This document shows, one piece after another, positions 1 to 64,000 of a DNA stretch of 64,000 nt (position 1 is its first letter; every line of letters starts with the position of its first letter). The notes beneath the pieces were generated by a model. It was not told the origin of the DNA. It was given only the letters and a program-made list of their open reading frames with translations, and ran no database searches. Location of the stretch: assembly GCA_907165135.1 (NCBI GenBank), contig OU015569.1, positions 2,480,001 to 2,544,000 of the forward strand, in the 5' to 3' direction. The stretch comes from Oikopleura dioica. Lineage: Eukaryota > Animalia > Chordata. The position numbers were made by a program, and so were the translations under genes.

Positions 1-205
1 TCGCTTGTAATTTTCATTGATCACGTTGAAATTCATCAATTGAATTCGCATAGTACAATAAACCCGACCAAGTGCGGTAATTATTCGCGATTGCGGACGG
101 AATTACGATTATTGCCAAGACAAATAAACTAAACTTTTTTCCTTACTTTCATCATTTTTTTTTCTCTGTGAAAAAGGGCCTTTTAAATCCGACGTGCTGG
201 GATTG

Positions 206-2130
206 ATGAGATGCTGGGAAAAGAAAAAGAATAAAAACGAATTCAGGAGTCGTCGAATTAAATCTTGGGTGCGGACAAAATGGGAAATGGTGCTGATATT
301 TTTGCTAATAGTCGTTGTGGTCCCCCAGATCCAGACGGTTTTCAAGCAACACCGCAAGCTACGGTTCAAAATGTCAATTTCTATATCCACTCGTTTTTCC
401 CCAAGCAAGAGCCCAAACTTGAACCGTGAAAAAAGAGAAACAAGCATAAACACAACTCTCCCACTGTCGAACCTTTGGTCCAAAAAACAAAAGTCGTTGT
501 CGTCGAACATGAGCGCGAAAAACAGCCTGATTACAGCCCAGATATAGTGAATGTAGTCGAGGAAGAAAAACACTGGGAAAAGGTCGATGAAAATATCAAG
601 AAAGAAAAAGATGATGATCTTAGCTCCGGATTTCACACTGTAAAATTTTTCTTGCAACATTGACATTTGTGAATCCAATCAAAGCCAAATTCTGGTGCCA
701 AGTTCAAATGTCCAAGAGGACTATCCGAGGCCAGAAGAACTGAGCGAAGAAGAGCACACAACGCAGCTTCCTCCGACTGAGAAACCTTTTATCCCAGAGG
801 CCGCAGAAGCTGGAACGGAAAAACAAGAGGAGCACGCTGCTGAGAAGACAAACATCCTTCGTGGCAGCGCTGATGTCTGGACACCAGAGACGGTTAAAAG
901 CGACGATGAACTGTTCGAAGCCGCCCTTGGAATGAACATGGGAGCACTGCCCAACCCCGATTTCGTCTATCACAACAAACTGCCTAAGTGCGGCTCGACA
1001 ACGATGCACGCAATCCTCGGCGTACTCAGTAGATGGAACAGCTTTCGATATTTGAAGCTAGAGCCCTCGTTGGTGAAATTCTTCGACGGCGAGAAAATGA
1101 GCAAGCTTATCAACACACTAGTGGAGAATAAAAAAGTCTCGAAGGAAAGCGGTGGTCCAGGGAATCTCCTATCTCTTTCGGGGTTATCTCGAAAATGCGA
1201 GAGTGTTGTAATGAAATTAGCATAGACCATCGAAAAGCCCTTTTTCATTTTCAAACATCATTACTACTTCAATGCGAGCATGTACGAGCTTGAGACGCCG
1301 ACCTGGATTAATGTCATTCGCGATCCGCTCAGGCGAGGTTTTGGACCAGCTTTACTATTGAGTTTTACTACTAGTAGCATCCAGTTAAAAAACCTTTCAA
1401 AAGCTGGTTCGAATCGAACTTTTACTTCAAACGCTTTGGCTGGGAAAGACAACCAGGAAGCCGGAGAAGAGAGGATCAAGATCTGACGATTGATAAATGC
1501 GTTGAAACGGGACATGAAGATTGCAAAAAAGTCAAGGTACTGCTTCTAGAAATCAGCGTTTCTCCTTGATTATTATTTGACCAAATATTCAACGTTCGTC
1601 TCAGTGGAAGTACAATCAATTCTTGTGCGGCAATGCCCCTGTATGTACAGGCCACTCGCCTGCTGAGAAACAGAAGGCGGCTGAAATCGCCAAGCACAAC
1701 ATCGCCAACAACTTTTTCCTCGTCGGCATTCTGGAGCAGTTTATTGACACCCTTCACGTCTTTGAGAAACTGATGCCGTCTTACTACAGCAGGTGAGGTG
1801 TTAACCTTTCTAATGTGGCCGAGTTAATACATAATCGTAAATCCGCCTTCAGAGCTGTCGAAGCTCTAAACTCACAAAGCGTGCAGCAGATTATCAATGC
1901 GACGAAAACGCAACACAAGACGCCCATGTCAGACGCGAGCAAAAACTACTTCAGGTGCAGTTTGTCTCGTTTCCATTGAAATTTCAGCTAAAAATAACGC
2001 TAGAAATGGACCGTTGAGGCACGAAATCGACGTCTACAACTTTGCAAAACGAATTTTCAACGAGAAAATGAAACGAGCAGGAATAGACCCTTATGTAAAG
2101 GTGAATCATTCTAAACGACTATATTTTTAA
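206..2130 (+). CDS. Golgi type II membrane sulfotransferase, heparan sulfate 2-O-/uronyl 2-O-sulfotransferase family (multi-exon)
   Basis: Basic N-tail plus TM (MVLIFLLIVVVVP), acidic stem, 5'-PSB motif HNKLPKCGSTT, then HHYYF and INVIRDPLSWFESNFYFKRFG (3'-PB, rebuilt across a GC-AG intron), QFLCG, FFLVGILEQF and EIDVYNFAKRIF; stop at 2130. Start codon uncertain. Confidence 0.9.
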
Positions 2131-2501
2131 ACTACTTATCCTAAGCCACCAAAAAACTGACCACGCTGCAGCCAAAAACGAATTCTTACTATGCCAATAA
2201 TATTTATTTGCACTTCTAATTCTTCATCATTATTATTATTATTTTAAAGTATTTAATATTACGAGTGTCCGATTTTCACTGAAACTTTGCCTGTTCATTG
2301 CTGGAGTAAACATGCTTTAATTATATTTCATTTTTAATTTTTAATTTCTATATTTTTTGACTTTAAGTTGTTGACAAAAATAGGGATTTTACATGTAGAG
2401 AGCCTTCATCGTCCGCCAAGGTCTAATTAAGGCACTTTTAATTATGAAATAAAGCTAAAGAGAGAGTCCTCAACAATCTCTTATTTAGAAGGGGTCGCCA
2501 A

Positions 2502-2689
2502 GCTGTGTCTGCAACCTGCGTCAAGGCCTGAGTCAGGGCCTGAGAAGTCTTAAATGAAAAGCCGCGTAGCGGCTTTTATGAAAACGAAGCCGCTAAAATA
2601 AAAACTAGATAAAAAATCGCTACGCGGCTTTTCATTCAAGACTTCTCAGGCCCTGACTCAGGCTTTGAACACAGGTTGCCAAGCCCAAC
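2502..2689. mobile_element. Foldback MITE family A, copy 1
   Basis: Long TIRs (GCAACCTGCG..CCTGAGTCAGGGCCTGAGAAGTCTT..AAAAGCCGCGTAGCG and its reverse complement); lies just 3' of the candidate peptide gene stop. Confidence 0.9.
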
Positions 2690-2699
2690 CCTTGAGACG

Positions 2700-3115
2700 T
2701 CAATATGCCTTTCCTTCGGTAAGCAGGGAGTAAAGCAACTCCACCTCGTCTTTCTTCTCCTGCTCGCGCTCCATAAACGTCAGCAGATTCGTAATGTACG
2801 AACTGAATAACAGTCATTAACAAAATAACCCTTTGATAGTTTTTTAATCGGCGTGTAAGATTGATTTGCGCGTGTTTTCGTTGGTACCTCCTTTTTTGCC
2901 GCGAGAGCTCTGATGATGACGAAAAGATGTCATTTGACTGGGTCAGGGATGAAAAATTAATTGAGCGGTACGAAATGGTCAATTTAGTAGATTTGATTTT
3001 TAGATGAACTTTATTTTTGGGTCTCTCGTTTTTGGGAGAAGGTCTCTAGATAAGCTTCATCCCTGTTCTGTGCGGCGGAGTTGAAGAGTGCCAAAATGAG
3101 CAAGAAGAATTGCAT
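2700..3115 (-). CDS. Candidate secreted peptide prohormone (signal peptide, KR/RQKR sites, GK amidation signal), 3 exons
   Basis: Exons about 3115-3026, 2937-2888 and 2802-2700 give MQFFLLILALFNSAAQNRDEAYLETFSQKR|SNDIFSSSSELSRQKRS|SYITNLLTFMEREQEKKDEVELLYSLLTEGKAY*. Intron 2 is canonical GT-AG and in phase; intron 1 needs a GA donor; the last exon has GC3-rich, coding-like codons. Confidence 0.6.
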
Positions 3116-3364
3116 CGTGCTGCTTATCTTATCTGGATATTTTCTTAAAATTGATAACGAGTTCTTTGTGTAACTGAGTTCTTGGCCAGGCGAGCTTATT
3201 TATAGCCTTTTGGTTAAAAATTAATACAAGCCCAGCTTCGCCGCTGATTATTCTTGCAGGAAGAAACAAATTGTTGCAGAGTACGCAATTGACAAGAGTC
3301 AGGGTTAACATCGCTTTTTAGAAGATACAAATTTCTCTCTCTATAAATATTTTGAACTTTTGAT

Positions 3365-3460
3365 GCTAGGCTCGACAACCTGTGAAAAAACCTGAGTCAG
3401 GGCCTGAAGAGTTCTTTCAGGCCCTGACTCAGGTTTTCTGCACCTGTTGCCGAGCTCAGC
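3365..3460. mobile_element. MITE family A, copy 2 (minimal, TIR-only hairpin)
   Basis: Almost pure inverted repeat; flanked by the direct repeat TTTGAT (3359-3364 and 3461-3466). Confidence 0.92.
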
Positions 3461-5355
3461 TTTGATCTTTGATATCTTCAGAAGAAATTCAAGGACAGAA
3501 AAATATAAGAAAAGGCCCAAAAGAAAGATCTTTCTCTTTGCAATTAATAATGACACGGGAAGGGGTCTTTTCCTCTCGGCTTGATGGAAAACGGTTTAGA
3601 CTACTCCACGAGAAGCAGCTCAGCTGTACATATAACGCCTGTATATCCAGTAATAATATTATTTTGCTCCTATAAAATCACCTTTCAATCAATGATGCGA
3701 CTTACGAGAGTAATCGCTATTGAATTCAAAATGGCGGAAATTTAGGATTTTGGATGGAAGTAACGGTGTTTCTCTGAGCTGAGATCGAGTTGGAAGAGTT
3801 TTTTTCTGGAGCTTTTTTGAAGATGTATTGAGTTAGAATCGATTCGAGGGAGACTGGTTTAATATAAATGATGGCATCTCAATAGTTCAGTGAAGAGGTT
3901 AATATTAAGAGAGGTACAGTGGCCTGGCGCGATTTGAGTCGTCACTGGGTATCCCATTTCAGTGGCCGTTCCAGACTCTTACGTTGGGCCACTTACCGCC
4001 CGGTGACGTCCTTTCTCCAAAATCTCAAATCAAACTCGCCTCTCTATTTATTGTCGCCGAATTCCAACATTTTCTCAACGGAAACAAAGACCCCCTTTCT
4101 CTTTTTAAAAAAACTACCAAATAAAAAGCTAAATTAAATTTGCAAAACTATCTTCACAATACAATAATTTCTGTTAATAATGAATAGTATCATGTGGATC
4201 ATCGTGCATGCGTTCCCCCGAGACAATCATTGAAAAGAATTAACTTAAACCCCCAAAAATATATTAATTTTTCTAGGCTGCCTTTTGTCAAGTTATTGAA
4301 AATAGCCCTACTTTGAGGGGATTTTCGACCGAATTTTTTTGGCAAAAATTTTTTCTAGTTTTCGACGCCTGATTTTTTCAACCCTTTTCTATCCACCAGT
4401 AGACTCAGATTTTCCCATCTACTCCGGTTTTCCCGCATTTTTGGTCACGGAAATCCCGATTCTGGTCGACCCCCCCCCTTAACTAGTCAAAATACCCCTA
4501 CTTCGATCACTTGAAGTCATTTATCGCGTTTTTTTTTTGTTTCTAAGAGCAAAAAAGGAATGACTACTTGATGAGAATCGAGTCTGTCTGTGTTTCGATT
4601 TCCGGCGTCTCTAAAGGGTCTCTAAAGATTGACAGATGATTAGTTCTTGGCAGGGCGTCTAGGTTTACAACAGAATCTACCTTCCCGTGTTCATGCTGCC
4701 AGATGTTGGAGATAAGCGAGAATAATTAGCGCCGCTAATTGGAAAATTTCTGCATTATCACGTGTTCCCGCGGTGGTGGAAAGTTTTTAGGAATCCGGTA
4801 CCAGCTCGAGCAAGTAGCGAAAAAAAGCTGCTTCCAGCTCTTCTCAGTCAAAGTTAACCCTTAAAGTTTTGAAAGAATTGGGGGCTGAAAGAATAGCATT
4901 TGAATATATACAACGTGAATCTTTTTCCGGTATGAGCAAATGTTTAAAATTAAGAGTCTTGTTATTGCTCTTAATTACGGTGGCAGAGCAGCGAGAGTAA
5001 CTCCAACTCAGGAGCAGTTCTGTTCTTTTTTCTCTCTGTTTTGTTCTGGTTTTTCAGACCGAGACGGTAAATCTGACTGCCGAGTGTCTGTCAACTTTGG
5101 TTTGATAAATCATCATCGCCAATTCAAAATTCAATAGCTTGAATATTCAAAATAAAGGAAGAGGGTTTTTACCCCACTTGTTACTTTTCTCCTGCAAGAA
5201 AAAAAAACTTCTTAGCGATGGAAAGAATGGGGGCATTATTGGATCAAATGATCTTGATCATCCACGTGTTAATCAGTCTTTTTGTGGATCCTGTCCATTT
5301 TGGAGCCTTCTTTCAGTTTATTTTCTTCCAAAGAAGAACCTGCCTATTCGTCGCC

Positions 5356-5470
5356 GCAGTGACTCGGTGGCCTGTGAAGAAAACCTGAGTCAGGGTCTGA
5401 AAGATCTCAAATGAAAGGCCTTTCATTCAGACACTGACTCAGGTTTTTTTCGCAGGTCGTCGAGCCTAGC
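5356..5470. mobile_element. MITE family A, copy 3
   Basis: AAAACCTGAGTCAGGGTCTGA...CTGACTCAGGTTTT..CAGGTCGTCGAGCCTAGC. Confidence 0.85.
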
Positions 5471-6273
5471 ACATTGATTCGTGAACTTTGCAGTCATCGG
5501 TAATTGAGGAATTAATCAAAAAATGATCGTTTCATCAGATTTTAATCGAGTAACATAAGCTCGTTAAGTATTCAACTATCGACAGCTTAGGCGGAGATAG
5601 GCTAGAAAAGCGCGCGCGCGATGGCCACCTAGTAGCGGTGTCGCTCTTTCGTATTCACGATTGATGCTCAATAAGCTTACTACTCTATTCATACTTTTCA
5701 CGCTAGAAAAGGAAGAGGAGGACTCGAAACTCGATAGTAGCAGTTTGAAAAAAAAAATCGCCGAATTGACAGTTTTGAATTGAAAAAAAAGGATGCGACT
5801 TTTTAGGTTTCTGACGCTGTGCACGGGCACAATTCACGCACAATTACAAGAGAAACCAGGTAAATGAATACAACAGAAAAACAGAGATGGGGTTCAAACT
5901 TTCTTCGGGATAATGCAGCAGACCATTCCCTCTGTTAATATTTAATGCTTGAGTAGAAAGGGAAACGTTTCAATACTGGGCTGCTATGAGAGTGACAAGG
6001 AATATATTAGTTATTCTTCTTTTTGCTGATGCTAGTTTTGTCGAGCTGCTCTTATTGCGTTTAGGTTACTGTGGAAATAGGCACATACTATTATGCAAAT
6101 ACTCATACCGGTGGCAATTAGGGGCTGGTGATATCTTTTTCGATTCAGAATCGACGATTCACAATTAGGACCCATTTTCAGTTGCTGCAAAAATCCTCTG
6201 ATTCCCGATCCCTTACCCTGAGCTCGGTTGCCTGTATAGAAAACAAGAAAATAATAAAAAAATGATAATTTTG

Positions 6274-6373
6274 TCGAAGCCACTTTGCGGCTTCGTTTTC
6301 GAAAAAGCCGCTAAGCGGCTTTTCATTTAAGCTCTTCAGAACTCAGGTTTTCTACACAGGTTGTCGAGACCAG
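6274..6373. mobile_element. MITE family A, right-arm fragment
   Basis: AAAGCCGCTAAGCGGCTTTT..ACTCAGGTTTTCTACACAGGTTGTCGAGACCAG. Confidence 0.8.
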
Positions 6374-6691
6374 ACCTAACCCATATTTTTATATCTGTTA
6401 TTTTTGGAGTCAAGCTTCTTTAAAGCGCAATCTTAAATCAGTTTCTAAAATCATCCCCATTTTAACCACGACTATTTAAATAAAAATCCCTAATTGCCTC
6501 CGATCCAGCTCATCACTCTTCTAACTGTCTCCCTTTTTCGGTAGTCATCGAGCGCGCATAAAAATGCTAATCGTGGCATCATTTTAATTCTGGGCCGTCC
6601 ACGTCTTTTCACGCGCGTCCGGAAGAATTATGACAGTGCTTGGATTTCTCAACACGGTGCAGTTCTCACGACTCATCATTTTTCTTTTCAG

Positions 6692-9600
6692 AATTCGAAT
6701 TTGAAGTTCATCATCGAGGCGGCGAAAATAAGATCTACACCTGGAGGGAGGCCAAAAACTATTGCCAATCGTAAGTCCAAGGGAAATCGCCATTTGGGCT
6801 CGGCAACCTGTGTAGAAACCTGAGTCAGGGTTCTGAAAAGAGCTTCAGTAAAAAGCCGCGTAGCTGTTATTTCATAAACGAAGACACAAAACAGCTTCTC
6901 TAGAATACAAAAATCGGTTAAAATGGTAACTTTGGCGAAGCCGCTTTGCGGCTTTATTTTTTTAAAAAGCCGCTACGCGGCTTTCGTTTTAAAATAACAA
7001 GCATTTTTTAAACTCTGGTTGTCAACCTCGAGTTCAAGGAGAATTACCATAAAAACACTTGAAAAAAAAGGATAGATATATGCAGATCGGAAAGATTAGA
7101 GATTACCGTTGCTCTGCATACAAATAACGCTCTTCTTATTCATCATTCAGGATATACGATGGTTGGCAATTGGTGATCGTGAACTCGCCCGTAAAGCAAG
7201 AAGCACTTGAGAAGGCCTTTCTCAAAGCCGGGGCACAGGACGAAGATGCGCTCTGGATCGGTTTCATGAACGAAGACGGCTGGGGAGCCAACTCGGCCGA
7301 TCCCGCGTTGACCACCGATCTGTACGGAAACCGCGCGGTTTACACCAACTATGGCCCAGGAGAGCCAAACAACAAACGTGGCAGCCCGAAAGATGAAAGA
7401 GGCGAAAACTGCGTCCGAATGGTTTTCTTTCAATTACTTGAATATCAGTCAATTTAAAATATTATTTTCAGCGATACAAGAAGAAAAAGTTCTTCTGGGA
7501 AGATGCTCTTTGCGGTCGAGGAGATACCATCAAATCGGGAAAGAACAAGAAAGCTTACAAAAACTCCTTTGCGTGTGAACCAAGGAACGTTGAAAAAAAG
7601 ATAAAATGAAGATAAATTGCAAATTTTTGGAAAATTAAGATTCAAGCAAACGGACTTTTTTTCAACTTGAAAGACCTCTGATGGATCTTGGTCCTTGTGA
7701 CAAACTGCCAGAAGAAGAAATCCCACAAGACGACAATTACCGCATTTTTCCAGCGGAAAAGCTTGGCTACAACGAAGCAAGAGCGAAGTGCCAAGCGCTT
7801 GACGAAGAAGAAACCGACAATTCGGGCAAGTGGGATCTCGTCGTTTTCGAGCAAGAAGAAGAACTGCAGTACGTGAAGATGTTGATCAACTGCCTTCCAG
7901 AGTCGTTTTGGGTGGGGTACCGCGAGAAAGACGGACTAGCGCTGGATGCGTTTGGCCGAAAGCCTCAAATCGAAATTCCTTGGTGGGTCAACAAGCCTTC
8001 CGGGGACCTCGACGACCCGAATAATCCTGGAGAGAACTGTGTCAGGATGCAAAACGGAAAGTTCACGGATGAAGAATGCACCAACGCCAACACTGGCCAG
8101 ATGAGAGAAGGGCTAGGCGTTGGCTTTGTCTGCGAACGGCACACGCACATTATTTACGACGTAAGTTTCGACTGGGCTCGGGAACCTGTGTAGAAGACCT
8201 GAGTCACGGTCCTGAGAAGGAGCTGTAATTTATAGCCTATAAAGAAAATAGCAGCGTAGCGGCTTTTTAACGAAGCCGCCAAGTAACTTCGCCAATAGTA
8301 CCCTTTCAATCAATATTTTAAATTTTCAGTCAGACCCTGACTCAGGTTTCTACTCAGATTCCATAAATTATCTTCTCAATCTATTTCTAAAACTCTGGCG
8401 AAGCCGACTTCGTTTTCAAAAAAGCCGCTACGCGGCTTTTCATTCAAGCCCTTTCAGGACTCTGACTCAGGTTTTCTACGCAGGTCGCGGAACGCGCAAG
8501 TTCGAGCAAAAGTTTAGATGGAAATAATGCAGTTCTAAACTCGTAGTAAATTAGAACCACCTTAAGTTGCTCTTATCACAACGTTCTTGAGCATAATCCC
8601 TTACGCGAAATTTTTGATATACGCGGCTTTGGACAGCTTTTTTCTCTCTTTTTCCTAAATCGGTGGACCGTTAATCCGTCAACGTGAAAATAGATATTCA
8701 TCGAAATAAATCGCGTGATTAAGGAGGAGCCGGCCAAAACATGCGAAACCAACGAGCATGGAATTCTGCCGTTTCGAGTGCAAAAGGGTTGTCCCACCCC
8801 GAGCTACTGCACAGCTACGTCGGAGATCGTCGACGCCTGGTCCGTCCAGAAAAGAGGAAAGGGAACTTCGTTCGGCCTGGCGCTGAAGGTTTCCATTCCA
8901 AACCGGTTCAGGAACAGTTTCGAAAGCATTTCGCAATCAGAAATCAGCCGGCTTGTTTTCGAGAACGAGGCCCGTTCCAGCTCATTTGATAAATAACTAT
9001 CTATACCGAATAAATTGTGAGAAACTGGCATGAGATGGGAAAACAAAGCAGTCGGGTATTCGATACTTATCCGCTTCCCACAAGACATCATCTCGGCTAA
9101 TTTTCAAGGGATGGGATTCTTCTTTTCATTTACGTGAAATCGTTTTCGTTGACTCTCACAGTGAAGAATGACGATATTTCTCATGGTCGTTGACTTTCTC
9201 ATTGTGAGACCAAGCCTCTTCTACCAACCCTAACCCTAACCCCTCTTATTTCAGAGGAATTGATAGAATTAACAATTTTCAATTGAAATCCCAAAAAAGT
9301 TTTTAATTTCAATTTTTTCAATTTTTACAAAAGCGGTTCGGAAGTGCTTTTGCACTCAAAGTTTTACACAAACCCAAGCAACGACGGGTTTGATTTAGAT
9401 AAGAACTCGTTTCTCTTGCTTGTGGAGGGATTGCCCCGACGAGTCCATCCAACTGCGCTGGCTTTCAAAGGAAGAGTCAAAAGACATGAGTGCTTTGATC
9501 CGTCGATGCATGCTAGATCTGGATGTAAGTTCCACCGTGTGCTCGATGACCTGTGTAGAAAGCCTGAGGTTCTGAAAAGCTTAAATTAAAAGACGCGTAG

Positions 9601-9948
9601 CGGCTTCGCTAACATTTTAAAATAGATAAGAGTGATTGTTTTGCGAAGCGGTTTTTCATTTTTCATTTAGCTCTTGAGAACCTGACTCAGGTTTTCTACA
9701 CAGGTTCCACCAATTCATCATTATATGAATGATGTTCTTCATTATCACTATTCTGGCAAAAAATGAATTTCATTATAGGGGGACGACCTGGAAAGCCAGC
9801 ATTTAGCTCTGACATTCGCCAGTTTGCAAAGGATAAGTACGGCAGCGATGTAACTCTCGACAATGTCCAGAGCTTTGGCATTCGCAACGGCGCATTGAAA
9901 CGCGTCCGGGCAAAATCGCTGAAGCAAAAGAAGGACACTCTTTTGTAA
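6692..9948 (+). CDS. Secreted protein with two C-type lectin domains and a C-terminal CBM2-like beta domain (5' end unresolved)
   Basis: CTLD1: TWREAKNYCQS..WQLVIVNS..LWIG..EPNN..ENCVRM..WEDALC..FACE. CTLD2: YNEARAKC..WDLVVF..FWVGY..ENCVRM..FTDEEC..FVCE. Then CPTPSYC..VDAW..GYSILIRFP..ANFQVFNFNFFNFY..EVLLHSK..HECFD; stop at 9948. Exon phases are consistent if one GA and one GG donor are used. Confidence 0.8.
6795..6990. mobile_element. MITE family A, intronic copy lacking the right terminus
   Basis: TGGGCTCGGCAACCTGTGTAGAAACCTGAGTCAGG plus internal GCCGC hairpins; starts about 24 nt after the donor at 6771. Confidence 0.85.
8171..8492. mobile_element. MITE family A, intronic copy plus an extra right arm (compound)
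   Basis: Left TIR about 11 nt after the donor at 8161; right TIRs at about 8335-8362 and 8455-8492. Confidence 0.8.
9225..9243. repeat. Short interstitial (CCCTAA)n telomere-like tract
   Basis: caaccctaaccctaaccc inside the GG-AG intron; only about three units. Confidence 0.4.
9538..9706. mobile_element. MITE family A, intronic copy
   Basis: GACCTGTGTAGAAAGCCTGAG...CCTGACTCAGGTTTTCTACACAGGTT; about 13 nt after the donor at 9525. Confidence 0.85.
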
Positions 9949-10523
9949 GATAGAAGAAGATAAAAAGAAGAAACGCCGATTGTAAAGACCCTCGCGAAGA
10001 TGTATCCAAAACTATTCATTCCATTATTAGCCTGCTGTAAATAAAGTCTTTTCTATTTTAACACTTGTCTTGAAAAAATGATGCAGATGGCAGTTTCTTT
10101 AAAAATAAAGTCAAAAACCGTGGGAGAAAGGACCGGGGCGATACGAGCGAGCTTGTGGAGGGAGATTCTTTTAGCTCTCCGAGGCGCTCTTTGACTGTTA
10201 TTTTTGAGTTTTTGAAAGGGCGCTCCTCATTCCGTCTCACCGACCTCGAGCTTGAAACCTTTTTTTATGCAACTCGACAACAACAAGGACGACTCCCAGC
10301 CAATAAACGCCACCATTTTGCGCCATAAAAGCCCGCGTCGAGCAGGTTCTTCCTCAGTCGAGCTCGAGCATCAGCACGAGAAAGAAAGAGATAGAGATAA
10401 AGTCCTTCTTTGCGCTTTTTTCTAGCTTTTCTTTTGAGTTCTAAAAGTTTCCTATTTTCAGAATAGTCGGTATTGCTTTCGATGAGTCGCAATGCCAACG
10501 ACAGAGGACCTTGATTTATCAAA

Positions 10524-10975
10524 ATGCTACTGAATCAACGATCTTCGGTTCTTAGGCAATTCTTGGTCATAGATTCCTTGCCCTCAGCAAGAACGAATCT
10601 ATGCCATGAGGAAATACAAAAAAACAAGCGCCATGAAAAACTATTGATGTCCGAAACTGACCGCAGTCGTAAGTACCAACTTTCACGGCGAGTTTTTCTA
10701 ACAGAACTGCTCTAGAATACTACTGCGCGACGATTCAAAAACCAAACTGCCGAAAAGTTTCAATCTTTTAAATCTACTTTTACTGACTACTTAATCACTG
10801 AGTTTCCTATGCCCGTTAGCGCAAGGCACCCCCTTGCTCGAATATTGTTCTTGAAAATCATACAGTGACAGGCTGGGTTTTCCTTGAAGAATATTCGAGT
10901 TCCGAGTTTCGGATCCACATTCACCGCTCAGAGCTGGCTTACCCTCGCTGTAAAGCTGTAGATCTCAAGATCTAA
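10524..10975 (+). CDS. Possible small uncharacterised gene
   Basis: Two canonical GT-AG introns (10669-10715 and 10757-10819) keep one frame open: ..MSETDRSQYYCATIQKPNCRKRKAPPCSNIVLENHTVTGWVFLEEYSSSEFRIHIHRSELAYPRCKAVDLKI*. No recognisable domain; 5' end unclear. Confidence 0.35.
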
Positions 10976-11597
10976 ATCTCTTTTTTTTTAATGTTTGCTT
11001 AGTTGTCTTTATGTCAAGCATTTGTATATTTTCGCGATTGTCATTTTAAAAATTTTTAAAAAGTAAAAAAAAACAAAAAAAAATTAAAAAATAGTTCAAA
11101 AAAAAGCATAAAAATAAAAAAACCGAAAAAAATGTAAATTTATCTAAGACCCTAAAAATAGCTCGCTAGATGCCAAATGTATAATTGCTTTGCCGCCATG
11201 CCTTTACTATTAATTCATTTTACTCCACGGATAATCTATGGAGACATAGAAAATCTAAAAAAGCTCTAAAAACCTGTGTGCAGACAAAAAAAAATAAAAT
11301 TTTTCAACTTAGTGAAAACCCGCTCGAATAACCGAAAACCCCACTTGTTCACAAACTCGTTAGAATTCTCTCCAGTGATATGGTTTTAATATTTGCCGAA
11401 TTTAAATTACCGACCCTACTTGACAAATGACTCCAGCTTACAAACACCTGACTAGTCCCTGAATACGGATTTTAACCCTATATTACCATGACCCTATTAT
11501 AATCAATCCTGAATCAACTTCCCCTGAAATAAATATTCCTGAAAAAAAATCTTAGTTCAATGCATTCAAAAAAGCAATTTATCTTTTGAATAACGCT

Positions 11598-11717
11598 CGT
11601 GGGCTCGGCAACACGTGTAGAAAACCTGAGTCAGGTTCTGAAGAGAGGTTCGCAAAGCGGCTTGGCAGGCTCTTCAGAGCCTGACTCAGGTTTTCTACAC
11701 AGGTTGCCGAACCCAGT
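11598..11717. mobile_element. MITE family A, short copy
   Basis: Both TIRs are near consensus; flanks AACGCT and CACGGT match at 4 of 6 positions. Confidence 0.9.
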
Positions 11718-11999
11718 CACGGTCTCTTTACACAACGGGAAGGCATTTGATTCATAAAACTCGGAATGGCCGGTGTTCATTTTCTTCACCTTTGTTCGAG
11801 TATTAGATCGAGGGAGGGTCGAGTAGGATCGCGTTTGTGGAAGATTGTGAAATTCTGAAATTCTGAAACGCATAAATTCGCGAAATCTTGCTGAGAGGGA
11901 TTTTGCTTTCATGGAACATAGGTAGTTGAAGACTGACTATCGATTTCCTTCTTGCGGGTGTCGAAATATAGCTCTTGGGCTGGAACAGGACGCCGAGCA

Positions 12000-14900
12000 C
12001 TTCACCCACTTCACCCGATGACCGATGACCCACAAGAAGAAGTGGAGCAAGACAAGCAGTTTCTAGCGAATTCCGATCATCTCAGATTCCGGATCAGGTT
12101 CTCTCTTTATTTTGCTGAACCTGTTTCAACTTCCGCCGCTTCTCCCGTCGCTGAGTCACTGCGCAAACGACTGTATTCCCTTTAATCTAACTGTTAGTCA
12201 ATATTGAAAAGAGTAAATTGCTCAATGAATGAGCGAACGTGTGAAACTGAAATCCAACCGCGAAAATCAAAATTCAAGATCTTCCCGGAAGCTCCAACTC
12301 AACTTCGATCACAAAATCGGAAAGATACATTTTTTGTTTAATCAAAATCCTGTTGCTAAGCGGCTGCGAAATTCTTCACTTGAAGAACATTAGATATTGC
12401 TCAAGATAAAAAAAGAAGAAGTTTTCTTCCGGCAAAAAACTGTCAAGAAAGAGATAATCGAGAAAAATGAGGGACGAATAAAACAAAGATGGAACAACGA
12501 GTTCGAGTGCACGACTATGTCGCTGGTGCCTTCGAAGCTGTTTGGCGAAAAGGACAAGGTATGTTTTCTTTCCTTTCAAATTGCAGGCTGAGAAGATCAA
12601 TTAGCAAGCAAAAACTTGGTACTACTATTTGCTCAGCAGGCCGGATTCTCGCATGTGGCAAGTACACAGTAGCAGGGTATATATGATGCTGCATGTTACG
12701 TATTTGATTAGGGCGCTATCTACCCATCGACATTTGTGCGTGACGCGCTGGAATTGTCATCTTGAGCGTCTTTGAAATAAATAACGATTCAATCTATCTC
12801 GATTCAATTTCAATCAACTGGGAGAACTAAACTAATTAAGTAAAGCACTCAAACGTGAACAATAAATTGCCAAGGCCACTTTTTGGCAGTGCGTTACTCC
12901 TCATACTTTCAGAACTATGCTTTACTGCTCTATAAATGTGACAGAAACGTTTCTTCGCTTGCTGATAATGGTTTCTCTCTTCAGGAGTCCTGAATATTGA
13001 AAATATATTCTTCGCACTACGCGCACTATTTTATGATTAGGTCCAAAGGGTACAAGTCAAGGGCAACAAGGTGACTCGCCGAGACTCGGGCCCAGCCTTA
13101 GCGAGGAGGTAGCAGGGGGTCACAGGAGCCAGTGAGCCTGGCTAGCGAGACAAAAATTCCCTAAACCCGAAATTCCCAACGTCGGTGCGTGGTTCCAAAT
13201 GGACCCGTCTGATCCAAATAACAGAAGACTCAAAAGTCAGGGTTGATTTTTTTCATAAACAAAAACGAGCAGAGAAGGACTTGAAAGAGAAAGAGATTAA
13301 AATGAAATGTGAAAATATCCCTGTGACAGCCCGTTTTCGAATCCGGAAGATTCACCAGCAAGCAGCCGCAATTATGGAAGTCGAAGTCAGAGAACTGGGT
13401 ATGACGAAGTTTACACGGCGGGCAAGAACTCTCCAGAAAACGGTCATTGAAATCAAGGAAGAGAATATTTTTCAGTGTCATTTTTTTCATGTTTCTTTTC
13501 GTGACCATTGAATGAAGAACCCTGGAGCCGCTTGGAAAGATCAGGCATGACTGGCTCTTCGTACAGGAAACTTTAGTGAAATTGATTGAACGAATTGTTG
13601 GTGAAATTTAATCACTTGATTTGAAAGTCAATCGTACGGAAACCCTTACGACTCCGACCAAGACGTTGGGGTTTACACAGTCGACGATGTCCCCTCCATT
13701 GGAGCGACCGAACTGACGGAAGAAGAAGCAGCGGCGATCGCCTCTTATGAATCTTACTTTTTAACTGAGCGAGGTACAGCGAGCATATTCGTGATTCGTT
13801 GCAGTTAACAGCAGCAGGAGCATTGATGACTCTCGATTTTTCTCAAAAATTTATAATTTCCGACTGCACGCGCGCTAATCCGATAGCCGACCTTTGGGCA
13901 CGCAGCGTGTATGCGAGCCTAGCGCAAAGTGAAAATTGCCTCCTTAGGGGTACAGAGATGCCGAGGAGCTCACAACTCTAGTGACTCGTTTTTTTTCTCA
14001 TTCCCGTTGTGTGTTTATTCTCCCGCCGACCAACTTCCATTCCTTGTCACTCGCCTGAGGGGGGCACAAGAGGGCTCAGTCAGAGAGATCTTGAAAAAAT
14101 TTAACAGAGACTCAGAAGATTTAAAATGGGAAAGAAAGGGAAGAAACGCGGAAATGGGAATAAGAAGACCTCCAGGAAAGTGTTTTTTTATTGTTTTAAC
14201 TTGCCTGCAAAGTTCGAAGCTTGCGGAAGCTTGAATGAGAAGAACACACATAAAAGCCCGACGAGTTCTAATGAAGTTTCCTCTTTTTCAAACATTGATA
14301 TCGGGGCATCTCCGCCGGCGAGTTCGCCTCTGTGGTCACTTCAAGGAATTCCCGCCATGCCTGCGCCACCCACCACGACCCCTCAAACTCAACTGAGCTC
14401 TCCACGATCACCCCTGACCCAGGCAGCCGAGGAAGAAGCTGGCCAATACCGCAGTCCAATCACTTTGAATCAATATCCGTCCAAGTTTAACTTTCCCGAA
14501 ACAGGCCTGGTTCACCTAATTGTTCTCTAACAACTGACATTTTCTCTTTTGCCAGGATTACACTAATCCAATTACAAAATGTACAACGAGTAAAAGCGAT
14601 AACGAGAAGATGTACAGTTGTAAGCCCTGGCCGCTCAAGAATCTCGAACCTGTAAAAGAGAATAATGGGAAGAAGAAGAAGAAAAAAATCACCGTCGATG
14701 TTGAACGAAAACCGGATGGCACTGGGCTCATGTTTTCGCCCCCGGTGACTGATGATGAAGAATTCAATTTTGACAAAGAATTAGTCGAAAGACCACCCTT
14801 GCCACGAGGAAAGATAGAGAAGGAAAAACCGATTACTCCACTGGAGGTGAGTATTCATTCGATTTGAACGGGAACGGAACACGTTTTAGGCGTTGAAAAA

Positions 14901-15729
14901 GCCGGAATTTATAACATCTCGAGAGACGGCGGAGAAAATCAAGATCATCCAAGAACGGACTGCGGAGTCGATGGAAGTTCTCGATAGGCATGGATTCACT
15001 GACCGTACTCGAACGACTTCGGAAGTGAATCTCCACGACCGCCGAGCCTTTGGTTCCTACGAAAGTGGCTCTCCTTTTGCCTTGGACGAGGCAAGCGGCG
15101 GCCCAGCGCGGCCTGGAACGGCGCATCCGACCAGAGGGTTGAATCTGAAACATGTAAGAAGGAATTCGGCGGGACTTGCGACTGGAATCGGAGCGAAAGA
15201 AGCACCTCAGCCACGGGCAAATCTATCGAGCAGAACGTCATCGCCTTTTGGCAATCAGTCGTCCTACTCGTACTCTTCTAGCAACGTCGTTGGCGCTCCC
15301 ACGCTTACACAAAAGCTCCGATCAGGAGTACAACCCGTTCTTGTTGATGGCATCAGCTTGGCAGATCTTTCTCGATCAGCAAGTGCACGGTCGAATGATT
15401 ACGCTTCCCTGCGATCATTTCCATTTGAGAAATACGCTTCATCAAGATCGAAAACACCAAACGACTCAAGCAAATCTTCCATCGGCGTCAGGAACGTTTA
15501 TTTTCAACGGAGAAAATTTAAATCGAGTACCTTTAAAATTGATTCTTGTTGCAGTCAGAAAATAAACGCGAAAAAAAGCAACATAACTTTCTCAACAAAG
15601 ACTGATTTCGATTTCGACAGCGTGGAGCGCTTCGCGGAAGTAGAGTCTAAGCACGAGCTTCCTGCCTCTATTCCAACATCTTTTCATGACTTTGTCGTCG
15701 ACGGAATCGATCAGAGCTTTTCATACGAT
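12000..15729 (+). CDS. Low-complexity coding exons, probably an isoform-specific N-terminal extension of the spectraplakin (or a separate gene)
   Basis: Phase-consistent exons at about 14230-14510, 14557-14845 and 14891 onward (Ser/Pro/Lys-rich). The last donor (TACGATG|gtac, about 15729) is phase 1, matching the CH1 exon acceptor at 18579. The upstream exons at 12.0-13.8 kb could not be fully chained. Confidence 0.5.
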
Positions 15730-16434
15730 GGTACTACACAAACTTTACCGGGATTGATCATTTTCAAAGCATGGCATTCTTGAGTCAAGCATTTGCATAG
15801 GCCGCAATGTAGAGCACTTTCTTTTTTTTTTATCGAAAATGTCAAATAGTAATCGTTTTTTTCTTGTTGGAAATTCTTTCACTTCCGTTGATTGTAAGTG
15901 GCGCGCCCTCAGTTGCGAGATTGATTGAAAAAATTGAAATTGCGAATAACGAGCGAAATTGTTCTGACAAGGGCAATTTCGGACGGGGGCAATCTTCCGC
16001 TCGTTGGAGCAATTTTAATTTCCACTTCTTCATCCCCTCGCTGAAGTTTCTGGCCATGCTAAGTTTTCAGTGCCTTGGGCGACAGTGGCCCATCTAGAAT
16101 ATTTATATCTAAACAATTAGCCCATTCGAAAATGCACCGATCTTGCTTGTTGAACAAAAAACTCGCTGCCCGCTTCTTTCTCTTACTAAGTGCTCTCTCT
16201 CTCTTTCTTCTCCTGGAAGGTAGACTCTGATCTGAATGGAATGTTCAAAGGAATGTTCAAAATCTTCTTTCCGGATTTTTTAATTATTCGATTATGCGAT
16301 TTTAAACGTGGGATTTGAAAATAAGAACGTTTTCGTATTTGTTGACGGATCAGCTGGGGCTTGCTCTGAGAAGGAATTTCGCGGCAAAGGGAGATTGAAA
16401 TTGTTGCAAATTCAAGATTTGCACTGTGCTGTTT

Positions 16435-16690
16435 GGAGGTGTAGGTTGCGCCACCACCCACGGCTCGGCCGCTCTACCAATTTTGGCGGCGCTTGAACCG
16501 TTCTGGTCTCAGCGGCCGTGACAAGAGCAATCACGAGCTAATCGTGAGACACCTGCTCCTCCAGCTCACTCGATCCAACCCAGAGAAAGCACCGACTTGG
16601 CCGAAACAGATAGATGAAGAGTTGGACTTCCCGCTCCCACTTAAAATAAACACGCATACGCACACGTATACACAAGACATGGCTTATTAA
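16435..16690 (+). other. Isolated coding-like exon ending in a stop codon
   Basis: After tgtag|: VAPPPTARPLYQFWRRLNRSGLSGRDKSNHELIVRHLLLQLTRSNPEKAPTWPKQIDEELDFPLP..AY*. Its gene assignment is unresolved. Confidence 0.3.
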
Positions 16691-18330
16691 ATCAAGCGAT
16701 TAAGGGTATCCACACGAGTTTTTCCCCTTGGCCGTAGTAAAATATGTAAATTTTTTCAAGCTGAATGATTTTTTGTTTTTCCTTTTGATTTTCAATTGTT
16801 TCATTTTTTTTTGCGAATTCGATGTTTGACTCTAATATCAGCTACTACCGGTAGTTGACGAAACTTGTAATAGCTGTAATGGCAAAACAACTGCGGCTGT
16901 TTGAACTTTTTGGTTCCTTGGCAACTGGCCCTGGATTGAGTCTTTTTTGGAGTTTTTGTTCGTTTAAAATCAGCTTAGAGCAGCGACTCTCTTGCTCTGG
17001 GAATGTGCTGTTGGTCATTCAAAAAGGGGGGCCTGGAGCGAGTGATGTTCGCGTTTCCTTTTATTATTCCTGAATTGCGCATATTCCGTTCTAGCGCTCG
17101 TTCACGCGCTCTGAGCGCTTCATTCACCAAAAGTCGCTTTCCTATTTAAACAAGAGTGTTCAGCAACAATAGAAATTTGGAGCAACGTTTTTGCTCCAGA
17201 GTTTTTGTCAAATCACGCCCTTAGGCACGCATAGTGAGCCTCGATCAAGAAGTAAATTAAGAAGCCCTTGAAGTGAAAGTGCTCCGGCCGAATGATAAGA
17301 GAGTGATTGAAACCGTTCCATCTGATGGAGCAAGTCCACGAAGACCTCGTCCGCTCGCTGGCTGGAGAAGGATCGGGCCAACCTTCCTTCTAATCTACTT
17401 TAGCTGCCTTTCTATTAGCACATAATATTTTGAACAAGGACGATAATAACCACAGTAAAAACCCATAAGGTAGTCAACCCATTACCAGGCCCGGCATCCG
17501 ACAATAACAACCAGCAAGGGGCACAAAAGACATCCTATGAAATTAATCTCCAACGAGGGAAAGGTAAAATACTAACAGTAACTACTAGAAATGCATTATT
17601 AGCGAAGAACTTAAATTTCTCTCTCTATGTCTGCTGCTCTTGCTTGTAAAAACTTTTAACAGGGAGCAAGGCAAATAGCGAGCTTGGGGGTATTACAGGG
17701 TAATTACAGGCAGACCGCCACCGTAACTGCCGGATAAAAGTGCAAAGGAGGCAAACGAAAAGAGCGCGGAAGGAATTTCCGTCGTCTTTAAGACGCTGCG
17801 CAAACAGTACAGTTAATTTTCCAACTTTTGATGCGTTGGTAAACTCTTCGAAAGAGAAATAGAAACTTGCCAAAATTGAGCAAGCATAATTTGTGTATGC
17901 TCAGCTTTAGTCTCTTTGCGCGAGTGCGTTTGACAGATTTTGATCTTTAAATTATCATTGCCGCGATTACACTACTCGTCGCTGTCCGTGACTTTCGCAT
18001 TTCACACTTCTTTTTAAAAGCTCTCTCTCTTTAAAAAGAAGGGCGTGTGTTTAGAGCTCACACGTTAGCTCTTATAAGCAAATTAGCCTGTTCACGTCAG
18101 TTGGGGAACGGTGCGGTCACACGCAGAACGAAAGCGACCGCACGGTTCCACCCCTGTGATCTTCAAGCAGCCACAACAAAATATATAAATGTTTTCACTT
18201 CACAGCTTTCGGAACTTGAAGACTCTCCAACCAGCACTTTTTGACGTTTTCGATAAATACAGCTTCCAATTCAATTTTCAATTCTTTCAAACAGCAGATT
18301 GGGCAGAATAAGAATCAGCACTGCAGAGCC

Positions 18331-18523
18331 TCTGGGCCGGCCAACCTGTCTAGTAAACCTGAGTCAGGTTCTAAAAAGCTAAAATCAAAAGCCGCGTAGC
18401 GGCTTTTTTCAGAACGAACGGCTTCGCTTGTATTTAATCATAGATTAAAATGGTTATGTTGCGAATTGATTTTACCTCTTTAGAACCTGACTTAGGTTTC
18501 CTACACAGGTTGCTGAGCCCAGC
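18331..18523. mobile_element. MITE family A copy upstream of the CH1 exon
   Basis: CTGGGCCGGCCAACCTGTCTAG..AAAAGCCGCGTAGCGGCTTTT..CTACACAGGTTGCTGAGCCCAGC. Confidence 0.9.
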
Positions 18524-18578
18524 CGCAGCCTTTTCAGCGCAAGAATAATTTATCGTCTTTATCACTTTGATATTTCAG

Positions 18579-21500
18579 ATGAACGCGACAGGATTCAGAA
18601 GAAAACCTTCACAAAGTGGTGTAACCAGCACTTGAAAAAGGTAATCAGCCTTGAGAAGGAGCCAGACGAAGCTTCCAAGTCAGCGGAAGGGTTGAAAGTA
18701 GACAAGCGGAACACTTTGTCACTAACAAGTATTAATGACTCGCTCGAAAATGGACACGAAAAGAATCACGATAATAATAATAATGATGATTTGGTAACTA
18801 ACAAAACTTGTAAATGTACACTTTTGGTGAGCAGCAATTTGAGCCCTTTTTCCGGATAAAATCGAAAATCAGGCTTTTTATCTTTTTATTCAAAGGGTGA
18901 CACTTCCGGTGAAACTAATTAAGAAACTTTATCAATTATCTAACTGCTGATTCTTAGTCTGGATCGACTATCGACGATTTGTATGAAGATCTCCGCGATG
19001 GCTTCAAGTTGCTCTCGTTGCTCCAGAACTTGAGTGGCCAGTCATTAGTAAGTCGGCATGACAGAAAGGTATGGGAAACGGAGAATGAAACTGGTGTCAC
19101 TGGTGTTTTTTCGCGAATCAGCACACGCCGCCTGATAATCGCTATCAAGTGGCGGAGCATAATTTCGATTTCTTCAATCACTTTCAATTTTGGAACTTCC
19201 AATCAGAAGCTAAATAGCAGTCGTTCTTAATTTTTATCTCGTTGAATATTCAGGGTTGAGTATTCGGTCACTTATGATCTCGGAATTCGCCGCTTGTTAG
19301 ATTTTGCGAAACATGCATTTTGCTCTGTGATCTGGAATTTTAACTAGAAATTTTCTCCTTTCTTATACCGTGATATTTTAATCCCCCCGTGAAGAGTATG
19401 ATCTAACACTCGAATAGAACCGCGCAAGCGCCACCCAAGGCCCAAGAATGTTCATGGTATGTCCCAATTTGTCTAAAATCGCCCACAACCTAACCATATA
19501 TTAATACTGGCTTCTTTCAAAACTAGCAGCTTTATTTGCATATCTCAAAAGCTTTCATGATTTGTTTGTTTCTTGTAGTGCACTTTGTTGTTACTAGAAC
19601 GTTTGTGGTGACATGTATCTTTACTGTAGCAAGACTTCTTTACTGATCTAATGGAAATATTATTTCAGGCGAGAGAAAAGGGAAGAAACAGAATACACCG
19701 GGTTCAAAATGTGCAGTTCGCGCTGGATTTTCTCAAGAAAAGAAAGGTAATTCCTGATGGTTTGCAACCTGTGTAGAAAACCTTAGTCAGGGTCTGAAAG
19801 ATCACTGAAGATTTGAATATCAATAGGAAGGGTAATTTTGCGAAGCCTTTTCGCGGCTTTTCATAAGTGATATTTCAAACCCTGACTCAGGTTTTCTAAA
19901 CAGGTTTAGAACCGAGCTTAAAATCCCTGTTGTCAACCAACCCTTACCCTGACTGTACTTAGGTCCGTCTTGTTAACATCCGAGCAGAGGACATCGTCGA
20001 TGGCAATCCAAAACTCATCCTTGGGCTTGTTTGGTCTATCATTCTGCACTTCCAGGTAACTTGGGTGGCCACAATAAGTCATGTTAAAATCGCTCAAAGT
20101 TGTCACACCGTGGGTTTGGTACAAAAGGCATCTCACTCGACAGCGCCACCTGAAATATTTTTGCGTGCCTAATTGCTCGTGGGCAGGGCAGAGGCTGATA
20201 AGCATGGAGCTAACGTAGTGCTAAACTCTGTTAGACAGCGGCCCTTTTTGCAGCAGCGCCCGCAGTCAGTAATTGTTGGATTTTGGGATTACTGACTGAC
20301 AAATACCGATGGGCGGATGCTGCTCAAAGCTCCGCGAGGGGGACTATTTCGAGCAAGTCCTGTATGTTGAGAGAGACGAGAGAGAGCGCGAGCAGAAACA
20401 TGGATTTCAATCTTTTCAAATATTAAAATTATTTATTTTTTTTTATATTTTATGCATTTTTTCCTTTTCCATTTTTATCCATGAAAAGCAATCAAACGGC
20501 ACACGCCGATTGAGCTGGCCACAGGGACTTTTAATCGACCCTTATGCCGAGGCGCATGACAGCGAGATCTCCTCAAAATCGTCGACAGCGCGAAAACGAG
20601 TGACATTTAGTGAATTGCCTAATGAGACATACGCGTGGGGACATGAACGCATAAGTTTGCGCTCATACGATGAGTTTCCGCCGCCGGTTCTTTTTGGTTA
20701 TAAAAGCGCAAATGCTAATTTTGTTTATAGGTTGAAGAGATTGTCATTGAAGGCGACGACTCGCAGCAACGGCTGACAGCGAAGAAAGCGCTGCTCCAAT
20801 GGGCGCGACAGAACATGGAAGGCTACGACACCAATGTCAACAATTTCACCACCGATTGGAGCGATGGCATGGCCTTCAATGTCATCATGCACAGAAACAA
20901 GTAAGCAACCAACGAGAATACGCATCGCTAACGATATTTTAAGGCCGGAGATCATTGATCTCACGAAAGTCTCGCAGATGTCAAACAGAGAGCGACTGGC
21001 AAACGCCTTCGATACTGCCGAGAAGAAGTTCGGAATCACTCCCTTGCTCGACCCAGAAGACGTCGATGTCGCCAAGCCAGACGAGAAGTCCATCATTACA
21101 TACGTCTCCTCCCTCTACGACGTCTTCCCCAAGGTAAGCTTGGGTTATCATTTTTGGTCTGAGAAATGCCCTGGTACCGTGTGAAATTATTTTTTAAAAA
21201 ACAATGGCGGGAAACCCTGCTTGTCGGTTTGAAACTTTGAAACACAAAAATGCAAAATTTTTTGTAGAAAAATGAGGTAAGCAGCTGACGACAATGTAAC
21301 ACAGTAACAATTTATTCTTAGCACATTATAAATTTCGTTAGTATCTCACTACGTAGGCTTTACACTTACTCAAACTCACTCTCATTAAGTCGAAGTAGCA
21401 CTTTACTCAGAGTTTAAAATAATCATGGGTTATTTTTACTGAAAATGATTATTTTGGGCACTGACGTTTTCCACAATGACATCACCGCACATCTTGTTAG

Positions 21501-24500
21501 TCTCACTTATCATTTCGTAAAAAGTACTGATTTGGAAATAGAATGGTGATGGTTTATTTAACGGTGGTGGTTTAGGTCCCTCCAAAGCCAGCCATGGTCA
21601 CAAGCGAAGAATGGGAATATGTGCTCACAGAGTACAGAAGAGTGTACACCAAGATCATCGAATGGTGCTCGACTCAGATCACAATCATTCGACGGAAGAA
21701 AGCGCCAAAATCATCGGAAGAAGCGGAAGAAATGCTCCGTGAATTCACTGTCTTCCAAAGTGAGCGAGAACAAACTGCAGCTCTGCGGGACGAGTGTAGA
21801 TCTCTCTGGAATCAGCTCAATTCACTCGCTGCTCAGAGTCGTGGAGAGTTTACTATTGGGCCGGAATTGGACATAAACCCAATGGAAGTTCGATGGGATG
21901 AGCTCAACGCTGAAGCAGATCGTCATGGCAACTTCTTGCAATCAGAACTCGAGCGTCTCAAGAGGCTTGAAGAGATCTGCAAAAAGATGGATGCCGAAAT
22001 CGACGAGACGAACGAGACACTCAATACTGCCGGAGAGTGGCTGAAAAAACTTGCGTCTGATGATTTAAGCGATCTTCCATTAGATCTTGATCCTGTTGCT
22101 GAAGTGACGAACTGCTTGAATCGTGCGGAAGGACAGATCCGTAGTTTGTCAGCAAAGGTCGAAGAGTTGAGATCAGCGCGATACCATAGATCAGAAGAAT
22201 ATTATGAAATCGTGGCCCAACTTAACTCCAGACTTGTCGACATGAACTGCGAGTACGATCGCCTCAAACGACTCGGACTTCTGGATCCTATCTCAATCAA
22301 AGAAAGGAGAAAATTAAGACCACCTCTTGAAGAGTCGATTGAATGGAAAGACTTGTTAGATGCTGAGAATGTGCTTCAAAGATCAGTCGAGGAACTTGAA
22401 CAAGTGACCGCTGGCGTTGATGGTGCAAGTGCAGAAGAAAATCTCAATAAGATTAATGACTTATTGAAGTCGTTTGCTAATTTCTTGGATCCAACTGTCG
22501 ACAAACTTGAGAACTACTACTCGAACTTCGACCAAGGAACCAAAGATTACAAAGCATATGATGAGCGATATCGTAAGTGGAAATCCAGTGCTCAGGACCA
22601 TCTTGCAAGCCTGAAGAGACGCGTCCAAGATCAGCAAAAATGCACGGAATTCCTTCAAAGCTGCGAAGAATGCTCTTCAGAGCTCATGGCAATCATCGAT
22701 GAGCTCCAGTCAGATGATTGGTCTGATGAAAACAAAGATGTAGCCCAGGCTACTGCCGCTTTTGAGGACTACAGCAAGCGAGTTCAGATCATCTGCCGCA
22801 ACATCGACTCTGTTCTTGGCCACGGACCATTGACTGCCTCTCAAATCTCTCGTGGAAAGGATTTAATTGAAAATTACATCTTCAAGCTTCAGCACGAGAA
22901 GCAAATGGCTGCTGCAATTCTTGAGGCGTATGAAGTTCAGGTCCGCCTTCTCTCGCAATACAAAGAATTCTTCGTTGAAATAGGCGATTTGAAGAAACAA
23001 ATTCATGACCGAAAGATTACAGTTCAGTCTATTTGCACTAATCTTGACGAAAGCAGCGCGGCCGAGCGAGCTGAAAAGCTCGAGGAAATCAAGTTTACCT
23101 TTTCGTCCTTGTCAGTCAAGATGATGGAGTTGGAAACGCAGTCAAAGTCTATCACCAATATCAAGGCTAGACGATATAGAACTGAGAAGCATTTTGCTGC
23201 TCGTACTGTTACAAGGGTGAAAAATGTCGATCTTAACATCGCGAGAAATGAGCCTCTGACGCTCGTTGACTCGAGCAAGCCAGAAGCTTGGCAGCTGTTT
23301 ACTGAAACTGGACAGAATGTTACTTTACCGGCGATAACAATTACCCTCCCTCCACCGAACAAGCTGGCAGAAGAGGCTGTTCAGGAGCTCAAGAGTGAAA
23401 TGACCCAACTAAAGGGCAATTGGGAGCAGTCCAAAGCCAATTGTGCCTATTATCAAGCATCTGGAAAGTTTCATGAAAACGCTGGAAAAATTTTGCAATG
23501 GGACAGTCTTCCTCCTATCAATACTCGATCCTCAGCGATGAGCTCCCTTGAAAACGCATTCAAGGAAGCGGGAAGACATGTCGAAGACAGCCGCAACGAC
23601 TCTGTTCAGCGTGACTACGATGAAATGCCTAACATCATCAATAATTGTCAACGACACATTGATGACTTGGAAGCCAAGGAACACGCCGCGAACGAGGCAG
23701 AAAAAGAACGCCTTCGAAGAGAACAACTCCGAGAAGAGCTAGCACGAAAAGCGCAGAGTCTTAAAGACTACCTCGCTGGACTGCAACAGAAATTGGATAA
23801 TGCAAAGAAGGACATTCTTCATCGAGTATCGATTGCAATCGCATTCGAAAATCCACACGAAGCCGCTCAAGATGCCCAGCGTAGTATAAATGATCTTGAA
23901 GCAATCCGTGCTGGATCAAACCGAGTCCATGGGGAGTTATCCGAGTTGGAAGCATCTGAAGAAGCGCCAGAGGGTATTGAGCTCGCGAAGGCCGATTTGG
24001 AACAAATTCGAGCGGACGTCAACCAATTCCAGGCTCTGTCGCAAGTCTACATTAGAAAAGTCCAAAAAGTTCAAGTTGTGATCGGACAAGTTCAAGCTAC
24101 AGAAAACATCATCGCTAGATTGGAAGAGAAGGTCAATTCGCAGCTGAATCAGGCAACATCAAATTCAGAGGCGATGGAACTAAAACTGCGCCTTCTTAAA
24201 AATTCCACATTCGAGCTTGGTGCACAAGATGCTCTTCTTCAGACTTTGAGTGAAGCAGCTGGAGAAGCAAAGGCTCTTGGACAGCAAGTCGAACAAGAGT
24301 CAAATATTCCCGACCCTGACGAGTACATCTACGGATTCACTGTTCAAAAACTACAGGACCGCCTTCAATCGCTAAAGGACAAGCTCAAGAGTGAGATCGA
24401 TCAGCTGGAAAGCGAAATCCCTATCCTCAAGAGCCAAGAAAACGCAGCAGAAGCGAGCCAGCGGGGAATCCATGATGCTAGTCGTCTGCTTAACGAGCTT

Positions 24501-27500
24501 GAACATATTGCCAACGCTGCCGATAAAGAGTTGCGCCGTGAGCACGCTGAGAGCTTTGATGTCCGCGCCAGTCTTTCTCGCTGTGACGACTTTTCAAAAC
24601 GACTCAATAATGTCCGAAGTCCCGTTCGCGAGCTTGTAAACGAAATAAACGCTATGATTAACGACCCTAACCTTACCGACGGTGTTCTGAAAGGACGCCT
24701 TGAAGAAGCCGCTCAATCCTTGCAAAGTGCACAGCAAAAGCAGATGATAATGTTGCGGGAATTCAACATAAGATGAACGAATTGCAATCAGCGATGGATG
24801 CACTCGCAGTTACCCGAGCTATTCTCGAGAAGTACCAAATGACACTTTCTGCCGATTCTGTATGCTCGACTATCGACGATTACGAACACAAGATGGCATT
24901 GCTACAAGAACTCCAGAAGGAAATTCCAGAAAATGATCCGAAGTTCGCTGGTCTCAAGAGCCATTTGACCGAGTTACCAGACAATGACCTCGACAGAAAT
25001 AGACTAAACGTCGAGATGAATGATCATATGAATGAATGGAATCAGCTCAAATGGCAACTGAACATGGCCTTAGAAAGCAACAAGAAAGAGCTCGACAAGA
25101 AGATCAGAGAGCGCGAGCATGAAAACAGCGTCGGCTCGCTCCGAAGCAAGATCGCGGAATTCATCGCCAAGATCGAGAAAATGTCCGCTCAGCAAATTGA
25201 CGTACTCAGCGCTGAACACGAGATGACTGTAGCGACATTTTACAATGAGCTCCAGGCACAACAAGAAGTCCTTGACGTTTTCAACAATCGTATTGAAGGA
25301 GAGTACAAGGCGCTTCGAAATGAGTGCGACCAGCTTCAACTTCCCAATGAAGAATGCCAAGAACTTCAATCCGCCTGGGAGCGTGTCTGGAAGCTTACTA
25401 AGCACACTATCGATAAACTCAAAGCTCTCCGAGCGTACACAGAACAGGTTGAGAAAGCTCAGGCTGTTCTGGCTAAATGGACATTGGAAGCTGAGCGATT
25501 CGAGCGTGAATCTGAAAATGCCGATCCAGATTTCCTAACAAAACTTTCAAAAGATGCCCAACGTGCTTATGCTGCCACAAAAGAAGATGATGAGACCTTT
25601 GTTTTGTCCATTTTCGCTGCAAATATCTCCTCAGCACATGCGCCAGTTGCCCATGAAGCCCAAGATCGAGATATGGCCCAAGCTCAAAGCATTAGTGAGG
25701 ACCTATCAGCGCAGTGGAATGCGGTCAAACAGCGCCTCCAAGTGGCTTCGAAAACAGCTTTGAACAACTCGAAATTGAGACAAAGTGAGAATCAAACTCG
25801 CGAAGCTGGTAAACAGCTTGAATTTGTTTCCAATCTCAAGGATAGACTCACAAGACTTTCTGAGAAGATCACGAAGAAACTGAACACTCCCACTCCTCTC
25901 GAACTTTCTGACCTAGAAGTTGTTTTGACCGAAAATACCGCCTTGTCGACTGAAGTGAAAGAAATCGGCAGAGAAGTTGACATGACTTCAAAGAGTACGA
26001 TGGAAATGCTCCGAAAATCTCGCGATGTCGATACTGAAATCGCGACTCAACTCCGTAGCATGCTCGAGTCTATCACTGGCCTCTGGGGTCCAATTGATTC
26101 CGTCTGGAACGTTTACGAAGACAAATGCAGAAGATTCAGAAACTGTGTTGAAAAATATGGTGGAGCTCGAATTCAACTCGAAAACACTGAAGACGAGCTC
26201 ACTAGAATCGAGATCGTTTCGCAAACGGTTGAAGAACGGGACGAGAAGTTGAAGAGATTGAAAGAGCTCCAAGCTTCCTTCAGTCAGATTGAACCACTTT
26301 TCTTCAGCTTGGAGAGCTCGCACTCGGAGGTCAAATCTGTTGAAACTAGAATGCAAACTAAAGGTTTTTTAAAAAGTGCTAATGAATTCCGACTCATTTT
26401 CTTATAGGCTACTCTGATGAGTCATTTGAAACACTTACGGTGCTCGTTCAATCGCTTATTGCTCGATGGCGCAACGCAAAGACTGAGATCATTCGACGCC
26501 AAACTGATGTAAAGGATGCATTCGACAAGCTTGGCAAATTCAAACAGTCAATCAAGAAGCATGTCACTTTTGTCGAAAACAAGGAGAAGGAGCTTGACTC
26601 GATTCTTGCAACTCAAGCTGAAACTTCTGAAGCCATCCAGCGAAAATTGTCAAAAGTTGAAGGACTCCAAAAAGAAATCAACTCGCTTCAGGACGAATTC
26701 GTTCAGGTTCGCCAGCAAAATATTGATCATAAGACGTATGGTTTTCCTTCAGGTTGAAGAACAAGGAGAACAACTCAACGAAATCATTCGCGATGCCAAC
26801 GCTCATTGCGAAAAGTGGGCTGAAAGCTGCGAAAAAACGCTTTCTCTCCCAACTCTCGAGCGATATGTCGAAATTGAAATTGAGACCGTTACGAGAAAGT
26901 ACGACAAACTCGGCCGAATGGTCGCCGAGCAGATCGAACGACTGAAGATCAAAGTTCGCGAAACAAAGGCGCAAGAGGTTAGTGAAAAAATGAACGTGGT
27001 GACTTTAATGGTGTTTACTAACTGGGTGCTGTTTCCGATGCAAAAATGCATTTATTGTTCTTTTGCTATCCGGGTGTTTCTCTGTCTTCATTTACTGTCA
27101 TTCATTTCTAACTCGATAAGAGAAAAGTTCACGAAAACGCATGACTTTCATGGTTCTAAAACTTTGGTGTTCAAAAAAGGTGTTTTAAAAATGTGTGCTT
27201 TTGGAGATGATGAAAAATAAATATATCAAACACACTCAGGAGTCCGAAGCTCGTTATGAAATCGAGCAGTCCACTGTCACTCAGCGAGAAAACGACGTCA
27301 AGTTCGATACTGGATTCAAGGGACAAGCAAATCTTTCTTCCCTCGAGGTAAGCAATCTCTGACAGCCACAGTGGTAAAACAAATTTAGGGGTCTGGACTG
27401 ATTACAAAAGATCAAGCAGATAAGCTTGAACTTGGTGATCTCCTTCCGTCCGATCTTGATCTGCAACTGCGACCTTGGCTTTTCTGTGGAGAAGAGCCCG

Positions 27501-30500
27501 TTGCTGGTGTCATTCTCGAAGAAACTGGCGAGAAGATTACTCTAAATGAAGCTTGCAGAAGGAGCCTGCTCAGAAGAGGAACCACCCTAGAACTTCTTGA
27601 GGCTCAAGCCGCTGTTGGGAGCGTTATCGACCCCATCAGGTGAATATAGAAAAACTGATAGTTAAAAACTCAATGCGATGTTTTTGTGCAGTTTCTCATT
27701 ATTCTTTAGATCGGAGAAACTTTCTGTTGAAGAGGCGATAAGCAGGAATCTTCTTGACCCCTATCAAGTTGATGCTCTTCGCCGAGCAGAAAGAGCTGTT
27801 ACCGGCTGGCCAGATGCTCGTGCTGGAGGAAAACTTCTCTCACTTTTTGAAGCTATGCGACGAGGCTTAGTGGCCGACACTCGAGCGATTCGTCTTCTGG
27901 AAGCTCAGATTGCTACGGGAGGGCTTATCGATCCCCGAGCCAACCATCGAGTTCCAATTAATGTGGCTTTCCGACGAGGACTCTTCGACTCCGAAACCAA
28001 TCAAAAACTAGAAGACCCCACTGACGACACCAAAGGCTTCTTCGATCCCAATACGCAAGAAAATCTTACCTATATTGAGCTTATCCGACGCTGCCAAAAA
28101 GAGCCAGAAACTGGCTACCACTTTTTAGTGCTGCGTCCAAAGCGACGCGGCGAGGGACGCGCATCAAGAAGCTCACTGTGGAACGACACGCGTAATCAAT
28201 CCCGTGAGAGCCCAGCAAGCCGTAATTACAATCACTCTAATGCCCGATGCAAGACCCCAGAACATGTTACCAAATCAGCATCATCTACCTCTCAATCAAT
28301 CAAATCGAAAAGCGCCTCTAACTTGCCTACAACGCACCAATTGACAACGAAAAAGTTACGACGCGAAGATATCATGTTCACTGTCCCGAGTGGAATAGTC
28401 AGACTCACCGAGCTCATCGACGCTGGTTGTACTGACGAGACTGCTGTGCGCGAACTCGAGTGTGGAAAAATCACCATGGAAAAATTCCGACACTCGTTAG
28501 AACGATATTTGTCTGGTTTGCCACCGATCGGAGGAGTCAAAATCACCCATGGAAGTGGAGTGACTGAAATCCTTTCTATCTATGATGCGCAGCGTCGCCA
28601 ATTGATCGATCAGGATCTGAGTTTCTATCTTCTTGAGGCTCAGGCAGCGACTGGCGGACTTTGTGGACTTGGAAGCGCCAAGCGATACGATCTTCATACT
28701 GGATTTGAACAAGGCCTCATCGATAGAGAGCTCATTAGCGATTTGACTAATGGACTTTCTGCTGTGCTCGGTTTTGTTGGAAGAAATCGCTCACTCGTCT
28801 CGACTATGGAAGCAGCAAGAATCGGAATGATATCCGAAGACGACGCTCGCCGGCTTTTGTTCACCCAAATCGTTACCGGCGGCGTTTTCAATATTGCCAA
28901 TGGATTCCGATTGCCTCTTGACGTCGCCAGCAAGAGAGCGATGTGGACACGCAGCTGGGACAACATGGCTCCACAGTGCTACGAGTTCAACCAAAAAGCA
29001 ATGACTTATGAACAGCTTTGCGCCAAGTGCGAAAAAGATGAAAGTTCGCGATGTCTTCTTCTTCCTATTGCTGGAAATAAAAAGCCAGTTGGAAAACCAA
29101 TCCAATCCATCATGGGAACTCCTCTTAGCTTCTACCACCGTAAGTTTTTTCATAATGTATTCTAGTCACTCTTTTATCTATCGTTTTTTATCAGCTAGCT
29201 TGGATTTTTTCAAATCTAATCGAAAAATTCAGAGCATAAAATGATCTCTGACGAAACTTACGCTGCTGCTCAAGCTGGCTTCATGTCTGAAAGTGACTTA
29301 GAACAGCAGCTCTCTCGTCGACTCATTGGTTGTGAGCCTATTGCCGGCATCTTTGTCGAAGGTCGCCTGATGTCGATCTGGGATGCTTCTCGACAAAAGC
29401 TTATCAAACCTGGAAATGCCCTTGAGCTGATGGAGGCCCAAGTTGTGAGCACTGGTGCTCTCATCGATGCGATATATGGAAAGCTCACGGTCAACGATGC
29501 AATTCAAAACGGAGTGATTGATATGTCCACTGGCGATGCCCTCAACAGATCCCGAATTGCTTACAAAGGCGATAAGGATAAGAACTCTTTGAAGAGCATG
29601 ATGAACAAGGGCACCCTTGCTGAATCGAAAGCGCTCAGACATCTCGAAATTCAGATCGCATGTGGAGGCGTGATAGGTATTTGGAAGCTGAGATAGCAGT
29701 TTCTTCATGAAGTGATTTTAGAACCAAGAACTGGGCGATACTTTTCCATCCCACAAGCATTCGAGGCTGGCCTTTTGGAAAAGAACGACCTTCAAAAGAT
29801 TAGAAAAAATAAGTTCTTCACGGATCCAGATCGAGAGGAGCGACTGAGTTACTTAGAGCTATGTTTGAGATGTGTAAAGGACGACACGGGCCGCCTGTTC
29901 CTGCCAGTTCACCGAATCAATCTTGCCAAGACAAAACGATCAAAGCCACGAAAGAAGAAAATAGTCGTTGTTGATCCCAGCACATCCGAAGAGCTCAATT
30001 GCCAAACCGCGTTCAGCAGGGGTCTGATCGATGAAGAATTCTTTGTCCAGCTGCTCACAGAAGAGGGCAAGTCCCAAGAACAAATCGACGACATTCTCTA
30101 CGGAAAAAGCAAATCCATTCCTCTTACTGTAACGCATGAGCGCGAGTTAGGGTTATGCAGATACAAAGTTATTGAAAGAAAATCTTCGCATGCGGAATGA
30201 AAGAAAACGCACGTGAATAAGTAGCATGAAATTTTTAAATGCTTGATTACTTCGGCCTGGGCTCGGCAAACTGTGTAGAAAACCTGAGTCAGGTTTCAAA
30301 CAAGCTAAAATAAGCTTTTTTAAAAAAAGCCGCTAAGCTTTTAATTTTAGAACTTTTAGAACCTGACGCAGGTTTTCTACCCAGACTACCGAGCGCAGCT
30401 TTAGGAATTCTTTTATTTGAAAAATTTAGGTTAGGTTTAGATAATAAGAGATAATGAGTAGTTGTGCCACAGATTAGTTAATGCATCAAGTATCACCCAC

Positions 30501-31438
30501 TAACAGACCTCGATCGACAGCCGCCGCGATTCTAAATCTGACATTTTCTCTTGCACATCTTCCTCCGTTGATCTCGGATCAATTGCTTCCACACCAATGG
30601 GTTCTCGCGAACCTACCCCATCGCTTGGAGTTGTCTCCGCCGCTGAGTTAGAAAACCGTCTCCTGAAACTAGCAAAAGACGGTTTCCGCGTTGCGATCGG
30701 AGCAATCAAGGATGAGACTACTGGAGAAACAATTTCGATTTCCCAAGCGACTGATCGAAAACTGATTGACTCTGTTACCGAGCAGCGATTGCTCGAAGCA
30801 CAAGCAGTTACTGGAGGAATCATTCTTCACAGCTCCGGCGCGCGGCTCACACCGAATGAAGCTCTGAGCGCCAAGTACATCACCAACCGAGCGTTTTCGA
30901 CACTGACGGAGGCGTACAAAGCATGGACTGGCTTCTCAGATAGAAGAACTGGCAAACGCAATTGCTTGAGTCTGCCTGAAGCTCTCAAAAGCGGCTCAGG
31001 AAGTTATGAAGCAATGACGAGATTCTTGGAATATCAAATTGTTCTTGGAGGCGTGTATGACGTGCAGAAGCGAGAGTTCCACTCGCTACATGAAGCAGTC
31101 GATCATGGCTTGATCGAGAGTCGAAAGGCGGAGCGTTTAGCTGACTTTTCGGTAAAAATGTACTTTCCCCATCTATTTTAATTGGTTTCTAGCGTCACTC
31201 GAGACAGCTGACCGATCCCCGAACGAATCTAACGACGACGTATTCAAAGTTGGTTGACGCGGCCGAGGTCGACAAGGAGGGCATTCTCGTCCTCTCTGCC
31301 TGGCCTCGCAAGCAGCGCTCCCTCAAGCTTGACTCCGGCCTCACCGTTCGCGCTTCTTCAATCGCTTCATCCCGAGCTTCTTCCCGCGGCACTTCGCCAA
31401 CGCGCCACCTCGACACCTTCGATATTGGCCAGATCTAA
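18579..31438 (+). CDS. MACF1/DST/PLEC-like: Spectraplakin locus, plectin-like output: CH1-CH2 actin-binding domain, plakin domain with SH3, rod, plectin-repeat domains with linker, SR-rich tail
   Basis: [104 protein letters not shown]; SH3 end TLPPPNKLA; plectin repeats [14 protein letters not shown]; linker [17 protein letters not shown]; tail [12 protein letters not shown]; stop at 31438. Confidence 0.93.
19754..19917. mobile_element. MITE family A copy in a CH1 intron
   Basis: GCAACCTGTGTAGAAAACCTTAGTCAGG...CCTGACTCAGGTTTTCTAAACAGGTT; just after the donor at 19747. Confidence 0.85.
20309..20686 (+). CDS. Alternative first exon(s) of the spectraplakin between CH1 and CH2 (MGGCCSK..)
   Basis: The ORF from ATG 20309 splices in phase 0 through a 44-nt GT-AG intron (20687-20730) into the CH2 exon VEEIVIEG; contains RKRVTF. 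Confidence 0.7.
30256..30399. mobile_element. MITE family A copy in a plectin-repeat intron
   Basis: Both TIRs present; flanks CTTCGG and TTTAGG match at 4 of 6 positions. Confidence 0.85.
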
Positions 31439-31792
31439 CGCTTACTAACTCAAATATATATTTATAAATTTAACATTATTTTCACTTTGGCCTATTTTCA
31501 ATTTACGTTCACCTCAACCTCTGTCTCTTCTTTTTGTGACTAACTGTGCATGGAATTAAATACTGTATCTATTTATTACAGTGGCTAACTGTATATTATT
31601 TTATATATTTGAGTACTGATCAATCTGAGATCTTCGTTTCTCTGAACCTTCTTTTCAACCATTTATTCGAAAAAAATCCAAAAAAGCAAGAAAAAAAAAA
31701 GAAAATTCCTTCAGTGTTACGAATGGCTTACTACTATGACTACTTCAGTACTCTTATCTGTGAATACTTTGCTTCTTGCGAGTTCTGTGATG

Positions 31793-31798
31793 AATAAA
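31793..31798 (+). terminator. Candidate polyadenylation signal of the plectin-like transcript
   Basis: AATAAA about 355 nt after the stop at 31438, in an AT-rich UTR-like stretch. Confidence 0.45.
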
Positions 31799-31884
31799 CT
31801 ATTCAATAATCTCAAATAAGGCAATCAAATGTTTGATTTTTGATTCTAAGACGTTCAGGTATTCGTTATGGAGATTTTTATTGG

Positions 31885-32060
31885 TCTGGGCTCGGCAACC
31901 TGCGTACAAAACTTGAGTCAGAGTCTGAAGTATCTCAAAAGAAAAGCCGCGTAGCGGCTTTTATAAAACGAGGCCACGAAGCGTCTTCGCCAGAATTTAA
32001 AGATTGATTGAAAAGATGAGAACCTGACTCAGGTTTTGTAGACAGGTCGCTAAGCCCAGA
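31885..32060. mobile_element. MITE family A copy
   Basis: Both TIRs and the central hairpin present; flanks TATTGG and AATTTG match at 4 of 6 positions. Confidence 0.9.
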
Positions 32061-32639
32061 AATTTGTATTGAATATGTTCTAATCGAACGTAGTCACTAA
32101 CTCTCATCGCCACTGTTCATTACTTTGAATGTAGAGTAGTCCCTTGAAAATGACAGTAGGAAAAAGGATGATACTGGTAGATTTCGCTTTTCCTTGGCGA
32201 GATAAAATTTATATGACAGTTTATTCAGGATAGCGTCTTAGCACGGTAACGCCCGCGCCGAAAAAAAATCTTCCGAAGCATTTAGGCACACACTGTGTGC
32301 CCCAAACACGTACCAGGGCAAAGTGATGGATCATCACGTGTGGTCATCATCATTTTTTTGTGCGGTCAGCTTTTTTCACTGATCAGAGGGTGCCTTTGAA
32401 ACTAGAGAAGGGAAAGAAAACGAAACAGAAAGAAGACGGATTTATTTAGGACGAAATTGGGATGGCGGAACGGAAAGTAGCCGAGATAGCCAGGTGGATT
32501 GACGAAACTAAGGAGAAGAAAAATGATCTAGTCACGGTTCCAGCACGATTCTGACTAATTTTTGCTAGAATTCCGATTGATACTAAAGTAGAATTATGGC
32601 TAAAAATAGAGAAACCGTTTGCGGCTTCGAGCAAAAAAA

Positions 32640-32822
32640 GACGCACGTGTCCCAAACTAGAAGTATTTTCACTTTTGCTCTCGCGCGCCACTCTCGCTTT
32701 CCGGGTAAAGCGGTAAGTTTAAAAACACCCCCGTGGGTGCGTGCCTTTGATCGTTAATTCGCCCGGGTGTCCCAAACCAGAGGGATTTTTTGGTGTCCCA
32801 AACCAGCGGTTTTTACTGTATA
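32640..32822. repeat. Possible Tc1/mariner-like terminus with GTGTCCCAAAC repeats
   Basis: GTGTCCCAAAC occurs three times and the stretch ends in TTTTTACTGTA-TA; no matching left end found. Confidence 0.3.
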
Positions 32823-32911
32823 CAATGTTACATTGTCAATGTATACTGTACATAAATTAAAATATTAATTATAATGTACAAAAAAGTAATGCATCAAAAC
32901 CGAAAGAAGTC

Positions 32912-35900
32912 TTGCCTGATACGCTGAAAGCAACTGGCGATGTAATAATTGAAATCGAGGAGATCATCGAAACAGTCGTCTCCCGCCGTCCCGTCGTAAA
33001 TGCCGCGGCAGGGTTTGCAGTGGAAGTGATCGAAAAATACGAACGCAGCGCGAAAATGACGTTAGACGATGATCGGAAACAAACGAGGAACGGATTCGGA
33101 AGCGCGTTCCCTTTTACGTTATCGTGATTTCCGATTTCTCCCCGGAAACTTGTGTTTTAACGCAATTCCTGCGAACTCAGACAAAGCTCTCCAGACAGCA
33201 GTCTGGAGAATGTGTTCACGCTCATCCTTGATCGAAATCAAGGACGAGTAAGGTGTAAATTTATTTATGAATTTGAATTCGAATCCCTTATACAGTTCTC
33301 GCCTGTCGAAGCTTGAATCGAACACGGAAGAAATGAAACGCAACTTTGAGAAACTTCTGGCTAGCTTTTTGAGCATGCAGGAGCAACTGAAATCCCATCT
33401 GTCAAAGTTACAATCGGAGAGGGATCTTTCTGGACTACAATCTGAAATGGAATCGATGCGATTATCTTTATTAGCTCTCAGTGATGGACTAAAAGTGACG
33501 CCCCCCGACGATCTCTTAGAAGCACAGACTAATTTTACAAAGCTCCAGCAACTGGCAAGGGAGTTGAAAGAAAAGAAACCAAAAGTGTTGGAAATTGCAG
33601 GTAATTATTTTTCAGTTTATTATTTCAATGCCTTGAGGAGGACGTAATCTAACAGGAAAGTGATGCGATATAAAGTCTTTTCTAGGTTTAGCGATAGCCT
33701 TTTTAGGTTTTAAGGAATAATTTTAATCAAGTATTATTTTAATTTATAAATCATCAAAAACCTGCCTCGAAGTCCAATTGTGGAGAATTGATCTTCTAGT
33801 TCTGGATAAGAAGACCTTATCCAAGACTCAAAGTTTTGCCATTTTTGGTCTGAAATTTTCCTTTTTGAAATCATAGAAGACTCTTTTGAAAATTCTTTAT
33901 ATCTCTTTTACCTGTATCTTCATTTCGGATCTTAAAGCTCTGGCAATATTGGATCAAAAAGCTGAAGGTTATCCAAAAGAATCTCTTACTCAATCGCGCC
34001 ATGGCAGAGACTAATAGCCTTTTTGTCAGATTGGAAAGCTTTATACTCGGCACAACTGTCTTTGCGTGCCTTGGTGATGCTAACGAGTTAAAACACGTGC
34101 GGATCACAGTAGAATATTAATGCTAAATGGAGCCCTGATTCGGAGAATTTTGTCACTTGCCAAGTATAATTCAAAATATAGAAACGGAGATGCGTAATTT
34201 ACACAAACAGATTAAATTGGAACATATCTTTATTTTTTTCTAGTTTTGTAACCTATCGTGAACAGAAATAATGGGTCAGCGTTGAATAGCGGTAGTACTG
34301 TGCTAAATTGCTGAAGGAGATTTGAAAGAACTCTCCGTTCTCGGACACGTGATGTCTAAAGATCGTGCTCGTAGTTAAAAGCTCGTAGACCTCTTCTTCC
34401 GATGTGCTTCTTTCGCCACCAAGGAGGATGATCTTCTCCCACACTTCGTTAAAAGTAGCGGCTGAGCGTTGCAGTGCCACGAAAGCATGCGTGACGAGCG
34501 CAAGTGCCTGACTGTCGCTAGAATCGACACTTGACTCGCTAGTTGAAGCTGTGAAACCGTGGTATTCGTGGACGCTCGGGCTCGACGCTGATGATTGAAT
34601 GCCCTCAGAGCCACTGTGACTCAAGCAGGGTTCAGAACTGGCTCTGGGCGGTTGGTTCTCGAGACGTCCTCTTCTGAATTCGCCTTGTTCAAAGTTGAAG
34701 ATTTCTCTGATGTCAAGCGCCATCGTGCCATTCGTGCAAGTCGGAGATGCATTTCTCGTTTGGCGTTTGAACTGCGCCTCAGGAATTTTGGCAACTTCTA
34801 CTGTCCAGAATCCATGGGAGCCTGTGCTCTTCTGTTTGACGAAAAACTCGCGCTGGACAAGATTGTGTCGTACAGAATCCCTCCAAGCTGATTTAGACGA
34901 GGCCAGTGCGGGAAAAAGCGCTTCGAGCTTTGAGTAGATTTGCCCCAGGCGAGCGCGTTTTTCTGGAAAAGTTCGAATCACGAGCGCGGTTAACACGCCG
35001 TAGGAAAATGGAGGCTTATCAGCTTTATTGTACACGCGGGTCTTCATCTTTTTACTTTTCAAAATTCGATATCAAAATCGACTATTTTTTCAAAGTTGTA
35101 TTCTTTGTTTTTGGATAACTGATCAGTACGATTTGTCTTTTTATTTTCGGAAGGGCGCCCGAAATGACGTCGGCGGCGAAGACTCCCGCCTCCCGAGCTA
35201 GACGGAATAGCTTCCTCCACTGCCTCAAGCTTAACTCGTATCAGAATCTTCACATATTTTCTCTCAAGAAATTTGCCAATTATGGAACATCGGACAAATA
35301 CATCACATAGGAAAAAATTATAAAACATATTCTCGTTGAGAATTTCGATTCTCTTGGTCTAAGATCCGATTATTCATCTGATCTAGTATGATGGCTGGAT
35401 ACTTACTGAAGTATAAGTCCAAATATGGTCAGGATTCTTAAATAAGAGAATATTAGGGGTACTCAATATTATTTCCTGACCCAGGCTTTTTACTCAGGTT
35501 GCCGGGCCCAGCCATAAGATAAGGGATTTTCTACTTCAGTCTGGGAAGTCTGGTCACAACTGGAAAGTCGGAATGGAATCAGTATCAGTTCAGAGGTGAT
35601 CTTTAGGAATTGGAAAACAGGTTATGAGTGGAATGTTAGGGAGAATCTTGTAGTTTCCCATTGAGACTTCCAATGTAGACATTGTCTGAGCAGTAACTTT
35701 CCGAACATCCTCAAAAAGTTGTTTTCAAGTCTGATTTCTGGATTCTCTTCAGTAAATATTCTACTTTAGCTACCTCCCGTTCGACTTCGCGAAACCAAGA
35801 CTTGAGTACTGCTGAAACCCAGCAACTTCACCTCGACGCGTCAACCCTGGAAGATCTTCTCCATGAAACAAGCACGACCGCAAGTGAAGCCTCGCGGTCT

Positions 35901-38900
35901 TACTCTCATCTAATGGGAATTTTGAGTGACTTTGAACAGGTAAAACTAATGCTCTTCATTAGCGCGTCCGATTCAAGCCGATCGCGGTTGTTTACTAGAA
36001 TATTAAAAATGGGTGACCTTGACTTTCTTGGTGCTTAATTTAGTGGAGCAGTGGCCATAGTCCCGCCCGCGGGGGCTCTTGGCATCTATTCTAATCGTTA
36101 ACGTTGAAAAATTCTGATATATTCTAGCTCTTCCTTACTCCTAAATTTGCCAAACAAGTTTCTTTTTTTTCCTAACTGGATTACTCCTTTCTGGAGTAAT
36201 TGGAAGTGACAGGAGCCGCCCTTCCTCAAACGCGGTAAGAAAGAGCGAGAGACCTTCAGGTTGAAGGGTGGGCCGCAGGTGCACGAAAATGCAAACAGTT
36301 TGGTGCACCCACCTGCACCACCAAATTGGCCAATGAATGTACCGAGCCTCTCCACGGCGCAAAAAAGGAACTCTCTCTCTCTCTCAACCGCGGTTTACCA
36401 AAACACCGCCGCCAGAATTTATCATTCCGACAAAAAACCTAAATTCTAGAGACACGAACTACTACAGAGCTATCTAGAAGAAGTCGAAAAAGAGTTAGAA
36501 AACGTCTCAGCAGGTAAATTTACTGAACGCGCTTCACTAATCGTCTAGTACAATAATACAACTAGTTGATGAATAATCATTTTTTTTATTTTTTAGTAAA
36601 TTATTCAAAATTTAATTTTATTTATTCTTATTTAATTTTGAATATAAAAGCTATTTTTCCTCTCATAGCAGAGTTTTCAAATTTTGATAAAAAAAAATAA
36701 ATTCTACCGCGATTCTCATTGCTGACTGACTACTGACTAAAATTTGCAGAAAAAAAAAATTTTCAAAAACAATTAAAATTCCCGCAAATATAAGTCAGTA
36801 GGAATTGATAATCGCGGTATATCATATATTTTCTCACTGAATAAGATATCATAATAGTGGTAGGATTCTTGTCCAAATATTTCCGCCAAGTCCTCCATAG
36901 TGTCCGCTAATAATCCTTGTCTCGACAGATGACGTCCTGTTGACGTGTGTGAAGGAGTTTTCCGTAAGGAATCCGTTCGAGTGAAAATGCCATCATCAAT
37001 AATGTCAGACTGACCGGATTTAGTTTTCCATGCGAATTCTTTACTTTTTTTTCAGTAAATGATGTCCTGAGCGACGAGACGGATTCTAACAATGTTTCTC
37101 GGGTGGAAAAACTTTCGCGGCTGAAGGACCTCGTCAGGGAGCTAGAAGGCGAGAAGAAGGCAGATCTGAAGCTGCTGGAAATGAGCAAGGAGAAGTACCA
37201 ATTGGCTAGCAAGGAATTCCGCCGCGCACTGCAGCTCGACGACGCCGGGCAACTCTTCGGCGAAGACGGACAACGACATCGCCTAGTCGACTCCAAATAC
37301 GAACGCGTCCAGCAAAATTTCGGTCTCCTCTCAAACAAGGTACAATTAGAGCTACGTAAGCCGCAACCGGAATTCCGAGCATTTTGACGAGCAAAATTGG
37401 CAGCGCAGCGGAATTTTTTATCGTCCATTTCTGAAATCCTAATGAGCAAAATCTTCGTTAGCATCCAACCGTTTCCACGGGGGAAATTTTAATTTCCAAG
37501 GTTTGAGGTAGACAAAGATCCCAAAATCAAAATATTGATGTCATTACGTATTTGCGAATATAATGATTTACGAAAATCGCCACTCATATAATATTTTTAC
37601 AACCGCTTTTATTCAGTTTATAATACCGGAAAATACTGCATGGTGAATAATCGTCGCCGTAAATTTCGCTCTGCGCTAAAAGGCGCATTCATCAAAATGA
37701 CTATTTGACAAAGAGAGTTTCCTTCTTCAACTGAATGCCTGAGTCCCTTTTCGCTTATCAGTAGCTCCTAAAACTACACGTGAGCCAAGTCAAGCACGCA
37801 GCCAATGCTGGCACGTGAGAAAAGGCGCTACATTTTTTCCAGAGAGAATGAATTGAATCAATGTTCCTAGGCCCGGTTTCATGCAAAATAAAATGCTCAT
37901 CTTTTTGACGTCCTTTTTTTGATGCCGATTGAGAATTTCTCGATGATGAGCAGTTTTGTCTGCCGCTTGCAGACGGCGTTTGCGTCATTTGGCTATATTG
38001 GAAAGGGTCTTTTCGTAGAAAAATCATTTAATAATTTTAACGACCTTTCCCAACCTAAAGGGCTTTACCTCTTCTTTTCGGACTTTTGCTCATTCTTCTG
38101 CCGATTCATTCTTTTTACCGTCGGAGTGGACCAAGAGTGAGTCCCTTGTTCTGCGCATTTGTCAGGAGAGCATCGCTTTCTTATTTCTAGCAGGTGTCAT
38201 TTTATAGGTTAAGGAAGACAAAGACGGTGGTGACTCGGCTTGGGCGAGAGTGATTTTACGAGTTTAGAGCAAAATTTTGATCCTTTTTCCTCCGCGGATC
38301 AGCACTAAACAAATAGCGGCAGCTACGTGGGAGAATGTCAACTGAAAATACGAAGAGACCTTGAACGAACTCGAGCTCTGAGCTGTGCGATAGTGTGAAG
38401 CTCTCTTTCTATCTATCCCCACGGGAGGTCCCGTCTCTGCTCGCACGCATGCTGAGGAAGCCACCTTCCCTTTTTCAAATACCTAACCTCAGCTAGATAC
38501 CCTCCTTCTTACAACGTTACAAAGGAGCTCAGCCGCGCGGCAAATCAAACCACTGGCACGAGCAAGGACCAACTGTCCCTGGTCAGTTGCTCAGCGCCAA
38601 AACTGCAAAACTCACTTCCCTGCCACAAGAAAATTAAGAAAGAAAAAGACAGAGAGGAAAATTGAATGACTCATGGGAAGAAAAGCTTCTGAAGCGTGAA
38701 GATATACACTAGAGGTACTACAAGAAGAACAATCTAAGAAGAAGAAAGCATGGGAGTGTGCGCCTCCAAACCAAAGGCACGGTCAATATTTACAGTAACT
38801 CTTTTTGACTGAATTCGATTTAAAAATATGTAGAATCTAATGGAAGTTTAATTTAGACGGCTTTAGATAATAATAATTATTTTCTAAATTTCAATCAATT

Positions 38901-41900
38901 TAATTAATTACTTTCAAAATTTTTTGTTTAAAGTCAAAAATAGCATAATTTTCTAAAATAAATTTCTCGTTTTTTTTTCTTTCCATCGATATCTAAATTT
39001 TGGAATCTAAAAGAACCAAAAACACGATAATAAAAAACGCTGCGTGGGCTAAGCTAAATTAGAATCACTGTGTCTCTTTCTAATTTTCTCTCCATTTTAC
39101 TCTGATGACCGTAAAATAGACCGATGAAATCGACATCGAAGAGCCTCCAAAGACGATCAAGTCAGAAGAAGGATCCGATTCTCTGGATCAGAATTACTCG
39201 TTGAATTCTTATGCTGGCGTCTCATCAGTTTTGGGTTTTTCCTATAATGAAAAGGGTCTTAATCAACGAAGAGGCTTCTTAGATAAACAAAGAGCCAACT
39301 GAGAGAGAAAAAGGCCAACCCAAAATTAGATCAGATGGAAGAGTCACTCACAAGGCAAAAAATAAGTGCATTGGAATCGTTAGAAGCCTACATTAAAGAC
39401 GACATTAACGCAAGGTCCATTGGCGATTATTTTACAGTCAATGTAATAGTTAAGAAGCAGATCCTGCGATTTGATCGAAGGAGAAGCGCTAGAATCGACA
39501 GCAAGTGTCGAAATCAACCGAATCAATGACACAGTCGCCCGTCTTCGCCAATCCATCTCGACATTGGATTTGATCAGCGAACCAGCGCTCGTCGCTAATG
39601 CCAGTCCTTACGAGAAGCCGCTCTTTGCCTCGCCATTTACAAACTCGGAGCTTTCGCTCGAAAGCATCACCAGTGATCTCGGAGGCTCAATAAGCGCCAA
39701 AAGCCCCTCACACTTGAAATATCAGTTTCTTGTCGACAGCCGAGTGCCACCAACATTGTCCCCTTTATCAGCACGCAGCGCTACTAGGACTTCTTCGGAA
39801 GGAGAAAACTCGCAGCAGGAAGAGGCAATTATACTTATCTATAAGCAGGACTTGGCTCGACAACATGCTTAGAAAATCTGAGTCAAGTTTTAAAGGGTTT
39901 TAATGAAAAGCCGCTTAGCGGCTTTTTAATAATCGAGGCGCCTTCGCAAAATTACTATTTCAATCTATTTTCAGATTCTGGCGAAGCCGCTTTAGGTTTA
40001 CTTAGGTTTTAACACATGTTGCCAAGCACAGAAGCAGGAGAAATAAAACAAACAAAGCAGAAATCCAGAATTTTCCTTTTAAAAATCTATTCAGGCGGCG
40101 GAAAAATTCCAAGCTTATGGAAATGTGCTAGAAGTCTGGAAAGAGTACGAAGGAGTTGAGCTCAACTGTAAATCATGGCTACAAGAAGCGGAAATTCGAC
40201 TTTCTGTTATGGGAGCGCCAAGGTAAGCGCTAATTACAGCCAAAAAAAGTGGCAATTTTAATCAGTTTATTGTTTTGGGATAAACGCGCCCGGGTCACTA
40301 GACCTATGTTTTCCTTCAAACACGTTGTTCCGAGAAGCTAAAATTTATAATTAACGGGAAATCATAGCACTGACTTGGCAACTTTGAATGAGCAAATTAT
40401 CGACGCTAAAACTGCGCGGCACGATGCTGATGGCCACAAAAACTCCTTCAAGCGACTGGATCAAACTGCACGGGCGATTGGTCGACTTGGGGACGAGCTT
40501 GTTTCTCATCGAGACCAGCAACGCGTCTCCCGTCAAACTCAAAAACTGCGCCAAGGCTTCCAGGCCCTGTCGGATAAAATCGACATGAAGGTGAAAGAAC
40601 TAATGGAGATGGGCAACGAATTGCAGCAACTCCAGGAGAAAATCACAAACGCAAACAATGAAGCAGAAGTCGCCGCGCGAGTCCTAAAGGAAGTTTCTCG
40701 AGCTGCAAGGGCTGATAAAAACTTGCTAGAAGAACGACGAGATAGGCTGAAACTCTCGCAGACGGAGATCAAACGGGCAGAGCGTGAAATCAAGGAGTCA
40801 GGGGAAAAAGCAGCGCTCAAGGTTTTGTCAAAATGTGGCGAAGAAAACGCACGTGCAGTTCGAGAAAAGCTCGCAAGCGCTCAAAGACGAACAGAAGGCG
40901 TCGTCGAGGATATCGAAAAAGAAGAGCGAAAACTTTCAAGAATGATTGAGCTTCTAAGCGACTTCGAAAATCACGCTGATCACTTGGAGAATGAAATCCA
41001 AACATTGCAAAATCCAAAAGCCTGTGAAGTGAAACTCGGCAATTTGCGCGAATCGGCGTCTTACCTGCTCGATTCCGGCAACTTCTCGGATCACAGTCCC
41101 GTCACACTGAGGCTTGATCGCTTGAATCGTATGCTGGCGAATGCTTCGGAGCAGAGCAGAGAACGAAGGAATGCACTTGAAAACGAAAAGCGACGGGAAA
41201 CAGAGCGTGAGCGCGAGTTTGAAAATGTCAAAATCGAGCTCGGTCAATTCGATGTCGTTTCTATTCAAAGCCTTGCGAATCTGCCCGCTGACCTCAACAA
41301 GCTTGACAATTTGATAACAAAGTGGGAAAATCTCGAGCCCAAGCTCGAGTACTTAGAAAGCACCTCTGAAAGTCCAATTATGCAGCCAGGCTCGACTGCT
41401 TCTCTTCGCAGAAGAAGCAGAACAAGAAGACAGGGCGGCACACTCCCGAGGAATTCAGGAAGACTTTCTGGAGCGTCTGCTTCCGGTGTTGAAGGTTTGA
41501 GATTGAAGTACGAGAGCATTGGAGACAGACTAATCAACACAAGAAACGTGGGCCAAATACTTCTAGAGCAGCTTGAAGTGTGGCATTCGAACCAGGTGAA
41601 AGCAGAACACATCATGAAAAATCTGGCTGACTCGTCATCTTTGATATCAGCGATGGGAGACGTGGCGGAAGCCGTGCGTTCCGGCAAAGCTGTTATCACT
41701 ACATGTCGCACCAAACTAGATAACGAGCCCAAGGACCTTCCGAAATTAGAGTCGGAAGTCGACCAACTCCAAAAACAATTTAACGATGTGCAACAGGAAA
41801 TCATGGACGCGCGATTGTCCAAGGATCAAAAATCAAAAGACATTGATCATTGGCAGCAGCGCTTTTAAATCTCTCCGACTGGACATCCGATCAATGGAGT

Positions 41901-44900
41901 CTCATGTCCGTGCTGGGGAAGATTTCGGCTGATCCGGCGATTCTAGAGCCACAGAGGCAGCAAGTTGATGCGCTGCTGAGTGAGTTTAACTCGCGAAAAG
42001 AGCGATACAACCAGCTTCAAGCGGACTGCCTATCTTTGAACGATTCGAGCAAAAGTCAAGATATGAAACAACTGAGCTCGAGGTGGAATGAATTGGAGCA
42101 AAAACTTGAAGAGCGTAAAATAGCAATCGATGAGGCGCTAAAATGCACGCGCGAGATCGAGCAAGAAACTGCCAAGCTACAAGACTTCCTAACTACTGTT
42201 ACTGCTGACTTAGCAATATCAAGCAGACTGCCACCAGTTCCCGATTCAGTTGAAGATTGCCTCAAAAAACTCAAACAGCACCAAACCCAAGTGACCGAAA
42301 TGGAAAAGAGTGCCAAACTCGCCCAGCAAGCAGCAGAATTTCTTGCACAAGTTGCCTCTGGAGCTGAAAATCATGGCAACAAATCGCACTCGGTCGGACA
42401 AGCACTTTTCATTTCAACCAAAAAGTTGGACGAAAAAATCGGCACTCTCACAGAATTGCTGGCTAACATCGATGAAGCGTATAAACTGAGATCTGAGTTG
42501 TTCAACTCGATCAATGCGATTGAAAAGGGACCAACATACGGACGGGAAGAAATTAACGCTCTGAGATCAAAGTATGACGAGCTCGTTTCGCTTGTAGAAG
42601 ACATCAGTGAAAACACGTCGCCGATTCGTAATAACTCGCTACGAGAAGACAAGCGCTCCATTCAGCGAAAGATCAAAGCGCTAGAAACGGGCTTAGACCA
42701 GCGTGAAAGGGACGAGTCACGAAGAGCGCGAAAACAGGCGCAGCTGCTGTCATTTATTAACGAACGGGAACAGCAGATTGCGTCCACACATGAGGGCGAG
42801 GCTCAACCTGACGCCATTCACCAGAAAATCACACTCGTCCAAACTCTTAAGGATGAACTCACCGCGCGCATGGGCGAACTGAAGGCTCAATTCGGCGGCC
42901 CCACTGATTCACAAGTTCAACAGAGCTTCAACAATCTCCTCGAGAAGAGCACCGATAGAGCTAAGGAGCTTCAGGATGCGAAATTGCAAGCAGAAGAGCT
43001 CGACGGACTCCTCCATGATTTCAACGAATGGGCGGAGGACTCCCTGGAAAAGATTCTCGCTGCTACGAACTTAAAATCGCCCGAGACTCTTTACGAAATG
43101 CAGGTTTGTCACAAATAAGCTTTTTCTTACAGGCTCAGTACTTGATACATTTTTGAAAAAGTTGGGTTATATTGGCAAATGTCGAGCTCATCCCTCAGCA
43201 GAGTGGCGCAGCGGAAGCGTGCTGGGCCCATAACCCAGAGGTCGGAGGATCGAAACCTCCCTCTGCTATATACCCATATTTTCTTTTTTTTTCTCATAAC
43301 AAAGATTCTAGAGACCTCCTACTTATTATTCTTTTAGACAATGATGGAGGAGTGCAAAGACCAACGCGGTGAAATCGAGCTTATTTGCTCTCTGCTAAAA
43401 GGTGTCGAACCAGCCGGAAAACGATGGGGAGGAAGACCTTTGGAGCAAGTCCACTCTGATGCTCTGCACACTCTCGATCGCATCAAGAGCTTGCTGAGTG
43501 AGCGAACAGAAGCCGCCGACGATGCTCTCAACCGAGTCAAGCGCTTCGAGGAGTCGATAGAGAAGCTCACCGCTTGGTACAGAGAGATCGGCGACGACCT
43601 TGACAAGATCAAATCGGCGCTAGACTTGACGGAGCCGGAAGTAATCGATAAAATGGTCGACGATGTTGGTAGAATCTCCACCATTCTTCAATCGAAAATG
43701 GCGACACGGGAAATTATGTCCAGAGAGTGTCAAATGATGAATTTCGATTTGGCTGAAGGGATGAAGGATAGTGTCGAGGAGAAGCTATCCAAACTCGAGA
43801 GCACAGCTTCAGAAACAGAACTGAAATGCAGAGAGCTTCAAAATCTTCTTGAAAAGGTTCAACGCGCGAGCACGAAATATGCAGAAGTGCGAGACGAGCT
43901 TTTGCCATGGGTTGAAGACATGGAGGTGCGGTTAGATCAATTTGACGACGTTTCCCTACCAGATGAGAGCCTCATTGAGGATCTCAGCCAGATGAGTGAA
44001 GAGATTGCAGAACGACGTCTTCTCGCTGACCGCCTTGTTCTCACCGCTGATAAACTCGCGCCTTTAGGAGCGATTCAAGTCAAGAACGAAGCAGCACAGA
44101 TCTCGAGCAGATATTCCGACATTCGCGAACGCTGTCGACAGCGTAAGAGAGAAACTCAACAACTCGCAATCGAACATCAGCAGTACTCGGAGCGTCTTAA
44201 CAATCTGAACAACGCTTTGCAGCGGATTGATGAGCGTCTATCGAATAGCGATCGCCCCGAATGCAACGTTGAAAAGTGCAGAGCCGCAATGGCGGATTTG
44301 AATCAACTTAGCAAAGAATTGGACAAGCTAGAAGCTGCGAAAACGACGCTTCAAAAGACCGGTCAAAGCCAACTTAGCGATCCCAAGATAAATTCAGAGC
44401 TGGCAAAGATCGATTCGACATGGGATCATCTCCAGAATACGCTCAAGAACAAGCGCGATCGATTGAGACAAACAGAAGCTGCGTCTGAGCGATTTTGGGC
44501 GAAAAACTCTCAGTTCCAGAATCAACTGGATCAGCTTGAAGGCGAGCTGCGAGAGATCAAGCCAACGCACGATGGTAAACGGGATATGGATCAGTTCGAG
44601 AAGAAAATTACAGCAATGGCCGGCTTGAATAAGAAAGTATCTGACACAGCCCGAGATCTTGGCTCATTAGGCGAAAATTCCGAAGCGCTACGCATGGCGC
44701 GAGAGGGTCAATCACAGCTCGATAGAATCGCCAGGAATATGCAACAAAAGCAGAACGAGATCGAAGCGGCTGCCAAAGAGCACGAGAATATGCAGCGAAA
44801 AGCGCGAGAGGCACTTTCGTGGATGCAATCAGCAGATGTGCGCTTGAAAGCACAGGGAGAGCCAAACTCTCCGGACGACTGCCGGGAAAAACTGAGAGTT

Positions 44901-47900
44901 ATCTCCGACATTAAAAATCAAGCGCCCAAGTTCGCTGCTGCTCTTCCAGCAGCATCGTGGAGACAATTCGAGAACCGTTTGGCGGAAGAGGTTAGGGACA
45001 CGGAAAACAAACTCATTTCAATGGGCCACTTTGACCAGGCGCTAGATGAGATTTCCGACTGGACAAGTAGGTGTTCAACAACTCTGAGCTCAATCGGACA
45101 AGATGCTAGCGCACTCCAAACTGATTTTGCCAGGGCAGAATTGATCATGTCCGAACTTGAATCACGCCAACGAGCGCTAGAAAAGCTCCGCGAAACAGCA
45201 GTCGAAAGATTTCCACTCAAGCAAAAGCGCCTTATTGCTATTTCTGATAACTTATCGAAAATCGGATCCATAGCAAGTACAAAACACGACGTTATTCGAA
45301 GTAGAATCGAAGCCGCAGAGTCAACAGAATTGAAAAAGAAGAAGGTTCAACGATGGGCTGCTGATATTCGAGAGTATCTTATCAATGACGGGCCCTATTC
45401 AGGATCCTCCGAGGGCGCGAAAGCTCAATCTGATGAATGCCGGAATAAAATTTCGGAAATGGTGAAACAACGAGGTGAATGCCCTGCAGCGCTGCCTGAT
45501 GTTCGCTGGCAACAGATGGAGACTGCTCTTTCTGAGCGCAAGAACAAGCTCGGCAATTTACAGCTCGAGGTTGATACCTTCTGGGATGCTGCAAAGAAAA
45601 TGGACAAGTCCCTCGGTCAATTTGAGTCGCAAATCCAGAAGATGCAGCCACCATCAGTTGTCGAAGACTCTACCAACTTGCAGATCGAACAAAATCGCAA
45701 ACTTGAGGATGATATTCGCCTGAAAACGAACCAAGTAAAAACTATCGAAGATCTTTCTGGCTCTCTCCGAGCGAACATCAACAGAGAAGACGCAATCCAA
45801 GTTAAAAATGCAGCTTTGAGCATTCACTCTCGCTGGGAAAAATGCTTGCAAGCGACCAACAGACGTAACTTGGCCCTAGAAGAGAATAGAAAACGCGCCA
45901 CAAAATATTCCGAAATGGTTATTGAGCTCGTTGACTTTATCGAACTTTCTCGCTCAAAACTGGAAGAGGCCAAAAGCAGCTGCGATCCTAGAAATGGGAA
46001 ACGACTGCTAACGAAGCACAGCGAAATCGAACGAGAAATAGCACGCAATGAAAAGGGTTACGACAATGTCAAAAAAGAAGCCGCTCATCTTTTGAAAATT
46101 GCAAAGCTACCGAGTGATGTCACGGCGATAGAAGTAGAGTTGAAAGACATCCAGAACAAATGGGGAAATCTGCAGAACTTGAGCTGGAACTTCGTAAAAG
46201 ACCTTCAAGACTCGATGGTCTCTTCTGGTCGCTTAATAGATGCACTCGAGTCACTAGAAGAGTGGCTGATTAAAGTAGAACCAGAGTTATCGGAACGCCG
46301 CCCATTAGAAGGCGATTTAGATACAGTCGAACGACTCCTTGAAAATCACCGCGATTTCAAACGAGAGCTTGAGGAGCGTGAACGGAGCTTTTCCGACATT
46401 AGACGACTCGTTGTTGATTTATCGGAGCAAGACGCTGCTTGGATGCGCCCTCAAATCTCCGGACTTGGCTCTCGCTGGGAAAATTTGAGAACTCTTTCTC
46501 GTCGCCGGGACGATAAACTTGCCAGAGCTAAGGTGAGAGCTCAAGAGTTCCAGGACGAAGTTAACAATACGCTCAACTGGCTTGCCATTGCCGAAGAAAG
46601 GCTTGACAATATCGCCATGCTCTTAGACGGAGATACTTCTGGATCGTTACTGGACAAGGCAAAGCGCAATCAAAGCGATCTAGTTGCGGATATGGACAAG
46701 AACAAAGCCCAACTTGATCGTGCAGTTCAACTTGGAAACGGAATTCTCACAAATGCCGATCCTGATGCTGTGGGCACTCTTAAACACTGGCTTGGTGCAC
46801 TCACTGCTGGCTGGCAAGAGGTCCAAGCTTGGATCGAACAGCTCGGCGAAAGAATAAAACGAATAGAGAACGACGATGCGGACGCCCAGCAACGTCTAGA
46901 TGCGCTACTAAACTGGCTGACCGGAGCACAAGATCAACTTTCCATTCGAAATCGCTCGCCCCTTCCAGCTGATATCACGCGTTTAAAACAACTCGCCGCT
47001 GAGCATCAACAATTTCAAGAGGAAATTCTCGCCAGGCAAACCGAATTCGACGAGCTCATCAGAATTTACAAGAAGAATTCAAGCTCTAATGTGATGCGAG
47101 AGAGCTACGGCTCGCTAAAGCGTAACACAAAAATAACAAATCAAGGACTTGTTGAATTCAAGAACTCAAAAGCCGCTCTGCTCAGCGGAACTTGGCAATC
47201 AGGTAAAGAAACTTATTTCGAAAAATATCTTCACTAACGTATTTCAGTTTGGCTGGCAGCTCTAGAAAGGCAGCGCGCAATTGCGAATGCCTTGGATGGT
47301 GCAGAGGAGAGTCAGTTCGACTTCGACACTTGGAGAAAGCGATACATGGCTTGGATGAACCATAAAAAATCGAGAGTCATGGAAACCATGCGCTCGTTTG
47401 ACAAGAACAACACCGGTTTCATTGAAAATAAACGTTTCATTAATGGCGTTATTGACTCTGGATTTGACACCAATGAACGAGAAATGCGAAAGGTTAGTGC
47501 CAGATCCTCCTCTATGATATTTATCGTTGTAGGTGGTTAAAATGTTTGACCGGGACGGAAACGGCCAAATTGATTACTACGAGTTCATCAGCGCGCTGCA
47601 TCCTCGCGATCAGTACAAGCCAGAAACAGACGCGGCGAAAATCGAGGACGAGGTCATTCGTGAAGTCAGCCGCTGCCGATGCTGCGAGCGATTTGCTATT
47701 CACCAGATTAGCGATAACAAATATCGAGTACGTATTATTTTAACTCATCATTCAAATGTTATTCCAGCTCTCATTCAAATTTAGTTTGGTGACTCTCAAC
47801 AACTCCGTCTGGTGCGAATTTTAAAGTCGACTGTCATGGTCAGAGTTGGCGGCGGTTGGATGGCGCTAGAAGAGTTCCTGAGCAAAAACGATCCTTGTAG

Positions 47901-49103
47901 AGGTAAATTTACTTCGAAATTGAGTCTGTATTTGTACCTAGAAATTCTTCATTAAATATTTTTTGTTTTCAGTTCGGCGACAAGGTAATATCTTAACAAA
48001 TGTCTCGACGTTTTTTTAAATGTTTTCACGGCACGATAATGATTATTTGCCACTTGAAAAGGGATAGATATTGATTTTTAAGGCGCCTGTCGTAAAAAAT
48101 GGGCCAGCTCCAAGAGGTTGATTCGCTGCAACTCTGATCTCTCGCTTCCTTCTACTTTCTCCGTGGACACTAGTGGCTCGGGCGAGACCTTCTCCTCGTC
48201 CGGGCTACTCGTGGGACATTTCAGTGGCTCGCTCACCGATTTGGACCGCGACGAGAGCCTGTCAATGACGGGCTCGACGTTGTCCACTAGCTCCGACCTA
48301 CCGCGGATCAAAGGCTCCAAAATTCCTTTGAGAAGTAATCTCGCTTTCTATTCTAACTCCTCTCTTTCACTCTCCATACTAAATGCTTTCCAAAATCATC
48401 TTTTCAAAAATCTCACCAACTCACGTTTTCACAAACTCATACGGTATGAGTCATACCAGAATTGCACGAATGAATGTCGATCGTCACGATTAAATAATAA
48501 TTCGAAAGCTAACATCCTTTAATTAGCCCGAGGAAAAGTGGCTCCAAGAAGCGATGGGTTTCCTACTGATCCACTCGCTGACGGAGTGTCTCAGACAATG
48601 TCAGCTTTCACGCGAAAATCCCGTCGCGATCGCCACAACTCTACGAGCAGTCAGCAGCCCATCAGGTAATTAAGGCCTCCTAAACTCTATCTGATCACAA
48701 CAACATTCAGAACAACGCCTACAGATCGTCCAAACACTCGCCCAGGATCGCGCATTCCCTCCCGCAACCCGTCGCGTTCGAATTCTAGAGCCGGTTCACG
48801 TGCAGGCTCGCGCGATCCCTCGCCTCACAATAGAATTCCCAATCTTTCCGTTCTTTCCCCCAAGAGCTTGACTCCGCAGGGCTTGATTTCTCCCATGAGC
48901 CACCGCAGTAGTGGGCGCAAGGTGAGTCCATGAACTCTTTTTTTCTTTCTTTCTAACGAGTTCAATCGCAGACACCGAGCGGCTACAAAACTCCATCCGG
49001 CAGAAAAACGCCCAGTTCGAATTCAAAAACCGGCGATTCGGACATCGCCGAAGCAGCCCGCCGACTTTACACGCTTCAAACCGAGAGAAACTCGAAACTC
49101 TAA
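32912..49103 (+). CDS. MACF1/DST-like: Spectraplakin locus, MACF/Shot-like output: spectrin repeats, EF-hands, GAR/GAS2 domain, GSR/SxIP tail
   Basis: Phase-consistent exon chain (33296-33601, 35770-35940, 36450-36513, 37056-37339, 40095 onward). [54 protein letters not shown]|[53 protein letters not shown]; stop at 49103. How it joins the 5' part is not determinable from sequence alone. Confidence 0.9.
34253..35047 (-). CDS. FOXH1-like: Intronless FoxH-like forkhead transcription factor, antisense within a spectraplakin intron
   Basis: [59 protein letters not shown] matches FoxH1-type hallmarks (DKPPY, ALVI, WxVDVxxIP, AxD). It lies wholly inside the phase-1 intron 33602-35769. The start ATG is inferred. 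Confidence 0.8.
   Translation of the reverse strand: MKTRVYNKADKPPFSYGVLTALVIRTFPEKRARLGQIYSKLEALFPALASSKSAWRDSVRHNLVQREFFVKQKSTGSHGFWTVEVAKIPEAQFKRQTRNASPTCTNGTMALDIREIFNFEQGEFRRGRLENQPPRASSEPCLSHSGSEGIQSSASSPSVHEYHGFTASTSESSVDSSDSQALALVTHAFVALQRSAATFNEVWEKIILLGGERSTSEEEVYELLTTSTIFRHHVSENGEFFQISFSNLAQYYRYSTLTHYFCSR
35475..35512. mobile_element. MITE family A, solo right TIR
   Basis: CCTGACCCAGGCTTTTTACTCAGGTTGCCGGGCCCAGC. Confidence 0.7.
36705..36819. mobile_element. Small TA-bounded inverted-repeat element
   Basis: TACCGCGATT..CTACTGACT / AGTCAGTAG..AATCGCGGTA; only one copy in this window. Confidence 0.45.
38750..39824 (+). CDS. Second alternative N-terminal exon chain (MGVCASK..) inside a 2.75-kb spectraplakin intron
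   Basis: Exons about 38750-38794, 39120-39233, 39330-39413 and 39461-39824 are phase-compatible. They join the phase-0 spectrin exon at 40095 through a GC donor, or a GA donor at 39849. Confidence 0.6.
39850..40032. mobile_element. MITE family A copy with a perfect 6-bp TSD
   Basis: AGCAGG at 39844-39849 and 40033-40038 flanks the TIRs. Confidence 0.9.
43197..43268 (+). tRNA. tRNA-iMet: Initiator tRNA-Met (CAT), intronic
   Basis: AGCAGAG/CTCTGCT acceptor stem with an A1 pair, CTGGG/CCCAG anticodon stem with CAT, GATCGAAA T-loop typical of eukaryotic initiators, and a T-run terminator downstream. Lies in intron 43104-43337. Confidence 0.98.
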
Positions 49104-49374
49104 GTTGCCAGTACCGTACTTTCACTTATTTCGTTTACTTCTTTATTTATTTTCTAATTTAAAAAACAAATCTGCTGTCAACTGCCAACGTCTTAAATGA
49201 TACTCTCACAGCATCGATTCTAATTTCTTTTAATAGCCTGGGCACTTATTCCTTTCCTAAACACGGTATTACTATCAATACGACCCTCTTCTGATGGTGC
49301 ACTGCAATGCTTCACACTTACAGTAATTAATCTTCTTTTGGTTTCATTTTACTTTTAAATAAATTTATTCACTC

Positions 49375-50035
49375 TTCAGCCATTTTCTATCAAACAAAAT
49401 GAGAAAGATGGTCACCAAGAAAGACCTGGCCGGAAATCCCGACCATGACGACGTCGACACGATGTGTCCGACGACGTAGGGTCGGCACGGACCACCCTTT
49501 TCAAAGGTCAGGTCTGTAGGTTCCAAAAGTTGGAGCCCTGCAACCTGTAGTCGTAGTAGTAAAATCGGTTTACAATAACCTGCAGAAAAGCAAAAATACA
49601 AAATGAGAGAGATGATCACGGCAAAGCTGGCGTTAATCCGGCCATTCAAGAACGTGGGCATCTTTTGTCGATAGAATTTACGGAAATTGATTTTATTCAG
49701 GTAACAGTTAACGAGACAAGCCTTTACTAGGCAAGGTGGTCGTCTGCTTGGTTTTTAGCAGTCATGTTTTCATCCACGACCTTGTGGAATTTTTGCTTCG
49801 ACGAACTCCACTTCCCGAGCAAATTGAGCAGATTTCACCAGGCTGACGGCCTGATGATCTGGGGCTTCTGAATTATTTTTATTAATTATAATAATAATTA
49901 ATAATTAAATTAATTGATTACTGAATAAATATAAGAATTTACCTGAAAGCGGTGCGGCGCGGACTTTCCAACTTCGAAAAGTGAGCGCCAACTGAACAAC
50001 AACCCGCTCCGCCGGGCCTGTTCTAGAGACATACT
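49375..50035 (-). other. Unresolved small transcribed unit with exon-like segments
   Basis: Splice-site-bounded GC-rich segments and a hydrophobic C-terminal ORF (..SSWSGFPARSFLVTIFLILFDRKWLKSE*), but I could not build one consistent frame. Confidence 0.2.
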
Positions 50036-50261
50036 GACAATTATCTATGATATCGGACTTTGACAATTTATCTTGCGTATTTTTATCAATTTAGCAATTT
50101 TCTTCCGTAAAAAAGTTCAAGTTGGCTAACTTTTGGTATCGTTTTTTTTAAATAAATATGGCTGGGATTAAATTCTATTGATTCTATAATTAGAAGCTTC
50201 TCCCATTCTCCGATAATTGGTTGAAAGAATTTATTTATATATATTTACAGCTTCCTGTTAA

Positions 50262-51924
50262 TTAAAGAGTTTTGTACAGATCAAAGTTTTTCTTTTTGCG
50301 AATTCCGTCCCAAAAGTAAACCATGGAATTGCGCGCAGCGGGCTTTGCCTTTTCCAGCAGCGGAAGCACTTGATGACAGTTATCAAGCGCCGTTGGATTC
50401 GCGAACTTGAGCTCGAGCTGGATTTCACTGCGCAGTTGCGAGAAGCTTTTCTCGTCGCTAAGAGCCAGAGTGACGTCGTGGGTGTACTTTTTGAAGTGGC
50501 AGTTGAGCTCGACTTGGAGACTATCCTCGGAGAAGGAGACGGACAAGTGGTTTACGTCAATTTGCTCGTCGAAGATGAGATTAGTCTTTTCTTCGATTTT
50601 GCAGAGTAGAATTTTGCCCGGAATGAGGATCAGTCGGCGAGAGTCGAGTCCCTTCTTTACGTCGCACGAGAACAGCACTCTTGATTGCGCTTTCTTTGAA
50701 GGCGAGGAGGAGGCCTCCACAGTCCAATTTTCGATGTTTGAGAGCTCGGATTGTTTGGTCTCGCGTCGCTGGTCATTTACAACCTGAGCGAGGTCGCGCA
50801 TGATTAGGTCGGCTGATTGGCAGGACTGGTAGTCGCCGTGGTAGACTTCTGTATACTGAAAAAACGAAATTGAAAATACTGTTGATTTTAGCACTACTGT
50901 AAGCCAAAATATTAAGCGAAGTTTACCTTTAACAACTCTGTAAAATGAAGCGGGTATTTGCAAATACGCTGGACCGGCTGAAGAAGAAAATCAGCAAGTT
51001 TCAAGAGCGGCAGATTTCGCGATTTCCGACAGTTTTCCCAGAAAGTTGAAAAGACCTCCAAGGTGTCCATCCTTGCCAGTTCGACAATAGCATCGCCATA
51101 ATTGCGACAGTACTTGACATATTCCTTCTCCAGTAGCTTTCCGTGGGAAGTAAAGACAGCTCCAATGTTTGAATTTTGGGGCTTATCTTTGACAAAGGCG
51201 CTCTCCAGCTGAGCGAGGAAATCCTTCTGAACTGAGTACAGTTGCGCCAGATTGCCGAAAATGCGATCGATTTGCGCATGAGTAAAGTTTTCGTTGGAGA
51301 GAGCCGGCTGCCGGTAACCCTGAACAAATCCGATTATTCACTTGTTACATGGCGTACTCAGCCGTCACGGATTGCAGAAATCAACAACGACTCACCTCGA
51401 GAATCTCTTTCAAGTTCTTAACGTAGCTTCGTTCGGTCTCTACTATCTCTGTAACAACGTTCGCGCGCATCTTTCGCTTTCGTTTCGACTGTCTGCATGA
51501 CTCTTGCCTAAAAAGTGGAAATAAATCGATTGTATCGAAACGTATGAAAATGTCTCTCTTTTTCGTCAATTATTAATTCCATACCTTGATACGCCGAGAC
51601 CGAGGAACTCTTCAAAAGTCATCATCTCCTCTCTTTTTTCTTCGCGCTCATCAACGGAGTCGATACTAGTTCCGGAAATATTCCTAAAGCGGGGGAAAAC
51701 TCCAAGGAGTCCTCGACGTCTTCTCTTACTAAAGAAAAGTTGTTGAAACAAGCTCGATTTTTTGTACTCAATTTGTGAGATTGGAAGATGTTGTGTTGCG
51801 CTAAGAATACAAATATATACCTTGGGCTTTGAATTGAAAGAGGATTTTCTATGTCTAATTCAGAGTTCTTTCTGCTCAGGCTTTTCGGCTTCACAATTGT
51901 AATATTCTCTTTATTGTTCGTCAT
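50262..51924 (-). CDS. DH-PH RhoGEF, Asef/collybistin (ARHGEF4/ARHGEF9/SPATA13)-like, with no SH3 seen
   Basis: MRANVVTEIVETERSYVKNLKEILE, IFGNLAQLY, EYVKYCRNY, LADFLLQPVQRICKYPLHFTELLK|YT..H.DY..VVNDQRR, then a PH-like region; stop at 50262. Confidence 0.85.
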
Positions 51925-52342
51925 GATTTTTGCTTTTCCTGTGCTCGCTGAAAATGTGCGTGTGTAAGATTTAGTGGTGGGAATTCAACTGCGGGAAATT
52001 ACACGCACTGCGCGCAAGGGAAATTCAAAGGTAGCGCCACAAGCGGAGGGCGTTCTGATTGGCTCCTCCCGGCCAAGGGAGCACCTTTCTTTTATGAAAC
52101 CTGCGTCTTCCGGCGTGTCAAGGGGGACACCTGCTCGGCAGTCTGCGACACATATTTCGCCGAAAATGATAGGCAATGAAACATCAAAGACAAAGTAAAG
52201 TGTTAGGACAACGCTCAAAGAGCGGCTACAGCTGGTCTCACACACGATATTATTTCGATCGTCTTATGAACATGATTTTTATTCAGATGATAATTTATTT
52301 TCTATAGGTAAATAATTCAGATAGTGAGGATCCTTTTTCTAG

Positions 52343-52460
52343 GATTCCTAATTCCCGAATTCTTCTTTCAGAAGATACGACAGGAGTTCAGAATCCTCTT
52401 ACGGATTCCTAACTCCCGAATACTTCGAATTTCGAATTCCTAATTGCCGAAGACTCCTGG
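52343..52460. repeat. Three degenerate copies of GGATTCCTAA(T/C)TCCCGAAT
   Basis: Copies near 52343, 52403 and 52433, upstream of the RhoGEF. Confidence 0.5.
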
Positions 52461-53269
52461 AACACTTTTTTCTTTACTTCGTCTGCTTCTCATCTAAACA
52501 AAATACATGTAGAGCGTCTAAAAGGCAAACTTATCGCATGAGTAAATACCCTAATTGGCGATGCAGTACTTTGTTTAATCCGTTGGGACTTAATATTGAC
52601 AGAGCGGAACCTTGAATCACGCTCAATCACCCGGGAATTACTCGTTCACGCTTACCTGTGTCTATTTTTAGGTCCCCTTCAGCCATGCAGGCTTCGAGGT
52701 CCAAGTTCGCAGCGTTGTATCGCTTCACGCTCTCGTGATTTTTACGATTTGTGAAAAAGATGCCATCGATTTGTATCTTATCGGATCTGACACCGTTGTC
52801 TATAAATATCAATTCTTCATAATTACTGTACTTATTTTATGCTACAAGTAGTTCTTGGTATTGTGACGAGTCTGCTTTGAAGAAATTTGAACGGTCGTTT
52901 GATTGCATAAGAATTTCGAAAAACGGATATATCATAAAATTAAACGAATAACAGATTTATCGTGTCTGTGAAATTGATTCAATTTAAGATTACCAAAAAA
53001 AAAGAAAAAAAACGAGAACGAGGTCGACAAAGAAGGTAAAGGAAAAGGCATCAGTATTTGTTCAACGAGGAAAAATGGAAAGAGAGGGAGTGCGAATAGG
53101 TAAATCGTGTTTATAACAGATACAGTTAGTTATTGTTTTGCAAGTTAGTTCAGTAGTTGTATAAAGAGTAGAATTGGTAAAATTGGAACTTGGTTGGAGA
53201 AGAATGAATGCACCTACTAATCATTTTTTTACAACACCCAGTTTCTAATCAACTTTGTTTTTTCGCTTT

Positions 53270-53874
53270 TTACAGTGTTCTGTAGTCTGGATTCCGCGCT
53301 CGGTAAAACTTCAAGCCAAAGAAAGCCGCAGCAATCAGAGCCGCTAAAAGTAGCAGTTGTGTATGACTTGCTTATTTTATTTGCGTACCGGAGAAAACCA
53401 TGCCGCCGAAAAAGGAGGAGCCTGAAAAACCACCTTGATTTGGCGCTGGGGTTGGTGATTCAGTTGGTGTGGTGGCGTTTGAGGGTGTTGTTACAGGAAT
53501 CGTAGTCGTTGTACCTAACGAGATTGATAAAATTGGTGGGTTATAAGTTGACCTCACCATTTGATGGGGTAGTCGTGTCTGGAGCAAGTGTTGTGGTTGT
53601 ATTTCCTGGGGTCGTTGTTGTGCTCTGAACAATTCAAAAGTCGAAATGGAAATTGAAACTGTGACTTACGTTTGCAGGGGCAGTCGTATCAGGAAGAGTT
53701 GTCGAAGTTGTGCTCTTTGATGTCGTTGTCGTACCACTGGTTGTTGAATTTGAAGGTACTACTGTTGTCGTCTTCAAAATGTTGGGTAAAATAAAAGATG
53801 GACAGTTGATTTTTTACCGTATTTTGGGCGAGAGCGCAGGAGAGAATAAAACAGACGAGAGCGATAATGTTCAT
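53270..53874 (-). CDS. CD164-like: CD164/endolyn/porimin-like sialomucin, type I membrane protein (5 exons)
   Basis: Signal peptide MNIIALVCFILSCALA, Thr/Ser/Pro mucin exons, FSGSSFFGGMVF plus TM, cytoplasmic tail ending NPDYRTL* (YxxL sorting motif). Confidence 0.88.
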
Positions 53875-54074
53875 TCTGAATGACAAAACATTGGCAGTTG
53901 AGGAATTATGTTGTCTAATATCTTTCTGCGGAACGATTCCGGGTACATTGACCTAATAGAAAGCATGCGATACACACGCTGAAGACGGAGGCTGTCAATT
54001 ACGAACAGAGCAGTGATTGAAAACAACAAGGTTGACAGGAGAAGAAGAATAGGGAAACTTCATTTAAATCCTCT

Positions 54075-57004
54075 TTACTTGGACGGAGGCGGCTGCTGAT
54101 TCTGCTGCTGATAGAACTGAACAAAGTTCGTTGAAAACTACTTATATACTTTTACTACCCACGCTTCGATAAGCACACATAGATGATTTCGCAACCCACG
54201 ATTCTTAGAATTTAACGCTACGTACTTGTTGATATTGCTGATAGTATTGCTGGTATTGCTGGTGATATTGCTGCCATTGCGCAGCTGTATCAGAGCCAGA
54301 GCCGCTTGAGTAGGTTTGATTAACGACTGGAGGAGGTGCCGAGCTGGGGTACTGTCCGTAGCACTCAAAATACTGAAAGAATGAGTGATAACTGTGTTCC
54401 CAAAGTGTGGTGATACCTTTTTGTAATAATCTTGCCATTGCTGGGCGTTTTGATCTCCACCAGGGAGCGAGTTAGAATACAAAACAGGGGGCGGATTGGA
54501 GTAGACATCTCTCGAGCGGGGATTCCTGAAGAAACTTTGGCTTGCACGCCATACAGTATTATTCGTACCTGGAATCAGATCGACGATCGCGGTCGTCGCT
54601 GCGGCCGTATTTTTCATCCTGAAGCTTCTTGAAAGCGTCGCCTTCTTCGTTGTATTTTGCAACGAGCTTCTTTGCCTCTTCTTCTGGCAAATCGAGGTAT
54701 TCGATCTTTTCGAAGAGATTGTCGTCCTTCTCTGGTAAGCTCATGGCCGCCTTCCACTTCATCATGTTTTCATTGGTAATCTTTCTGCCTCCTTCGCTCT
54801 GTTTTTTGTTCTGAAATAAAGACATGAGAAAAAAGCTACTAATTAAGCATTACCCTTCTCCTTTCATACTCTTCTTCGGACGGCACCACCACAATACATC
54901 GCCTGTGGAAGCCTTCAAATGGGCCCATCTTTTTGACATGTCCATTTCTGTAGATATTTGCCTGGTCGAGAATGTAGTTTCGCTTCTTTCGATTGGCGCG
55001 TTCCATTATACGCAGCACGGCACCCATGACTTTGGACTGAAGCTCTTCGAAAGGCGTCCCGTACTTATTCGAGTACTTTTCGCGTTTTTCGCCGCAAATT
55101 GCCATCTTGTCCATAATTGATTCGTTGCCGATCAAGTGAAAATGCTTTGCGCGATTGTCGTTCATGAATTTGTCCACCCACGTTGTTTTCCCTGAGCTTG
55201 GGAGACCACACATCATGATAACTGAATAATGATGTCAAAATAGACCGATTCTATTCTACATACCAGAGCAGCTTCTCTTGTCTTCTGATTCTTTTGGGCC
55301 TGCGATTCGTTCCTCGGCAGATACAGCTCCGATTAATCGGTATTCTCTGAGCGATTTTGGGGATGACTCCCACATATCATTATAAGTCGAGCTTCGGCGA
55401 CCGAAATGCAGATGGACGGAGTAATTCTTGATCAAGAAATGAGGGTAAAATGCGCTAGAAACACGGTTGTCTTTAGCCGAAAGAATGAACTGATTTACCT
55501 TTGCTCGGCACAGCCAAGCTCCTCTCGGTTAAAAGTGACAGTCTCTGCCCCGTCGTCGGTCAACTGTTGTTTTCCGTTCCTTGTGTAAGCAATAGTGATT
55601 TGCTTTGGATCGGTGAGATCCAGAAAACACCCGATTGTATCGCCGCGTCTGAACGTGCTGCCAAACTCCATGAATTTTTTGTTGTAAGCGAGCTTTGCGT
55701 GAGAGTCAAATCCAATCGAGCCTTGGTCTTCGCCGAGAACCAAGTCTGACATGCCTGTGCTCCAACCGATCCGGCACCAGTAGAGGGACTTTTCGTCTGG
55801 ATGAAGATGCCTGTATGATGATAAGTATTTCGCTAAGATTTCAAGCACTTACTTGGTGGGCATTTCGCGGGAGATATGAAGCTCGAAGCAGACCTTTCCG
55901 CCACGAACACCGTGAGTTGCTTTTGCTCCGGCGAAGCAATACCCAAGCCCTTCGTAGTTGACGTTTTCACATCGATTCCTTTCTGTGATTTTCATGTTTA
56001 AGTCGGCCATGTAGGGCGAGATCTCCACCCGCGAATCGTCCCAAGAGGGGTCGTGCTCCATCTTGACGCTGCGACGAGAGGGCGATCTGTCCTTGTAGTC
56101 TGATCGCCGCCGTGGCTCAGAATGGCGATAAGCTGATCGGTTCGAATCGTGGGATGGGTTTTCTCTACGTTTCTTGACGGGCGGCGGGGCAAGTTCGGGC
56201 GACTCGCCTCGAACGTCGCCCAGTTCTTTTGGCACCGGCGGGTCACCAATCTCGGTGTTCTCCTTCTTCTCTTCCTCTTCTTTTTTATCTGCGTCGAGAT
56301 CGGCTGTGTCTGCGTGCAGCTCAATACCCCCATCGCCTGTTTTCTAGGTTGACGAACTTATCATTCAAACAATAAATAGCTATCAGTTCTCACGTGACGA
56401 AACTCGTCTCTGTGAAAATTAGAAGGAATTCAAGTCTTATCAATCCGCTCCTGGTTCAGCGTTCTCATCAGTACTGGCTTCCGCGGGGGCCTTGGCTCCT
56501 TTGGATTCGTCAGTACCTTCTTCCATTTTTTCACTCTGATCTTCACTCTTTTCGGATTCACCGTTTACAGCTTCATTATTCGTTTTTTCCGCAGCTTCTT
56601 CAGTGTTTTCTGAAGGTATTGCGCTCTCGGCATTTTCATTCTCTTCGCTATTCTTTTCCTGGCTTGCTGTTTCTTCCTCTGTCACTGCTTTAAGATCAGC
56701 TTCAAGGTCATCGACGTCTCCTTCGAGATCGTCATTTACTTCTTCCTGAAGATAAGCATGAGGATAATTTTTAATATTGAGAATTGGGCTTACCAGGTTT
56801 TCTGGTTCTTTGACTGCCTCGATGGTGACGGATCGGAGCAGCGCCGCAAGATCAGCTTTTTTAGCGCCTTGAAATTTTAACTTTCAATAAAATGAAGCGA
56901 GAATCAATTTCACCTTTTGGGATATCGACGTTGAGCTTTTCGAGCTCCTGCTTGAGCTCGACGACTTTGAGTTTAGCAATGCTAGCCTCGTCAAACTGCG
57001 TCAT
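54075..57004 (-). CDS. HNRNPU/HNRNPUL1: hnRNP U / hnRNP UL1 family (SAP, acidic region, SPRY, P-loop AAA_33, Q/Y-rich tail)
   Basis: SAP LKVVELKQELEKLNVDIPKGAKKADL; SPRY FAGAKATHGVRGGKVCFE and RIGWST; P-loop MMCGLPSSGKTTWV; NYILDQANIY; YQQ-rich C-terminus; stop at 54075. Confidence 0.93.
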
Positions 57005-57504
57005 TTCGAGAAAAGAAAGAAGTATCGAGTAGGAATGTTTATTTAAGAAGCAGGAGGAGCTGCAATTTTCACCTCTTTTGCAGCAGTTACAGATTGATTC
57101 ATTGCTTGTATTTTGAAAGGTGCGAGGATTTCCCTCGCTTTGTTTCTAATTCTTGAGTCAATCGAAAAAAAGATACGATTTCTTTTCATTTCGTTGGAAT
57201 TCAAAAACGCTGAATGGATTCGGATTTAGACAAGTGGATACAAAAAGATTGATTTGACAAAAACTTAGCAACTTTATTCATTCGGAAAAGTGTGTTTTAA
57301 TATAAACGGCAATAATTATCATAATATTGCGTTCAGTTCTTTTTTTGCTTCGCTTTCTGAAGGGGATGATCTGTAACTCTTCCTTGGACAGAACCGAGGC
57401 GACAACGAGCTCCGAGCTTTGGATTCGAATTCCGAGAAAGTCTGAAAAGCAGCAGGTCAGAACCTGCTAAACATACCTTCCATAAATTAAGATATTTATT
57501 AATA

Positions 57505-59757
57505 TTAAAGTTTGTGCAGCAATTCTTCAATAAGCTCGTTGGCGTCTCTGGCCAATCCAACAGCGTCTTCGTTCAGTCCCGCGTTCACCATTGAAGAAGT
57601 GTAGATGTGCTTCAATACTTTCTTTGCAGTCGCTTCGTCCTTTTCCCGCAGTTCTGTCAGCTTTTTAATGACTGAAAAAGTAACTAAATATGTGGATCAT
57701 CAAGGTAGTTTACCTGGATGGGATTTAGATAGCTGCAGGGTCGGCTCGGAGATCTTGGCAATAGTCTCTGGCTTGAAGAGTTCGGGGTCGTCTGGGTTTT
57801 GCATTCGCTGGGTGCGCAAGAAATTGCGGGTCACACCCAAGTTCCATACTGTAATCATGCCTGGCTGGTTCTCCAGTTTTCCGGTCATTTGCACTTTCGA
57901 GGCTAGGTCTCCGAGAGACTCTTTCGCCCATTCTGTGAGTTTATCTTGCTCCTCTATAAATAACTTAAAGCAAAGAATGCAAATCAGCTCAAACCTGAAT
58001 TGATAGCGTCGTCTTTCAACGAGTCCTCAACGTTTGTTCCATCGACTTTATCGTCAATAATATCGTTTTCGATGGAGAAGGGAACCTTTTCTTTAAACTT
58101 TTGCATTTGTTCCATGACGATTTCGTCAAACATATCGTAAAAGAACAAAACTTCGAAGCCTTTGTTTTTGATTGCTTCGAGGTAAGGACTAGCTAGTGCT
58201 TGCTGCCGCGTCTTGGCAGGCAAATAGTAAATATGTCTGAAAGGTGGCTAGACAACGTTTGAAGTGACTAACTAAGATTCAGTCTGGAGCAAGAAAAAAG
58301 TCTTAGCCACTTTTCCTTTGATCTTCTTTCATTCTTTCAATGTACTCTTCGAGCGAAGTAAGCTCGCCAGCTGCCAGGTTCGACGATTCGTATCGAAGAA
58401 GACGAGCTACTTGATCTCTCCGGTGAGCGTTTTCGCCCTCGAGCACAATGCCCTCGCTGATAAAATACTTATGCTCGGCATAAAATTTTTGGTACTCTTC
58501 TGGTTGTCTCTGAATACAAGAGTTAGTCCCTTTCAATTGGAATTTAGATGATATACCTTTGCTCTGTCGTTGAGGAACTTGATGACTCTATCTGTAAGAG
58601 TGTCTCTAATCTTGCTAATAAGGGGCGTGTTCTGAAGCAGCTCACGTGACAAGTTCAGTGGGATGTCTTCAGAGTCGACAACGCCTCGAATGAATCGCAT
58701 CCAGTTCGGCAAGATCATGTCCGTCTTGTTGCTAATGAGCACTTTGCGGCAGTAGAGAGCGATTTCGGACTTGTTCTCATCTGGATTCGAGCGGCCGAAG
58801 TTTGGTCGCTCCATGGGAACGTAGAAGATCGAGCGCACAGAGATCGGCATTTCCGTCTTGTAGTAAAGCGTAAAGCGAGGATCACCCTGGCCCTGGGTGA
58901 GGAACTTGTAGAACTTGTTGTGCATTTCGTCGCTGATCTGGTTCTTTTCCATCATCCAAATTGGCTCGATTTCGTTGATGTGTTCGTTGTCGCAGTAAAG
59001 CGGAAAAGAGGTAAACGACGAGTACTTTTGAGCGATTTTCTTCACATGGCTCGGATCGGCGTATTCCCGCGAGTCGGGCTTCAGCGTGAGCTCGATTCTA
59101 GTGCCAACATTGAGGCCTTCTTTGGGCTCGATTGTGTAGCCAGCATCGCCAGTAGAGCGCCAGTGCAGGCCAACATCTTCGTTCCATCGCCGCGTGTACA
59201 CGTCGACGCCGTCAGCGACCATAAATACGGAATAGAAGCCGACACCAAACTGGCCGATGATTGACTGGGCGCTGGCACTGTTTTCTTCTTTGACGGCAGC
59301 CATGAAATCCTGACTACCCGATTTTGCGATTGTTCCCAAATTTGTCATCGCTTCTTCTTGCGACATGCCAATCCCATTGTCCTCGATGATCAACTTGTTG
59401 TTGGCTTTGTCGAAATGAAGCTTGATTTCTAGCGCTGGTGGATCGCCGCCGGCAGCCATTTCTTCGAATTTTCGCTAAAAATCAACCAAAATTTCAAGCA
59501 AAAAACTGAGGAAAAAGTACCTTATTCAGAGCATCGGAAGAGTTGGAAATCAATTCCCGGACGAAGATCTCTACTTCTGAGTAAAGCGACTTCGCCACGA
59601 TGTCGAGAAGCTTTTTGGTCTCGGCTTGGAACTCATAAGTTGGACTGCTGCTATCTACATCTGAGGCAGCAAATCGAAGCGAGATCGAGTGAATTCTTGA
59701 GCCACGATTTCCCTGCCCAAGCAATGACTTGAGCGAGCGACTGGCCCTTCGATGCAT
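57505..59757 (-). CDS. TRAP1: Mitochondrial Hsp90 (TRAP1/Hsp75)
   Basis: Arg-rich presequence, [85 protein letters not shown]; stop at 57505. Confidence 0.97.
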
Positions 59758-59993
59758 TCTACTTTTCTGAAGAACGGAATGACACTTTTTTTTTAAATAT
59801 TTTTGAACTTGGAAAAAGTCCGAAATTTGATTTATTTTTAGAAAAATATAATCATTAGAGTTTGTTGTGTAAAAAAATAAGAAGTAAAAAAGGAAAGAAA
59901 GAATTGTTGAAATCGGAAGGGTAGATGAGGCATTAATTGGCACGACTTTGAATATTGAATAAATGTCGAATACTCTAGTTACAGTGAATGACT

Positions 59994-62900
59994 CTAGGAA
60001 TCGTTCATGTAGCGGTAGTAATCGTTGTCCACTTCGTTGAGAAGCGAGTAAATAGAACTGAGACCAGATTCGACTGAAGGCGAGCGATGTCCACCCATGC
60101 CGTCTTCAGGCGGAATCGTCGAAAACTGCTCTTCGTCTTCTTCTGCTTCGTAAAACTCGTGGCGGGACAGTTCCAGCTCGTCATCGTCCTGATACGGAGC
60201 GGGAACGTCTTCCGTATTCATGAATTCTGACACGGAGACTTTCGTCATCTCGAGAATTTGCGCTACAGATCGGACCTTCGGCGCGGCAGTCATTCCAATT
60301 AGCTAAATCCGAAATTTCAATCAAGATAGATAGATGAAAATACCAGGGTGGCACAATTGGATTGGAATCCAATTTGGAACCTTGTCCAATTGGAATTGGA
60401 TTGGAAATTGGTTGGACAGGGGCATGAAATTTCGGGTCTTTCCAATTGGAAAATCAGATCCAATTGGAAAATTGGAATCCAATTGGACGATTGGATTTTT
60501 ACTCTCTGGGGCCCCAAAAAACTGCCAAAAACGGGGTATTTCGGGAGAAAGAAATATTTTTAGGGTTTCAACAGTCTAGGAACACTGATCATTGATCAAA
60601 AATCAGGGAAATAGAGTTAAGTTCCGTTAAAAATATGACTTTCACTTCTAATATATCGCCTTGACTTTAGCGGGAAGAGCTTTGGATCCTATTTTATCCG
60701 CTTGTTTTCCTTGTGAAGCGGATTTTTCAGTCGGAAAGGGGATGCAGATGGGGAATAGGATGTCCAATTGGTCAAAAAAGGTTTCAATTTGATCGCAATT
60801 CCAATTGGAAACCTATTTTCCAATTGGAAAGTAAATTTCCAATTGGAATTGGAATTGGATTGGAAATTGGTTGGATTGGACAAAAAGCGATTGGATTGGA
60901 TTGGCAATTGGTTGGATTGACCAAGAATTTTTTTCCAATTGTGCCACCCTGAAAATACCTCTTTTGAAGTTTTTGGCGCAGCAGGAGCTACAGTAGGCTT
61001 TGACGGACTTCGTTTCATCGTGCTCGAGTACAAACCGGTTCCGCGAGCCATTTCCATCCTGGTGCGTTCTCTCCACTTGGGCTCGTTTGCCGGATTCGTT
61101 GCATTGCCCGGACGTCGATACGGATCGATAGTAATCTGCGTCTTCGAAGAGGAGGGACGCGACGATGGAGGTCCCCGTGTTGAATTTCGGTACACTCGGT
61201 CGGCAGAAGACGATCTAGAGGAGGAGCCTTTCGGTGGGGACTTCTTTGGGCTCTTTTTCGCCGTGCTATTTGACGCTGATTTGACTGGTGGACTTTTTTC
61301 AGGCGATAAGACTTCTTTTGCCATGTGAAGAGCTTCATTTTCCCGGAGGTAGCTAATAATTTAGTAGAAAAAAAAAGAATTAAAGTGCCTGCGTACTTGT
61401 TTTCAGTCAGTATCTGATCTTTTCTTCTTTCTGAAGAAGCAGTAACTCCTCTACTTCTCTGCGATAGTCGCCCCGATCGAGCAGACTTCGTCTCCATTTC
61501 TGTTTCAAACTTCGGTCTCGAAGGTGACATTGGCTCGATGTCCTAATAAAAAACGGTAACAATAGATCGAGTACAGTATTTACAGCTCTCACTCACTTTT
61601 TGTAAACTATTCAGCTCGCTGAGATCAATGCCCAAATCGGGCGTCTGCCGCAGCGCCTCAAGTTCAGCAGTAACTTGCTCAGCTAGGCCCTCGATGCTTT
61701 GATCGGACGATTTGCTGTACGTCTTACTGTCGGTTTTGATCGATTCGTGGAACGAGATGGATTTCTTGAGCGTTTCTTTGCCGGAGTCATTGCTCTTCAG
61801 CGACGACTTTGAGGCAGAACGAAGCACGGGAACTGGCTCTGGCGAAGCATGCTAAGATCAAATAGCTTTTGAAAACTATGATTAGTCTTTTACCTTTTGA
61901 TTTTCAGCGGGAATAGGAGCTGGAATCGATTCACGAGCTTGTTTCTTGATCTGCTCAATGTGCATCTGTTGAACTTCTCGCTGTGCTTGCTCAAATTGGC
62001 GGCGAATTTCTGCGCCAATTTGCTCAAAATCAGCTTTGAACTCTTCTCTGTTAAAGGGTTTTTCATCTTGATGCTGAAGGACTGACTTTTGTGGAACTCG
62101 CTTGTGGTGAGGTGATTTGGGCTCTGATTGGACTAGAACGGAGGGCTTCGTCTTTTCCTGCTTTTCGGGGAGGGTTTTTGGCTTGTTCACGTGTCCCATG
62201 TTCTGACCGTCGAGTAAAACGCACTTTCTCACTCGCTACAAATAATTTATTTGTGAAAAACGGGAAAAACTCACTGTTTGATCTTCCTTCTGCGCCAAAT
62301 ATCTAGCAACAGAATTATACTCGACGAGTCTCAGATTTCGTCCACCTTCTTTAGCTTTTTCTTTCTCTTCCCCAACTCCTGGTAACTGGATAAAGGTAAA
62401 CTCCTTCGTAGCCTTCCTAGGCTTTGGCTCTTGAACTACTGTTTTTTGTCGCAGTGGTGGAACACGAACTGGCTCTGACTGAGAACGAGTGAATTTCGGG
62501 TTTGCATTTTCTTTGCCATTCGATCTTGGAGTCGCGGAGCTACTTCCAGGCAGCTCTAAAAGTGGAAGGCCGTTGCAACGGTTGAGTTCCCGGTTGAACT
62601 TTTCGCTTTCGGAGCGTGGTGAAATTTGCCGTAGCGTTGCACTAAAAGAACCACTGATTATTTCACTGTGATTATTTTTTTTTAAATTAGGACCTTTGAG
62701 AACGGCGATACATAGAGTTGCGGACAGGAATTCTAGTAACTTCCGATTCTTCAGCGATTTTTTCTTCCATCGAGTCTTTTTTCTGCATGTTTCCAGCCAT
62801 AATTCCCATCATTTGAGTCATCAAGCTCATTTGTTGGATCATCAGCTGTTCTGAAGTCACTTTCTGACTGCCAGATCTATTTTCTTGAACTAAATTTCCA

Positions 62901-64000
62901 TCAAGCATTATGTTTTCTTCTGGTTCGGCTGGAGAAGCTTCTTCGAGTGTTGGAGAAGTTGGCTTCTTCTCTTTGATAAATGGTGTTTGTGCAAGCGTTG
63001 TTTCCGCTCTGTTTACTGAGTAACTGGTTTTGCAAACTTTAAAGACTCATTTTTTCACCGAAAATAACCAAATTTTGATATACGAACGAAAAAAATATGC
63101 AGACAAGCCAATAGTTACGTTTGGCAAATTATTGGCTTTTTGAGATAGTTTTCAATTTTTATTTAAATTGAGCTTTTGAAACCAAAACTAAGACTTCTGG
63201 AACTGTTTCATCTGGTTCTGGGGCAACGTCGCGAGGCGAGTCAGTAAAGACTGCTTTGGGAAGATCCTCTGCTGGAGGAGAAGCCATTCTTGTCACCATC
63301 TCCATCTTCGAGGCGTCCAATGACTCGTTGACAGTGTTGTTGATTCTGTCAATCATGCCTAGAATTCTTTTCGTAGTTCGCTTGTCGTGGATAAGCGTTG
63401 CAAGGGTCAGATGAAAGCGATTGATTGAAATGGACTCGAGCGGCTGGTGCGGATTGGAGGCGGTCTTTTGATCCATAAAGACCCAGTTGAGAAGAGCAGC
63501 GATGTTCGTATCGAGAACTTGACGGCCTCCAGCTGATCGAGAGAGCGTATAAAGTTCGGATTCTGATAACTCGTCGAGGAGATCGATGATTCGTGGCTCG
63601 TAAGTCTCAAGAGCTTCTTCCGGGGTATCCTCTAGTTTCGAACGGAAGCCGGGAAGATCAGACATTCGGCGGCTAATGAAAGTTCGCAGACTCCCTGAAT
63701 CTCTCTCCCCGAGGCTGAGGCTTTTGACCTTACGAAGAGCCTTGTTTGAAGAAGTTTGGTGGAGACCAGTTCGATTGAGATGCTCTGTCGAGCTTGCTTT
63801 CGTTTTCAAGGAAAACAAAATCGAGTCGGACCGCTGTCCGAGATTGGAAGTAGAACTTGAACGTTTATGAGGACTCTTGGTTGGAGAAGCTGTTGTAGAA
63901 AGGTTAAGTGCGTTCGTGAGCTTTTCTTTGATTCTGTTTTTCTCGCCTTCGTGCTCTTGCTGCCGAGAAACGGCAGATCCAGCTGACACCATTGGGAGAT
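59994..64000 (-). CDS. Uncharacterised large Ser/Pro/Lys-rich protein with a helical segment (5' end outside the window)
   Basis: Chain of ORFs 63159-63992, 62687-62908, 61882-62232, 61543-61827, 60959-61324 and 59994-60302 bounded by GT-AG sites; no family recognised. Confidence 0.7.
60345..60950. mobile_element. Non-autonomous TIR DNA transposon (family B) with CCAATTGG-rich subterminal repeats
   Basis: TIR AGGGTGGCACAATTGG..CCAATTGTGCCACCCT; direct repeat GAAAATACC at 60336-60344 and 60951-60959 (can also be parsed as CAGGG.. termini with a 7-bp TSD). Confidence 0.9.

Follow-up and report, generated by a model that had tools for sequence, protein, structure and literature searches.

A conserved three-exon gene of Oikopleura dioica that probably encodes a small secreted peptide precursor

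The window, by which we mean the whole 64,000-nucleotide stretch of Oikopleura dioica DNA analysed here (on contig C2 of genome G000), carries a small gene on its minus strand. Its features are collected in Table 1. The reading frame starts with an ATG at 3115, followed in translation by a hydrophobic N-terminus. The precursor then keeps a fixed order: 16 residues of putative signal peptide reaching to an invariant Gln, a pro-region of 10-12 residues, the furin-type site RQKR, a 30-residue peptide, the tripeptide G-K-A and a free tail. It measures 66 residues in the window and 74-82 residues in the other lineages described below. RQKR is encoded at 2901-2890, at the end of exon 2, and the 30-residue peptide, followed by G-K-A-Y and the stop, comes from exon 3 (2802-2700). 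The acceptor in front of the 50-nt exon 2 is formed by a pyrimidine tract followed by CAG. The exons have a GC content of 44-48% and both introns of 34-35% (intron 2, 0.35). No paralogue of exon 1 or exon 3 was found in the same genome, which makes the gene a single-copy one.

Table 1. Features of the gene and its flanks, in the direction of transcription (positions in the window)
Feature	Position	Strand	Evidence or remark
Conserved upstream block, ACAATTTGTTTCTTCC-type	3259..3275	-	About 60 nt upstream of the TATA box; near-identical across lineages, flanks diverged
TATA box TATAAATA	3197..3204	-	82 nt upstream of the ATG; GCTATAAAT invariant in 5/5 lineage sequences
Putative 5'UTR, upstream end uncertain	3116..3172	-	Reads of RNA run X4 over 3135-3116
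Exon 1, coding, 16 codons, putative signal peptide to conserved Gln, MQFFLLILALFNSAAQ	3068..3115	-	Translation; RNA junction in lineage B; conservation in all lineages
Intron 1, 130 nt, AA..AG	2938..3067	-	Equivalent 131-nt intron removed in lineage-B RNA
Exon 2: short pro-region SNDIFSSSSELS, RQKR and two bases of a split Ser codon	2888..2937	-	Translation
Intron 2, 85 nt, GT..AG	2803..2887	-	Donor GGAG/GTA and acceptor (T/C)AG kept in all lineages
Predicted mature peptide, 30 residues, SSYITNLLT...LLYSLLTE	2715..2802	-	Translation; first Ser codon split 2889-2888 / 2802
Gly-Lys, predicted amidation donor and basic cleavage residue	2709..2714	-	GGAAAGGCA (G-K-A) identical in all lineages
C-terminal Ala-Tyr and TGA stop	2700..2708	-	Unrelated tails of 11 or 19 residues in other lineages
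Putative 3'UTR, end uncertain	2430..2699	-	ATTAAA near 2441-2436

Several short elements accompany the coding exons. The block upstream of the TATA box may represent a transcription-factor site. In the putative 5'UTR, a tandem GATA-type motif, AGATAAGATAAGC, lies at 3134-3122 and is invariant in all lineages. The reads of RNA run X4 extend upstream of 3135 in sequence identical to a lineage-B contig. Intron 1 holds another conserved block, GCTTATCTA, at 3055-3047, and blocks in the 5'UTR and the intron are complementary to each other. On the 3' side, we notice a palindromic MITE-like insertion at 2662-2515 in the putative 3'UTR. It is absent from the orthologous loci, where about 95 nt separate the stop from an AATAAA, with no palindrome between them.

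The preliminary description of this locus had proposed three exons, the first of which ended at 3026 on a GA donor. Exon 2, the GT..AG intron 2 and exon 3 translate as described there, whereas the 3' part of that exon 1 (3067-3026) has to be given up. The open reading frame of exon 1 contains no GT at all, and for this reason the earlier reading needed the GA donor at 3026. In the mRNA of a sister lineage (lineage B), the CAG of codon 16 is joined directly to the TCA that opens exon 2, the equivalent in the window being a junction from 3068 to 2937 instead of the 3026/2937 that had been expected. Splicing in the sister lineage thus takes place 42 nt upstream of the proposed end, and since the RNA joins codon 16 to exon 2, the earlier exon 1 tail is intronic. 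The tail codons, NRDEAYLETFSQKR, were considered as coding sequence and rejected: they are not conserved as protein, and two lineage-A contigs, L004 and L009, carry an in-frame stop within the tail, 8 codons after the CAG of codon 16. A QKR site and a first peptide that had been read from this segment disappear with it, both being absent from the conserved transcript, as the lineage-B RNA and the stops in L004 and L009 indicate.

This RNA evidence comes from four runs with the same species label, mapped to positions 700-3500 of the window; among the indexed sequencing runs, none was found to contain the stretch itself. Sixty-seven reads were mapped, 65 at 90-95% likeness and two at 95-99%. Such likeness indicates that the runs derive from a diverged lineage and are able to match conserved parts only. 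Seven reads of run X4 fall on 3083-3135, where the 5'UTR ends and codons 1 to 11 lie, and the other three runs have none there. Exons 2 and 3 received no reads at a likeness of at least 90%, which has no bearing on expression given the diverged origin of the runs. Runs X4 and X5 both cover the convergent neighbouring gene at 695-2100. The upstream overhang of the X4 reads, together with four base differences from the window, matches the lineage-B contigs L005 and L014 exactly. The downstream overhang departs from the genomic continuation of the window; it consists of 15 nt from the end of exon 1 of L005 joined to 15 nt from the start of its exon 2, the 131 nt between them having been removed. 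These reads demonstrate transcription and the splicing of junction 1 in lineage B. The RNA support covers exon 1 and junction 1, with few reads from one of the four runs, in the sister lineage; conservation suggests that the gene is likewise expressed and spliced in the window's own genome.

The donor of intron 1 deserves attention. The junction is ambiguous by the three letters CAG, and a cut up to 3 nt leftward gives the same mRNA. An AA donor at such a CAG/CAG ambiguity is unusual, and an artefact of reverse transcription at the 3-nt repeat could in principle still account for it. Six nucleotides downstream of the RNA junction, every lineage has a dinucleotide consisting of G followed by T, C or A, in phase 0. 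The window has GA there (3061-3060), which could serve as an alternative donor adding two residues. GA-AG introns are frequent in O. dioica (PMC7072748), and about 11% of the introns of the OKI2018_I69 assembly are non-canonical (PMC8008620).

The sister lineages were reached through the exon-3 peptide. Searched against 1.84 billion representative proteins, this peptide (window 2703-2801, minus strand) gave three matches, among them a 35-residue ORF, P0003, with 91% identity across 23 residues. The source of P0003 is L003, a Tara Oceans metagenome scaffold of 1,160 nt that contains the whole orthologous locus. Further contigs were obtained from a cluster look-up, two word-index protein searches and one metagenome scan, so that the orthologous locus is available, in full or as its 3' part, on eight distinct environmental contigs (L003 and seven more). 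With the window included, three lineages can be told apart: the window itself, lineage A (L003, L004, which equals L015, L009 and L010) and lineage B (L005-L008 and L014). Synteny is kept, since L003 extends at its far end to the 3' end of the convergent gene that also neighbours the locus in the window. The metagenome scan yielded one further lineage-B contig and no species at a greater distance. In the 1.84-billion and 5.8-billion protein sets and the metagenome scan, no orthologue was found outside the O. dioica species complex.

With exon-3 pieces of 43 and 51 residues as queries (candidates of 24-89 residues), no full-length spliced protein was found in the 5.8-billion-protein collection. 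The matches in it were ORF fragments of this gene from environmental contigs, two of which had been called with TGA read as Trp. The gene is apparently unannotated. Even when an assembly is at chromosome scale, genes in which all exons stay below the ORF cut-offs and which use a donor other than GT are overlooked in annotation, and environmental metagenome contigs of sister lineages can validate such overlooked genes.

Comparison of the three lineages revealed which parts of the locus are held constant. The upstream block, the TATA box, the last 20 nt of the 5'UTR, the ATG, the signal peptide and the intron-1 acceptor are conserved, as are RQKR (in all loci reaching exon 2), both splice sites of intron 2 and the peptide up to G-K-A. 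The pro-region is conserved across lineages except for a two-codon indel, and it contains a Ser-rich stretch in the window. All lineages have the three coding exons. In comparisons of the window with the other lineages, identity is 81-83% in the coding parts but 42-56% in the introns, the level of random alignment, and the interior of intron 2 is not alignable. The gene structure is conserved across three deeply diverged lineages. In each of lineages A and B, 27 of the 30 peptide residues are identical to those of the window, and G-K is kept. The variable positions, 10, 16, 18 and 19, all lie in the charged middle of the peptide; both ends are invariant.

We estimated selection by the Nei-Gojobori method. 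For the peptide with G-K-A, comparison of the window with the other lineages gave dS 0.49-0.86 and dN 0.05-0.07, that is, dN/dS 0.08-0.14, and the range for the peptide becomes 0.06-0.14 when lineage A is also compared with lineage B. Between the window and the others, the signal peptide and pro-region have a dN/dS of 0.24-0.31 and the whole coding sequence one of 0.16-0.23. The excess of synonymous changes is significant by Fisher's test both for the peptide (p = 8e-6) and for the whole coding sequence (p = 8e-7). The peptide is thus under strong purifying selection. Immediately after G-K-A, sequence and length diverge at once, with tails ranging from 1 to 19 residues. A constraint that ends at G-K-A in front of a varying tail would be expected of a precursor whose tail is thrown away and whose Gly serves for amidation.

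These results also bear on whether there is a gene at all. One might suspect short frames strung together by chance in intergenic DNA, or a conserved element without coding function, because none of the exons reaches the usual ORF cut-offs, intron 1 has a non-canonical donor and an annotated protein was not found in searches of protein collections. Frame, splice sites and amino-acid sequence are nevertheless conserved at dS 0.5-0.9, with changes concentrated at synonymous sites, and spliced RNA exists in lineage B. The dN/dS values and the spliced RNA effectively refute the absence of a gene, an explanation to which we give next to no credence.

The layout put forward in the preliminary description, with a signal peptide, RQKR, a peptide of about 30 residues and Gly-Lys near the stop, is backed by the conservation across lineages. 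On the basis of this layout, we propose the following route. A 15-residue signal peptide would be removed in the ER, leaving an N-terminal Gln. A convertase of the furin/PC type would cut after the invariant RQKR and free the C-terminal piece. Cleavage at the invariant Lys, followed by carboxypeptidase trimming, would expose the Gly, which a PHM/PAM-type enzyme may oxidise to yield a 30-residue, C-terminally amidated peptide folded as a single α-helix. The peptide would then be secreted and act on a receptor, for which a divergent class B1 GPCR encoded at about 10.81 Mb of the same contig is one candidate. The genome encodes proprotein-convertase P domains at at least six places, and copper monooxygenase domains of the PHM/DBH type are present.

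The evidence for the single steps differs. The residues at -3 and -1 before Gln16 are small, S-A-A preceding Q in the window and S-T-G preceding Q in the other lineages, so by the -3/-1 rule of thumb signal-peptidase cleavage is predicted before Gln16. The hydrophobic core is short, with 9 residues, and the n-region is without positive charge. Both properties could suggest that the stretch is a membrane anchor and the product a small membrane-tethered protein. We regard this as very unlikely: nine hydrophobic residues are too few to span a membrane, all lineages retain small residues at -3 and -1 although substitutions have occurred, and the invariant RQKR would free the peptide from any anchor. 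At the other end, the Lys that follows Gly stands alone, and positions -4, -6 and -8 are not basic either. Cleavage at such a monobasic Lys is not canonical, for which reason amidation stays a prediction.

For the peptide itself, AlphaFold2, run on a five-sequence alignment, predicted one helix spanning residues 2-29 of the exon-3 piece with a mean pLDDT of 90, ending just before G-K. The peptide carries a net charge of -4 to -5. Taken over its full length, the helix does not exceed shuffled sequences in hydrophobic moment, and each end is moderately amphipathic.

A secreted peptide processed by a convertase need not be an amidated hormone. It might keep G-K-A, or act as a component or regulator of the mucous house, as a gamete or pheromone peptide, or as a defence peptide. 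A signal peptide and RQKR show only passage through the secretory pathway, a single Lys is a weak cleavage signal, and the Ala after G-K is invariant as well; reads in one of the four RNA samples would fit a stage- or sex-limited product. On the other hand, the constraint stops exactly at G-K-A, before tails of such unequal length. The negative charge argues against a cationic antimicrobial peptide, and for a structural protein the product is much too small and lacks repeats. We hold a non-hormonal role of this kind to be possible, at rather low probability. Taken together, the locus is a genuine gene with three exons, present in single copy, that probably encodes the 66-residue secreted precursor of a peptide signal, either a hormone or a neuropeptide.

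A precursor of this kind would be of some interest, for Oikopleura is a main model for chordate evolution and genome compaction, and our literature search found no dedicated paper on neuropeptides or peptide hormones of larvaceans. The gene offers a defined predicted product, a 30-residue amidated helix, and with it a testable candidate in a 64-Mb genome.

We then asked to which family the peptide belongs. The preliminary description had likened it to the CRH/DH44/ELH group, and a kinship of this kind is not supported. The exon pieces were searched one by one, the joined protein being used only for translation and dN/dS. At E <= 10, the Pfam profiles CRF (PF00473), ELH (PF02323) and Hormone_2 (PF00123) match nothing on these pieces, the mature peptide included, and in a six-frame scan at the same threshold CRF and ELH have no match anywhere in the genome, with the limit that the CRF profile is short and the HMMER filters drop weak matches, so that a very remote kinship could escape. 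The six-frame scan with Hormone_2 found nothing at the locus and four sub-threshold matches elsewhere, the best with 19.5 bits against a cut-off of 21.2. We compared a profile built from the five orthologues with all solved chains, which include CRF, urocortins, PTH and glucagon-family and other receptor-bound peptides; it returned only calmodulin, centrin and gp41 at E > 1, which is chance. Look-alikes in the ESM Atlas score 0.84 to unnamed bacterial clusters and are uninformative.

The alignments by eye with ELH and CRH on which the kinship had been built amount to about 6 identities in 27 positions between Leu/Glu-rich helices, which is indistinguishable from chance. Likewise, the middle peptide once likened to secretin is the short pro-region upstream of RQKR, which is not an expected ligand and has no Hormone_2 match. 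The failure of a by-eye resemblance to a hormone family under testing is a caution for similar cases. The best reading from sequence comparison is that the gene belongs to no peptide family detectable in this way, and that it may be regarded as an orphan, lineage-restricted precursor.

A receptor can be considered in spite of this. The genome contains receptor genes with HRM and 7tm_2 domains, and one class B1 receptor locus, L011, lies at about 10.81 Mb of G000:C2, the same chromosome-scale contig as the gene. Its extracellular domain is split over three exons. Its transmembrane exons match the secretin, glucagon, GHRH, VIP/PACAP, PTH2 and CRF receptors with E values of 1e-5 to 1e-7; the best solved matches are the secretin, glucagon and GHRH receptors, with CRF receptors lower, and the locus is too divergent to assign a subtype. 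The peptide may be the endogenous ligand of this divergent larvacean class B1 receptor, a CRH/secretin-superfamily ligand derived beyond sequence recognition, an idea we put forward as speculative and think doubtful. Under such a pairing, the invariant N-terminal nine residues would be the activation end, and the invariant C-terminal amidated helix would bind the extracellular domain. If true, no peptide-receptor pair would have been defined in an appendicularian before this one.

Among known systems, the group of CRH, urocortin, sauvagine and insect DH44 (PF00473) comes closest in design. There, too, the precursor has one helical acidic peptide at its C-terminal end. Cleavage at an RxKR/RxRR-type site releases it, and the Gly-Lys that comes after it, beside the stop, gives a C-terminal amide, which is predicted here. 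The receptors for the ligands of the group are class B1 GPCRs, and this genome encodes receptors of that class. These likenesses would suit a derived CRH/DH44/ELH member acting on a CRH-type receptor: the peptide lies at the end of its precursor behind an RxKR-type site, with Gly-Lys near the stop and a predicted helix, the genome has at least one class B1 receptor whose solved matches include CRF receptors, albeit not as the best, and peptide families of such size often escape sequence searches.

Against membership stand the empty profile searches at the locus and genome-wide, the chance matches among solved chains, and the chance level of the by-eye alignments. CRF-family peptides share an N-terminal Leu/Ser motif and a C-terminal Asn (PMC7481443), whereas the only Asn of this peptide is at position 6, with none in its C-terminal half. 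The CRH-family prepro-peptide is encoded on one exon in gnathostomes, lampreys and Ciona (PMC7406891), in contrast to the three coding exons found here. Size differs too, with 30 residues against 38-47 for the peptide and 66-82 against about 160-200 for the precursor, and G-K is followed here by 2 residues in the window and by tails of 11 or 19 in other lineages. The three-exon structure is weak evidence against CRH kinship, because O. dioica has a high intron turnover. We judge membership in the CRH/DH44/ELH group improbable; in layout the product resembles a CRH-type precursor, yet the gene cannot be filed as a CRH member.

The ELH of Aplysia and Lymnaea (PF02323) is likewise an amidated (predicted here), helical peptide rich in Leu, Glu and Arg, with Leu-Leu near its C-terminus, about 36 residues long. 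It is cut from a large polyprotein with many peptides, whereas here a single peptide follows one RQKR, and no profile match was obtained. ELH is not known outside molluscs and other lophotrochozoans. The peptides of the secretin/glucagon/VIP/PACAP family (PF00123) are helical, have 27-44 residues and are ligands of class B1 receptors; the peptide described here lacks a profile match to them at the locus and does not show their His/Tyr-Ser/Ala-Asp/Glu-Gly-Thr-Phe start.

The Ciona-specific neuropeptides offer a further comparison. The present gene differs from them in having been found only in the O. dioica complex and in being known from sequence and RNA. Lineage-specific tunicate peptides of this kind come from small precursors that lack homologues beyond a narrow group of tunicates and can be identified only from their signal peptide, their basic sites and a Gly for amidation, and in these respects the precursor of O. 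dioica resembles them. For the Ciona-specific neuropeptides, receptors had to be found by machine learning (PMC6475428).

Among the lineages compared, the peptide gene retains two complementary blocks around its first exon. The motif AGATAAGATAAGC in the 5'UTR, within which two GATA-type sites overlap, is the reverse complement of GCTTATCT in intron 1. The pair could represent GATA-factor sites that act on DNA. Alternatively, the two blocks could form a stem in the pre-mRNA, looping out exon 1 together with its unusual donor. Between these lineages the pair displays no covariation that would separate the DNA-site reading from the stem reading. The pro-region carries a Ser-x-Glu motif, which matches the consensus of Fam20C-type kinases of the secretory pathway and is thus a possible phosphorylation site.

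Short palindromic elements of a MITE-like family recur in the window, where their core CCTGAGTCAGGGCCTGA is matched 12 times and chance alone predicts 0 matches. One copy lies in the putative 3'UTR of the peptide gene and a second approximately 190 nt upstream of its TATA box; in the multi-lineage alignment, the other lineages lack both at the orthologous locus. The neighbour gene on the opposite strand converges on the peptide gene, leaving about 600 nt between its 3' end and the peptide gene's stop. Its ORF includes NKLPKCGSTT, which by eye resembles a sulfotransferase motif. This gene is expressed in RNA runs X4 and X5 of the diverged sister lineage, and a read joint within it omits 1529-1849.

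Features in the window and elsewhere in the same genome (window coordinates unless a contig or region is named; C2 is the window's own contig).
Feature	Position	Strand	Remark
5'UTR motif AGATAAGATAAGC	3134-3122	minus	invariant among lineages
Intron 1 block GCTTATCT	3055-3047	minus	invariant; 13 nt into intron 1
Ser-x-Glu motif (S-S-E-L), pro-region	2910-2916	minus	kept at equivalent place in all lineages
Convergent neighbour gene	695-2100	plus	sulfotransferase-like motif, RNA reads
Palindromic MITE-like elements, CCTGAGTCAGGGCCTGA core	2515-2662, 3391-3433, 5384-5443, 8330-8346, 11625-11690, 19781-19891		
Divergent class B1 (secretin-like) GPCR gene	L011 ~3300-5370 (L011 = G000:C2:10805500-10813500)	minus	domain and solved-structure matches
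Other HRM matches	C5:1.698 Mb; C1:1.158-1.160 Mb		
Sub-threshold secretin/glucagon peptide-profile matches	G000:C5:6012372-6012410 (L016 773-811) and three other places	plus (L016)	profile scan

Where genes were called on environmental contigs (stored proteins P0005 and P0006; loci L005-L010), TGA was taken as Trp. The stored 'proteins' therefore continue past the tail's real stop codon, which also explains why the database look-up reports a gene translation unequal to the query protein.

The best secretin/glucagon-profile match of the genome-wide scan reached 19.5 bits (E 0.1), short of the 21.2-bit cut-off. Since no ORF bearing a start codon exists in the frame of the L016 match, this match is probably due to chance. 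The same genome encodes a divergent class B1 receptor, whose hormone-binding domain is divided among three exons and whose typical TM3-TM7 exons are present. Its top solved-structure matches are the secretin and glucagon receptors.

Follow-up and report, generated by a model that had tools for sequence, protein, structure and literature searches.

A single-exon gene of the forkhead class FoxH is embedded, in antisense orientation, between two plus-strand exons of a spectraplakin gene (plectin and spectrin repeats) of Oikopleura dioica, in the stretch of 64,000 nucleotides of contig OU015569.1 analysed here (hereafter, the window). Taken as a whole, the data are probably best explained by an intron-nested FoxH-class gene that is kept by selection and acts without Smad docking; the nested gene belongs to a known kind of developmental regulator, of which it forms an unusual variant. 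The encoded protein has no recognisable FM/SIM (PPN-type) docking motifs and possesses instead an acidic, Ser-rich linker predicted to be disordered and a winged helix, likewise acidic, which is most likely a second forkhead domain that has decayed since a larvacean FoxH ancestor endowed with two such domains.

FoxH1 is the DNA-binding partner that lends target specificity to Nodal/activin–Smad2 signalling, acting in vertebrate mesendoderm and in left–right patterning, and is also a maternal pioneer factor. Nodal has reportedly been lost in O. dioica, whose left–right axis is said to be patterned without it, and no description of an O. dioica FoxH gene was found in the literature.

Table 1. 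Features of the nested gene, of its surroundings and of the related C5 locus (positions in the window unless a contig is named)
Feature	Position	Strand	Remarks
CDS, nested FoxH-class gene	34253..35047	-	single exon, complete; 264 codons + stop 34253-34255
FoxH-type extended forkhead domain, residues 1-125	34673..35047	-	AF2 pLDDT 90-98
Linker, residues 126-175	34523..34672	-	Ser-rich, mildly acidic, predicted disordered
Acidic winged helix, residues 176-264	34256..34522	-	H-S-H-H-S-S + C-terminal helix
AATAAA polyadenylation-signal-like hexamer	34229..34234	-	19-24 nt past the stop codon
Near-invariant upstream block (…TTCGCCGCCGACGTCATTT(C)GGGCGCCCTTCCGAAAATAAAAAGACAAATC)	35130..35181	-	83-134 nt 5' of ATG; four-lineage alignment
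Second invariant upstream element CCATAATTGGCA	35274..35285	-	CC(A/T)6GG CArG-like core; four-lineage alignment
Conserved non-coding island TGGTGATGCTAACGAGTTAA (plus-strand letters)	34072..34091	.	3' of the fox gene; 20/20 identical to Norway
Inferred host intron, ~2.17 kb, holding the fox gene	33601..35769	+	GT donor, AG acceptor
Upstream flanking host exon	33267..33600	+	coiled-coil/spectrin-like ORF; 33600 = 3' limit
Downstream flanking host exon	35770..35940	+	conserved antisense at L034:20-190 in Norway
Tandem FoxH-class locus	G000:C5:13.0798-13.0817 Mb		multi-exon

The gene, its host and its origin

The initial annotation had described an intronless forkhead ORF, and an uninterrupted frame of 264 amino acids is indeed found, starting at a conserved ATG (269 amino acids if counted from an upstream TTG, a start that is merely mechanical) and matching Pfam Forkhead PF00250 over residues 11–85 (E 9.4e-16, 58 bits against a cut-off of 27). 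A word-based protein search with this sequence matched only four O. dioica-type proteins. Three orthologues of 256–260 amino acids are colinear with it from Met1 through to the same “HYFCSR*” end, so that no 3′ coding exon is missing from the gene. The AATAAA hexamer past the stop codon recurs at the matching place in the Norwegian copy and is absent from the other two lineages.

The identity of the host was confirmed: plectin repeats (27678–31181, +) and a weak, sub-threshold Spectrin match (41850–43118, +) lie on either side of the gene. At the orthologous Norwegian locus the fox gene is again antisense and is flanked by Plectin and Spectrin/EF-hand/GAS2 gene models, the Norwegian annotation treating the Plectin and Spectrin parts of the host as distinct models. 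Splicing from the donor GCAG/gtaatt (33600/33601) to the acceptor ttag/CTACC (35769/35770) would produce a phase-1 join with codon GCT, beyond which the open frame continues; the reading frames of the two flanking exons are compatible and both exons are conserved in sequence. The splice sites, and the Plectin/Spectrin flanks in both genomes, are consistent with the proposed antisense nesting within a spectraplakin intron, and the synteny comparison shows the same antisense position inside the host locus in Norwegian O. dioica, a position retained since before the cryptic lineages of the species split.

The non-coding surroundings contain three conserved elements. The upstream block, which comprises an ACGTCA CRE-like half site, a GC-rich box and an A-rich TATA-like element, is non-coding because of a 1-nt indel and is unique in the genome, and its invariance stands against saturated synonymous sites; it represents the putative core promoter of the nested gene. 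The second upstream element, with its CArG-like core, may be functional, and the island located 3′ of the gene is accompanied by indels that are not multiples of three and is not covered by any sister-lineage RNA read (see below).

Two relatives bear on the origin of the gene. The source genome holds three FoxH-class genes, counting two further forkhead domains placed in tandem on contig C5, so that the nested gene is not “the” retained FoxH of the initial annotation. The second relative, P0008, is a 378-aa single-ORF protein encoded by a marine metagenome contig of only 1.5 kb (ENA ERZ27294083), whose source is presumably another appendicularian. The lack of introns had been taken as a sign of retroposition, and the nested gene could be a processed retrocopy of a multi-exon, C5-type FoxH that was inserted in the spectraplakin intron and acquired a promoter, a reading that concerns the origin only, fits the explanation preferred here and may be held as possible, if somewhat short of probable. 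The C5 locus, sister to the nested gene (94/79) and built on the same plan of a forkhead followed by a degenerate forkhead, has at least 3–4 introns whereas the nested gene consists of one exon; furthermore, the FPFFK/G intron of chordate FoxH, common to Styela and Electrophorus, is missing from the nested gene, and P0008, which derives from another organism, is likewise called as one ORF. However, the C5 paralogue is also without the FPFFK/G intron and its own introns occupy sites shared neither with ascidians nor with vertebrates, so that they may be later gains; several other Fox genes of the source genome have uninterrupted forkhead domains, and intron turnover in O. dioica is very high. 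Neither a poly(A) remnant nor a target-site duplication is recognisable at the nested gene, although such marks would have eroded, the insertion being old. The intronless state thus argues weakly for retroposition, which as judged from the sequences is possible.

The C-terminal winged helix

The linker is modelled with pLDDT <50 between residues 140 and 172, has a pI of 4.6–5.4 and displays, in the alignment of the orthologues, the small conserved islands P.R.SSEPCL and EYHG. It is followed by a winged helix of 89 residues with a net charge of −1 to −4, predicted with a pLDDT of ~90 in the full-length model and of only 71 when the domain is modelled in isolation from 4 sequences.

Direct searches with this domain yielded little. 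Pfam returned no family up to E 10, no sequence relative was found past residue ~177 among 1.84 billion representatives, no paralogue emerged from the search of the source genome and no language-model neighbour from the Atlas, and an HMM of the domain misses the C5 paralogue. Among structures, forkhead domains are the best Foldseek matches, yet weak ones (E 8e-3 to 0.1); VIA gives Z 7–8, a score at which several generic winged helices (FoxP4, FoxM1 and H1/H5 among them) are tied, and the Atlas structure comparison gives a TM of 0.67 to FoxP3. Likewise, the matches to the forkhead profile (E 0.1) and to P0008 (E 0.35) are weak and in register, being not significant when taken directly. The second domain of P0008, on the other hand, is recognised by the FoxH forkhead profile (hhalign E 4.9e-5; HMMER i-E 0.004), and that of the C5 paralogue, whose exons were compared singly, aligns colinearly, exon by exon; a by-eye alignment of the exon-2 read-through (“HICINECPKIFHRF…”) was discarded, since the orthologues show an intron starting after “AEKVS”. 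The forkhead kinship of the C-terminal domain is drawn from these transitive, in-register weak matches together with the fold, and the domain is probably a degenerate second forkhead domain. Its role would lie in contacts with other proteins or in autoregulation, and not in binding DNA.

These elements can be assembled into a broader scheme, which is put forward tentatively as somewhat less likely than not: larvacean FoxH would have been rebuilt by an internal duplication generating a forkhead plus a pseudo-forkhead that replaced the Smad-interaction domain (SID) and uncoupled the factor from Nodal/Smad2, a single-exon copy coming to reside in the spectraplakin intron with a conserved promoter of its own. 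If this were true, the acidic pseudo-forkhead would constitute a new module, for protein interaction or for autoinhibition, in a factor that is independent of Smads and possibly of the maternal pioneer type.

Smad docking

The vertebrate consensus sequences derived here are “PPNVVAPPS” for the FM and “VPPNKSVFD” for the SIM, VPPNKS(V/I)(F/Y)D being present in 28 vertebrate-type matches, and an HMM of the SID was built on vertebrates. The absence of a PPNK-type SIM, noted initially for the C-terminus, withstood a motif scan: neither the nested FoxH protein nor its three orthologues contain PP[NQ][KR], PPN or PPQ, and the six frames of positions 30000–40000 of the window, the DNA within 5 kb, contain neither PPNK nor a match to the vertebrate SID HMM. 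The PPN motif is also absent from P0008 and from the C5 locus. With the vertebrate SID profile no significant match was obtained in any tunicate, the nested FoxH scoring at noise level. The conclusion that ascidians too are without a SIM, which this null result would suggest, was rejected upon inspection at the motif level, which revealed conserved PPN-type, FM/SIM-like motifs in ascidian FoxH (“VPPNQKPF”, “GPPNITW”, “PPNVV(A/S)”, “PPNVVAP”). Since ascidian FoxH keeps these motifs, their absence from the nested FoxH does not reflect a condition general among tunicates but sets this protein truly apart; it is no proof against Smad binding, because short linear motifs can diverge past recognition.

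The source genome contains about 9–10 MH2 loci, two of which (L035 and L036) have a Smad2/3-like “YRRQ” at the start of the L3 loop, a typing based on one short motif; given their existence, the Smad pathway may not have been lost as a whole. The retention of these loci, together with the conservation of a C-terminal domain and of linker islands having no assigned partner, would be compatible with a nested FoxH that is still a Smad2/3 (activin/TGF-beta) cofactor, operating through a non-canonical surface and in response to another ligand, Nodal being reportedly lost; the C-terminal winged helix or the islands SSEPCL and EYHG may be the docking surfaces. This is nevertheless unlikely in view of the lack of a PPN motif that the ascidian relatives possess, of the unmatched SID profile and of the single short motif by which the “YRRQ” Smad loci are typed. 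Nor do we know of any case in which a winged helix has taken over the part of a SIM in docking on MH2. As far as the sequence goes, the nested FoxH would act without Smad2/3 docking, as an autonomous and possibly pioneer-like DNA binder, and the “repurposed” role suggested for it at the outset is plausible.

FoxH class and DNA recognition

The FoxH-like nature of the gene, at first a suggestion, has been placed on firmer ground by several searches and by phylogeny. In the PDB the three top phmmer matches of the nested protein are all FoxH1 (71, 66 and 58 bits, the next class scoring 51.6), and in a search of 1.84 billion proteins that returned 3494 matches the best among the named ones are vertebrate FoxH1, Phallusia FoxH-a and proteins of Ciona savignyi and Styela, FoxF scoring below the FoxH proteins. 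Using the predicted structure, the six top Foldseek matches are FoxH1 crystal structures, aligned over 113–124 columns as compared with ~80 for other Fox proteins, with a TM of 0.77–0.82 when normalised by target. In the maximum-likelihood tree (IQ-TREE, site-heterogeneous model LG+C20+F+G4) the FoxH clade comprises 55 rows, among them vertebrate FoxH1 with a SIM, hagfish sequences, FAST-like sequences of molluscs and FoxH-a of ascidians; support is 100/100 for class FoxH, 99/97 for the tunicate FoxH clade and 100/99 for the query and its orthologues, the outgroups being only the Fox proteins among the top 150 matches and the source genome's own Fox genes. Membership of class FoxH, within the tunicate FoxH clade, is therefore well supported.

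The stem of the query group is long (~1.3 changes per column), the canonical Tyr is retained in helix H2 and Wing1 departs from the usual form, as might be expected of a fast-evolving member of another class (e.g., FoxF, FoxL or FoxQ) whose grouping with FoxH would result from long-branch attraction. Such an artefact is very improbable: the support values cited above were obtained under a site-heterogeneous model, the extended-fold structural matches are limited to FoxH1, and derived FoxH features located outside the core are held in common, namely the N-loop Tyr, the H3 Asp, the Wing2 “IP…KRQ” and the tunicate “D(L/I)x(D/E)(I/V)F(D/N)(L/F)xxG”.

A feature of FoxH is an extended fold consisting of an ordered N-terminal loop and a long structured Wing2, while the recognition of GG/GT by FoxH1 is associated with Asp for Asn in H3 and with Leu/Ile for the canonical Tyr in H2 (PMC9701222). 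The nested protein, whose domain opens directly at the protein start, contains Y6, K8 and K11 in the N-terminal loop and a long Wing2 bearing the tunicate-type tail motif, with Y6, K11, S15, “KRQ” and D112 being conserved. Of the two DNA-reading substitutions it has the H3 Asp (Asp57 in “WRDSVRHNL”, a local motif identical to that of zebrafish FoxH1) but not the H2 Leu/Ile, the residue being Tyr38 (“GQIYSKL”) as in the three orthologues and in P0008. At this position Leu is found in FoxH of ascidians and vertebrates and Leu or Val in the C5 paralogues, while the residue differs among molluscan FoxH. Owing to the N-loop Tyr, the H3 Asp and the long structured Wing2, the protein should bind FoxH-like sites of the TGT[G/T][G/T]ATT family as a monomer, with affinity or specificity probably shifted by the canonical H2 Tyr and by a Wing1 that is 7 residues shorter than in FoxH1.

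Selection and transcription

Across the entire ORF dN/dS ranges from 0.07 to 0.23, with synonymous sites saturated among the four lineages; the ratio is 0.04–0.15 in the forkhead domain (residues 1–125) and 0.2–0.3 in the C-terminal domain (residues 176–264). As judged from these ratios, purifying selection acts on the nested FoxH gene, which is selectively maintained and probably functional.

The RNA data consist of four raw-read runs that bear the same species label and originate from a sister lineage ~36% diverged at the nested ORF. Each run yielded 1–4 partly fitting reads (90–95% identity), confined to the flanking host-exon regions (33001–33501, the bin 35673–35839 and 36.0–36.7 kb), none of them spanning a junction and none lying on the nested ORF. 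The latter is only ~64% identical in DNA between the source lineage and the others, so that the absence of reads on it says nothing about transcription in the source lineage. That the ORF is a non-functional relic, untranscribed or decaying, that owes its survival to chance or to constraint acting on the host intron, would accord with these missing reads and with the Norwegian label of the orthologue, merely “unnamed protein product”, but is scarcely credible for a frame that is open and colinear in four lineages despite saturated synonymous sites, has the dN/dS values given above in both domains and keeps its start, its stop and its upstream block.

Significance

A conserved FoxH without recognisable Smad-docking motifs, accompanied by two further FoxH-class domains, would constitute a natural experiment on FoxH uncoupled from Nodal and could allow the pioneer/DNA-binding role of FoxH to be separated from its role as Smad cofactor. 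The probable architecture, a forkhead plus a decayed forkhead, would exemplify an uncommon way for the domains of transcription factors to evolve, and the near-invariant putative promoter block offers a handle for expression studies.

Comparison with known systems

With vertebrate FoxH1 (FAST1/FAST2; 7yz7, 7yzg, 7yzb) the nested protein shares the extended forkhead fold, the conserved N-loop Tyr, the H3 motif “W(K/R)DS(V/I)RHNL” with Asp for Asn and the long Wing2 “IP..(L/F)KRQ”. Unlike FoxH1, it has neither FM nor PPNK SIM, carries Tyr in place of Leu/Ile in H2, has the shortened Wing1, is without a region ahead of the DNA-binding domain and possesses the extra acidic C-terminal winged helix; its gene is a single exon, whereas Electrophorus FoxH1 is interrupted at FPFFK/G.

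Ascidian FoxH-a and FoxH-b-like proteins (Phallusia mammillata FoxH-a CAB3246903.1, Ciona savignyi H2ZDW9, Styela clava LOC120342102 and Phallusia LOC778613-like) belong to the same clade (99/97) and have the tunicate-specific Wing2 tail motif “D(L/I)x(D/E)(I/V)F(D/N)(L/F)E.G”, but they are 390–1050 amino acids long, keep PPN-type motifs and have Leu in H2; a second forkhead-like domain is not detectable in those compared. The Styela gene, the only ascidian gene examined, has three introns in the forkhead/Wing2 region, where the nested gene has none.

The C5 locus resembles the nested gene in that its first forkhead branches as sister to the nested gene and P0008 together, in having a second, degenerate forkhead-like domain that matches the nested C-terminal domain in its first helix, “ALTIFAFVALKQDS”, and in having no PPN motif. 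It differs in being multi-exon and placed outside the spectraplakin gene, in having an H2 Leu and a Wing1 of normal length, in keeping the KPPF and FPYW hallmarks in its second domain and in having a third, FoxH-b-like forkhead domain after it. P0008 is only 41–43% identical to the nested protein and has a longer linker, a C-terminal tail and a less decayed second domain that retains PPF and FPFW; it is nonetheless its sister (99/96), with the nested gene as best reciprocal match in the source genome, and shares with it the H2 Tyr, “ADKPPFSY”, “KIPE”, “REVFNFDTG”, the lack of a PPN motif and the layout of a forkhead followed by a second, degenerate forkhead.

The nested gene and its host

The gene nested antisense in the spectraplakin locus is best described as a larvacean FoxH from which the Smad-interaction motifs have gone and in which a probable pseudo-forkhead stands in their place. 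It consists of a single unbroken ORF of 264 codons with an ATG start (a 269-aa version starting at TTG proved to be a mechanical product of the ORF list), whose residues 11–85 match the Pfam forkhead domain (E 9.4e-16). When 5.8 billion proteins were searched by words, the nested protein was recovered together with three relatives of 256–260 aa with 60–67% BLASTP identity, one an Oikopleura dioica "unnamed protein product" and the other two from JGI and ENA marine assemblies. Because the four proteins align colinearly over their whole length, starting with MKTRVYN… and closing with an invariant …HYFCSR before the stop codon, the ORF is complete and requires no further 3′ exon, such as might carry a Smad-interaction motif (SIM).

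The closest public O. dioica protein is only about two-thirds identical to that encoded here, and comparisons of this lineage with the others show saturation at synonymous sites, so that the genome searched (64.28 Mb in 19 contigs, the window being C2:2,480,001-2,544,000) is that of an O. dioica-type larvacean of a deeply diverged cryptic lineage. The "Norwegian" O. dioica assembly (GCA_000209535.1) carries one and the same fox protein on two scaffolds, FN653079.1 and FN653044.1, probably allelic haplotypes rather than a duplication.

The host can be recognized as a spectraplakin, and the nesting as conserved, from the repeats in the window and from the Norwegian assembly, where the orthologous fox gene lies antisense between a Plectin-repeat model and a Spectrin/EF-hand/GAS2 model, the annotation having divided the host into separate gene models. 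The two flanking host exons join in phase 1, forming a GCT codon and keeping the frame open, and the downstream one has a conserved counterpart on the Norwegian contig (L034); a few RNA reads of the diverged lineage fall on the flanking exon regions and none spans the junction. On these sequence grounds the nested gene is inferred, with good support, to lie within a 2.17-kb host intron, and the intronless antisense nesting described in the initial annotation is borne out.

Coordinates of the features discussed (window positions, or contigs C1, C4 and C5 of the same assembly)
Feature	Position	Strand	Remarks
Plectin repeats	27678-31181	+	ORFs of host
Upstream host exon end	33600	+	GCAG/gtaatt donor
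Conserved non-coding islands	34072-34091, also about 33930-34060		between fox 3′ end and upstream host exon
Nested FoxH-class ORF	34253-35047	-	
Near-invariant upstream block, 52 nt	35130-35181	-	four lineages compared, 5′ of ATG
CArG-like CCATAATTGG	35274-35285	-	almost invariant, four lineages
Downstream host exon	35770-35940	+	ttag/CTACC… acceptor; end CAG/gtaaaa
Spectrin-repeat match, weak	41850-43118	+	23.3 bits, under Pfam 29.9 cut-off
Tandem FoxH-class forkheads	C5:13,079,828-13,080,043 and 13,081,435-13,081,668		both in tunicate FoxH clade
Smad MH2 locus	C5:3155101-3155589		L3 loop starts with YRRQ
Smad MH2 locus	C4:14232476-14235252		L3 loop starts with YRRQ
Smad MH2 locus	C4:9032694-9033491		
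Smad MH2 locus	C1:14452291-14452968		

Assignment to the FoxH class

Membership in the FoxH class, as originally proposed, is upheld by sequence, structure and phylogeny alike. Searched against solved structures, the nested protein scores highest with the FoxH1 proteins of zebrafish (71 bits), frog (66 bits) and human (58 bits), FoxL2 coming next (51.6 bits), and the FoxH1 alignments extend beyond the canonical domain into FWTVEV.KIP…KRQ. An exhaustive HMMER search of 1.84 billion representatives yielded 3494 matches, the best named ones of which, grasshopper proteins aside, are FoxH1 of reptile, bird, fish and frog together with Phallusia FoxH-a, Ciona savignyi H2ZDW9 and a Styela clava protein, FoxF ranking lower. 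The grasshopper proteins, which headed this list by summed scores, are "uncharacterized" products of Schistocerca spp. (P0005–P0007, P0009; 660–3580 aa) having 2–6 or more forkhead domains each, an odd family with no bearing on the present finding.

In the maximum-likelihood tree (careful run; 96 rows, 134 columns, LG+C20+F+G4) the nested protein falls not in another Fox class but inside a FoxH clade (100/100) comprising SIM-bearing vertebrate proteins, hagfish, molluscan "FAST-like" proteins and tunicates; within the tunicate subclade (99/97) it groups with its orthologues (100/99) and these with P0008 (99/96). The latter is a FoxH-class single ORF of 378 aa with two forkhead-type domains, found in a marine metagenome (ENA ERZ27294083, contig k119_291146) and presumably derived from another appendicularian. 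The AlphaFold2 model of the nested protein has a pLDDT of 90–98 across the forkhead domain, and its best structural matches are six FoxH1 crystal structures aligned over 113–124 columns, other Fox proteins aligning over ~80.

Other FoxH-class loci and the origin of the nested gene

The genome contains 37 forkhead matches, and two further FoxH-class forkheads lie in tandem on C5, so that the nested gene is not established as "the" retained FoxH. The first C5 forkhead is the sister of the nested gene plus P0008 (94/79), whereas the second, on a long branch, falls into the FoxH-b-like group that includes the Phallusia LOC778613-like protein (99/96). The locus opens with a FoxH-type forkhead, whose exon ends in …NTKG, and a Wing2 exon; three conserved exons then share a forkhead-like domain that is the second in order and degenerate, and the FoxH-b-like forkhead comes third. 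In this genome a stop is found after …MASRFGNF.

An intron at FPFFK/G is common to a Styela clava FoxH-a-like gene (OZ123514.1) and Electrophorus FoxH1 (CM023693.1), suggesting that this intron, at the least, was present in the ancestral FoxH gene of chordates. In Styela there are two others, one following …CFKKV and one inside Wing2. Both the nested gene and P0008 are intronless. Retroposition, invoked originally to explain this condition, would make the nested gene a retrocopy of a C5-type gene, a reading favored by the presence of introns in the C5 paralogue. However, neither a poly(A) remnant nor a target-site duplication is visible, and the C5 paralogue is itself devoid of the FPFFK/G intron, its other introns occupying positions shared with neither ascidians nor vertebrates. 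The data are accounted for just as well if introns were lost prior to the duplication and later gained in C5; retroposition is therefore not established, and we hold it somewhat doubtful.

Smad-interaction motifs and Smads

The Smad-interaction domain (SID) consensus obtained from 28 vertebrate-type matches is …LPTSYtKy.pPNvVAPPS…DLD.mlq.VPPNKSVFD. Neither PPNK nor PPN nor PPQ occurs in the nested protein, its orthologues or P0008, and in window positions 30000-40000 no frame yields PPNK or a score against the SID profile, confirming that the nested gene has no recognizable SIM. The examined DNA of the two C5 genes also contains no PPN motif, only MPPQSLF. The notion that ascidians, too, are without a SIM, which arose because the SID profile scored nothing there, was overturned by motif inspection: VPPNQKPFG and GPPNITW are conserved in the ascidian FoxH-a group, and a second ascidian FoxH group has PPNVV(A/S), matching the vertebrate FM core. 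Since PPN motifs are kept in both ascidians and vertebrates, their absence from the larvacean proteins is a genuine difference from both. Short motifs can hide, and the loss of recognizable Smad-docking motifs read from these sequences does not prove that Smad binding is lost; repurposing of the nested FoxH is plausible.

About 9–10 MH2 loci are present in the genome. Two have the marks of BMP-type R-Smads (YHRQDV…SSVS and YHRQEV…TSVS, each ending at a stop codon), and in two the start of the L3 loop is Smad2/3-like, the one of these on C4 being apparently a tandem pair. By this crude motif typing the YRRQ loci suggest that a Smad2/3-type (activin/TGF-beta) branch may persist, and it is on the question of such a surviving branch that these MH2 loci bear.

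The C-terminal domain

Residues 176–264 are strongly conserved (53 of the 93 columns in an alignment of residues 172–264 are invariant) and acidic, with a net charge of -1 to -4, the forkhead part having a pI of about 10. An exhaustive protein search and searches of the genome, the Atlas and Pfam revealed no sequence relative of this domain. In the full-length model (pLDDT about 90; 71 when modelled by itself) it forms H-S-H-H-S-S plus a C-terminal helix, that is, a winged helix. The best Foldseek matches are the forkheads FoxP3, FoxN1, FoxH1 and FoxO1, albeit weak (E 8e-3 to 0.1), and Atlas neighbours include FoxP3 (TM 0.67) and FoxN2 (TM 0.66); an exhaustive VIA search gave ties at Z 7–8 among generic winged helices (ASFV I73R, Dcc1, Fur, H1/H5, FoxP4, FoxM1).

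The second domain of P0008 (residues 227–339) has kept PPF and FPFW, and in an 82-column alignment it matches the FoxH forkhead profile (E 4.9e-5; HMMER i-E 0.004). The three conserved exons following the first C5 forkhead, HKPPFTTAALTIFAFVALKQDSVTGWQIAEKVS, IRNCFPYWNERTKLCSLLLQITAALTNLP and ALFSQDRLKVAHWTLN…, compared with the forkhead profile singly and not as a joined sequence, align colinearly with columns 10–26 (E 3.7e-4), 41–49 (E 0.015) and 82–95 (E 0.17), respectively. The nested domain aligns weakly in the same register as these second domains: a 17-residue stretch with ALTIFAFVALKQDSVTG (E 0.018), TIFRHH…HYF with DIFIPI…NRKFYVFNFDAI…HYF of P0008 (E 0.35), and a 15-residue stretch with the forkhead H3–S2 segment SVRHNLS.N.CF.KV (E 0.1). 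Because P0008, the C5 exons and the in-register alignments all point to a decayed forkhead, we consider it probable that the C-terminal domain is a degenerate second forkhead domain and a larvacean innovation; ascidian FoxH proteins show no detectable second domain of forkhead type. The replacement of the DNA-reading R-H-N by Y-E-L, together with the acidity, leads us to infer a role in protein contact or autoregulation rather than in DNA binding.

Selection and non-coding conservation

Pairwise dN/dS is 0.04–0.15 for the forkhead, 0.2–0.3 for the C-terminal domain and 0.1–0.45 for the linker. The near-invariant upstream block, recognizable as non-coding by a 1-nt indel, contains a CRE-like site (ACGTCA) along with a GC box and a TATA-like element rich in A, and its core has no second copy in the 64-Mb genome. 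Upstream of the ATG, TATTCCGTCT and CCATAATTGGCA are likewise invariant. We read this as the putative promoter of the nested gene itself. An AATAAA lies 19–24 nt past the stop codon, both here and in the Norwegian copy. Among the 3′ islands, whose indels are not in threes, TGGTGATGCTAACGAGTTAA is identical to the Norwegian sequence at 20/20 positions, GTATAAAG and TTGCCAGAGCTT being further ones; no reads from RNA runs of the diverged lineage fall on them, and they could act as an enhancer 3′ of the fox gene, belong to its 3′ UTR or be an intronic element of the host.

Comparison with FoxH1

The forkhead features specific to FoxH1 were defined by Pluta et al. (PMC9701222), and most of them are found in the nested protein in the forkhead alignment (A3): Tyr (Y6) of the N-terminal loop, Lys11 and Ser15 are present, H3 reads WRDSVRHNL with Asp57, and the long Wing2 has a conserved-type 10-residue stretch and a tunicate-type 11-residue tail. 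On the other hand, Wing1 is 7 residues shorter than in FoxH1, and H2 has the canonical Tyr38 in place of the Leu/Ile of FoxH1. By the logic of PMC9701222, Tyr38 should weaken the bidentate Arg–guanine contact, so that the DNA specificity of the nested protein may be intermediate.

Follow-up and report, generated by a model that had tools for sequence, protein, structure and literature searches.

The intron between two spectrin-rod exons of a spectraplakin gene in Oikopleura dioica (37339 to 40095, 2.75 kb) probably holds a conserved alternative coding start, which would yield a rod, EF-hand and GAR isoform carrying a predicted lipid anchor. Positions are those of the window, the whole stretch of 64,000 nucleotides that was analyzed. 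An earlier sequence-only reading had proposed here a second coding start with a motif of the N-myristoylation/palmitoylation type, and comparison with relatives bore this out, since at least four lineages retain the motif, mostly with silent changes.

The spectraplakin locus and the alternative exon chain

The domain analysis of the spectraplakin locus covered the part located 3' of 20 kb. Using Pfam, we detected a plakin domain with SH3 within 21594-24776 (SH3_10, 2.3e-09), plectin repeats within 27678-29165 (Plectin, 6.2e-46), the rod within 43341-47237 (Spectrin, 7.5e-44) and, within 47533-47955, EF-hand_1 (2.4e-06) and GAS2 (5.7e-16). The plectin repeats are followed by a stop at about 31437, an AATAAA near 31795 and then rod exons from about 33297. 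Another start with a lipid motif, MGGCCSK, is present in the same window at 20309. The features around the alternative start are listed below, a slash marking the end of an exon.

37067-37339, + strand: upstream constitutive rod exon; coding score 0.41 in frame; ends in phase 0 (LLSNK/GTACAA)
38186-38590, no strand assigned: conserved non-coding block 5' of the start; 71.6% identity to L003:85-468
38667-38673, + strand: TGACTCA, an AP-1/TRE-like heptamer about 80 nt 5' of the ATG; also at L003:536 and L004:174
38750-38776, + strand: exon 1 core, ATG and 8 codons (MGVCASKPK); probable donor AAG/GC
38777-39119, + strand: intron 1 in the GC-AG model; ends paired by a 7-bp stem (38779-38785 with 39106-39112)
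39120-39234, + strand: exon 2, acidic; AG acceptor; donor G/GTTTTT; leaves phase 1
39330-39414, + strand: exon 3; donor AG/GTCCAT, followed by a 46-nt intron
39461-39824, + strand: exon 4, Ser-rich, with a conserved motif; donor GAG/GCAATT, phase 0
39847-39993, no strand assigned: copy of a MITE-like repeat in intron 4; carries the stop that ends the exon-4 open frame
40095-40222, + strand: first exon common with the full-length rod; phase-0 acceptor; 98% amino-acid identity with L003
47292-47955, + strand: shared 3' part, with the EF-hands and the GAS2 (GAR) domain (Pfam)
48118-48522: tail ORF with a SKIP (SxIP-type) motif, seen in the sequence

As the sequence-only reading had claimed, ATG 38750 opens four stop-free exons that connect in frame to the spectrin-rod exon starting at 40095. 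Two of the junctions given for this chain (39233/39330 and 39413/39461) broke the frame and had GG donors; moving both donors by one base, to exon ends 39234 and 39414, provided GT donors and restored the frame, with split codons G/AT and AG/A. Regarding the first junction, placed at 38794/39120, the acceptor at 39120 was retained and the donor was revised: the real first donor is probably 38776/GC rather than 38794/GT. The latter is an in-frame alternative (38794/GTAACT) whose use would add ARSIFT to exon 1, and the unique coding part amounts to 591 nt (197 codons) with donor 38776 and to 609 nt with donor 38794. The last donor had been described as non-GT, and it is indeed 39824/GC: exon 4 has no in-phase GT donor of good context and 39824/GCAATT is its last in-phase donor. 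An alternative exon-4 donor at 39848 was rejected, as it falls inside the MITE-like repeat and is not conserved in relatives. Further MITE-like copies were found at about 6302-6984 and at 8398-8485, 18342-18408, 30324-30379 and 31883-32013.

Two donors of the window gene model are thus GC, the first one being ambiguous (38776/GC or 38794/GT). Non-canonical donor sites were seen in genomic sequence in the window (39824/GC), in L003 (AAG/GA and AG/GC) and in L008 (AG/GC). The position of the window 39824/GC is homologous to GAG/GT in L010 and AAG/GT in L008, both canonical; L003 and L008 have their GC donors where the window has the GT donor 39415. In O. dioica, introns have a median length of 48-51 bp and 11-12% of them are non-canonical (PMC8008620).

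Only in the claimed frame did exons 2-4 exhibit the codon usage of coding sequence, and their coding score exceeded that of all intronic stop-free stretches of 40 codons or more (227/227). For the stem pairing the ends of intron 1, the chance of 7 bp or more is 0.029, and a stem of 5 bp is found in the same register in L003 and L004. Intron 1 also contains a conserved 42-nt element (39033-39074). In intron 4, a search for an end-closing stem returned 3 bp at best, which gives no support for one.

Conservation in relatives and transcription of the upstream block

The comparison set consisted of metagenome and Logan contigs of at least four diverged relatives, and the exons were searched individually against the collections. 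All four exons were conserved in relatives, and a start of the form M-G-[VI]-C-[AT]-S-[KR] was present in all lineages recovered. This start reads MGVCASKPK in the window and L001, and likewise in L003 and L004, MGICASKPKTKEI in L010-15 and P0015-18, and MGICTS(R)PKTK in L008. Silent variants were observed at the Gly, Cys, Ala, Ser, Pro and Lys codons; Cys4 is invariant, both TGC and TGT being used, and all lineages have Lys or Arg at position 7 and Lys at position 9. The first 27 coding nucleotides of the window are 93% identical to L003, whereas identity is 41% over the 27 nt preceding the ATG, and the differences within the exon 1 core are silent third-position changes. In addition, an in-frame stop lies 5-9 codons 5' of the ATG in six of six loci.

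The N-myristoylation pattern of the PROSITE PS00008 type has Gly at position 2, an uncharged position 3, Ser, Thr or another small residue at position 6 and no Pro at position 7. By eye, this pattern was recognized in the window (G-V-C-A-S-K), in L010 (G-I-C-A-S-K) and in L008 (G-I-C-T-S-R). With its conserved Cys near Gly2 and its basic residues, MGVCASKPK is predicted to be a dual-acylated SH4-like anchor.

For exons 2-4, protein identity between the window and L003 was 77-81%. The nucleotide changes in exon 4 amounted to 52 at third positions versus 19 and 12 at the others, and no alignment was obtainable for the introns of these two loci. Gene structures vary among relatives and the frame is kept throughout. 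In L010, exons 1 and 2 are fused, the ATG and the exon-2 homologue forming one 117-aa ORF with a stop upstream; the exon 2/3 junction of L010 allows more than one placement. In L008, exon 1 is split after codon 6 by a GT-AG intron that divides codon 7; the chain of 996 nt is all in frame with donors GT, GT, GC and GT, and the exon-2 acceptor is in the exon-1 phase and does not match that of an upstream donor in phase 0. Because of the L010 fusion behind a stop and the L008 acceptor phase, the exons are tied to this ATG in two clades. The L003 chain (588 nt) is also in frame, its first donor having no GT and only AAG/GA. In the L010 clade, about 3 kb upstream of the unit contain no rod exon, and in some relatives of this clade the short form might even be a free-standing gene.

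Searching the whole library with the exon-4 protein returned only two close relatives and one low-complexity match; therefore, the linker encoded by these exons is lineage-specific. No annotated (long) protein containing exon 4 was found among the representatives of the library, and no Pfam domain was detected in the unique exons or their homologues in relatives.

A sister lineage transcribes the conserved block that precedes the start. RNA reads of X5-7 and an X1 contig fall on this leader block, and their loose ends match L003 and L004 exactly. Poly(A)-primed reads of the sister lineage are colinear through the leader (38.3-38.7 kb) and reach about 50-75 nt from the ATG. The block 38186-38590 may serve as a 5' leader or promoter region or form a separate RNA, and the reads on it could derive from pre-mRNA or from a separate RNA. 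At a threshold of at least 90% identity, the X5-7 reads (same species label, L003-like lineage) had zero depth on all exons, including the constitutive ones, because this lineage is less than 90% identical to the window in exons; therefore, this blank says nothing about expression. Neither a junction read nor a cap or spliced-leader site was found. As for promoter signals, TATAW was present in only three of six loci at differing distances, so that no consistent TATA box was found. Rfam searches of the intron and the conserved leader, in the window and L003, gave chance-level matches only, and folding of 38320-38600 on both strands gave z-scores of -1.1 and -1.6, which make no case for a structured RNA.

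The proposed isoform and the alternative explanations

We propose that a transcript would start, or be trans-spliced, 5' of ATG 38750, skipping the rod exon 37067-37339 and all sequence 5' of it. Splicing would proceed from 38776 (or 38794) to 39120, from 39234 to 39330, from 39414 to 39461 and from 39824 to 40095, and then through the shared rod exons. The protein would begin with MGVCASKPK and an acidic, Ser-rich, lineage-specific linker of about 190 residues, followed by about 20 spectrin repeats, the EF-hands, the GAS2/GAR domain for binding to microtubules and, in the tail, an SxIP-type motif; it would lack CH domains, plakin domain and plectin repeats. The headless isoform suggested by the sequence-only reading is supported by the comparison, the exons bypassing the CH, plakin and plectin parts and joining the spectrin rod, EF-hands and GAS2. 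Judging from the motif and from known N-myristoyltransferase and SH4 patterns, the initiator Met would be removed and Gly2 N-myristoylated; Cys4 may then be S-palmitoylated, with Lys7 and Lys9 providing charge. The N-terminus of the rod would in this way be fixed to the membrane and its C-terminus to microtubules.

Exons 2-4 could instead be cassette exons of the full-length transcript, spliced from 37339 to 39120, with an ATG exon that is not a protein start. In the window, 37339 and the ATG exon both end in phase 0 and either joins 39120 in frame. However, this leaves unexplained why MG[VI]C[AT]S[KR] is invariant, its substitutions being silent, beside unconserved upstream sequence and in-frame stops. 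Moreover, the ATG and the exon-2 homologue of L010 are fused, with a stop before them, and the exon-2 acceptor of L008 needs two exon-1 bases, a reading from a phase-0 donor meeting a stop after five codons. We regard cassette use as unlikely. Less probable still is a nested gene, small in size (about 200 residues), that would end in or after exon 4 and never be joined to the rod. In its favor, exon 4 has an open frame that continues as far as the stop codon 39870-39872 and a weak donor of the GC type, and the unique region has no Pfam domain. Against it, the read-through tail lies inside the MITE-like insertion and is unconserved; in addition, each lineage has a phase-0 donor at the corresponding position (canonical GT in L010 and L008), and the rod-exon acceptor, likewise in phase 0, invariably comes next.

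In L010 and P0015-18, the N-terminus runs unbroken into the exon-2 homologue, and KPK/TDEIDI of the window is colinear with KPKTKEIEI of L010 if the donor is AAG/GC (window) or AAG/GA (L003). The conserved stem pairs both ends of intron 1, and exon 2 is under coding constraint despite lacking its own ATG. These observations argue against the idea that nothing but a short, conserved upstream ORF or micropeptide begins at the ATG (14-23 residues if unspliced) and that the downstream exons are translated from another start, for instance the MEESL methionine of exon 3. Such an ORF would agree with the unspliced frame of L003 and L004, which stops after 14 codons with no GT donor thereafter, and with the ORF starts placed at MEESL by gene callers; we rank it just below the nested gene, as improbable. 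Functionless chance open frames in the intron are very improbable, being contradicted by the codon usage, the third-position-biased divergence and the conservation in at least four lineages with unalignable introns.

Going beyond the window, we give about even chances to the proposal that appendicularians keep a rod, EF-hand and GAR isoform with its own internal start, anchored by myristoyl-Gly2 and palmitoyl-Cys4, besides a BPAG1a3-like 5' start. Spectraplakins are thought to contact membranes indirectly, through actin, plakin-domain partners or spectrin. If the internal-start isoform is real, a lipid anchor replacing the whole head would represent a simple, direct membrane-microtubule link, a tether needing no actin-binding or plakin head. 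It would also provide a further clear example of diversification through internal starts, in a chordate genome that is very compact. As a method, this analysis is an example of how metagenome contigs of cryptic lineages, with varied introns and one frame, can validate unannotated exons and non-GT sites without lineage-matched RNA.

Comparison with known systems

In SH4-type motifs, such as those of Src-family kinases, G-alpha i and yeast Vac8 (MGSCCSC), Met-Gly, Ser6, a basic residue at position 7 and a nearby Cys constitute the pattern recognized for N-myristoylation and then palmitoylation. The likeness of MGVCASKPK to these is one of motif, implying no homology, and acylation is here a prediction. 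The short dystrophins Dp260, Dp140, Dp116 and Dp71 use unique intronic first exons to produce N-terminally truncated proteins with rod and C-terminus. The dystrophin gene is likewise a spectrin-superfamily gene with internal first exons, but it belongs to another gene family, has no lipid anchor and its promoters are experimentally shown.

In C. elegans, vab-10 A/B has a plectin-type 3' end upstream of MACF-type rod exons in one locus (PMC3352950). The window also has a plectin-repeat end 5' of rod exons; however, the vab-10 isoforms share a common 5' start in PMC3352950, where no internal lipid-motif start is described. Among spectraplakin isoforms, Drosophila Shot type D, which arises from an alternative start, has neither CH domain and probably no plakin domain (10.1101/122010). 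N-terminal variants from an alternative start are common to both systems, whereas the Shot lead sequences have no lipidation motif reported in 10.1101/122010, and the window lead sequence is unrelated to them and limited to the lineage of this animal. In mammals, BPAG1a3 (dystonin isoform 3) has an alternative first exon with a conserved myristoylation motif (PMC3352950; 10.1101/122010). In the window, too, the product of a spectraplakin gene would begin with a myristoylation motif supplied by an alternative first exon. However, the BPAG1a3 exon joins CH2, the plakin domain and the full rod, whereas the window exon joins 3' of the plakin, plectin and first rod parts, with no actin-binding or plakin head; the start at 20309 (MGGCCSK) is a better positional analogue of BPAG1a3 than 38750. 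The sequence-only reading had presented the isoform as a class unknown from vertebrate spectraplakins. With a headless Shot type D and a myristoylation first exon in BPAG1a3, it is less unprecedented than that, and the rod-EF-GAR isoform would be an extension of the N-terminal diversity already known in spectraplakins.

A probable internal coding start within the spectraplakin gene

A single spectraplakin gene lies on the + strand, from before 20 kb to approximately 48.5 kb of the window, with the following features:

21594-24776, + strand: plakin-type SH3 (Pfam)
27678-29165, + strand: plectin repeats (Pfam)
41850-47237, + strand: spectrin repeats (Pfam)
47533-47955, + strand: EF-hands and GAS2/GAR domain (Pfam)
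48118-48522: C-terminal tail ORF, Ser-rich, with a SKIP motif (SxIP-type, EB1-binding-like) at ORF residue 67
39847-39993, ~6302-6984, 8398-8485, 18342-18408, 30324-30379 and 31883-32013: MITE-like copies

The plectin-repeat exons (29241-31440) reach a stop near 31437, with an AATAAA near 31795, and the rod exons restart near 33297. Within a spectraplakin intron, an ORF of 269 aa is present on the - strand (34253-35062). The intron hosting the unique exons extends over 2755 nt, from the rod exon ending at 37339 to the rod exon starting at 40095, and both of its boundaries are in phase 0. In this intron, ATG 38750 has a good Kozak context and an in-frame TAA 5 codons upstream, and its first 15 codons are followed by GTAACT.

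The sequence-only reading had proposed that four exons chain in phase from this ATG into the rod exon at 40095, the last donor being non-GT. As written, its junctions 39233/39330 and 39413/39461 broke the frame; when each donor was moved by one base, placing GT at 39235 and 39415, the chain was open. The non-GT last donor was retained, exon 4 having no usable in-phase GT and its in-phase site being 39824|GCAATT. Past 39824, the exon-4 frame, stop included, lies in the MITE-like copy of intron 4 (39847-39993), a member of a family bounded by inverted ends and carrying a GC hairpin at its centre (AAAGCCGC..GCGGCTTT); contig L001, from a relative, carries a different MITE-like copy at the same place. 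Codon-usage log-odds trained on the large exons of the same gene gave exons 2, 3 and 4 positive scores in no frame but the claimed one, and these three exons outscored all 227 stop-free intronic stretches of at least 40 codons; the short length of exon 1 precluded scoring.

Conservation of the start and exon chain in relatives

Searching the whole library with the open frame of exon 4 returned two short ORFs (Logan and TARA contigs), and word-index searches with one of these ORFs (P0001), the following rod exon and the first exon of contig L010 added further relatives. The relatives represent at least four further lineages, with constitutive-exon identities of 96%, ~73%, ~72% (twice) and 57%. 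By tblastn, exons 1, 3 and 4 and the rod exon have colinear homologues in the loci reaching far enough upstream, and exon 2 has a homologue in L001-L004; the exon-1 homologue of L008 and the exon-2 homologues of L008 and L010 were placed by inspection. A single ORF of 117 residues joins the ATG to the exon-2 homologue in the L010 clade.

The N-terminus MGVCASKPK is common to the window, L001, L003 and L004, while MGICASKPKTKEI is found in the L010-15 loci and in the library ORFs P0015-18, and L008 reads MGICTS, a GT-AG intron, then (R)PKTK. Within the motif, codons vary silently (GGA/GGC/GGT, TGC/TGT, GCC/GCT/GCG, TCC/TCA/TCG, CCA/CCG and AAG/AAA). Window and L003 agree at 93% of the first 27 coding bases, versus 41% of the 27 bases upstream, and the reading frame is closed in every locus by a stop 5-9 codons 5' of the ATG. 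Taken together, silent variation, an unconserved flank and upstream stops are, at the sequence level, the pattern of a translated and constrained N-terminus. An N-myristoylation and palmitoylation motif needs Gly2, Cys4, Ser6 and Lys/Arg7, and a by-eye check indicated that the start carries exactly these residues of the predicted motif. Elsewhere in the window, a second lipid-type start (20309-20776) shares the MG-x-C-x-SK layout with that of ATG 38750.

In L008, the chain is open through 697-716, 1365-1723, 1849-2011 and 2414-2867 before the rod exon at 3203, giving four unique exons totalling 996 nt with GT, GT, GC and GT donors; the L003 chain is 588 nt. The window donor 39824|GC aligned with GAG|GT of L010 and AAG|GT of L008. 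The exon-3 donors occupy a homologous phase-2 site whose position is constant across lineages but whose dinucleotide changes: GT in the window (39415), GC at L003:1054 and L008:2012, and probably GA at L010:3660.

It is possible that, in the window's own lineage, exons 2-4 are used as a cassette spliced from the phase-0 rod donor at 37339. In L008, the exon-2 acceptor uses two bases left by exon 1, and entry from a phase-0 donor leads to a stop after five codons; therefore, the L008 exons belong to the lipid-motif start.

First donor, leader and RNA reads

For the first donor of the chain starting at ATG 38750, we prefer 38776|GC as the candidate, 38794|GT being possible in the window and L001. 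This preference is based on three observations. L003 and L004 lack a GT after exon 1, with an in-frame TAG after codon 14, and have AAG|GA exactly at the position of the window AAG|GC. Splicing at AAG|GC would give KPK|TDEIDI, colinear with the unbroken KPKTKEIEI of L010. Finally, the intron-1 ends are paired by a 7-bp stem (38779-38785 with 39106-39112; chance of a stem of at least 7 bp, ~0.03), and L003/L004 have a 5-bp stem in the same register, for an intron of 119 nt versus 343 nt in the window. In O. dioica, median introns are 48-51 bp and 11-12% of introns are non-GT/AG (PMC8008620). The window itself has a predicted 46-nt intron and candidate non-GT donors; together with the TARA and other marine contigs that are its closest relatives, these make Oikopleura the probable source. 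Intron 1 also contains a 42-nt element (39033-39074; L003:672-713) that holds TGCGTGGG and has 5 differences between lineages, the rest of the intron being unalignable around it.

Upstream of the ATG, a non-coding block (38186-38590) shows 71.6% identity to L003, with sub-blocks above 90% that exceed the coding exons in nucleotide conservation; the more distant loci, L008 and L010, lack it. This block matched no Rfam family and showed no strong fold; it may represent a 5' leader, a promoter RNA or an independent RNA. A TGACTCA heptamer (AP-1/TRE-like, within ATGACTCATGG) at 38667-38673, ~80 nt 5' of the ATG, is also present at L003:536-542 and L004:174-180 and creates two short upstream ATGs (38666 and 38673).

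Three poly(A)-primed raw-read RNA runs under the same species label (X5-7) and one marine metatranscriptome (X1) were mapped to 36600-41900. The 38186-38590 block was covered by X5-7 reads and by a 233-nt contig of X1, which gave nothing on constitutive exons. Since depth on constitutive exons was zero from all these runs, the blank on the unique exons is uninformative about expression. A few reads were placed at 38370-38723, 90-95% alike and all only partly on the stretch; their loose ends matched L003/L004 exactly, not the window, and therefore runs X5-7 come from a sister lineage. With an exon identity to the window of only 72-86% at the DNA level, this lineage falls under the read-mapping threshold, so that blanks from those runs on this genome carry no information. 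In the sister lineage, RNA is colinear through the conserved leader and reaches ~50-75 nt from the ATG. The divergence of these same-label runs fits cryptic species within the species label.

Comparison with known spectraplakin forms

The window locus resembles the vab-10 A/B layout, in which a plectin-type coding end lies 5' of resuming rod exons, with alternative 3' ends in one locus (PMC3352950). Several promoters per spectraplakin gene are known, a conserved myristoylation motif occurs in BPAG1a3 (PMC3352950), and Shot type D is without both CH domains and probably without the plakin domain (10.1101/122010). A full-text literature search returned no paper pairing spectraplakin with 'internal promoter', and neither PMC3352950 nor 10.1101/122010 describes a form, as proposed here, that combines a lipid-motif start with only rod, EF-hands and GAR.
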